In this document: positions 1 through 64,000 of the stretch, piece by piece
Numbering within the stretch: the first letter of the stretch is position 1
How the letters are laid out: each line of letters opens with the position of its first letter
From: Raillietiella orientalis
Taxonomy: Eukaryota
DNA length: 64,000 nucleotides
NCBI GenBank assembly: GCA_036172245.1
Contig: JAYWIR010000014.1
Span: 1,550,001-1,614,000 of the forward strand
Direction: 5' to 3'
Made by a program: the position numbers and the translations under genes
Notes under the pieces: model-generated
The model's input: only the letters and a program-made list of their open reading frames with translations
Told to the model about the DNA's origin: nothing
The model's database searches: none

Positions 1-3000
1 ACCATCACCCCCGTGCTCACCCAACAGGTCCCACGCCATTCCCTTTTTCCCACTCCCATCCCGACCCCCCTTCCCCCGAATCGGAAGAAAATCGGGACGC
101 AGGATGGGGAAGGGGCTGGTGACTTTCCAATCGCCGCGACGAAGCAAGCTGGACAGCCCGGCGGCCAGCATCCCGGAGCGGCAGAAACATCCAAACGCTG
201 GCAGGTCGCCAAGGAAAGGGAGGAGCTTCAGCGCTCTCCCAGTTCCTCGTGGACGTCCAGGACGAACTGGACGGTGGTAACCGAGGCCCGCCTCCCGAAA
301 GGGAGAGAATCTTGGAAAACCAGACGCGACAGCGGCACTGACAATGATAAGGGAAGTCAGTGATCCTGTTCACGCGATCTGATGGATATGGGGTGTGGGT
401 GCAGGGAAAGTCACTCTGAAGGGGTGAGGGGAAAGAGAGAATGGAAGTCTTGTGAATGCCTCCGTTCTTCAGAAGCTTCATCAACTCTCCTTTCGCAACT
501 CTCCTTTCCTCCTTTCTCTCCTTTCTCCATACCCTCCTCATTCTGTTCCCTCCCATCTGGCATCCACAGCTGGCCATATCTACACCCCTATTCTGGAGGC
601 TTGACTCCTCTAGGTGGACTGCTCGCGGCCACACCACGCTGAAATCACCTACTCTCGCTCGCTCGGCCAAGTTAAGCAGCAGCATCGAGTCCGTTCGAGA
701 TCCGGGCAAGCGGCCTCCGTATGTTGCGGGATGGATGGGGAGGAGAGGGAGGGAGGACTCATAAAAAGGAATGAAACGGGTTCTTCCGGCATCCCTCGCT
801 TTCTGCAGAAGATCAAGAAAGCAGCGCAGTGCAGGTAGCAGGAAAACGGAACAGAACTCTGGATGGAGCATCCTCCACCTCAGGTGTCGTTTTTCTGGAC
901 GTGCTTTCTGGAGCCAGGATGCCGGGAAGGTCAATCCTGGATGAGGGCAGGAACTTCGGGAAGGTTGCAAGGGAATGGCAGCCAGAAACAAATTTCCTTT
1001 CTCTGGATGTGTTCGCCCGACTGAAACGAAATTCGGGGGCGCTGCCAGTCGGGAGCTGGAGGGACCCCGCGCGCGCAGACGCCGCGGTCAGAGGCTCGAG
1101 CATCCTCGTCTGTATATCCCAACCTCTTCGCTCCTGGTTCCCTTTCCGACCTAGAGATGGCTGCTGTCTTCCGGTATGTTCTGTTTCCATGCGCCATCCC
1201 TTCCCGAAGCTGTCCCACTCTTCCCTCCTACCGCATGGAGTCTACCCTCTTGCACTTCGTTCTTCCTCGTGAGCTGGTGTGCCGTCCCCTTCCCCGCAGG
1301 GGTGAGCCTGAGGAAGGGCTCGGGCCGCCATCCCCCTCATCCGACGCGACAGGACCCCACCATCCCCACCCACCTGATTGCCGGCAGAGCTACCAGAAGG
1401 TGGGATCCCACCATCCTGCCTGTTTCGCCCCTTCCTACCCTCCCAACCCGCGGCTTAAGCGGCCTCCTCCCCGCACTACTGCAGGGAGGCCTCGCGAGTA
1501 TCTGCACGTAGGAGACCCTTCCATGCCTCAAGACGCCACTGGCATCCGCTCCGGCTCCTCCCTGATTAGAACTTCCCGCAGGAAAAGAGGGACCAGAACA
1601 GGGATGTTTCTCCAGTCGCTCAGGTCATCCACGCGCTCCGCAGAGGATGCTTACATCTCCCGGTGACCGCGTTTCCACGCTCCGCAACTTCGACTCATCC
1701 CCACGGCCCTCTCGTGAGTTTGCCAGTCTGGCGTTCCTCACTCTGGATTTCTGATGCCGCACCCAGAGCAGCCCCCCCTCCCCCCCCCCAGAGATCCCAA
1801 GGCCGAAATCCCAGGGTGCGCCTGGGTGGCTTCGAAGCTGGTGAGATGCACCGCTCTTCCTGGAGAAGCAGCTGGGAGAATCGGGATCCGAGCTGGCAGG
1901 CTCGGAATCGAAGGTTGCGTGAGCGTGCCGGGAGACCCTGCTCCCTCGTCTCCGTCAGGGAGCGCAGCTTCCCGCTCCTTCAGCTGCACGGCGGCGCGGA
2001 CAGAACCAGAAACGTCTCATCTCGCTCTGGGGATCGTCCAGGAGAACCCTCGAGGAGGATTCACGGCCTCCGCGACTCGCTCAAAGAAGAAGAGAACCGC
2101 CTGCCCCTCTCATGAGTTCCAGCAGGACCGAAACAGGAGCCGTAGCTTGCCGCCACCTTCCGTCCTTTCCCAGCTCCAACCCCCCTCTCCTGAGGCTACC
2201 GGTGGTGGCAACGCTGTCCTCCAGGATCCGCATCCTTCTTTCTCTTCTTCCACCAGTGCCTCCTCGGCTGCTGCGTCTCCAATCCGCCATCACGCAGCTG
2301 GCCTCTGCTGCCGCGCAGGTGCGCGCGCGCGCGCGAGGCGTTCCGTTGCAGATGGAAAATCAGGACGGTTCACATGGAAACGGATCCTGTTCCTACTTCT
2401 CACGAACGCTCATTTCACATCGCGGAAGCGATGGACCAATGAGAGCTCAACGATGCGCAGGAGCCCCGAGGATTTCTTTTCAGGCTGCTGGGAGGGAGGA
2501 AGGGAGGAATTGGTCTTCGTCAGAGCCGGGTGTGGCTCGCTCGTCCAGGCGCCCCCCCACATACACACATAGCGAGGCCCCTCGCCGCCCGCGCTTGCGC
2601 CTCCCGTCGCATTTCTGCCGAAGAGCATCTGGGGACGGAAACTGCCGTCTGTGGATGTGTCGACCCTGCCCCCATGCGGGGACTCGTGAAAGAAAACCAG
2701 CGTTCCCCGGGTGACCCGCCGGCGATCCCCACTCGCTTCTTCTCCCTCGAGGCGCTCTTTTCGGCGCGCCTCCAGCGACCGCCACGCGGCGGCATACCCC
2801 TGCCTCCCGGCTCGGCTCTCTTCTCCCCCCGAGGGCGTTTTTGCGCCTCGCCGAGCAGCCGATCGCGCAGACGCGTGTCCGGCCGGTTCTTCCCCCGCGT
2901 GCCGGGTGCGCACGGCCCGCTCGTTCGAACTCTCCTGGGCGTTCGCCGAGAGGGCGTCTCGGGTCTTACAGCGCACGCGTCCCCGCGGAAGGGCGCGCGT

Positions 3001-3416
3001 GCGCTCGCGCGCGCGGATGCGCGAGCACCTGCGCCCGAGGCAGGAAGCGTCTCCTCGCACGAGAATCCACGTCGCTTCCCTCCGTCCCCAGCCCTTCGCG
3101 TCCTCCGGTGAGGCCGTCAGCGCTGGCGGTCGCGCCCTGGCCTCAGGTCCGAGCCGTTCCGCTAGAAAAGTTTCGCCGCGGCTCCCGACTCGCACGGCTC
3201 CCGGAAGGAAGCTCTCGGGCGGGCAGGACGGCCTTCGGAAAGCCATCCCACCCGTCCAGCTCCACAGGGAGGAGGTCCCCGGGAAGCAGCACGGATCTTA
3301 GCGCAAGAGGTTCGAATCCTCCAACCCCTTTTTACTGCTGTTCCCTTCGGCCTTCCCCACGAACTTTCCATATCTCGGCCACTTATTGTCCCCCACCTAC
3401 TGTTGCTCGGGACCTC

Positions 3417-3452
3417 TTCCACGTGACTTTCCACGTGCCTTTCCACGTGACT
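3417..3452. repeat. 12-bp tandem repeat x3 (TTCCACGTG[A/C]CT), each unit with a CACGTG E-box
   Basis: Read directly. Associated 13-bp direct repeat CGGGACCTCTTCC at 3408-3420 and 3469-3481. Confidence 0.9.
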
Positions 3453-6400
3453 ACCGGCTGGGCTCTTACGGGACCTCTTCCCTTTCCGCAAAGAAGGCTC
3501 CATGGCTACTCCTTTCGTCTCCCCCTGGAACCTGAGGTTGTTTCATCATCCCAGGTTTTCCCTTTCTCCCTCCCTGACTCCTTCCGCTAGGGGATCCCTA
3601 CCTTCTCCCCCCCCCCCGGCGGTCCTGTCGCACGGAGGTCAGGATGCCCTGTCGCGGCAGAGAGAAGCGAAGCCCTTCGTCTCGGGCCGCCCTACCTACC
3701 GCGGCATTTGCGAGGTCCAGCGGGATTTCCGGGAACGGTCGGACCATTCAAGGCCTTGATCGGAGTTCTGCCCTCCCCGTCAGCCCATCTGGTCACGTTG
3801 ACCCTGAAGCCATCCTGCAGTTGCTGTCTGGTGGTCCCTGCTGTCTCCCTCTTTTTTTTTCCCTTTAACCTTTTCCTCCTTTGACCTGGTTGGGGCTGGA
3901 AGAAGCGGACCCCATCTCTGTCCACTGCCCAAGAGCCCTACTCACAAGGAGACCTCATCGTCAAGATCCAAGAAAAAAGATGGAGGCATCACAGACACTG
4001 TTTGGACCAGTTGGCTGGCCCGAGGGAGATTGTGCGCGCGGGGGGGGGGGGCAGACGCTTCAGAGCTGCCGCCTCCGTTGCACTGCTTCTATCCTGCAAG
4101 GAGCTGAATTTGCGTTATCGACAAGCTCTTTCGCCCCAAGCAAAGTCTGGACCATCTGCCCTCCATAGATGCTCCGCCGCTCCTAAAGACGAAGGGACCA
4201 GAGTCTCCGTTTGCAAGAGCCTCCGAGCCACAGTGTGGGTAGGTGTCCTCGGTCGAAGCTCGGCTTCCCCTGCGCACCCCTAGCGACGAAAACCCGACCT
4301 GGAAAGCGAAAAAGGGTGACGCGCTGCAGCGTGTTCAACGCACCCAGACTCCCGGGGTGCTCCAGCGGGGGGTCCCCATGAGTGCTTCGTGCTTCGATAC
4401 ACGTTTCCCTTTCCGTGAGAACGGAGGAGAGGGAAGAGCCGAACGGCCTCCTCGACGCTCCTTGGCATTCCTGGAGCACCCCGATCCTGGCGACGACTCG
4501 GCAGTTTCCTGGGAACGCAGCCTCCCCATTTTCATGCGAGCGGCGCGCGCAGCAGTTTGCCTGCCCCTCCCCCCCGTCCCCCCGGCTGTGAGGATCCCAT
4601 CCCGAAGCAGGGAGTGAGAGACTTCCCGAAACTCGTCTACGAATCCGGGACTTTTTCTCTCTCTTCGCCCTCCGGGTGAAAAAGCTGTCCTCCCCCTCCT
4701 CCTCCTCCCCCTCCCCGGATACATCTGACTGGCAGGAAAGCACCCCAAGAGGGATAGGCGGGCGGTCGATCCATCATCTCAGAGTCGCTTCCTTTCCCGC
4801 GTGTGAAACCGTCGTTTGTCCTTTCCTGGCAGTTTTTAGGGGGTGGTCCCTCCCGTCAGCCACGAGGGGAGTTGTTTGCCTTTCGTCTCCCCCGTCTCCT
4901 CTTGAGGTGAAGCACCCACCTACACACGCACGCACGCGCGCATGAGAGCACGAGCTGTCACGTGGCTGGGCAGTAGGTTTCCTGGCTCTCGTTCCTTGTG
5001 GCAACGCAGCTTCTCCGTTGGCTCGCCTCCGACACAGCCCGGAACCCTCTCGCTGTTTCGTTCCCCGAGGGCTTTTTGCGCTTCGCCGGAAGATCCCTCG
5101 CCTTTGTTCCAGGCCACCGTGGGGGAGCGCACATGCGTCTCCATGGAGAGAGGACGCAGCGATATGCGCTGCTGCTGCACCACGGAGGAAGCCGAGGGGG
5201 TCCTCGACCCTCGAACGCCTGCCTTCGAGGAGACTCCCTCAGTCTCTATTGCCCGTCGGCGGCTTCCCAGTTCTTCGTCTGTGGCAGATCAAGCATCCGC
5301 CTCTGTAGGGAGATCGGCAAGGGACGAGGAGGGTTTGCCTCGAAGACACCACGACTTGTCCTTGCGAAATTCTTCCCACGAGGGGCGGCCGTACGCCGCG
5401 ATGCCCTCGGGGAAACGTCCCGTGGGAAGGCGTCCTTCCTCTTCGAGAACCTTGGGATTGGGGGGTTAGGGGGTCTCGGCTGTTGAATTCTCGCTCGTTG
5501 CAGCCTGCTCCGCGGGCGCAGGGGAAAGTCCCAGGCATTTCTTACACCCTCAACCGCGTTCTCCCCTGCGGAACGCTCCCAAGGTCACTCACGCTTCGCG
5601 CCGCGCTCTTTTCGCAATCGGGGGGTCGGCTGATGAAAGAGACCGACCGGGAGGCCTTTTCCAGAACGGTAGAGGGGCTGACCAAGAACAGACGGGCAGG
5701 CAAGAGAAAGCAACCTCGCATCGAAAACAAAAACGGGAGCAGCAAAACAGGATCGAGTTTCTGGGGGATGGGGATGGGCCTTTCGCAGGTTTGCCCCTCG
5801 CAAGAAGCGACTGCTCCTCCCTTTAGCTGATGCCTTTCGCTGCGCACCAGCGTCCTTCCTTCCTTTCCTCTTCCTCCCCCTTGCGTCCGTCCTGGGTTTG
5901 CTGCAACGAGATGACTGACCCACGCACTCTCCCGGTTCCCCGAACGTAGTGGCGCAATCATTTGACTAATTGTAACCTGATAGTCTGTCCGGAACTTCCA
6001 AGGTCAGACCTCGGGAGATGCTGAGCGCCGCGCCTCGCGCGTGCGAGCGGCTGCACCCTCGACTCTTGCAGCGGCAGGAAGACTTTCAGCAGCAGTCGAG
6101 AGGGAAAGAAAAGGAAAAAGGAGAAAACTTTCCTGCCTGAGCGTTTCGCCGCGAGAGCTCGCTGTCGGCGAAGGCACCAACGGGGGAAGCTTCCTTCCTC
6201 TTCCTCCCCCCTCCTCCTCCGTGGTGGCGGAATGCATCCCTCCTCCAGAGCCGCCACGATGGGGACTGACCGCAGCGAACACACTCTTCCTCTCCGCCCA
6301 CCTCTGCCTACTTCTGAGCCGTCCCCCAGGAACGGGTTTTCCCAGAATCGCTTGCCGCGCGGTCGAGGCCTCAGCTTTGCCCCCGTTTCCCGACCTCCGA

Positions 6401-9400
6401 AAGATTCCTTGTACCTGCCCTCGAAAGTTTGTTTTTCTTAGACACAACTGTTCCCTCCTCTTGCACGTGCGCGTGCGCGCTTCGCTTTATTTATGGTCCC
6501 CCCTCTGCTGCTCCCGGCTCCGAGAATTTTTCCCCGGAACGTTCATTGGTCACACGCGGAGAAGCGAGAGAGCCGCGCAGCAGGGCGGAACGCAGGGATC
6601 GGATTGCATCCGAATGGAAGGACCGAGGGATCGACCTGGAGCAGGAGCTAGCAGCTTTGCTCTGTGGTTCATCCAGTGGCACGTCGCGTGACCGCTCTGT
6701 CCTGTCGCGAGCGCTCCCGACGTCTCGACAAGCTACCCCTTTCCACCCCCAATCCCCTGCCCCTTCCTGCCCCCGTCTTGACTCGCTGCCTAGCAACTCT
6801 CCAGCGTCGCAGTCGCTTTGTCCACGTTCCGCGCTCCCGCGTCCCGGAGCGCCCCCGGGCATCTGCCTCAGGACCGGGATCACGAAAACGGGAGGGTGCG
6901 GGTTCCCTCGCCCGGAGAAGGGATGGCTGCTCTTCCTGTTCCTGGCTGGAAGATCACGTGTTCCCGGAGTGCTGAAAGGCCAGCACTCGGAGTCGTCCCG
7001 TTCTTTCACTCCAACTTCCTTCCATTCCTGGATACCCAGAAGTCATCCTGATTTCTTTCGTCACCCTGCCGATTTAGCCTCCGGGAATTCTTCTTTTTCC
7101 ACGGAGAGACAGCGCTCTTCCGGACCTGCAAGAGGATGGGTTGGTCCTCCTCGCGCCTCTTCCCTTCTTCAGCCAGACTTCCTTGCCGGGGAAAAGCTGT
7201 GGGAGGCGCATAGCTCCAGGAAGTCCTGCCGTTCCGTCCCCTATATCGTGCTAAACTGGACCGTACGGTGGCCCCGTCTTCTTGGTTTCCGAAGCTTCCA
7301 TCCCTCTTCTGCACTGCACCTGGCATCGCGGTCATCCCTCTCGAGACAGGGGGAGGCACAAAGACCACAAAGCAACCTCAGGCGCCTCGAGGAAGGGAGC
7401 ACTCCGAAGTGCCTCTGGTCGCAATCCCAGTCCTCTCAACTTTGCTCGCGGTGTGGGAATCCGTAGAAACTCCATCTCTCTCCGATGTCCTGGCGACAAA
7501 ACGGGACGTCTCTTCCTCCCGGATCATCACGCGGGCATCCAAACAGAATGCACTGTGAATCCATTGCGCTTCGGATGACTTCAAAATGGAGCCAAATTTC
7601 AGAGCGAAAGCTCCACTTGAAAGAAGACGAGTGCTCTGTCCGGATCCCGTTTTGCCTCGTTCGTCCGGTCGGGATCTTCCTTTCCTGGTTCAGAGACCTT
7701 GGAGCCCACTCGATCGTCACCTTCCTTCGCATCCCAAGCAGCGCTGATCCGCATTCCCCTCGCTCGCCCGGTAGAGCTGCCGAGACGCCTCCGGCGGCTT
7801 CCGCGCGGTACCATGGAAACACCGGGCGGGTCCCCCCCTGCATCTTCCGACATGCACGCTGTGCATCCGCCTCCGCTCGCATATCTCCAGCGGCTCAGGT
7901 TCCCAGGCTCGACATCCCGGGACCTTGATGGATGAGGGAGCTACTGGCTGGTATGCGCCCCCTTCCGGAGGCTCCATCCATCTGCATTCATCGACCTTCG
8001 GTCCTCCGTCGCGGGCGAAGATGATACTCCGAGAGCCTTCGAAAGGCGGCGTCGGTCCCATCCCACGGCTGCTCGCGCCCGCAAGGGTTGCGCGAAGAGA
8101 GGCTGCGCGCCAGACCCGCGCGCGCGCGCGAGACAACCCGACTGCCCTGCCGGATCCCCGTCGGGAAGACCAGCCGCCGTACATCTACAGCCCGGTCGAA
8201 CCCGCCGCGTTGGGCGGAAACCCTTCGTTGCTGCGGGGACTCCCGTGCTCCCAGACAGGCGAGGCCGGAACTCCCAAGCATCGGGGATCCCCGGCTTCAC
8301 CTGGAGAACCGTCTGAAAGGGGACGACAACGAGCCCGGTTTCGCTGTTGCCGGGGGCGTCTGGAGCGGAAGGCAGCGACTTCCACTGCCCCTTCTGGGGA
8401 TGGAGACAGCCTGTCCACCCGGGGCACCCGAAGCGACCTCGTGGGCGCGCGCGCTAGCGTCTCCTCGGCCGTTCGATCAAACATCTGAAATTCGAAGCCT
8501 GCCGCTAGGCGCAGCCGGGCTCACGGGCGCGGGAAGTCGTCCGGTTGCAGGGAGTGGCGCGCGCGCACGCTCGCTCGCGCCCACGTGCGAAGCGCGCCCG
8601 ACAGCGGCGCGCGCAGCGTCCTCGGAAGCAAGCCGTCTCTTTCCTTCGCTCGATCCGGGATAGCTCTCGTCGATAGCTCTCGTCGGTTTCCCGGAGCGCC
8701 CGATAGACCCGAAGCTCTCTCACGAACGCGCATGCGTATCCCGCGGTTGTATACCCTGCGGGCTCGGACGAAACTCACACACGCAAAAAAGAAAAAAAAA
8801 TCGCCATCCTATTCCCCCTCTCCTCGCCCGCAGTCCTCCGCTTGCAAAGAGTGGCGAGTAATCTCCTTCTCCAGGAAGCCAACGGGACGGGAACGTCCAT
8901 GAAAACGTGGCACGTGAAGAGGCACCTGGAGACAGGATCTGGTTCGAACCCACGATCTCATCAGCGGCTTCGAACGCAGCGGGAAATTCGCCTCCAAGGT
9001 CACTGGCATGGGGAGGGTAGTCAGGTGTTCGCGGCGGGAAAATCTGCCATGAAAAAGCGCGGAGATGCTCCCGACGCGGCCCTGGAACGGCGAGATTCCA
9101 GGAAGCACGCGTCATTGAGCCACGCGCGCGGAGACGCGGGGAACGCCCAGGGAACGAAATCCCGCCGCCGTCCGCAAAGGCAGGGCGAGATGGAAACGCC
9201 CCGGAGGCCTCTGTTCCTGGAGCTCGAGGGATGGCGCTCATCCAGGGGTACTCAGGAGGGTCCTCCACCTCCCTCCTTCCTCTCCTCAACTTCTCTCTTT
9301 CCAGTGCTGCATCCTCCACTCTCTCCCACCTCCCCACCAAGCGGGAGGAGCAAATGCAAACGAGCGCTCCTCGGGTGCACCCCCGTATGGGTGCTACTAC

Positions 9401-12400
9401 AGCCGCCTACGCGTCGCTATCTCGAAGATCGCCTATGCGTCGTAGGACTCCAAACAGAGGTGAAAAGTGGAGACAGCGAAGCGAGCGAGCCTGCCTCCAG
9501 ATTCCCGGATCTCCTTTGTTCCCGGGTCGGGAGTTTTTGGAATCGCGAGATGCGAGGAACGGGATAGGCCGGCCAGATTTTTGAGTAACTTCGTGGGTGA
9601 GAGGGGTTCTTTGGCGGTTCGGATGAGAAAACAGTCTGCCTGCTGGTGGCAATGCGCCCTCGAGGAATGGAGAAGCTCCGCCCAGGCGACAGGTGCCAAG
9701 AGGGCAATAGGCCTCCTTCGGCCGCCATTCCCGAACCTGCTGGAGGGTTCAGAAGATGGACGGCTGCGAGATCAGCCTCCTCTTCTCTTCAAGGTTTCCG
9801 TGGTCTCCTAGACCTCCTGTTCTTCGGGAGGGAACGTCTCCGCACCTTTAGAACGGAGATGATGATGATGACGTGCTGGTTGGAATCATCGAAGGCGCTC
9901 TCGCCTCCTCGGTCAGCTGGAGGTGCTGATCCCAGCAAGGAACCTCCAGACCAATCGGACGACCTGGGGAGGCGGAGGAGCGAGAACCCCTCCATCCCCC
10001 ACTGAGCCTGAACCCGTGTGTGTGGGGGCTCACTCGAGGAAAAACGGAAGCGCGCAAAACCCGAGGTGGTTCGCAGCCTCCTGTCTCATCCGACGCTTTC
10101 TTCGCCGAAGAGGACCACTTGGCGAACGTATGACTGCAGCTTCCGCGACATGGTACCAAGCGTTGCGAGCTCGAATCCGACCCAGGGAAGGATCGAGGCT
10201 GAGAAATGGGTGTGTCGTGGATTTCGAGCCCCCCCCGTCTCCCTTCCCGAAACCTGGCGCGGCACTGGTGGAAGCCGGAAACCGGATGTTCCTGTTGACT
10301 GGCCGGAATTGGATGTCGACTCTCTGGGGTCTCTGCAGGAATCAAGGAACGGTTTACTTCATAGTTCCCCTCCGCTTGTGAAAATGGAGTCGTCTCCCCC
10401 CTCGGGGGGGGGGGCCTCTATCGAGGGTTTGCTTCTCCAGAGCGCAAGAACCGCGCTGCACCTTTCAGGTAGCACCCTTCAGGGAGAAATCGGGAAGTCT
10501 CCCTTCGGGGTTCTCTTTAGAGGAGGAAACGAGGAGAGGGTCCTTTGCGGAGGGTCCCTCCAGAAAAAAAAACATCCAAGAGCGGGTCCTTCCCAGGTTC
10601 CCTTCGGAGTAGAAATTAGTGGACCCCTCTGGGGTCCTTCCGGAGAGAATAAGGAAGAAGGGGTTCCCTTTGGGGCCCGCTACCAAGCGTAAGAAGAACG
10701 GACTCCATCCTCGGAGCCTTTCCGGATTCATGAGGTGGCCCCCTCCCGGGATACCCCCTAACTTGAAGAGTCAGCACGCACCCTGGAAAGGCGTGGACAG
10801 TGCTAAAGAGCTCTCATGAGCCCCCAGACGAATGGTTCTTCAGCACTTGGCGGACCAAAAAGAGAAAACCCGAAAAAGAAAAAAAGCTGGAAGGAAAGCA
10901 GCGAGGCAGAAGTCGAAGAGGCTTGGGGTGAGCTTGAAGACTTTGTAAGACGAGGCAGAAGACGAAGACATTGAAGGCTGTCCAGCCAGGTCGATTTTCC
11001 CGCTTTGTATGCCGTGGAGAACTTCCTGCTGCAACGAGGAATACCCGTGGAAGACAAAGAGTTCTTCCCGCCGGGATGCGTCCTCGGGAGGCAAGAGACC
11101 TGCTCGTAGCTTCCTCTTTCTTGGTCTTTTTCCTTGAATCGGATCCCTGATACGTGCCTCACGTGACGCACGTTTCCATAGACGTCTTTCGCTGGTCCCG
11201 CGCCAGCCTCGGACTGGCACCCTGCTCCTCTTTCCTTTCGCTTCGACCACCCGTTTGTCGCGCACCTCACAGAAGACCGATTTTCGTGCGGTCGCTTGGC
11301 GACTGCAAGAGCATCGAGGGGAGCTCTCGTTCTTTCTTCCTCTTCCTTTCCGAAGATGTGTATTTTTTTTGCAGCTTCTTCCCCCTGTCCTGTGGATGGG
11401 ACCAGAGGAAACGACTTTGTATCCCTGGGCTCTCCGTTCCCGGCTGCAGGAGGGACGAGAGGCGGGTGATCCTTTGGGGAAGGGTCGGAAATTTGACAGC
11501 AGTGTGCGTAGAGGTCAGGTCCCGAGAGGCTCCTGCATGTCGAACCAGAGCCCCTTATGACCATCCTCCGGCATTCTCCGAAGGGTTATGTCCCTCAAAG
11601 TCTCTGGGAATTCTTCCTCCGCTGAGAGACAGGACCGGCCGCGGAAGGGTTACCATGCCGTTGCTTCGGAAGATCCCGAAAGACATTCGTGGATTTCCTG
11701 CTTCAGTCGGGTTCAGTGGAGACCGACCCCATGCGGATGCCGGACGACCGAGGAGGAGGAGGAGAGGAGCACTAGTGTCGCCTCTGACAATCTGAAACGA
11801 ACATGATCTGGAGTCAGGAAGCTGCTTTGGAATGGCGACATCTGGAGTCTTCGAACGTTGCCTGCGCGGCTACTAGGCTGGCAACTGCGGCACCGTCTCC
11901 ATCACTGTCCGGCAGTTGCCAGTCCATCGCGCTGCGCCGGAAGGGGGGAAGAGGATACACAATCTGACCAGGACCCTTTCACTCTCCTGCGAGTGTGCAC
12001 CGACTCCAATTCTCCTTCAGGAGGACCGCTATCCCTCCGGCTTCCTCCAAGGAAAAGGAAGGAAATTTCCGAAAGAGATCCTTTTCACACGCTGGATTTC
12101 CATCAGAGGGCTTTGGACGGAGCTGCTCGTGTCTCTCCGGAGTGGCTGGAGGCTTGGCATATCAGCGGCCCGCACCACTTGGCTTCCGGTTTCCGACGAG
12201 CGGCATTGCCCTCTACAGGAGCACCCTCGATACTTCGTAGCGGCATTTTTTGAACTTGACCCCGAGGCATGAACGGCTCCTACGCACGCCACGCTTCAAA
12301 ACGGAGGATCGGGAGAGGTGTGACCCCCTCCGCCCCCGCGCTGAAGGGTCGACTGCTCCGCTTGGCTGCGCGTTGAAAGCCCGTTTTTACCACTTGGCAA

Positions 12401-12589
12401 GAGACCTCTCCTCCTCCTCCTCCACCACCACTAGCACCACCTCTTCCTTCTTCCTCCTGCTCATTGCCGTCACCTGTTTCCATGGTTCCCCCAGAAAGTT
12501 CTGTTCCTGGCTTTGCCACGAAACAAAAAAAGCAAGAGGGTTCTGCATGTACCAAAGCATACATTTGTTTTCTTTTCTTCCCCTTCCAG

Positions 12590-12647
12590 TGGTCCGGCTT
12601 ATGTTTCTGGGCAACGAGCGTCGCTACACAATGCTAGACTTGAGAGC
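12590..12647 (+). CDS. C4orf33: UPF0462-like gene, domain 1 exon B (VVRLMFLGNERRYTMLDLRA)
   Basis: Long pyrimidine tract ending ccttccAG, donor GTAAGT. Length 58 bp and phase 1/2 are identical to domain-2 exon B. Resembles VVEAFFLNDITEQYLEVELCP. Confidence 0.72.
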
Positions 12648-15600
12648 GTAAGTATTGCATCCTTCCATCTGGACCTTGGGCAAAAAACCTCTCCCAACCA
12701 CCCCTGATTTGGTTCCGACCGCTGCGTGTCCGGCACTGCGGAGAGCAGCCACCAACCCCATGCTCCTGCCATTCCATTGGATCGCTGGCTAGAAGGGACT
12801 GCCGCCTAGGACGACGGCGAAGAGGTGTTGGTAGGCAGCCGCCTCCACCAGGAAGGGGTGGGGCTTCTCCCTGGCTGTGGCCGGACCGCGAGCGCACACA
12901 TTCCGTCAGAATATTCCCTAAATGGGTGGGGAAAGCCTTCCCGATCCTGTTCTGGGCCTTCCAGTCTTCTCCGTCGAGCAGATTTGGGAGGGGGGGGGCA
13001 GTGGACGGAGGAGGGAAAGATCTTGTGAATCCTCTGCTCGGCTCAGGGACCGGATCTTGCCCCACAACGTGACCCCAAAGTGCACCGCTTCTCCTCCCCC
13101 CTCCTTTCTGGATGTGTTCCCGGGAGCTGCATCCAGGGAAAAGCGCGTCGATACGCTACAGTGCTTCCCTCTCCTCCTCCCCCTTCAGGGAAAACATTCG
13201 TTCGGGTTTCTCGGCGACGCGGTCGCGAGGCGGCGTTGACGGCGCGCGCGAGCGCGCCCGCATTCACTTGCAAGGAGCAACAAAGGTGAACGAAGGTCAT
13301 CCCGAGTTCTCGGTCTGGAATCGACGGCATCCTGCCGTAGACCACTTCGCTCATCAAGACTCCGAGGGTCCCGCCTGCACGCGCACATCTGCTCTGGGAT
13401 CGCCCCTCCCCCCTCTCCCCTCTTCCCCGCCGTTGAGGAGTGCACGGATCTCCCACGATCCGTTCGGGCCAGCGCCAGTGGCGCCGCGGTGGAGGGGAGG
13501 CGAGGGAACCGAGGGGACATCCGGGCGTGGATCTGGCGGGGACCCCTGCTCTGGAGATGTTTGGTCCCGGACAGGCGAGGTGCCTGGGACCATCACATTC
13601 GCCCGCACGGTGCGTCGAGACCCGCAAGGCGAAGCGTCTGCTTGCGCGTCCCGGCCGCGGGTTTCCCAGCAACGGCAGTTCCCTCTTTGCTTAGATCGAT
13701 CGGTTCGGGAAGAGCGGTTGGCGGGGAAGAGAGGTCACGTCAAGAGAGCGCGCGGGCGCAGTGCACATGAGAGCTTCTCTGGACGCGGTCCTGACGCACG
13801 CGCGGATGCGCGGGCAGTGACGTCAACGGTCGAGGTTTGCGGCGGCGGCCGCGGGCTGTCGCCACTGGGAGTCTAGGCCGGCGTTGAGCAGGAAGGAAAG
13901 CGCCGAGTCGATACAGTCGGGATGGGAACTTCGCGCGCGGATAGGACGTCATAGCTCCCTCCTCCTCCTGCTCCTCCCGCCTAGCTGCCTGCGCTTCCCC
14001 GCACCTCCAGACGGAGGCGCGATAAGTCGAACCCCGTCGCGCGTACTCTCGAAACGCGGCGGTTGCCTGATGACGCGCGGCGGGCGACGAGGCGGAGGAA
14101 TCGATCTGCGAGGAGTGGGTGAAGGAGGAGAGGGACGGGGAGAGGAAGAGGAGGGAGGGGGGCAGGGAAGAGGCAACTCCCGCACTGTCGCTAGCTCCAC
14201 ATCTCTTTGTAAGAGCGCCGCGCTCTTCTCGAGGCAGGCGGCACTCCAACCCCCGTCTGCCCTCCTAGGGGGATGAGCGGCCCTCTGCCCTCTCGGCAGG
14301 CAGGGGAGGGAGCACCCTCGCAGGCGCGCTTGCAGCGCGTGCCGCAAGCCATCTGTGAATTCCCTGCTGCCGTTCTTTCGGGTTTGATGTCGGCTCTGCG
14401 CGGATGCTGGTTGACCGAGGAGGAGGAGGGGAAGGGGGAAGGAAAGCAGAGGAATGAGCGGCCTTGTCTCCGTGGCTGATCTGAAGCGGGCACCATCTAG
14501 AGGCAGGAAGCTGCAAAAAAAAAATACCTCTCCTTCTTGTCCGCTTCCCCCGCACGGAAGGGAAGCTGACCCTGGAGCTTTTGTTGTTCGAGTCCACTCC
14601 TCAACGCGTGGCCCAGCCGGGGAGCGGTGGCCTCTCGTTCGCCTGCATCTTTCCGAGTCGAACAGTGGTCCTCCGGATGCGTCCTCCGGAAGCGGCGCTG
14701 AAAGGCGGACCTTCCAGGTCGCTTCCCCGTCGCTGCGGATATGCCCTGGAGTGCGCCCGCATGTAGCCGACACCGACGCTCCTCCACCGAGTTTCCATGG
14801 GGATCGGATGGGTTCACCCGGCTGAGCCGGGAGCGAAAGCCAGAGCGGTGCTTTCCGAAGAGTGAGGCCGCCTTCCTCGCGTGTACAAAGCTCCCGCGAG
14901 CCGGTTGAGCTGCAGGCGGGGTCGATCGCTCAGAGCTGCCGTGCTTCGCGGAGGAGGGATGCTGCAGCATCTACGCAGGGCAGTTTCGAAATGTTTGACG
15001 CGCATCATCTTGCAGGGAGAGCCGCTGAATGCCAATGAACGGAGGGGCTGGAACTGATCTTTCCAGCTCGGGAGAGAGAGAGAGAAAAAAAGGCAATTCT
15101 TCCATTGGGAGGAATCGTAACCCTAGGGAGTGATCTCTTAACTCGAGTTACCGTGCAAATCGCGCCTGAGAGCACCCCTTAGGAAACATCCGGAACAAAG
15201 TTGAGTCTGACCTCGGATGGTGCAAAAAGAGAGAGGCTCTTTCGGCTCCATCTATCCTCCTCGCTACTGCTTCTTGCATTCTTTAACTGATTCCTGTCCC
15301 CCACCCCACCCCGGCTCACGGCTGTCTTTGGAAAACCGGACGTGAGCCATGGTGGCAAAGCAGTGGTGGAAGTCTGCCATCCCGCATCCAGCTGCATCCT
15401 GCCCTTCGAGATCGATAAACCGCATGACCGGTTCGGGAGCGTTTTGTTTAGAAGAGAATATCTTCTGGACCTCGAGTGGTTTTCTTGGGATTCCTCGTCT
15501 TGGACAAAGTATCCCTCTCGGAAGGATTTGAAGTGCTCGTTGGGAAGCTTCTGCATACTGATGGGAGGAAGCTGGAGGGGGTGGGAGCGCAGTGACCCCG

Positions 15601-18600
15601 TGCAATAGCAAGAAGAAGCATTGCCACGTGCCCAAGAAGATCTCTCCCTCTGAGTTTTGGCTTCTCGCACACATGACATCTCAGAGCCTCCTAGCGGATC
15701 CTCGAGGCATCGTATCTCATGGTACCACCGAAGAGCCTTCAGTTCTTTCCGCTTTTGTCTTACTTCTTCAAGGGACAGCTACTGCAAGGTCTCGGTCCTC
15801 GCCTAGGCATCTATGCAAATACTACTCTTCATATCACCGGACATATGACGCAGCTGCAGCCGCAGAAGAGAGTCAGTCGATCATTTATTTCTTCAACTCC
15901 ACCTTGCAGAACGTGCGCTCTCCGGAAAAGACCGGAAGGAAAGGTGACAGCAAACGATGCAACCGGTTTGGTGGTCTCGGGATCGTTCCCTTCAACTGGA
16001 CGGAACTGGACGGATGGACCAAGCTCGTCTACTCGGGCATCTCTTCACGTCTAGGGACAAGCCAGAGAAACACAGGAGACCAGAATCCGCCGGGTTTTCC
16101 CCAAGATCCAAGTCAGGAATTGAAGAAGAGATCAGGGTGCTGCTCCTTCTCGCAGAACAAAGGAAAGAAAAACCAGAATATCCACACGCATCTCAGCAGC
16201 TTCGTCGTGAACACCAACCAATAGGGAACAGCCCGAACCACTCCCTGAAAAGGTGCTCGCGCTCTCCAAAGTAATCTATGCATGCTGCAACCCCCTCACT
16301 GCATCCCATTGACCACTTTCTCGGCAAAGGCAACATCGAAGAAGGATGCACCCGACTCAGACAGGGCTCGGGAAGCGCTCAGGACCAAGTTGCTGTGCTT
16401 CCTAACCCGTCATGCCCACGGACGTCACATCCTCGTGCGAACGCACATCCCAGAGGCAGGAAAACAGAAACGCTAAAGGATGCGCGGCACGCTGCATCTG
16501 CTAGAAAATTTCCAAAATTCTTCGCGGGAATTTGCATCAGGCTTTGTTTCTGAAACCAATTTCTTCTTCTTCTTCTCTTCGAGTAATAATTTCTGGATTT
16601 TCGTCAAGAACCAGCCAGAGTGGGAAATATTTTGATTTTATGGAAAATTAACTGTTGGAAAAACATGGTGCAGATACACGGGTGGCCCATGATATACGGA
16701 GCACCTTCAGGATCATAATAGTAGCGTCGCAGGATGCAAGAAGAGCATTATGGAGAAATGCGTGCCATAAGTCGTTACGGCGCGCCAAACAATCTCATAA
16801 CTGTAGCAGCGTCAGACCGCATTACCACATCGATCACTTGATAGTGGTCATGTCTCGAGGCGGGTCTGCTTTGGACAGATTTGCATACACAGTTTCGATC
16901 TGCAGGGAGAGAGGGCTATTCGCCTCGCAAAAAGGCACCGAAAGTGATCCTGACAACACTGGAAGTTTCCGCTTCAGAAGTTCCCACTTCTAATGGAAGC
17001 ATGGCCGGCGGAAGGATGTTTGCTCACCGGTCTTCTTGCTCGGAGTGGCTCATTTCCCGGGTGTTGCTGGTGCCGCGAGACACCAAGAACAGAAAGGCGG
17101 AGGTGTTTCCTCCTCCCTCCTGGAACTGAAGGCCGTCCCTACTTTTTTCGCGTGGCCAGGGTACTTGTGTTTGCTCTGCCAAGGTTTAGAAAAATGCACG
17201 ACGAAGGGCGCGCACTTGTTCCCTATTCCTCTTTTCTGCTGGAAAACCCCTGGACCCATCTCGAACACTCCACGAGTACGTCATTGTGCTCGTGGAGTCG
17301 TCACGCTCCCGGAAGTTGCCGACGGGACCGTCATCCATTCCTGTATCTGCTGCGCCGCAGTCGCGCGGTTTCCATCACACACGCGTAAGCCTCTCTTGGA
17401 TCTTCCGATCCCGCTCAACAAATCTCGGCCGCCTTGCCTACTCGTGCATACTCCGGAGATAAGTACTGCTCCTTGCAGTTCTTGCACTCACGGAGGAGCT
17501 GGGAGCATCCGTTCTTGCCTCTTCCCACACAGAGAACTTTCATTTAAGCCATCGGGTTTCATCAATAATCAAGTTTCATTGGTACTTGGTCGCCATTGGT
17601 TCGAAATCTGGAAGCGGTGGAGTCTGCTTCTCCCGCAGGATGCGAATTCCACTTCTGTCGCTCTGAGCCTTTGGATACTGTCAATAAGCGTCCAAAGAAC
17701 TCATCTGGGTAATATATATTTTTTTTACTCCTGTTTCAAAGATACAAAGATTCTCTCCCATCTTCAGCGGGAGTTCGGAACGGCTATCGCTAAACATCTC
17801 TCCATCCCTGCTGCTCCTTTTCATCTCAATTCCTAATTCCTTTGGCGCCCTCGTGCTTGAGGAGGCATTGCACTTCCCGGCTGCTTCGGGAGACCCTCCT
17901 TCACCCTTGTGGCATCGCGGCGAACCTGCCCTTTCGTTCGGCTCTCCTCACGGGCCGCGCAAACGTTGGAAACCGTTCCTGTTTCCCTCGACAGCTTGTT
18001 TCTTTTCCGACGAAACTGCAACGCTTGATGAGCTTTAACGATGCAGCCAGCTGGTGAACCGGACCTTCGGAGCTTTCCAGGGCCTCATCTCCGCGCCTTT
18101 GCAGACCACCGTCCTCTGCCAGACTTACAATCGATGGATCGCTGATTTATTCTTTCGCGGGACTCGTTCTCGCTCTCCGGGGCACTCGAAAACGACGTCT
18201 GACCTGCTGATGCGACCTGGGCCTTGATTTCTTCCTTGAGTTGCATCTCTCCGTGCTCCTCAGGTGACGAGTTTCCGCTCCATCCTGCAGTTTCAAGAGA
18301 ACCTTGCCTTCCCTCCTCCCCTTCCCATCCGATGTCGTCTCGCTGCTGCCTCGCCGGTCCGGAGCATGCCTGGAAAGCTTCCTTTTCTGGTGCTTCGAGC
18401 AGACTGCTTTCCTGCCGTCGACAGAAGGCATAGAGATTTCCAGCATCCAGGATCTCTGAACAGCCGTTTGCATTCCGAGTCTTCCGCTCCCTTGGCAGCG
18501 CCGTGAGACACAACTGGCAGACTCGTTGGATTTCTCCTTGGAGATTTTTGGACCACTTTCCAAATTCTCGCTGACGAAAGCCCCGCTTCCCCCCTCTCGC

Positions 18601-21600
18601 GTAGTGAAAGAACCTTAGAGTAGATCTCATCTCCTCTTCCACATCTTCCTCTCGGAGGATTAAGGCGGCACGAGAAACGGTGGCTCGAGCTCGAAGCGGG
18701 TAGCTTCCCTGGTGGCACAACGGAAAGGAAGGCACCTCAAACCATCTGCTTTCGCATCCGCGCTCCTTTCTTATTCCTCACACAGTGGCTTGGGCCACGC
18801 TTTTGCCGCATGCCAAGGAGTCGTGCGGAAGATCCGTGCGACCTCCTTACCGCGGAAAAATGACGAGGGTATGCTGCCAAAGACGCAACGAGATGATTTG
18901 CTCCACGAAGAGAACTAAAACAGCTGCTCGCTTCGGATTTCTGGGAACTCGAGGGAGGAAAGGCATGGGGATTTCTCTTTTCCTTCTGCTACCCTCCTGA
19001 AGCTACGACTCTGCCCTCCCAGACCACCATCTGAGCGCGGGAAAATTCCAACGTGCGAAAAACTCAAGAGAACGGAAAAAGGCACAGCCGACCTAAAATG
19101 GCGAGTCTCTTCACGACCCACACGTTCTCCCAACTCCACAGTTCGGATGACAAGGAGAGATAGGGGCTTCCCGCGTTCAAATAAACTCGCGCTGCGCGTC
19201 ATGGAGTTCACTGGAGACAAAACTCTCCCCAAGAATCTTCGACCTCCCAGCTTTTTGAAAATGGACTCCCATAAGCAGACTCTGCAAGAGAGTGGCCGGT
19301 CCAAATGAGGCTTCTATCTCCGCCCGCTTTCTGCTCCTCTTCATGGCATTCGAGGTCGAGATCGCTTCTCAAACCGGAAGGTGCAAGATGAGACCGCTCG
19401 ATAAGAGTGTGTTACCTATGAAACTCCTCCAGTTTCCGCTTTCGACGAAGAATCCTGTACGCAGCTCCGACTTCCCCGTGTTTTGAACACAGTGCACATC
19501 TTCCCGTGGAGACGATGAAAGCTCCATTACGGGTAACGAGCCAAACTTCTGCCTGCCGAATCAAGCTTTAAGATGTTCCCATGGAAACGAAGGAGATTAA
19601 AGAAGCAACAGGGAAAGCAGGAGGAACAATGAAGGTCGACTTCTCACTCTACCTCACTTTCCCCCCGAAACTGCATGGCGCTCGTTCGCTTGCTCAAGAG
19701 AATTTCCTGATGCAGCTCTCACCAAAAGGGGTGAATTCTTTCCGAAGCCGTCGGAAAACTCCTTGATTCTTCTAACTGGTCGATCTAGGAGAGGGAGAAC
19801 GCGAGAAATCACTTGAAGAAGGGAGGATGCTGACCCATCACCCTGACTCGTCTGCAACGCAAAATCCTCCTAGCCAAAAAAGGGAAAGAGGAAGGAGAGT
19901 CCTGTACCTGCAAAGACTGGCTCCCCGGGGATTAGGGAAGCAGGAAGATCGTCTCATGAGGATCTCTTCTCTTTCCTTTTTTCACTTCCCTTCGCCTTCC
20001 CCCACCTTCCAAAAAGCGAGGTTCCCTCCGGGCGATAATTTTGTCCAGAGCTTGCTTCTGAAAGTCCTAGGAAGAATGCATCCCGCCTTTTTCATTGGAC
20101 GTTCCTAGAGCGTCTTCTCTGGTGTTTTCGTGCTCTTCTTGAAGAATGGAAAGAAGAGCAAGGAGTCCTCCTGCAGTGCTCGCTATCATGGCCTCTGACC
20201 CCTGTCCTCTCTTGAAGGCGGGGAGGAGAGGTCAACCAAGGTGAACGACCTTGGTTGAAAGCCTTCAGAGCCAAAAACGACTCTTTTTTTTTTTTTTTTC
20301 TTGTGGAGGCCAAAGGGATGCATCTGAATTTCCGTGAGAGAACCCTTCCGACCCTTCCGGACGAGGTGTCCATCCACGGAAAGCCTTTTCTGTTCCCCAT
20401 CGCGCCTCCGGGTTGAAATCCCTCCAGGCAACCTTACGAGTGGGAACTGATCCCATAAACAAGTGGAGGGTTCCCTCAGGAAAAGAATTCTACATCCGAG
20501 GATTCCTTTCCGCCCCTTCTAGACTCCTCCTTCGTCCGAGGAACGAGGATCGGGATCAGATGGAGGAAGTTTGGGAGACACGTGACTTCTCTACTCTCCA
20601 CAAGCGAGGCCTCGTTGCGCCGCCTTTTAGTCTCTTCCAGAAGGGAACTCGCGTCTCTCTTAATCTCAGTCCTCGCAGGGGCAGTCGGATGACTGCTTCC
20701 TTTGGTAGAGCCGTGGACAATGGTGCTCCCCTGAATTCCCAGTGCCTCTCATAGCGTGCCAAAGTTCCCTCTCGTCTCGGTAGCTAATCCAATGACCGGC
20801 TGGCTCCCAGCAGGCAATACCCTGCCCGTCGGGTCAAGTACAGGTACCTTCGCTGCCCCTTTCCCAGGATGATGATGGTGGCGCTCTTGTGCTACCGGAT
20901 GGCACGAAAACCCCTATGGAAGATTTCCAACCTCCACCCTCTTCGCTCCCCTTTCTCAGAAACAGGAGAGTCCGCTAGTTTCATTCTTCACTCCTTTTCT
21001 GGAGGACGCGCATCCTGGAAAAGGGAGGTGTGCTGTCTAGGGAACCCATGACGAGGATGGGCAGGGGAGCTATAGGGTGCGTATGATCGGAGGTTCCCAC
21101 TTCCATCGTTCGGGTGCGGCACGTTGTCAGCGGGCATCGAGGAGCAGGAACGCATCTCCTCGAGCTTCATGCAAAGGGGAAGTCCAGATTCTTCTTCTGG
21201 ATCTCCTGTCATCCCCTCACTCTCCCTTACCCCCATCCCCTTTGAAGGAAGTCCTGGAGCGCGAACTGGCAGCGGCGTGGACAAAGAGCTGCAGGAGGCT
21301 GCCGGTCGATTCAGAGATCCTGAGGACGGACGGAGACACGTCATCCCCGAGAAACTCGCCGCCTTACCAAGCGTCCAGGGTCAGAAGAAAGACTTCCAAG
21401 GAACCAGCGAACACTTCAGCGGACCAGTAGAGGATGAGGGACGTTGATGAGTTATCCGACCAGGACTCGTGAGCAGAGGGCGAGTCTCGTCGCGTGCTCC
21501 ATCAGAAAACTGGAAGTGGGAAAGGGAAGAGGACGATGAAGAAGTTTTCCCTCGAAGAAGGGAAAACTTCTTCAGCGCTCCTACTGGTTTTCCCTCCTCG

Positions 21601-24600
21601 ACTTACTCTGTTTTGCCTCTCGGACAATCAGCGCTTCCGTTCCCGACGCCTCCGATCAGAGGAGTTGAGAGGCATCCGGAAAAAAGACCCGTTTCGGAGA
21701 CTCAACAACGCCCTTCTCAGGGATCTTGAGCCCTGCCACTCCTGTTTGAGCCCTGTTGCCCCCAACCAGCTTCCGGCTGTTAACAGATTATTCAAGCGCA
21801 CTGGTTGCCTGGACGACGCAAGGGAAACTTTCCTTGTGCCGCGAGTTGAGATCTCAAAGCAGCCACGAGCAACCACGCGCGACCCCTTGTCGAAGAGACA
21901 ATCAGCAGAAGCTGACAAAGTGCGAACGGGGGTGACTCCCTGTCCCAACGCACGGAACCCTGCTTTCGGCGTGTCTCTTTAACTCAGTCAGGGGCACACG
22001 AGATGGGCGCGCGCGTGAACCGTACCAAGGTGTCCCTTCGATCGTCACGTGACCCAGAAGCACGGAACTCACGAGTCGAAGGGAAAAAACAAAACAAAAC
22101 AAAAAAAAATGAAACACTTCCCGAAAGCGCTCCTACTGGTTTCTCAGCAGAAATCGGCGGGTCCAACCAGCGCTGCGACCGCTTGCTGCTACATGGGGTC
22201 TTGACGGGAGCGTTTTGTCGCATCAGCGGCTCCGATAAACAGGGTGTCCCGAAAACAGGTATGCGCACTTTGATCATTAACGAAAAGTGGCGAGACAAAA
22301 AACAAAAGGAAAAGCAGCAACAAAAACTAAAAACAAATGCAAAAAAAAAAAAAGACGTCTATGGCGGTGGAGAGGTCTGTTCGCCTCGCGAGCGCTAGAT
22401 GGTGCTGAGGCTCTGCGCCCTGGTATCGCTCAGAGCCTCAGCGTCCTGATCAACGGGTGCCCGTTAGCGAGGCGAGTTCCCGTTGATCCAAGAGGAAGGA
22501 ACAGGCCTCTAACATCGGCGTGGATTGTAGAGATCTGATGGAGAAATTCAGGGACGTGAAAGAGGCAGGAATACCGCTGTGGGGGAAGTCCAGCGCAGGC
22601 GGAGCCAACCACGCCAAGGTTGCGCGGTGAGTTTTTGGCTCGGGACGTCTCGGAAGACTCCGCGGGCATTCCCCACACCTACTGATGGAAACAGCGGTGA
22701 GACGCGTTCCCTTGCTCACCGAAAAAGGGACAGCCGTCTAGCGAGGCTGGGATCTACGAGAACCGGTGTGCACCGGTCGTGCAGGCTCCCTTCCGGGAAC
22801 TCCGTGTTGCTAGCGTCGCCTTCTTCAAGGATCCATGTCGTGCTAGACTGGGTTTAATGGGCCGCACGGAACGCGTCGAAAAAATGAATATTCCGACAAT
22901 TCCATTGTGAGATCCGACGAAAACGGCTTCCCATCGAAGAGGAGCAGTCGAACCTGGCAGCTGCTCGTGCCCGGCGTCCTTCGAAGGTCTCGTGCGATCG
23001 GAGAAAGAAGGTGTGGATCCACGTGGAGTAGCAGTGTCGTATACGGTTTTCTTTCCAAGGATGCGTGAGGTCCGAACCAACGTTCTGCAGATTCGACCCT
23101 TTGGGTCCTCGCGAACTTTGCGCATGGACGTACGGAGTTGTACAGAGACCGTTCTCATTTCGATGGGAGGTATCCTGAGGGGGAAGAAGTGCCTTCGTGC
23201 AGGTGGAAACGTGCCCTGGCGTGTGACAAGATTCCTTCTCGCTGGACGAGAATCTCGAGTAAGGCAGGAATCTGCAGCAGCAAGGCCTCAAAAACAGACA
23301 AGAGAAGATGCGACGATCAGTTGAGGACGGTATTTGTACCGATGCTGTACAGTATCACCATACAGCAGCAGCCACCATTCGATAAAGATCAATCTGGATT
23401 CGCTTCCTTATCTACTTATTGACACAAAGTCTCCGCAAAAAAAAAGAAGAAGAAGAATATTCCCTTCGGTTGGAACGTGTCGTCACACGTTCGGCGATTC
23501 CTGCACTTCTCGAATTGTGGTCGTTGGGAACTCTGCTCCGAAGCCGACGACCTTGCGTTCTGCCTACGGACTAGCAGCTCTTCGAAGTCCGCCGGCCCAG
23601 GCCAGCAAAGGGAAGATTATCAAGCAGAGCAGCGTAGTCTTTCTTCCTCCCAGAATCAATCGTGCGCATCCAGAAACCGTTCTCCAGCACAGAGGAGATT
23701 TTGGCCACTTTTTCTCGTCTGCTGCGCCCTTGAATCCTTCCTGCAGTATAACGAAAGAAAGGCGCACGGATCAGGAGCCGTGTGGGCGCTATCTAGATAG
23801 ATTCGTTGAAAGTCATTGTCAGGTTATCTCTCTGTCTTTTGCGGAAAGCAATTCGCTTCCGTCGGCACGCAAAATACCGAACACCTACGTGGTACTTTTG
23901 TTCCTTGGATTCTCGTGCCACTGTCCACGTCCCGATTCGCAAAAAAAAACAAAAAAGAAAAAAGGGGGGAAGGGAGAAGGAGGAGAGAAAAAAAGCGTAT
24001 CCACAGCCTCATCACCGTGTTTCAAGCCAGACGAAGTTCACCTGGTGGAGTTCACCTGGTGGCTAAGCGATGAAAGTCGGAAGCGCGAATGGCATCGTTT
24101 TCTTCCTCTTTTTTCTTCGTCCTCTCATTTGTTCTCTACGCGAAGAGGAAAACGAACACGCATCAAAAGGCTTTCTCGTTTGGGAAGAACCAACGCTCGG
24201 AACTAGGTTTACTCCTTTTTTTTTTTATGTCGCATCTGTCAGCTGACGACCAACACGGAAACACACGAGGTGCCCGTCGGTGGGCACCGTTGTGCTTTTC
24301 AAGCCAAGAACCCGTTCTTTCACTGCTGTGCCAGCGAACCTGAAAAGGGATTTCCGCTCGGATGTTCCGTCTCTCCAGACGACTGGAAATGTTTCCCCCG
24401 GTTGGAGTTCGTTACCTGACAACGGGAGGGGAAGGGGGGGGGGAGAATCTCGATCGATACCCGGTAGTTTTTGCAAACCGAGGGAGCATTGGCAACTGCG
24501 AATGTGGGTCTCAATTTGGAAGACGTGACCTACTGGAGACCGAGGAGGCCGAATCTTTGTATCCGCGCCAGAGAGTTACCCATCGGCCACCAACCATTCC

Positions 24601-27600
24601 AAGAATGATCGGGTCACCGATACCTGCATGAGTTCTCTCCGAGACCGATAGGTAGCGCGCAAAGCGGTGCCCTCCAGCGTTTTCCGAAGGCGTAACATTG
24701 GAAGTGACGCGCAAGAAAGAGATCCACACTGATGGAAGATGTGGGAACCGTTTCGTCCTTCCTCTGTCTCCCTCCTAAAAAAAAAAAAAGAAAGAAAAAA
24801 AAAAAAAACTCGGAAGTCTCTCGCTCGAGGCTGAAGCATTCATCGACATTCTCACTGTGGTCACCTCGCGCAGATCCGACCCTTCTAACGAGCTGCAAGG
24901 GGAAAAAGGAAAGGTCAGAACCGTCAGCCAGGACCCGCGCAACTTTTCTTTCGCCTCCTCCCCCTTCCCCTCCCTCAGTCTGTTCGTCCGGTGGCGCAAA
25001 TCCACCGGAATGCGTTCATCGGCTCGGGTCTGGCTGCAAAAGTGGGGAATGGAGGGTGAGGAAGGGCTTAGCCGAGCCGGACTCAGTGCGTTCCATCTGC
25101 CCCTTTTTCTCCAGGGACGGCACCTATGGAGTGTCACTGCTGAACGGCTGGGAGAACACCATCCAGGAGGGATTGACTCTGGAGTATCTGAAACCGACCC
25201 TCAACGGAAGCCACTGGTGGTCGGAAGCCCACGTGCCCATCCAGTTCTTCCCTCCCAACGTCACCCGTTTCAACGTGTACGTCCATCATGGGCACGGACG
25301 CGCCAAATACATGGCGCTTTTCCCTGTGACCGGGATAGGAAAAACGGGCTTGACGCCTAACATGTGAGTAGATCAAGCTCCTGCGAAACGAGCAGACGGT
25401 GCACCTGCATCGCCAAGTGGCCCCGCGCGGAACCTTGGAAAGACCTCCTCGGCGTCAGAGGTCAAGCGGCAGCGAACCTCGGATCCGGCGGGAGTTGCCA
25501 CCCGGTCACACCGGGGCATGGGTCCGGCGGGAGCGAGGGCGGAGAGAGACCCGCGCAGTCGTGTTCTACCCCTAGGAGAAACCAGGAGACCGCGTCTCGA
25601 ATCGAAACCCGTGCTCCTCATGAAGCGGTAGTCTCTCCCGAAATTTCGGACCTCCTGCCTCACCGCAGAGCCAAATGCAGGGGACCTCGACAGCAAGGGA
25701 ACAGCAGATTTCTTGCGCTTTACCCGCTGCCCGATCTGGTTTGGTTTGCCGTCGGCCGTGCCTACTCAGAGGATCGCAAGCTGCTTCCCCTCTGGCGACC
25801 GTTGGCACCTTCCCTACTGTGAATCACGAGTGGGACCGTCATCATCGTTGGCAGAGCAGTTGGCACTTGGAGTAAGCTCCGTTCCCCAGTGCCGTCCGGG
25901 TAACCAAGGAATCTGCCTCCTACCTTCATCCGGGAGAAAAGAGGATGACATTGGTTAGCATGAACCTTGTCTTCTGCCCGGCAGCCTTGTCTCCCACTAC
26001 CAGCGTCTCCCATTGTTGGTTCGAAAGCAGCAAGGTCGAGAAGGTTTCCTTTCGGTTTCCGGATGCCGGGGATGACCCATCTTTTTTGTGGGGATAATGC
26101 CTCTTTTTTTTTTTTCCCCCGCGGATCGCTTAGCAGGTTTGCGTGGTCCATCCAGCTGCCTCATCCTTGACGCGCAGTATCCTTCAAACGATGGCGGCGT
26201 GTATCAGATGATAGCACGGCGAGATAACACGGCGAGATAGCACGGCGAGATTCGAAATGGGCGATTGCACAACGATTTCAAAGAAAAAAGAAAAAAAAAT
26301 TGAGCTTGCGCGTCTTGGACCAGCTCCAAGGATGCGGTCAAATCCCATTGGCTGGCGCCGAAACCACACTTCTGCTTGACAGTGGAGGTGTCCGAATGAA
26401 GCGCCCGCTGCTCGTCTCCAATGAGTTATAGACGCGGCAGAATCCTGAAGCGGGAAGCTGAGGAGAAGAGAGGGGTGAAAAAGAGGGCAAGGACTGCCGC
26501 AACTGCGCAAGTAGGATCGAGGCAGGTGGTCGCTTCCGACCCACCCGAGGGACTGGATCCCTGTCCAAGAGCTTTCTGCCTAAGCGCTCGCGCGTGGCTA
26601 CAGAATCCGAGGGACGCTGAAGAAGGAACAAGGAAGCTGCGTGACGCAACATCCGCCTCGAGGAAGCTGGCAGTTTCCAGCGCCGGAGACCGGTTGAACT
26701 CGGCACCAGCCGCAGACGGCTCTCCCACTGCCGAAGTGGCTCTAGGAGGTCGCTCCACGCGCAGGGATCAAGGCGCTTCAAGGAGCCGTTTGGCTATCTC
26801 CACCAAAAATCCGCAACCTCCTAGGCTTCAGCAGCGATCTGCAAAAAAATCACCAGTGGAGGAGCCTCCTTCGCAGGGTGACCTTCGGGATCCTGGGGCA
26901 GGATTAGCTGGTCGCCTCTCTGGGAGGGAAAACAAGGTGGGGAGGGAAAAGAGGGCTTCTGCATGGCACAGCTCATCGCGCCGCAATCGTCAAGTGAACG
27001 GACAGGACGAGTAGGCGCGCCGCGCGATAAATCTCGGCGCGAAATGCCGTTTACCCCCGCTCGCGGAGCCTTCGCCCGCCCTTGCATCGCCCATTCCACC
27101 CATCGAGCGAGTTTTCCGTGAGGTCGCGCTCGCCCACCTGGGGAGTCCATCCGCACGGAAGAACGGACGCGCTCGGCCCCGCCCACGCGTCTCGGCCGCT
27201 TGCTACGCATGAGGAACGCGACCGGCACGAGTCGGCCGCCGAGCCGGCATGGGAGCTTCCCACCGCGCCTCCTCCCTCCTTCCTTCCCGCGGCAGCTTCC
27301 AGCGCGGTGGTGAGGAGGCACGATGCTCTTCCTGAGACCGGGCGCGAAGGGAGGAACGCGCATCCCCGTTCCTTCCTTCCGAGTGAGCCTCTTCCTTCTC
27401 CTGGAGCGACAACGTACGGGCAGGAGCCGCTGCCTGTTTTCTTTTCCCTCTCTGCCTCTCCGGTCACCCGACCCAGGGCTGAGCTTGCGCCGCGCGCGCG
27501 CTCTCGCGTCCGAAGCGAGCGCAGCCACTGATACGGAACATCCTCCGACTCGGCGGGTACCATCCCTTCGGTCCTCCAGCCGGAGGGTAGCATAACTCTC

Positions 27601-30600
27601 GTGCCAACCAACGAGGTCCGGGTCGCGTGTGCTCGGCAGAGGTCGAACCGGCGGCAACTTCAGTAGCGAGTGGAATTCCCGACCCCTGGACTGGAAACGA
27701 CCAGAACATCGGTTCCTGCGAAGGATACGGATCCGCACTTTCCCTGAGAGAGGTAGGAGGATTGCGAGTGGAACTGAGGAGAGTACGAGACGAGTTCGCG
27801 AACGGGATGGAATCTTCGAGGCAGCTGGCCCGCAGTCTTCTCCCTCGCTGAAGGTCCTCTCTCCCTCTACTCTCCTTGAAAGCCCGACGAGCCGGTCCTC
27901 AGCCCCCGGGCTGGCAGTTCTCCCTGGTCACCTCTCGGATCTACTCCGAGATATACTCCGAGGAAGACGGGTGGGAAGGGGTCGAGTCTGCAGCTTTTCC
28001 TGCCTCGCCCGGCGGCGAACCCGCGCTCCTTTCCGATGGAGCCTGCAAGGGTTCGAAGACCTCTCGACGTCTCGTCGGACCCGAGATGCTTGGATGAGCC
28101 CGTCGCCGGGGAGTGTTCGGGTGGTCCTGACTCACCCAGACGGCGGCTCGGAAGGTGTCCTGAGGTGAAAGGCCGAATTCCAGAAGTGCTTTGGCCCCAC
28201 GGTCAGGTTCCCTTACGGTACATGGGAGACGTCCTTCACTCCGCTCTCGTGACCCGACGGACTCCGGGGCTTTCGCTAGCGGAAGCGAGAAACATCGCTG
28301 TGCTTCCAGATCGGGGAAAAACAGCTTTTTATCTTGGACCCCATAGGGAGAAGGCACGATGACCAGGAAACTGCTTCCTTTCCTTCTCTCTTCTTTCCTC
28401 CCCATACCTTTCCATTGGTCGGCGCTCCCTTTGGGTGCCAGGCACACACGCCAACGCCTCCTCCGCTGTCGGCCGAGGCGCCGTGAGACTGAGGGAAGCG
28501 ATGCCGCGGGATTTCCCAGAGCTACCTGGTGCCTTTCGTGATACCGTCTCCTCCTTGGCGCCAGCGTGTCTGCCGCCACATATGGCTGACGACGGCCGTC
28601 GCGGCAGCAGCACCGAACCACGCCGAGTCCATCAGAGGATGCAGGAGATACGCAACCTGCTGCTTCTAGTTCTTCCGCCGGAGAACGCGACCTGCTCTTC
28701 TCAGCATCCCCCGTTGATCTTCACTTCCGGATTCTCCATCTCCGCACTCTCGTTCTTCCGGATGACCTCTTCCTCCGAGAATCCAGCATCTCGCGTCCCG
28801 ACAGGAGCGAAGTTTCAGTCTAGTAAGAGGACCACGCGAAAGGGGAGCGAGGAGACCCTCGTTTAGCCTCAGCGCCACCCCTTCTTCGAAGATTGGATTC
28901 CCTGCTTCACATATCTTCGTCCTGGAACCGGAAGAAGCGGTACTCACCTGCTGCCGATGGTCCCCTGGATGTATGAATGAGTCAGCAAACCTGATTCGAG
29001 TCCCAGGCGATGATCATCGAATTCGACGTGATGCTGGAGGTGGACAAGGAACGGAACCGCCATGCAGCCACCGTTCACAAGCTGGAACGGATCGGAAGGA
29101 TGTGGTGGTTCGCTTTTGTCTCTGTACAAGCATCCTCCAGGAGTATCCGATGGCAATGGCTAAAGAGACGGCAGGTCCCAATCCCCTTGTCGCTGCCGAC
29201 GTTGTGAGAGGACAGCCTGAGATCATGGTCTAGAAAGGGAGAGGCTAGAGGTGCTTTAGCGAAACTCGTGGTCGTCATCACGAAAAGTCCCAGTAGCTCA
29301 GGCGGGGACACCGCACAGCCGGTGCCTGGGTCGCCGGACCCAATTGAAACCCCTTCATTGACAGCGCGCGTTGCTGAACGCTACCGCCATCTCGCGGCGA
29401 GCGGATTGGGCGATATGGGGGGGGGCGAGGAATCGCACCCCGAGACTCTTCTCGAGGGCTTGCTATATTTTCTTCCATCGTCATCAGCCGATGGAAGAAA
29501 TTCCCTCCGGACAGAGAGAACTGAGGAAGAAGGGTCGGCCGTTTCAGAGGAAGTCCAGGGTTCCTCCCACTAGAGGACACTCTTCTGCACTTTCCGAATC
29601 CTTCAGGTACAGGAGGAGACGACCCGCGTTGCTCGTTTTTTTTCCTCCTCACGCTTCCCTGTCCGCTCCTTTCTCATCCAGCTCTACCCTCCCTTGTCCT
29701 CTGCGGCCTCCGCTGTCGCGCGTACACATCCTCTCCTTGAACTGATGAACTCAGGAACGGTGGTCTCAGCGCAGTGCAGCAAAATCGGTCCGGAGATGAT
29801 CCCTGCGAGACATCTCGAGAAGCTGCGCAGCTCACGGGCCGCCACATCAGACATGCCACCCACTAGGCGCGGTACGTCCCGAACTCGTGTCGAAACCACG
29901 GAGGAACTCCAACGCCGTCGTTGGTGTCGCGTCGGTCGGCGCCACCGTCGGCACGGCACTCGTGTGGGCACCAGCAACTCTGAAAGGAAATCTCTGAGAG
30001 ACTTCCCGGTCGTCAGGAGAGGTCCGCCGGGAGAGCTGAGTGTTGGCGCAGCATGGAGGCAGCAGGAGAAAGGCAGGGAAGGGGTGAAGGAAGAGAGACC
30101 ACCAGTCCCGGATAGAGGGAACCAGCAAGAGAAAGAAGGGCTGCTTGCTGGTGGTGGGCCTGCGAGGGTGCGCCGTTCCACGGTTGGGGGGAAGGTGCGG
30201 GGAAGAGTGGAAGCTGTTCGGATGGAAACGAAAACTTTGGGGCAAGGCCGCTGCTGCTCCCATTCCTTGGCAGTCTCGGCGTCTACCTGGCGAGGGAAGA
30301 AGAAGCCCTGGTCGTTCGTCGCATTCGGGCTTTGGGCTCCGCTGCGCACTCCTCCTCCTCCTCCCAACTCCCCTCCTCCTTCCTCTCCGTGCTCTGCTGC
30401 TCCCGCGGCGGAAGCACACCGGACGTCCTGTTCATTCCCCCTTCTGCTCCCCAGCCACTGTCTACAGTGCTTCGGCGCCGTGGACTTCGAGACACTCCTT
30501 CCCGGTAATTCGCGCGGCGAGGTGTCGTCGACCTGGAAGGGAGCTCTCAAAAAGTGAGCGGGCTGCCCGGCCGGGAGCGCTCCAGATTCCCCTCTTCAGG

Positions 30601-31518
30601 AGCATCTTCCGGTTCTCTCTCCTGCGAACCTGCGACGGGGAAAACATCGAGCACCCCCCCTACACGTTTGAGCTGGAGGGCAAAGGTCGGCATGTGCGCA
30701 TGACCGTCTCGGGCCCTTGGTTCCGCGGGCCCCAGAGCCCCTCGAGGAGGAGGAGGAGGAGGAGACTGGTGCTCGGGCCGTGCGGCTCCGAAGGTATGAT
30801 CCTATCCAGGAAGGGAACAGTGTCTCCCCCTTCCAGGCGCCCTCGGTGTGTTCGCGAACGACCAGGAGCAGAGCCTGCGCGTGGCAGTGTGTCCGTAAGT
30901 TCGCCTGGGGCTGGAGGGTCGCATCCTCGGAACATACCCTCCAACCAGGGACGGACTGGAATCCGTGGAGTTCCTTGTCGACGCCGAGGTTGCCGTGAAG
31001 AAGGTTGGGTCTCTCGAGGTAGCTGAGGAGAGCACGGACGCCACCTACCGCGCGAGCGTCGAGATACCCGTGTCCTTCTTCCCTCCGGGGGTATCGTCCT
31101 TTCAGGCACGTGTGATGCACTGGGAGGACGGTGTTCTGGAGATGGACTGCTTCGAACAGCCGGACCACTCGACGGAAAGGGCCAGGTATTCGACTTGGCG
31201 TCGCGAGACGTGGCCCGCAGGAGGCGGGAACGAGGACCGCAATCCCACCGCTCCCGTTTTCTGCGAGCCGGCGAGTTCGCTGATGCCGATCCTACACGCA
31301 GGGAGACGTCCGCTTGTCTTTTTAGAGGATGCGTCCAGTGCCGCGGCGGCATGAACCTGTCCTCCGTGATCAAGGAGAGCGAACACAGAGCGGCGCTCGT
31401 GTGGCAGCTGAGGAAGAGCACAGCACTGCCCGTGTTCCAGAAGACGCCGCTGGAAGCCTTCGTGGTGCAGTTCGCCGCGGGGCTCCTGCAAGCTGCTGCG
31501 CGGAGATGGGCGGCATGA
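12590..31518 (+). CDS. C4orf33: Tandem-domain UPF0462/C4orf33-like protein, 5'-partial; join(12590-12647,25115-25363,30455-30553,30600-30793,30837-30894,30949-31185,31326-31518), ~362 aa in window
   Basis: Seven GT-AG bounded exons join in frame with no stops. The translation aligns colinearly, twice, with human C4orf33 as I recall it (FKIEHTWDG..HEP; ISAPFF; VVEAFFLND..EQYLEVELCP; HGQHLVLLL; LPWSYFPPNVTKFN..IHG; YEALYPV; PDFHCLEYFKSFNFNTLL..SDLW). Confidence 0.82.
25115..25363 (+). CDS. C4orf33: UPF0462-like gene, domain 1 exon C (DGTYGVSLLNG...VPIQFFPPNVTRFNVYVHHG...YMALFPV...TPN)
   Basis: Acceptor tttttctccAG, donor GTGAGT, phase 2/2. FFPPNVTRFN and YMALFPV match family motifs. Codons mostly end in G/C. 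Confidence 0.88.
26210..26251. repeat. 13-bp tandem repeat x3 (GATA[G/A]CACGGCGA)
   Basis: Units start at 26210, 26223 and 26236. Confidence 0.88.
30455..30553 (+). CDS. C4orf33: UPF0462-like gene, domain 1 exon D (HCLQCFGAVDFETLLPGNSRGEVSSTWKGALK)
   Basis: Acceptor ctgctccccAG, donor GTGAGC, phase 2/2. Matches HCLEYFKSFNFNTLL..SDLW. Confidence 0.85.
30600..30793 (+). CDS. C4orf33: UPF0462-like gene, domain 2 exon A (SIFRFSLLRTCDGENIEHPPYTFEL...VRMTVSGPWFRGP...GSE)
   Basis: Acceptor ctcttcAG, donor GTATGA, phase 2/1. Matches FKIEHTWDG..HEP..ISAPFF. Confidence 0.85.
30745..30765 (+). repeat. (AGG)6AGA coding triplet repeat (Arg7)
   Basis: Read directly inside exon 30600-30793. Confidence 0.9.
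30837..30894 (+). CDS. C4orf33: UPF0462-like gene, domain 2 exon B (GALGVFANDQEQSLRVAVCP)
   Basis: Acceptor cccttccAG, donor GTAAGT, 58 bp, phase 1/2. FAND-QEQ-L-V-VCP matches FLND-TEQYLEVELCP. Confidence 0.85.
30949..31185 (+). CDS. C4orf33: UPF0462-like gene, domain 2 exon C (DGLESVEFLV...TYRASVEIPVSFFPPGVSSFQARVMH...)
   Basis: Acceptor ccaaccAG, donor GTATTC (weaker), phase 2/2. IPVSFFPPGVSSF matches LPWSYFPPNVTKF. Confidence 0.82.
31326..31518 (+). CDS. C4orf33: UPF0462-like gene, terminal exon (GCVQCRGGMNLSSVIKESEHRAALVWQLRK + hydrophobic tail, TGA)
   Basis: Acceptor cttgtctttttAG, phase 2. Parallels exon D1 (CxQC...N/D-hydrophobic...W). An in-frame alternative acceptor exists at 31219-31220. 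Confidence 0.72.
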
Positions 31519-34500
31519 CGCGCGGAGGCGAATGAAAGATGAGGAACCTCCCGGGTTTTTTTTTATTCCGCATCCACCCCTTACTCCCCTCATCGCCTTC
31601 TTCCTCCGGTGGCACGCGCGCGCGCGGTGCAGCTGATTGCGCCGTTCGGGAACCTTCGACGTCGTCCCGCAGAGCGGGGCTCGCCCTCGAGCAAAGGGAA
31701 GCTTCTCATCTCTCGTCCGCAGGCAAGGGGAACGGACGGAGTCTGCAGCATTCCTCTCCTCCAGGAGTTCTTTTCCTCTCTAGGGAAGTCATGGAGCTGT
31801 GGAGAGAGCACCAGGCAGGATCTCCCGCCCTCTTGGAGAGAGTGGGTCGCGGAGTCCAAGGAAACCGGATGGCAGCGTACCTTCTCTGGACGCGGGGTAG
31901 TCGGCCAGCCTTGGTGTGTGGGAAGGGAGAAAGGGACATAAAGGGGGGTCGGGAAAACGATCTCTGAAAAATGCGAAGCACAGACCCCGAAGAGCGGGAA
32001 CTCCGGAACGTAGTCGGGGATTCACTGGTGGGCGCCCACGCGGATCCCTCATGCAGGGACGCACCCTTCTTCACCCAGGAAGGAAAGGGCGAGCACGCCT
32101 CGCTCACCTACGCCTCATTTCTGGGTGGAAGAGAAGTGCAACGGTTGGGAAGATCCTGCGGGGGCAGAGCAGGCACGAGGTGGCGCGAGGGAAGTGAACG
32201 AGCTTCCGAAAGAACCTGTTGTTCCGGCTGCTACTGCCTACTCCCTGTTCCCCTGCAAGTCGAGGGAGTGCAGGACTTCCACTGGTCGGGAAGCACCAGG
32301 TCCGAGGTATCTCCAGGAGGCATCCCTGCTGGACGGATTAGGGTTGCGGGGAAAGTGCGAACACCCTCGGCAGCGGAGCGGGAGGCAAGGAGGAATCGCT
32401 TCCCGTGGCCTTGGGGCGTGTCCCTCGGAGCAGTAGCTATATCGGGCAAAAGTAGGGCTGAGAAGCGCGTCGCAGTGAGGGAGGGGGAGGGGAAGGGGGT
32501 GCTGCGCATTTCGAGAACCCACCTGCAAAGTTTGGATGCGACCTCGGCGTGACCTTGTGGAGTTCAAGGTCTTTCGCGTGGATGGGAGAGTGGAGAAGAG
32601 TCTATGGGAGGAAGGAAGAGGGCCTCTGCATCCCCCTGCCCTCTCGGAAGACACAGGATTCTTGGAACTCTTCCTCTGTGCTCCTTTCGTGCGCGCTCTG
32701 CCGGAGACCTCGGCGACGACCTTTCCTTCCGGTCCCGAGTTCCTCCGGGCTATATTTTTTTCGGATCTGTGAAAGGGTTCGGTCTCGGATCCTCCCGGTC
32801 CGCTTCCCCAATGTCTTCCCGCTACCCGCTCCTCGCTTCTGCCTCTCACGACGCGGTCGCCCTCCCAGGAAGTCCTCCAGAAGTTCTGCCGCCACAGGGA
32901 GATCCCCTTCCTCTGTAGGACGCCACTCAAACCCTCATCCCGAGGGATGCTGCATATCCTCGCCGCGCTCGGGCCGCTACTCCAGCGGACCGGAAAGCCG
33001 CCGGTTCCCTGCTGCTGCCTTTCTCTTCCCGCCCACTCCCTCCTCTTACCGACGGACCGTCTTCGCGCGGGCGTTGCTCCCTCTTCACCCCTCCCGCAAT
33101 CTCCATCTCGTTCCTCCCTCCCGCTTTTTCCTTCTCCCCTCTCCTGAGCCCCGCCATCCAACCCCGGCCGCCGCTCCTGCAGGTTCAGGAAGTAGCTGTG
33201 CGCGCCGCTTTCGAGTTCCCCCTTCGCTCCGCCCGTGTCTTCCGTGGGACGGAATCCCCTGCTCTTCCTCGGCTGCGCCTGTCAGAGCACGGAAGACTTC
33301 GAGAAAAACTCTTGTTGATCTTCATCCTTTTCCCGGAGGCAGAAGAAAGAGAGAGAGAAAAAAAAACTGCTGACTCCGGCAAAGCTTCGCACACTGTATG
33401 CTGTTCGCATCGCTCGCACGTGTTCCCCGCGGGCACGAAAGCGCTCCGCCGCGCGACGCGGACCTCGAGGCAGCCTCCCGGCCTCTCCGCTTCCGTCGAA
33501 AGTGCTTTGCGGGCCACCCCGAGACACGGAAAGCCGGGTTCTCATCGCCGTTTCCAGGGAAGACGCGCCGAGCTTCCGAGAGCACGCCGCCGTCACTCAG
33601 CAGGGGAAGCGGTGCGGGGTAAGAGGCTTCAGGGCGACTCTCCTGCCTCCTCGCGGCACCATTCGAAATGCGCGCGTGCCGCCCCCTCTCGAGGCCGGGA
33701 GAGCAGCAGACGATGACGCTCCGGGCCAAGGCAGCAGTCGCAGGGAGAGCAGCGGCGCGCGGGGGGGAGGACGCTCCTTCCTGAGGAGGGCGAATCCTGC
33801 GCGCCCCAAGTCGACGTCGCGGCCGCGAGACACCCGCGGGCAAGCGCTCTGCCCTGCGAACAAAGGCAGCCCCACCTACACCAAGTGGTGAGTCTGAAAG
33901 CACACCCCTGGAGGACTTGGGAGGAGGGCAGAAGTAAGGGACCGGGACATGCACGCGACTCCGTAGATTCGCGGGCTTGCCTCCCTCCCTTTTTCCCGGG
34001 CGCCGGCAGGGGGACTCTGAGAGAAGCGAAGGAACTGCGGAACGAAGCGAAACCGAGAGACCCCAAGGCCAACCTGCTGCTGCCCCGGGCGGAGGCTTCC
34101 CAGGATGCGCGACCTTCTGCCCTCGTGTCCGTCACCTGGGGTTCCTCCGCGCGCCCGTCCGACCTCCCCCAGAAGGTGGCAGTCGTGAGAGTTGGCAGTC
34201 CACCACCCTTCGGCGGGGGCAGGAAGTGTTCCCGCTGGGGAAGTTGCGCGCTTCCTTGTCGCCCATCTCCTCCTCCCTCTTCGGTTTCTTCCTTCCTGCT
34301 TCCTCCTGTCCTTCTCTTCCTTTTCCTCCACTTCCTCTTTCCCTTTCCCCTTCTGACAAGAATTTTCGCTCGGATGCGCCGCGAGGAAAGCACGAATTCC
34401 CCTCCGCTCGTCTTCCACGCCATGGGGAAAGAACGAGAGGTGAGCCCGTTCCTTGCAGCCCTGGATGATGCCAGGGAGGCTGGCTGGATCATCACCTTCG

Positions 34501-37500
34501 ATTCCCTTTGAATCATCAGGCAGAGCAGAAGTGGTCGAAAAAAGAAAAAAAGGCACTTGCAAGGGATGCTGATTCAGTCGCGGCCCCTAGGTCACCAAGC
34601 CCGCCCGCGTTCCAGGAGCGCGGTGAGACCGCTCATATGAGGGTCATTCCGCTCTCGGTCGCTGCGCTCGTTTCAGCTCCTCCCCAAGATGGGGGAAGGG
34701 GGAGCTAAGACGAGACTTCGTGACGTCACGGTTTTGCTGCTGCCGTCCACGAGAGCTCGCACACTTCTTTCGTCCGGCAGGTCGCGCGCGCAAGAGTTGC
34801 CAACCAGTCACCCAGTCCATGGGGACGCGTTTCGATCAGCGACCCTCTTCCTCTCTTAGCCACCCTGCTTCTACCATGCCACTGGAGTGGTCAGACAATC
34901 GCTTCTTCCCGTGCCCTTATTGGGAAGCTGCGATCCTCAGGGACTTCCCAGACATGGAAAGTTCTCTCGCACTCTTCAATCCCCATCGCACTTCTCCATC
35001 CCTCTTCGTCCCCCTCCCTCCTCGACCAAAACATAAAACAAAGCATTCCTCAGGCATTTCTGATTCTCCAGTATGTTCCCTAAGGTATTGCTTTCCTTTT
35101 CCCTACTCTTCTTCCCCTCAAGCCGCGAACACCCAAGGAGCAAGCGTTCCTACACCTCGCACCTTCCAGCAACCGCAATAGCAGGAGGGACGGAGTTTCT
35201 TTCATTTTCTAGGGTCCCTCTCGTGCGTGGGTGGGATCATCCGCATACGCAAGAGAGCCCGCAGGCAGGACCGAGTGTTTCGGCGGTCCTGCCTCCGGGC
35301 ACGCGAGGAAGGGAAGTCTGCAGCCTCCAGGTCGGAGGTCGTGCTCCCAGCTCAGGATGACTCTCGCAGGGCTCGGCGTGCGACGAGTCCTACCCGATCT
35401 TGTCCGAGGAGGGATGGACGAGCGCTAGTGGACCACGCCTCGTTGAGCGCCTCCGAGCTCGCGTCTCCTCCTCCTCCTCCTCATCATCATCTCGACCTCA
35501 GAATTCTCGCTTGGACGCGGCATCATGGAAGAGTTCGCCCTATGAGCGGACTCCTCGGTCAGGCTCCGTTCGATGCTGGTCCTTGTCGCGGCGTTTTCGC
35601 AGCGGGAGACCCATGGCCATCTCCTACACCGAACGAGGCGGTAGGGATCGCGCGTCAGCACGTCCTGCTGCCCCGGGAAAAGCGCGAGCGAGGTGTTTAG
35701 CACACAGAAAACTCCCCCTTCCCCTCCCTCCCTCTACTTGGGCGCACACTGGTGTCGAGTGGGCGTTGCCTGCGACCGCGGCCCCTGGAAAAAGAAGCCA
35801 TCTCTCGGTCTGTCTCAGGGAGCAGCGGAAGCCATCACGTAGGCTCCGGAAATGAGATGAGGAGACTGCAGGAGTCAACCCAGGGCACGCTCGATCCATA
35901 TTGCGTCCGGGATGCGACGCATCTTTCTGGTCAATTTGCCCTGCGGCATCCTGAGAGGCTTCAATTCCTCAAGGGCGCGTCGCCACTGCAGGGCGTCAGC
36001 CCCTCGAGGCTTCCGCGAAACATCAGCCAGCTGGCGGTGGATGCGAGAATCTCTCTTGCCCCACCCTTCCCCGAACTCCGGAAGATCCTCCGCTTTCCTT
36101 GCGACGAGCGGCGGTCCAGGTTCTGGGCAGAAAAGCCGTAATGTGTCATGGGAACATTCGGGAACCACTCCAGTCCACTGTGGATCTTCCGTGGTCGGCT
36201 GGAAGCTAAGGCGGTGAATCGCGAGCACCTCCGGGTGCCCCGTCTTAGAGACGGTGAGGTCCCTCGAGGGAAAAAAAGGAGAAGGGGTCGTTTCGCACCA
36301 CTCCCTGCGGGGTCCTCAGTGAGCGCAGCCGCTCGAATCAACCCCCGTACCGACGACCTCGGAAGTTTCCCGCAGGATGCACGCGGAGCGCTCCTCCTCC
36401 GCCCCCTGCCGGAGACCCGAAGGGCTGTTGCGGGCGGAACTCTAGAATTCGCTTCCGCGCGAAACCCCTCGGTGCGGGATCGGAGGGCCGCAGGGCCGGA
36501 ACTCCGGACCCTCCCCGGCGGCAGTGCTGTGCAGCCGTATGCCAAGGCTGCATCTCTATCGGTGATCTTAAGGTGGGCGACGCGGCCAAGCGCGCAAAAG
36601 GGGAAGAAGGAAGAGAAGCTGCACACCGTTCTCCGGAAACCGCGCTCCCGAAACAAAACACCCAATCTCAAGGGGGGAAGGGAGACGGGGCGGGGAAGAA
36701 CGAAAAAGAAAAAACAAACCAAATGACGCAGCTTTGGCAGCTTGCAAAGGCAAGAAGGGAGAGCTGCAACAAAGATTTCGAGAGCGGAAGCTGGTTGCCG
36801 CGGCAACCGGCCTTCGTGAGCCCCATGCTTCCCTTTCCCTCTTGCGGCGCAGCTGTTGAGCCACGCCGGTTCTCTTCACCTGCCCCCGCTGCCTCTCAGC
36901 AGGGAGACGCCTCTGCAGCCACTATCGGGGAAGGAGTCCAGCCATCATTCCCCGTGAGACCGCCGTCTGCTGCCCGACGGCCTGCTCCTACAAAAGAGAA
37001 GCCAGGGCCGAAGAGCAGAGCTGTGGAGCACCTGATCGCAACTGAGCAGGGGAAGCAAGGAAACCCGAGAGGAAAAGCAGAAAGGCAAGAAAGAGGAGCA
37101 GAAGGAAATGTCCTTTCTCCTCGGCTGGGCGCCTCGGAACCGGGGAGCGAGCCACAGAGCACCTTGGAGGGAAGCATGCGACGGCGTCCGGGAACCGAAA
37201 CGACGAACCTCCCAATCATGGAGCAGCAGCTCTGCCTGATTGAGGGGCATCAGCGACCGGGAAACATGAAAGCTTTGCGCCCCAGATGAGAATGTGCATC
37301 CGTATTATTTATAATTAAACTAATGACTTTTCGTTGCCCGGAGACTAATGCATTCATGATCTTCAATAGAGCGTGAGAGCTGCCGCGTTACCGAGCAGCG
37401 AAGAGGTCCAAATTGGGACCGCAAATCAATCGGACCATCCATGCCGCTTTCTAATTTCTGGGGGGCACTTCGAGAAATCTCAGAGAACACGGAGGAACCC

Positions 37501-38487
37501 TGGGTGATTTCGGAAAGAACTCGGGGAGAATTTCTAACCGAAATGCTGGAATTTTTCAAGTAGGGGAGGACGAACGTCCCTCGGCTTCCAGGGGATCCAA
37601 GTTTGTGGACTAGAGCGAACGGGGAGTGGCAGCACAGGGTTTCGTGTCTCCATTCGCCAAAGGAACGTCGAATTCCTACTGCAGCGGGAACCAGCCTGCT
37701 TACCTCCTCTTTCCACGATGGAGTAGAGAAGGGGAAGGGGAGGAGGAATCCGACAAGAGTGGCGGTTGGCTAAAGGTACACCGACCACTCTTGCAGATAC
37801 GTGGTGCCAAGGAGCCTCCGAAATGCGGGAATAAAAATGGAAATCGGCGAGAATCGCCCCTGATACAGCGTGAAACACCGGTGAGAGCAGCGGAGAAACA
37901 CCTTCCGATGACTGGTTCCCGTTGCCCTTGATGAAGATCTTCCACTGCACCGGAGGATGAAGAGAGCGTAGAGAACGCTTGCTGAAAGAGCTCAGGAATG
38001 AGAACAGGGATCGAGGGGTCATTTTTTCCATCGTTTTTCGTTGCCACATCGCTCGAAAATCACGCGAGGCCGGCAAGAGGCAGTTGAATAGACATCGAGT
38101 GGTCGTTGGCAAGGAAAGGGCAGAGTGAGCGGGAGATGACCGTCCAGGGGGAGTTCTAAGCGAAAGGAGCAAAAGCCAAAATGGGATGAGAGAAGACGAT
38201 GAGGAGTGTGAGACGGAGCACAAAGTTCTGGAAAGCCTAACTCCGCTCCAGCATGCATGATCTGCATGCTTCTTCTTCTCTTCCCTCACCTTTTTGGTCT
38301 TAGGAGCGGTGCCAATGAACTGGAAAGCGATTGGTGATTAACGAAGAGATAGACGAGGATCACAAGGCCGTCGATACCAGCAAACAGGAAAGACCGCTTC
38401 CCAAATTCCACCACGTAAGGCGGCCGTTTTTTTTTTTTTCCAGCAAATTCATTAATTTGAGGGCACGCAAGACATCCTATCCCCTTC

Positions 38488-38488
<1 letters not shown>

Positions 38489-38522
<34 letters not shown>
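38489..38522. repeat. (TG)17 microsatellite
   Basis: Read directly. Confidence 0.97.
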
Positions 38523-38526
<4 letters not shown>

Positions 38527-41500
38527 TTTCTGCTCAAAACCTGTTCCTTCTCATGAACCCACTTTTTGTTTCCAGTTCGTGTTTATTTCGAGATTTCACC
38601 TTGGAGTTCAATGAGAGTTCTTCCATCGAAACGAAAGCGCAGTCAGAATGCAGAGAGAATAAACGCACAAAAAAAATTCAGACCATCTTCGAGATATCTA
38701 GAAATCTCGAGAAAGGAGCCTTCGAGACATGTGGTCTCGGAAACTGTGGAAAAGACGTTTGAAAAAGAGTACCGGCAACAGCGGATGCTAAGCAAACATG
38801 GAACTCGATGATTCCAGCCAATCGCCGGCGATCGCACGGAGGATATTATCGAGTCTTCCTCGAATGCACCCACTGATAAAAGACAACAGATAACGCAGGC
38901 AGACGCGGCCTGCGAAGAATACTTGCTAGCAGCGAAAATGCTGTTGGCATGGTGCTTGTTTGTTAATACGGGGAATGCCATGCTTGCATTTCGTGGTGAT
39001 GAACTCTGGATCGGAAATCTGAAACGAAACACAAAGCTGCGAATTCCAGCAACCTGCATCCGAACCGAAGACGCGGACTTGAGACCAAAGGCGAGAAGCA
39101 GATTTATCTTTTTCCTTTTGAAAAGAAAAAAGGAAAAAAGTAAAAACCCAGCTATTTGTCATAAATGGATGACGAGGAAAAAGAAAAAGTCGCAAAGGAG
39201 ACGCAATGGATGCCAGGAAAAGAAACGGCGTGGCCATTGCAAAAAAAAAAAAAACTGTTACATGTCCGTTTTCGAAACAGAAACAGAAAACCTGAAAACC
39301 AAAGCGCCAACCGCAGCAAAGAGTAATGGAGATCTGCTCCTTGAGATTCGCGCTCAGATGCACAGATTTCCTTCCTTCCTTCACACACGAAAGTTCTGGA
39401 TGGAATTTTTGTTAATAGGAAGAACTTCAAAAATGGAGATGCTGTTCATGAGGAACTAACTAACTTTGGAAACGTCCCTGAGAACAGCACGAAAGAAGCA
39501 AGCAGTAAATTCATTTACTTTGGACACAAGTAATCCAGTCGCCGAGTCTTCCAGGAAACAAAAGTATTTTTTCGCTCTGAATCTCGAAAACATACGAATG
39601 CACGAATGTAAAATGAAACCTGACAGGTCACGTAAACGTTTCTTGTCACGTGGAGAAATGACACCATCGCTAATCGCTTTGCCTCCCTAATATTAGCGAA
39701 TGGAAATTTGATTATGTTCCATTTATCAAATTAGCAGCGACAGAAGAGATCCGTGTTCCCAAACCAAAGTTCTGCTTGATGTGGGGATGAAATCTCGGGA
39801 CAGAGAAATCAGAAAACATGCATCAATGTATCTTTACGCGGAAAGTTGCCGAGCCTTCCTGGTTGTTAGCCAGGTTGGGTAAGAAAAGCACTGACACGAT
39901 CCTCGAAATGATCAAAGGTTGGAGAACGCGCGGACCCTGGTATGGCTGGAAAGAACGTTGAAGAACGCAGAGGTCTCAGAGGCTGCTGGTGCGGCTCCAG
40001 CCGACTTGATTGGTTTCCCCGCGACTTCTTCAAACAAGCTGCTCCTTGCTTTATTTACGATTTTCGAAGCGCAGGTCTCAGATTCTTCTGACGAACAGAC
40101 ACGAAATGCGTTCAAGATAAAACAAGCTTTGATGAGATCAGGAACTCTGCTGCCAAAAAGGACAGGCAAAGGGTGATTCAACTTGATGCCCGATTTCGCT
40201 CAAGAAACGAAAACAACGAAATCCAAAAAAAAAAAAAAGGGCCTTCATTATGGCTTTTGCGCGAAAATTTGTAATGGAAGGATGAAAAATTGGCAGAATT
40301 CAAATAATTTCCTCCCCCATCCCCCCCTCTCTCTCCTGAATCGAATGCTACAGAAAATGTGCATCTTGAAATTCGTTGTTGCACTGCAGGGCGTGACAAC
40401 TGATCCGCTAATCGGCAGCAGCTAATCGTTCCACACGATCAAGTGAATCTTGAGGATGGAACTTTGGCGACAGTTGAGAGGTTAGGCTGTTGCTGATTGC
40501 AGATAACAGAGGACTATTAAAACACTCACTAGGGGACTGCAACGGCACCGTTTCCGTGCATGACCATTCAATGATCCAGAAGCTCCAATGAGAAATGACT
40601 TAAACTCTGATGGCAGGCAATTCAGACAAACAAAGAGAAAACACAAGTAGGTGGGGTTTCGGAGCTCCAGATGACCACGAACTGATGACAAAGGTTACAC
40701 AGCTTGGAAACGAAGCGCGCGTTCTGCGGAGGAATCACTCACTGGTGGTGACTTCATCCAGCAACCACCTTGTCCGATTAGATGCCACCTTGCCACTAAT
40801 TCAAACGACTGAAAATTGAGCATTCAGAATCGCAGTGTGATCGCTGTTAGTAAAAACCGGACATATGGTCAATCCTCGACGGGGCACGAGGCTCCCAGGC
40901 AGGACTCGTTCCGTTGTCGTGGCACAGTAAACAGTGATGAAATATTTAAAGAACAGCAGCACTGTATCGACAAGACCTCCGAACACATGCCACACATTCT
41001 TTTGTGTGCAGGAGCTTCTGATTTACATAAATTATGTAAGCATCGTTTGCTGAAATCGTAGATTCGTATTTGGATCGCGCTCTAAAACTTGTCTCGAGCA
41101 GTCTCCGCGCGCGCTTTTCCGCAAAAGTTGCTCCGCGAGAGGCTGTCTGCCGGCAGAATCCATCCCAAGCAGAAGCTCTCTTCACGAACATCATCTCATA
41201 GGATCCCTTCCGAGGCAAAAAAAAAAAAAAGAGGAAAAGGAAGCAAGAAAAGGCGCGAGGCATTCATGACTGTCCGATCTTTGTGGAGAAAACGCGTAAT
41301 TGCCCGTAGCATTTATGATTTCAAACGCATCTGCGATAACGTAAGCATACGGATCGGCGCGGCCTCTCAAGGATAAACATCATGCACGTGAGAATTTTTA
41401 ACTCAAGACTAACCTTCTGATCTGTTCGATAATTCGATCTGATCTTTCTCTCTCTGGGCACTTCCAAAACTCTTGTGATCGGAAACGATTACCATCAACA

Positions 41501-42094
41501 AACAAAAATATCGATTCACAATGTACGACCCAATCAATGGCAATAAAAACGTCATATGTGTGAAGCAGAATGTAGCAAACACCCAGCGTGTACTGTACTA
41601 AGGTATTTGATATATTGAACTCTGTGAGTCTTGGAAGATGCAAGAACGTGTCTCGCATTTCTCGCAGGGTGATAAACCTCCACACTCTACAAGGCAACTT
41701 GGAAGTTTAAGAGAAAAAAAAAAAAAAAAAATGCAAATTCGAAGGAAACAAACACGCATAAGACGTGATACTCTAGGATGATGAAACCCCTGAAGTTATG
41801 CAAGCATAATGGACAATGGTGATGCTGAAACGTCCAATGATTCCAAGAAACATGTAATAATACATGGGCTGTTACGTAAATCCCTGATCCGAATTGCAAT
41901 GAAGTGAAAAATGGAAGGCGCGCACAAATTCACTTCCGATCAGCATCGCCAGAAAGACAACCAGATAATTTCACGCTTATAATGGAATCCTATCACCGGT
42001 GTCTTCCAAGCTGAGAAGATGCACAGCGGAACTTGCGAGCATCTGCAAACGCAAACGAATCACTAAGGGGTTCCAACCGCAACGGTAATAAGGC

Positions 42095-42165
42095 CAATAG
42101 CAGGATCAGCTCCCAGATCCAGAAGGATTGTGCAAGCGGAAGGTTTCCTCCAAGGCGTCCCGTTT
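42095..42165 (-). pseudogene. Possible frameshifted ankyrin-repeat relic (GGNLPLAQ/ILLDLGADPAI)
   Basis: Restoring one A in GCACAA[A]TCCTT gives GNLPLAQILLDLGADP, close to the ankyrin consensus G-x-x-x-x-x-x-L-L-x-x-GADP. No intact exon around it. Confidence 0.3.
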
Positions 42166-43133
42166 CAGAAAAACGGTACCGATGCCACTCTTGACGTGGC
42201 ATCAAAAATTCACTTTGGTATGGGTACTTTCACCTAGACGGAACCTTTTCTCAACTGCACCTCGGAGATTGATTCTCTGTTTCATCTGTTGGTGAGTCCC
42301 TTGCAGAAGAAAGGATATATTATATTACAGTTATTCATGACCAGTAAAACACGCAGTCAAACCTGAAGATCCTTTTATAGGCCTATTCTTTTTTGTATTG
42401 CCACAGGCACAATCTCTCTCTGTAAGGGACCAAGCCACTGAACCTCTGCCTCCTAGAGTTTACAGAACGACAGACATCACAGCGAGGCTGCTGACGAAAA
42501 GACTACGTTAGTTCAAGATTGGAAAATTGTTAAAGAAACGTTTTCTCAGCACATCTTTCTCCCCCTATCGGGTTTCTCTCTCTCTCCCTCTCTCCCCCAT
42601 CCCATTCTCATTGGCGAATAAGTGCACTTGTTTGTGTTTTTGAAAACTCGACGGAATGCCGTCAGAAGCACAGAACATGCACGAGTTGCAGTACTCTCAG
42701 AGGTCATGAGAAAATCCCAGCGAATATGACTGTGGCAAAGCGCGCTGCTTCCGCGAAGGCTACTGCTGCTCAAGATGAACGCAGCACATTTCGCGCTGCA
42801 GATGTCTTCCTGAGCATCCCACCGAACACGGCATCCTCAGCCAATCGAATTACAAAATATTCGGGCAGGAGACGACCAACGCAGCAGCGATGATGATCAC
42901 AGTGGGTTCTGTGCTCAATTCGCAGCGTGTCTGATGGAATGGACACCACATGCTTTTCCGGGAATGGTTCCCTCTTCGCGGATAAGTTGGAACTTAATTG
43001 TTTCTCGTGTTCCCTCTCGTGCTCTGATTAAAAATTACTTCCCCAGTAGCATGACTACTGATAAACGTAATGGCTGCATTAATTACCTAGCCGATAAGGA
43101 ATGCTGCCCTGTTTTCTAAAGAACACACAAAAA

Positions 43134-43213
43134 AACGACGAAACCACAGAAAATTCTTTGAATTCAATAAGCCGTGATTTTCCAACATGGATGCGAGTTT
43201 CCCCTTTATGCCC
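43134..43213 (-). mobile_element. Possible decayed non-LTR (LINE) reverse-transcriptase fragment (GIKGKLASMLENHGLLNSKNFLWFRR)
   Basis: Resembles the RT N-terminal segment RL-x-x-x-LE-x-x-x-LL-x-x-x-Q-x-GFR. Flanking RT motifs are not recognisable. Confidence 0.25.
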
Positions 43214-46200
43214 TCTGAAACAGAAGAATCAGATGCAGCCACTCCACAAACAATTATCCAACCATAAACACGGTGGTGGATTTCTCCAACGCCACATCCA
43301 ACTTGTGAAAGCAAACCTTGAAAAGCCTTACATTTTAAGAAAAGGAAAACTGTTGCAGGAGAATGATGGAGAAGATCCGGTCGGCTATTCACCAAATTTT
43401 TTATTGCTTTTCTGACCGAGGAACTGAATCAGAGAACAAAGTGTTCAAAAGTCCTTTGAAGGGAAAACTTGCGGAGAAAACTGGTCGAAAATCGAGGTGA
43501 CGTCTCGCAGCAAAAGTGACTGAAACCACTTTTTCGAAAAAGCACGCAATGAGACTGGAAGATGCTTCTTTTCAAGGGTGAATAGTTTGGGCAAGGACTG
43601 CAAATTCGAAAGTGGGGAGGGGGGAGGAGGGAGGCTCCCAAATACGAGTACGCCGTGCTCAGGTACACTTGTTTTCCAGCTCCGAATTCTTTCCATAATT
43701 GTTTTCACCGATTCCTTCGAATGCACTTGCGTAGGTGTCCAGAGCACTGCCATCCGTACAAACCTTCAGTTGAGATGTACTTCGGCTGTGCTCGAACTTG
43801 GCGCTGTGCAATTCTTTTCCTTTCTTCATTACTGGTTCATCCGCAACCCGACTTGCCTGCAAAGATGACTCGCGGAACCAACGTCTCTGCAATGGAAGCT
43901 CTTTAGGGTGTTTGCTTTCCTCCTATGGTGATTTTTTTTTTAAAAGAAAAAAAGAAAAAAAAAGAAAACGTAAATTCCGCGTCACTCAGATTTTTAAAGA
44001 ACGAAAGAATGAAGCAAACGGTCTGTTTCGATTTCAAGAATTTCGGTTTCACCTTCCATCAGGCGATTAGGCCCACGTTGAAATCACAATTTCAGTGCGG
44101 TGCTATAAACTCATAAGAGGGCTGCGAGCCCTGTGAGGTGCCGTGAAACGCAAGGCGAATTTTGAGCTGCGCTGCCACGTGCGATTTTTGAATGTGAAGC
44201 GCGAGTTTTTGTTTCCACGCACTGACCTACACTGCGTGAGCGCACGATGCTTCTTCCCAGGAGATGCAACAGACTCTGCAACGCCGAGCAGAAATTCGCA
44301 CTCTGACCGCAATAAAAGCCACCACCGGCGTACGCACTGCTTTCGCACACTCCAACCCTCTTAAACGTTTTTCCCACGCCCTTGGGCAAAAATTGAAAAG
44401 TAAAGTTGTTGGGCTGGTGGAAAGTCAGGAACGAGCACAACAAACATCCGATCAAAAGAGATGCTTCCTTCAGTTGGCGTTGTCAATCACGAACTCGGGG
44501 CTTCCCCCAAGGAACGCGATTCACTCTCCAGGACACTGAAACAAAACCATTTGGAGATCCAGTTCACTTCTTCTGTGTCTGTGGTTGCCAGCACAGGAAA
44601 TCCAACTTCTTTCACGAGATGATTTGAAGCTTGCACTGTGTTTCTGCTGAGGATATCCCGGTGGAACAGTTTAGATGAAAACAGTGGTACCATCAGCTGC
44701 TGGCACGTCAGAAAACGTCTTCACGCAAGCAGAGCCGAAGAAGAGAAAAAAACATTTGCTTTCATACATCCCCCGCATACAATTGAAAAAAATTCTCTGT
44801 GAAACGAAAACAACAAAACGCACCAGAAAAGATGGTGGAAAAACTAGCATATCACACAGCATAGTTGTTTCCTTTAAATCCAATCATCTGTCTACGAAAC
44901 CAGACTAAATACGAGATTACTCATACAAAAACATAACTCCGAAATCCTACTTTCTATGTCCTCATTGCAAAAAGCGTTGAAAAAAAAAAAAAAAAAACGC
45001 CATTCGGGAATTCCAAATTGCATGGTAAATATTTTAGACAAATTACGGAGAAGACGAAATGCCACCAGTCAAGGTAAAAAAAAAAAAAAAATACGCGAAC
45101 CTTCACCGGGGAGCGCAGCTCGAAGAGAAACAAGGATAACTGCTGGAAATGGGAATGTTTTCCCACAAAGCAAAGAACTGCCCTCCTCCCCTTTTGTGGA
45201 ACTACCCCTAAATATCGAAGGAAACGAAAACAGAAATGCCTCCGTAGGCAAAGTTGTTCGAATGCAGCTAACGATATGTCGAGCACCGTATTCAAGTTGA
45301 AGTCAATCTGAAGCAAAGGCGATTACAAGATACATATGCACGCGAAACGATTTGTACGCCCCGTACATGAAAGGAGTACAACAGCGTACAGTTGAAGCTA
45401 AGCGTTCTCTGCAGCTGACTGATGGCCCATCGCTGACGCACCCCTTCACTTGGGTGAAGATGCTGTGCTCTTCGTTAACCCGGTCGCTATATGACTCAGG
45501 AATGAAGAATGCTTTCGACGGTTTAGTAATTAAAAAAACAATTTGCATTCCCTTTTAATTACCTAATTGTCGTGAAAATCCTTCCCGCGAGATTCCTCAA
45601 CAAGATCCAGATTAATACATACATAAATAGGTTTGTATACGATTCGCAGACTTAGAATACAAGCTGGAGTTTTATCATCCATAATTTTGCTTCGTTCTCA
45701 GCTTTAAAAAGGCAAAATTCGAATAATTAACGGGGAGAGGCTCTACACTTATCACCTTGGGATATTTATGGGTGCTCTTTGCACTTTTCTAGAAGCGTTC
45801 TGTCAGAATCCGTCAGCTTCACCGTACAAAAACCTGAAAGGATACAGCTGAATTAGAAACTGAAATGAACTCTCGAAAGCTAACCACTAACTGCAGGTTA
45901 AGCTAATGTCGACTGGTCCTTTACGGATAGGATCAGAAATGATGCTGAAGCGGGCTTGAAACGGAAATCGGATGCAGCGAGAACAGGTTTCAGTTCAACG
46001 GAAAGCAAAATCACTGGGAACCGTTCCGTGCTGCAGCGAAAAGCTGCTTAGTTTCTGGAGAGATGGATGATGAACACAATCGAATGGACTTCTCGAAAGA
46101 CACGTAACAGAAACACAGGAACAATTCTGCATTCAATGCAACGGCAAAGACTTTTATTTGCTATCGAAGAGACACTGTGATGCATTGACACTGTGATGAC

Positions 46201-48886
46201 TTTGAATCCATCGAAAACGATCGTTTCCATCAGTTCGTCCCCAACTTCAACAAGCGAGTCAATTGCTGGGTTGGGTTGTTATCTTGAGCCCAAGTATCCT
46301 CAAGAGCACAAGAGCACTGCCACAACTAAAAATCGTGGTTCTTACAAGACTTCCCTTCTCACTCATTACTCGCCATGCGGACCACGACTCGACTCCAAAT
46401 CGACCAACCACAAAAAGAGTTTACTTTGAATCCCAGGCTGCTCAGAAAACAGAATAATGTCAAATATTGTTTGTCCGATCAAAATAAATTTGGTTCTTAA
46501 TTAGATACCCTGAGGACAAGACAGTAGGAAAGCAAACGAGAACCCAATCTGAGAATTCCAAATGGGATGACAAAAAGAAAAAGAGGGGAAGGGGGAGGAA
46601 TGCAAACTATAAAAGCATCATCATTAGCCGGCTGGCCCCCGCGACTCAGACATTGAGGACTTTCGAATATGACACCCCTCTCAGCAAACTATGAATCGAG
46701 AACACAACAAGATGAAACGATTCATTTGCAGGACCTGCAATGCCTGCTGGAATATTATTTCATTACCCTATGGCTTCAAACACTCACTGGTTTTATTATC
46801 TGCATACTTCCGGAATCATGAAGTGATACTGCAAATACAGGATGCATCCTACTTGTTGACGGCTTGAATCCGCAAGAATTTGATATCCATTATCATCAGA
46901 AGCGTATAAACAACTGGGCGCTGGGTAGGAAAAGTACTTGGAAAACATGAGGCTTCCTCAGCACCTACGAAGGGTAATACTGCAACTCCAAACCTCAACC
47001 TGGACACGGAAGTACGCTACACTCTTTGGATGAAGGCGCACTTGATGGAGCAGTTTGGCAAAAGAACGAAGGTGTCATCGCAGCCGCTGCTCTGGGGCTT
47101 GATGGGAGAAAATCACACACTGGGTAACGAGGTTCACCCACAGCAATGAAAATAAAGGTAACGGTGGCTATAAAATCATTCCCGCGCCCACCTCTTTCAC
47201 ATTGGTTGCAAATGAAGGAAAGAGACAGAAATTTTCCAAATTCCAAAACGACAAGCAGACGCAAGGGGAAGGACGAATCGGACAGGTACTAGGTTGGGGG
47301 ACAAGTAAGGAACACGGAAACGAAGATACGCAAGAAAAAGTGCCCTCCCAGTGGATTTTCGGGAACCTTCGCTTTTGATAGTCGTGCCTTCGTGTCGTAT
47401 CACAGAACACGAGCTTTTCTACACAGCGTATGCACGCACTTGAAACACGTGCCAGCCGCAAATGTGATGCACATTGCTTTAGCAGGCATCGAGCCCACGT
47501 TGTACGTATGTTCATTTCCTTTCGTAGAGATGTACACTCCATAAAGCTTCCTAAATTTCACACTTAAAGACGAAGAACTTCACGTCTCAGTTTTAACCAG
47601 AGGCCACGGGATCAAAGTTTGCAAATGATTGAGAATTCGACACGTTCGCGGTCTGCACCTTTTCCCCAAAGTTCTATCGGTGTTTTACAGGTGACTGATT
47701 CAGCAAGGACCTATGCTGTTCACTATGCTCTTCCTACTTGCGATGTCCAGGAAATCTATTAAACTATGGACGATTCGACGGGTTCCGCATTTGAGAGTAC
47801 ACGGGAGCGGACGAGTAGCTTTTTGCTACTGAAACTTGGAGAACACTCGTTTGTCGTGTAATTAAACGCAAAGTAAACTTGAACACTCACATGAGCACTA
47901 AGATTTTCTGCTGCTTTTTTTTTGGGGTGGGGGGGTGGAGGGAAGGGGGAAAGGCACCTCAAACGACAGAAAAGGCTTACAAACGAAGAAAGTGCTCAGT
48001 TTCGGCGACTCGTGTACTATCTGAAACTTGACATAGGGTGAACACTAGGAATGTATTGGAAGAAAATTGGTCCGATACGTTTTAACCATGGAACCGGGAA
48101 CTTTCAAGGACTTGCACGTGCACACAGTGACATGCACAGTCCAACGTTCTCCGAATGACTACACTACAAAACAGGTCTCTTTTACACCAATCACACGAAT
48201 TTTTATCTCAGCAGGCAAGTGAGCACACTGAAAAACACCGTTTTAAGAATCCCGGTAGATATTAAAATATTGCGGTTAAACGTTTAAAAGAAAAAAAATG
48301 TGACTGCCGTGTCCTGGACGTGCGGAATCACAAGATATCCTTCGCGATTCTAAGGCTCGAACTTGGACTGTCAACTGAAAAAAAGAAAAAGAATGAGGAT
48401 GCCTTTGGAAACGCTTGCGGACTCGTATGTATTTGATGAGAATCAAGACGATTTGTCTTTTCTTTTTTTTTTTTTATGAAGTTCGAATCAAGATTCAAGA
48501 TTCGAGTTCGATCCAAGATTAGGAAATGCCCTATTTTGTACCAACATAGGTTCAGAAGTCTTCGTACCACTTTCAGATATCACACAAATTACACGAGACT
48601 CGCATCAACTTCTAATCGAACTCTCTTAACATCGATGGAAGTTTTACGTCGACTCCTTGCAAGTTCTCCGATTGAAACGTCATCCCCCCGAACAGTTGAC
48701 GTTGGTACGCCACGAATGCTGTACTAAAGAAAACGATGCACAGAGTACCACTATAAAAGCACGTCACCGAACCAGTGGAAGCGAAAGAAGGCATAGCAAC
48801 TTTTCCTGAAACGTTTCTAATGCTGCACAACACACATTACCACCATTTTTTTGAGAATACTTTACTTTGTAGATGTCTAAACATTC

Positions 48887-48892
48887 TTTATT
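48887..48892 (-). promoter_or_regulatory. Candidate AATAAA polyadenylation signal of AFF/lilli
   Basis: TTTATT on the plus strand, ~290 nt downstream of the stop codon in AT-rich sequence. Confidence 0.5.
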
Positions 48893-48936
48893 ATTTTTTG
48901 AAGTTCCGAATAACAAAGAAAATTAAAATCCAAAAG

Positions 48937-61011: not shown

Positions 61012-64000
61012 TTGTATGTTTTACTCCTATCCCATTTATTGGGTATGCTACACTGACATTAAAACTTCATTAATTAATTTCATTTCTTGTATATGTTACA
61101 AATCCTACATTAATAAGCATCCCATCTATTTATATAATTGGATATGCACACACCTATATAGGCATGTGCATGTTTACATGCATACAGATGCGTGTTTAAT
61201 TCATGCATTTCATGCGTATCTAAGGATTTTCTGTATATTTTCACACTCGTTTATGAAAATTGAAGGTCTCAAAGAACACAAGAAACACCCACTGAAACAG
61301 CAACCGGCGTTCACGAAATTTTTAACGAGAACATTTATGCCAACTTTTTCTCAAGAGGACCAAAGAACCACATGGTTTCACCAGTGGTGAGTTGAGGGAA
61401 GCTTTCCATGCTTACCTCGCATTGTGTAAAAAAGATTTTGATAATCTATCTGATAAAAAATGTAGTTTTTTCATTAGGGTCTATTAGCAATTACGAGATA
61501 AAATTTACTTTCTGAGAACTCTTTTCATGTTCTGATAGACGGACGAAATCCAAGTCACCGTCAAAATGTCACATAGGTATAAGCATTTATCTATAAAATG
61601 CTGCACAGAGGTTTGTGTGCTATATTTTATTTTCGTACTATAAATCGTATTTTTAGAAAGTCAATAATTATGAATTTATTAGAGTATTAATATGATGGAT
61701 AATTTCTTGATGGCATTTCATTCAAATAAATCGCCTCTGTAGCCATGTCATGCACTCATACTTGGTTATGTAATTCCATGCATACATACATGATAATAAT
61801 GTACATGGAGAATGCATGAGATATGTATGTGCTGTATATAAATATGATGACCACACACATGCATGATAATCATGGACGTGTAAATCCAAATGCCCATGTC
61901 CGTACGTATGTATTTAGTCGCACAGTGTCACATAAGGGTAAGTATGAAAGGGTTCACGATGCAAAATTGAGGCAGTAATAGGTAAGCAGATTTCCATGTT
62001 TGGCTTTCACACTGTTTGGATTCCATAAAAATACATATGTTCGCGAACATAGTGGGCACGTAGCACGTTTGCACGTGAATACGTTACGAATACGTACAAT
62101 ATCTTCCATATACCTGTTTTTATGGAACATACTGCACTGAACGCACTGGTTCGCTACCGCATGCGTTGGTGTCTTGTTAAATGGGTCTCGTTTTCCACGG
62201 CGGTCCAGTTAAGGCCAAGCTAAACCGTGGCTATTCAATTCTTATGCTTGCCTTCTGAAAGTACAATACAAAAAAATTATAATCTGCTCCAATAACTATC
62301 TTATCTCTCCTCCGTTCCCCAAACATTGTACTCTGAACACTGTTAAAACGGCATGGCTGTTGCAACTTCTTCGCTAGTTGCTCCGAGGTGCACGTCTGTA
62401 AAACCGTAGTTTAATTCTCCTGGTGGATACGCCCTGTTGATCTTTCCCAACACTCTCAAATTTAAAACGAGCATTCAGATTCTGATTTTTATGGAAACGC
62501 GTTATTAAAGAGGGGATTGAAAAAATTTGCTCACGATATCGCGAGGAATTGTGTGCTTTTTAGTTTTCAGAGCAAAGCAGCAGAAGGCATCAGGGATAGA
62601 TGGTGCAGAAGACAGCAACCCTGTGTCGGGAATAGTGAGCGTTATTTGGATAGACTGCACATCACTCGAAATTGCAGTCTGATGGTTCCAGATATTTGAA
62701 GGGAGATGTCGGTACTTGGTTACCAAAAGGAAAAGTGTTGCGGAATGTTCTTCTCGCATGCTGGCTGTCCCTGCTCACTAAAAACTCGTGCTGCATGGAC
62801 GGAATGAAATGTCAGTTGCTGCCTCTGGAACTTCAGCTCCAAGAGCGGAAGGAAGATAGACTGCATTCTTGAAAAACTTGACATTCTTGGGACGCTGCTC
62901 TACAACAGACGATAAATTACGTCCAATCACATTCATGTGCAATTTTCAGACAAGATGTCCATGATGATGCAAGTAAGTATATTCACATAGTGACATGGCA
63001 GTGTTGGAGTCTGATTTTTCATCTCACTGAACAGTCTCAATAAGGAAGATGCTTGAAAAGTCACTTGAAGGCGCAAAAGTTTGCACGTTCACTAGCGTGT
63101 GTGGTCCTTTAATGAATTGTACGTCCAAATGCTTGGATGACGAGTAACTGCTAATACATTTCTGGGCATGTTCCTCTCCAGGAGACAGCACCCAGATAGG
63201 ATTCGAGACTTCCTAAACAAGTTTGGAGCAGCATTTTCACTCACTGTTACTTGGCTCTACTTCGGTAGCCTCTTGCAGTGACTGCTGCTGAATGGCGAAA
63301 AAATAGCTTCCAAGAGGTCGCCTAAAATCAGCTTGGGGTACCACGAACAGATCATACCATCAGCTAAATAGAGCCAGGAAAGTTCGGTGTGAATTCAGAA
63401 GACCGCCAACTTGCAAGAGCCAAAAGCGGGAATCTTTCCAGATCCGCCTCGCCGCCTGCAGCATATGATCCACTGCTATAATTATGACCGGGATGCTTTC
63501 CCTTTTCCGAAAATGCAAGCATGTGCGGAATAGTGAATGACCTGAAGCATAAGTGCGCAATTTTTGTGGATCCAAACACGCCTAAGTTTTCTACTTATAA
63601 GTCATTCACATCCTCAAGATTGTTTTGCTGCCGGTAGCATCGCAATCTCCAGCATTGCCAAATAGAGGCACCGTTAGATGTCAGAAGAGCAACAAAAACT
63701 TTTGTCAAAACCTTCAGAAAGAAGAAGCAACTTCTATCTCAAAAACAAGAAGTCTATGTCGTTTGACGAGAGACAAAGCACTTCATATCATAATTCAGAA
63801 CATCGTAATAGCATTTTATCGAAGAAACTCGTTTTCATTTTAAGTGAAGAAAGATGAATGTGGTAACGACTCAAACATCCCGAGCAACATGATGAGTTTC
63901 CTGCCTTCTGTTCTTGTTCCGGAATCCAACACGGCGGCCACGAGATCAAAATTCCACTTACTCCCACATGTGTGAAAAAGGGAAAAGAAACTCAAGCAAC

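Follow-up and report, generated by a model that had tools for sequence, protein, structure and literature searches.

Does this 19-kb stretch of DNA encode a single two-domain protein, or do two related coding units simply lie close enough to be joined? A preliminary description of the window (the whole 64,000-nt stretch analyzed here) favored the former, i.e., seven exons encoding two fused UPF0462/C4orf33 domains. The locus is best explained as a duplicated C4orf33/UPF0462-like gene in an animal genome of invertebrate type, a reading that, taken as a whole, we hold to be on balance probable. The finding is modest, at the level of annotation.

Two diverged units with a shared exon plan

All seven exons were recovered at the proposed borders, each with canonical GT-AG signals (Table 1), and they are phase-compatible: after splicing, 361 codons read through without interruption up to the terminal stop. 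They form two units, alpha and gamma, arranged head to tail on one strand as old, diverged paralogs (protein identity ~26-29%; 26% by MAFFT). Alpha is spread over 18 kb, with introns of 12,467 and 5,091 nt, and gamma, a unit of 226 aa, occupies 30600-31518. Within the window, tblastn paired E6-alpha (249 nt) with E6-gamma (237 nt) (E 1.5e-5 and 2.9e-4, 28-29% identity). In both units a 58-nt exon is followed by an exon opening with GGACGG, and intron phases are identical; E5-alpha shares the length and phases of E5-gamma, its homology alone being weak (1 identity in 19 residues). The frame shift required between homologous segments equals that of the 43-nt intron before E5-gamma, and HCLQCFG in E7-alpha is the counterpart of GCVQCRG in E7-gamma, these being the sole two such C-x-x-C matches in bases 1-37500. 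Judged from sequence, the exon plan common to both units is A1, E5, E6, and E7, and each of these four exon types is present exactly twice in the window.

Table 1 Features of the locus, with GC3-GC2 values and the share of background windows reaching them.
Feature	Position	Strand	Length (nt)	Splice signals	GC3-GC2 (background)	Remarks
E5-alpha	12590-12647	+	58	ccag/gtaagt	0.31 (top 4.5%)	Phase 1 in, phase 2 out; long pyrimidine tract before cag acceptor
E6-alpha	25115-25363	+	249	ccag/gtgagt	0.31 (fraction 0.0)	Carries FFPPNVTRFN
A1-beta (candidate)	29010-29142	+		GGA/GTATCC donor, phase 1	0.34 (top 0.09%)	ATG start 3 nt past AG
E7-alpha	30455-30553 (to 30557 if unspliced)	+		ccag/gtgagc	0.25 (top 3%)	C-x-x-C motif
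Putative intron	30554-30599	+	46	GTGAGC donor; acceptor ttcccctcttcag		Donor overlaps TGA
A1-gamma	30600-30793	+	194	tcag/gtatga	Codons 1-34: 0.38 (top 0.2%); codons 35-64: 0.13 (matched by 20%)	First exon of second unit
Intron	30794-30836	+	43			Before E5-gamma
E5-gamma	30837-30894	+	58	ccag/gtaagt	0.44 (top 0.8%)
Intron	30895-30948	+	54			In-frame TAA inside
E6-gamma	30949-31185	+	237	ccag/gtattc	0.37 (fraction 0.0)	Carries FFPPGVSSFQ
Intron	31186-31325	+	140			Before E7-gamma
E7-gamma	31326-31518	+	193	ttag acceptor	0.32 (top 0.03%); tail alone 0.21 (top 5%)	TGA stop 31516-31518
Poly(A)-signal-like hexamer AATGAA	31531-31536	+				First after either stop; T run next

In this 60%-GC DNA, most frames of the region contain open reading frames of 200-300 aa, as does the strand antisense to gamma, and because such frames are commonplace, an open frame alone is little evidence. 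We used GC3 minus GC2 as the coding measure, comparing each spliced unit with background windows of the same length. Spliced gamma reached 0.323, a value attained by none of 9550 background windows (maximum 0.15), and spliced alpha 0.299, attained by none of 9866. All four gamma exons individually fall in the top 1% of background, while the unspliced genomic frames of gamma are flat, each of the three codon positions lying at 0.62-0.66. It is under precisely the proposed intron model that gamma is coding, and since its codon-position signature lies beyond all background, it is not a chance open frame.

The vertebrate comparison drawn in the preliminary description needs adjusting. CpG is not depleted and a neighboring AFF gene in the window contains two 53-nt GT-AG introns, so that the genome looks invertebrate-like. 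The exons flanking these introns match AFF4_CHD (Pfam E 1.8e-21 and 2.2e-15) and AFF4 chains in the PDB; introns of 43-54 nt can thus be regarded as normal for this genome. Counting against the fusion, the putative 46-nt intron between the units is shorter than the better-supported introns of 53-54 nt, and by eye it displays no clear branch-point motif.

Routes into the downstream unit

The TGA anticipated immediately past the end of E7-alpha is present at 30555-30557. Left unspliced, E7-alpha ends at this stop, whose context (AAG/TGAGC) doubles as a GTGAG donor; A1-gamma begins 42 nt past it, and the candidate junction 30553/30600 has phase 2 on either side. The only Met of A1-gamma is at codon 34, with no in-frame ATG before it, and the upstream in-frame ORF leading to this exon from 30088 contains no Met. 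When A1-gamma is aligned to the A1-type exon at 29010, a Ser codon (AGC) occupies the position of the ATG; as far as the sequence can tell, the start codon of A1-gamma is lost. Because codons 1-34 are nonetheless coding-like and the upstream ORF holds no Met, translation of gamma must, on this sequence evidence, enter via splicing from an upstream exon ending in phase 2, and the nearest upstream donor in that phase is the one overlapping the stop of alpha. The second half of A1-gamma may have the look of a decaying exon, since codons 35-64 are not distinctive and include a run of 7 Arg encoded by an AGG repeat, (AGG)7, a point against the fusion.

We lean, by a little, towards fusion of alpha and gamma into a two-domain protein via the putative 30553/30600 splice. 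Both units would most likely be transcribed as a single pre-mRNA, from which splicing out 30554-30599 would delete the stop codon and join the units in frame, so that one protein would carry two all-beta modules that have diverged from each other; retention of the same intron would give a one-domain alpha product. We infer that the proposed exon junctions are used. None of eight poly(A)-signal hexamer variants occurs between the two units, and neither AATAAA nor ATTAAA is found in 30400-33500. A stop upstream of exon junctions marks an mRNA for nonsense-mediated decay: if the TGA of alpha were used while the gamma introns were spliced, it would precede three exon junctions and expose the transcript to this decay, which we count in favor of the fusion. 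Within bases 1-37500, an overlapping GTRAG donor is found at 49 of 664 stop triplets, and such a donor followed 38-74 nt downstream by a pyrimidine-rich YAG acceptor at 8 of the 664, the TGA of alpha among them.

A different entry is offered by A1-beta, a candidate eighth, coding-like exon that is new in this analysis. It has an ATG with a purine (G) at position -3, and its codon signature ends exactly at its donor at 29142. Local alignment with A1-gamma starts from residue 1 of both, at a score reached by 10-16 of 2000 shuffles; against Pfam, A1-beta matched no family. If its donor is spliced to 30837, the frame stays open for 206 aa, which would make a single-domain, gamma-only protein, and A1-beta is probably an alternative first coding exon of gamma. 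As it supplies an ATG, gamma could be expressed without fusion, which weakens, for the unit as a whole, the argument that gamma cannot start alone. The two-domain idea stands in its tandem paralogous units, shared exon plan, in-frame join across a GT-AG intron, and a gamma without its own start, but not in fusion being the sole route. Carried further, the same evidence would describe two separate products: alpha would end at its TGA, gamma would be transcribed from a promoter inside the 5.1-kb intron of alpha with A1-beta spliced to 30837, and A1-gamma would be a duplicate first exon that was disabled not long ago and is no longer used, in line with its lost ATG and AGG repeat. Alpha also resembles a normal stand-alone gene, as its stop falls about where we take C4orf33/UPF0462 family proteins to end. 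We nevertheless consider two separate products unlikely, if worth serious attention. Codons 1-34 of A1-gamma are still coding-like and presumably hold the more family-typical N-terminal motifs, and the acceptor of A1-beta has a poor pyrimidine tract. ATG-to-donor pieces of compatible phase are common by chance: for phase 2, the 5.1-kb intron offers 7 combinations that use 4 donors. Two separate products would moreover leave the donor at the stop (~7%) and its phase match (a further factor of one third) as a coincidence.

Decay of one unit would dispense with a two-domain protein altogether: gamma, or the scattered alpha exons, would be a dead relic with frames open only because 60%-GC DNA has few stops. 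Besides the many long ORFs noted above, this could be argued from a gamma without a start codon, an alpha without a findable first exon, very long alpha introns in a genome showing 53-nt introns, and database searches that, with single exons as queries, returned no relatives. Yet in codon signature the two spliced units surpass all background windows, and splice-site pairs are intact in 6 of 6 cases at 26-29% protein identity, implying long-term constraint on both units. In addition, it is two short introns that take up the frame shift and stop codon, both of which would lie within exons in a decayed copy. We thus regard a relic as distinctly improbable.

Returning to the favored fusion, its upstream end is incomplete. 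Exon A1 of alpha, expected upstream of 12590, was not found in bases 1-12589, and A1-beta, the sole A1-type exon that is possibly alpha's, lies downstream of E5-alpha and E6-alpha and upstream of E7-alpha. With one A1 not found and the other out of order, the complete protein sequence cannot be given. For a whole alpha domain still to arise from a correctly assembled locus, splicing would have to be non-collinear (exon scrambling or trans-splicing of two pre-mRNAs), and the same locus would also yield a stop-skipping two-domain isoform, a combination that we hold to be extremely unlikely.

The C-terminal tail

The end of gamma had suggested that the two-domain protein might be secreted and stay attached to the cell surface, through either a GPI anchor or a membrane segment at its C-terminus. 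The tail sequence and the three N-x-S/T sequons (NGS, NVT, and NLS) are indeed present, together with 8 cysteines, and the last gamma exon, whose tail is ~31 aa longer than the end of alpha, closes with a 15-residue stretch (AFVVQFAAGLLQAAA) of mean Kyte-Doolittle hydropathy 1.67. However, a membrane span usually reaches ~1.6, and the best 19-residue window of the tail reaches 1.21, short of a membrane-span-grade hydrophobic segment. The 15-residue stretch has two Gln inside and RRWAA after it, and its hydrophobic moment of ~1.0 fits an amphipathic helix. Sequons are at chance level (3 observed vs 1.3 expected, P = 0.13), no N-terminus and hence no signal peptide was found in bases 1-12589, and the tail carries the weakest coding signature in gamma. 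Secretion and anchoring thus find no support here, and we rate a surface-held protein as very improbable.

Family membership and comparison with known systems

UPF0462 membership is a candidate assignment that rests on a motif rather than on a model score. The stretches FFPPNVTRFN and FFPPGVSSFQ of the two E6 exons resemble an F-P-P-N-V-T-type motif that we assume to be conserved in the central beta region of UPF0462/C4orf33 proteins and nearly identical in human C4orf33. None of five single-exon translations reached any Pfam family (best DUF7268, E 0.35; cut-off 27 bits). Single-exon queries of the sequence database gave 16 word-sharing candidates, none at E ≤ 10, and phmmer with single exons gave 5 matches, all repeat or PKD-type proteins. 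Sequence and profile searches of the PDB returned no solved relative, with matches at chance level only (E 0.019 and 1.1). Run on 82 aa of E6-alpha with an alignment of 2 rows, AlphaFold2 predicted five strands at a mean pLDDT of 50.6 and a pTM of 0.38, too low for a fold search. The preliminary description gave a DOMON/CBM9-like beta-sandwich class for C4orf33 as background, which we treat as an assumption; no link of C4orf33 to DOMON/CBM9 appeared among the literature matches listed.

Human C4orf33 is an uncharacterized single-domain protein of ~200 aa. Gamma is of similar size, and the FFPPNVTRFN-type motif falls in the third coding exon here; the E6-alpha fragment is predicted to be all-beta, albeit only at low confidence. 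The locus differs in having two tandem units, joinable in frame, a gamma with a ~31-aa C-terminal extension and an Arg7 insert, and a C-x-x-C in both E7 exons. The P-x-x-H at the E6/E7 junction can be compared with GQFDFPDFHR of the Saccoglossus kowalevskii homolog, as given in a table of PMC10142993. According to the available text of the respective reports, C4orf33 was a screen hit in HepG2, its knockout lowering LDL uptake by ~21% (PMC8953622), and an interferon-stimulated gene synergizing with ZAP in another screen (PMC3353916). For the protein described here, one may speculate about a beta-sandwich that works inside the cell as a binding module and became bivalent through duplication; the C-x-x-C that the two E7 exons have kept might serve as a metal or redox site.

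A tandem layout like that seen here also occurs in P0004, a 273-aa protein with two internal repeats from a metagenome/genome representative library. Each repeat holds LP[IV]SFLPPGKTRYQAFV, matching the V/IP-x-FFPP-x-x-x-F motif that the E6 exons share (phmmer E 2.7e-5; BLASTP 47% over 17 aa), although the similarity spans 17-36 residues only. P0004 matched no Pfam family, and the likeness may reflect a beta-strand motif common to both proteins rather than homology.

Fusion aside, the locus is an ordinary duplicated gene. If real, the fusion would be a clean natural case of second-domain gain in few steps (tandem duplication, a stop context already reading as a donor, and disappearance of the start codon downstream) and would add a protein with two modules to a conserved animal family of unknown function. 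The diverged modules and the C-x-x-C that they share could guide experiments on that family. For annotation, gene finders will either miss the locus, because its exons are scattered along 19 kb and its introns measure just 43-54 nt, or wrongly split or merge it. Domain gain is known to proceed via tandem duplication of exon blocks or genes and read-through splicing, giving conjoined genes or fused tandem duplicates. As in these, one strand carries both units in head-to-tail order with a near-zero intergenic spacer, the downstream start codon appears lost, and the upstream stop would be removable by a splice donor; what differs here is that the splice donor shares bases with the stop codon and that the putative intron is just 46 nt long.

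Exon set and coding signal

All seven exons proposed in the preliminary description were recovered in place with canonical borders and, when spliced together, gave an open frame of 361 codons plus a stop, with no internal stop (intron lengths in exon order: 12,467, 5,091, 46, 43, 54, and 140 nt). The observation was confirmed. Two C4orf33-like coding units, a genuine tandem pair of old date, make up the locus: unit alpha, made of the first three exons (135 aa, without an N-terminal exon), and unit gamma, made of the last four (226 aa).

Features of the two-unit locus and of the neighboring AFF gene (window positions)
Feature	Position	Strand	Remarks
E5-alpha exon, 58 nt	12590-12647	+	canonical borders
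E6-alpha exon, 249 nt	25115-25363	+	canonical borders
A1-beta, candidate first exon	29010-29142	+	ATG at 29010, 44 codons, GGA/GTATCC donor 29142/29143, phase 1
E7-alpha exon, 99 nt	30455-30553	+	canonical borders
C-x-x-C motif HCLQCFG (E7-alpha)	30456-30476
A1-gamma exon, 194 nt	30600-30793	+	canonical borders
(AGG)n microsatellite encoding seven Arg, inside A1-gamma	30744-30776		self-match to like repeat 35453-35485, minus strand
E5-gamma exon, 58 nt	30837-30894	+	canonical borders
E6-gamma exon, 237 nt	30949-31185	+	canonical borders
E7-gamma exon, 193 nt	31326-31518	+	canonical borders, TGA at end
C-x-x-C motif GCVQCRG (E7-gamma)	31327-31347
AFF C-terminal homology domain exons	50100-49816, 49762-49666 (97 nt), 49612-49184	-
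AFF introns	49815-49763, 49665-49613	-	GT-AG, exactly 53 nt each
AFF Ser-rich exon, 424 aa	50661-51932	-	upstream of C-terminal domain exons; GC3 only 0.35

Open frames are little informative in this 60%-GC region, most frames of which, also antisense to gamma, contain ORFs of 200-300 aa, and we therefore used codon-position composition as the coding test, with same-length windows from both strands of bases 1-37500 as background. Spliced gamma displayed GC1/2/3 of 0.64/0.49/0.81, against flat values of 0.62-0.66 in the three unspliced genomic frames. Its GC3 minus GC2 difference (0.323) was reached by 0 of 9550 background windows (background maximum 0.15), that of alpha (0.299) by 0 of 9866, and every gamma exon taken singly fell in the top 1%. 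Since the 43-nt intron also provides the +1 frame shift required between homologous segments, and an in-frame TAA lies in the 54-nt intron, the intron model is needed and its exons are coding. Both units have been under long coding constraint, at least until recently.

The main objection to introns of 43, 46, and 54 nt was removed by the genomic setting. An AF4/FMR2 (AFF/lilliputian-type) gene lies at 49181-64000 on the minus strand, two exons of which matched Pfam AFF4_CHD (E 1.8e-21 and 2.2e-15) and the human AFF4 domain of solved structure (E 2.3e-12 and 2.3e-6), the middle exon singly being too short to score; a protein search with its Ser-rich exon gave 6944 candidates, of which 0 scored. 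CpG observed/expected was 0.68-1.24 over bases 1-37000, without vertebrate-type depletion. Together with the short AFF introns, this indicates invertebrate-type animal DNA, in which introns of ~45-55 nt are ordinary. GC content changes in sharp steps (~60% in 1-37 kb, ~44% in 38-56 kb, ~30% in 56-62 kb), and CpG observed/expected falls to 0.11 in 56001-57000 while staying at 0.7-1.2 almost everywhere else. Pfam searches of ORFs gave 0/14 matches, 0/98 inside the exon locus, and 0/147 in the flanks; among 150 ORFs the only 2 matches were to AFF4_CHD. No transposon or other gene was seen in the long introns by Pfam on ORFs, and Rfam gave 0 matches.

Paralogy of the two units

Within the window, tblastn linked the 249-nt and 237-nt exons (E 1.5e-5 and 2.9e-4, 28-29% identity), and identity by MAFFT was 26%. 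Both units follow one plan, a 58-nt exon and then an exon starting GGACGG, with every intron phase matching, and both E7 exons open with C-[LV]-Q-C, a motif absent elsewhere in bases 1-37500 in a motif scan. This C-x-x-C, whose second Cys is not known from the human protein, could be a lineage-specific metal or redox site. At the DNA level, the window held no self-similarity except a single 33-nt AGG-repeat match, so that, given the low identity as well, the duplication is evidently old on sequence grounds.

No further unit copies scored over shuffled controls in the window. A short ORF piece at 11041-11076 (+), IPVEDKEFFPPG, resembles the E6-gamma core IPVSFFPPG; as a weak, post-hoc motif match with a weak codon signal it was not counted as a copy, and may be either a relic of one or chance translation of a pyrimidine tract. 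Homology between the DNA past alpha's stop and gamma's tail was likewise rejected, the observed score being matched by 76/500 and 171/500 shuffles.

The junction between alpha and gamma

Alpha's frame ends in AAA AAG TGA (stop at 30555-30557), and the G preceding this TGA forms, with TGAG, a GTGAGC donor, so that the exon could end at 30553 instead. A good acceptor, ttcccctcttcag, lies 46 nt downstream and opens A1-gamma in matching phase. Among the 664 stop triplets of bases 1-37500, 49 overlap a GTRAG donor, and in 8 of these, one of them alpha's stop, a pyrimidine-rich YAG acceptor follows at a distance of 38-74 nt; by a rough estimate of coincidence, the phase match adds a further factor of about three. 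No in-frame ATG precedes codon 34 of A1-gamma, and the upstream in-frame ORF from 30088 is without Met, yet by coding signature the 34 codons leading to the Met of A1-gamma rank in the top 0.2% of background. Translation must therefore come in from an upstream exon ending in phase 2, the nearest that could feed A1-gamma being alpha's last exon. None of eight poly(A)-signal hexamer variants was found between alpha and gamma; the first such hexamer, AATGAA at 31531, lies past gamma's stop, and neither AATAAA nor ATTAAA occurs in 30400-33500. A stop upstream of spliced introns marks an mRNA for nonsense-mediated decay, and an mRNA ending at alpha's TGA yet splicing gamma's three introns would presumably be such a target. 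Taken together, the donor, the phase, the missing ATG, the poly(A) signals, and decay favor a single transcription unit: excising the 46-nt intron would delete alpha's stop and unite alpha with gamma. We regard this two-domain fusion, via a putative intron, as the best single reading of the sequence, at somewhat better than even probability.

Its chief rival, that gamma is expressed separately, draws on A1-beta, an ATG-bearing candidate first exon in alpha's 5.1-kb intron. The strongest codon-position segment of the whole window lies there (28995-29123, plus strand, score 0.58), with a codon signal in the top 0.09% as far as 29141 and gone after. Joined to 30837, A1-beta leaves an open frame for a 206-aa single-domain protein, and gamma may therefore be expressed alone, additionally or instead, from an internal promoter. 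A1-beta matched no Pfam family; it aligned with A1-gamma from residue 1 of each (9/29 identical, Met opposite Ser), a score met by 10-16 of 2000 shuffles. Beside the coding signature of the ATG-less start of A1-gamma, which this transcript would skip, we consider separate expression rather unlikely. Improbable too is a dead relic, against which stands the codon composition of both units. A longer form of A1-beta, spanning 29010-29203 up to a phase-2 GTGAGA donor and in frame with 30455 or 30600, was ranked low because 29142-29201 lacks a coding signature and chance readily yields combinations of this kind.

Counting A1-beta, each of the four exon types occurs exactly twice in the window. For alpha, A1-beta is out of order, falling after E5 and E6 and before E7. 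No other candidate for alpha's first exon was found upstream of 12590: local alignments of A1-gamma and A1-beta to all plus-strand ORF pieces scored under shuffled-query medians or 95% levels, and motif scans gave nothing convincing. The real first exon of alpha may have diverged past recognition or fall beyond the window, complementary exons may have been lost from an old array of three copies, or the region may be rearranged or misassembled. On the minus strand, a short way upstream of exon 12590, segment 12390-12521 displayed a strong codon-position signal (0.52); as the segment is rich in GAG/GAA repeats, the signal may be an artefact of composition, or the segment may be an exon of a divergent gene.

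Product and relatives

The preliminary description had also suggested a secreted or GPI-anchored product, an idea about product location that gained no support and that we consider very improbable. E7-gamma does extend ~31 residues past alpha's stopping point, and the best 15-residue stretch of this tail, AFVVQFAAGLLQAAA, averages 1.67 in hydropathy, against only 1.21 over the best 19 residues. With two Gln inside the stretch, RRWAA following, and a helical hydrophobic moment of ~1.0, an amphipathic helix fits better than a membrane span or GPI signal. The tail's codon signature is also the weakest of gamma (only top 5%), and the three N-x-S/T sequons compare with 1.3 expected (P = 0.13).

Searches for relatives gave little. 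Pfam matched 0 of 5 exon translations, no UPF0462 member appeared among protein-search results with single-exon queries, and the E6-alpha search of longer proteins (E<=0.001 and E<=10) gave 16 candidates, of which 0 scored. E6-gamma phmmer against 1.84 billion representatives returned five matches at E<=0.001 and none at 1e-10: two internal-repeat proteins, a two-repeat protein (P0004), and two with PKD/Ig-type and chitin-binding Pfam domains; E6-alpha would, in hindsight, have been the better phmmer query. The top ESM Atlas score (0.88) was for a hypothetical protein, under the lead level, none of 168 pattern matches at metagenome loci was confirmed, and PDB matches were at chance level, with no related solved structure. 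An AlphaFold2 model of the 82-aa E6-alpha fragment (five strands, mean pLDDT 50.6) was too weak for a fold search and is consistent with an all-beta fold. Among the literature matches listed, none linked C4orf33 to DOMON/CBM9.

Assignment to UPF0462/C4orf33 is a lead only and draws on the motif FFPPNVTRFN, which is almost identical in human C4orf33. A second likeness is that of P-x-x-H at the E6/E7 junction to GQFDFPDFHR of a Saccoglossus homologue (a table row of PMC10142993). For human C4orf33 itself, there are screen-level hints, on LDL uptake (PMC8953622) and synergy with ZAP (PMC3353916); the families named as positively selected in a widow-spider transcriptome study include a UPF0462 homologue (PMC4758249). 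P0004 (273 aa, no Pfam family) carries LP[IV]SFLPPGKTRYQAFV in each of its two internal repeats, the same motif as in both E6 exons here, and could be distantly related to the fold. If true, the fusion of alpha and gamma would give a new form of protein in a family that is known but uncharacterised.
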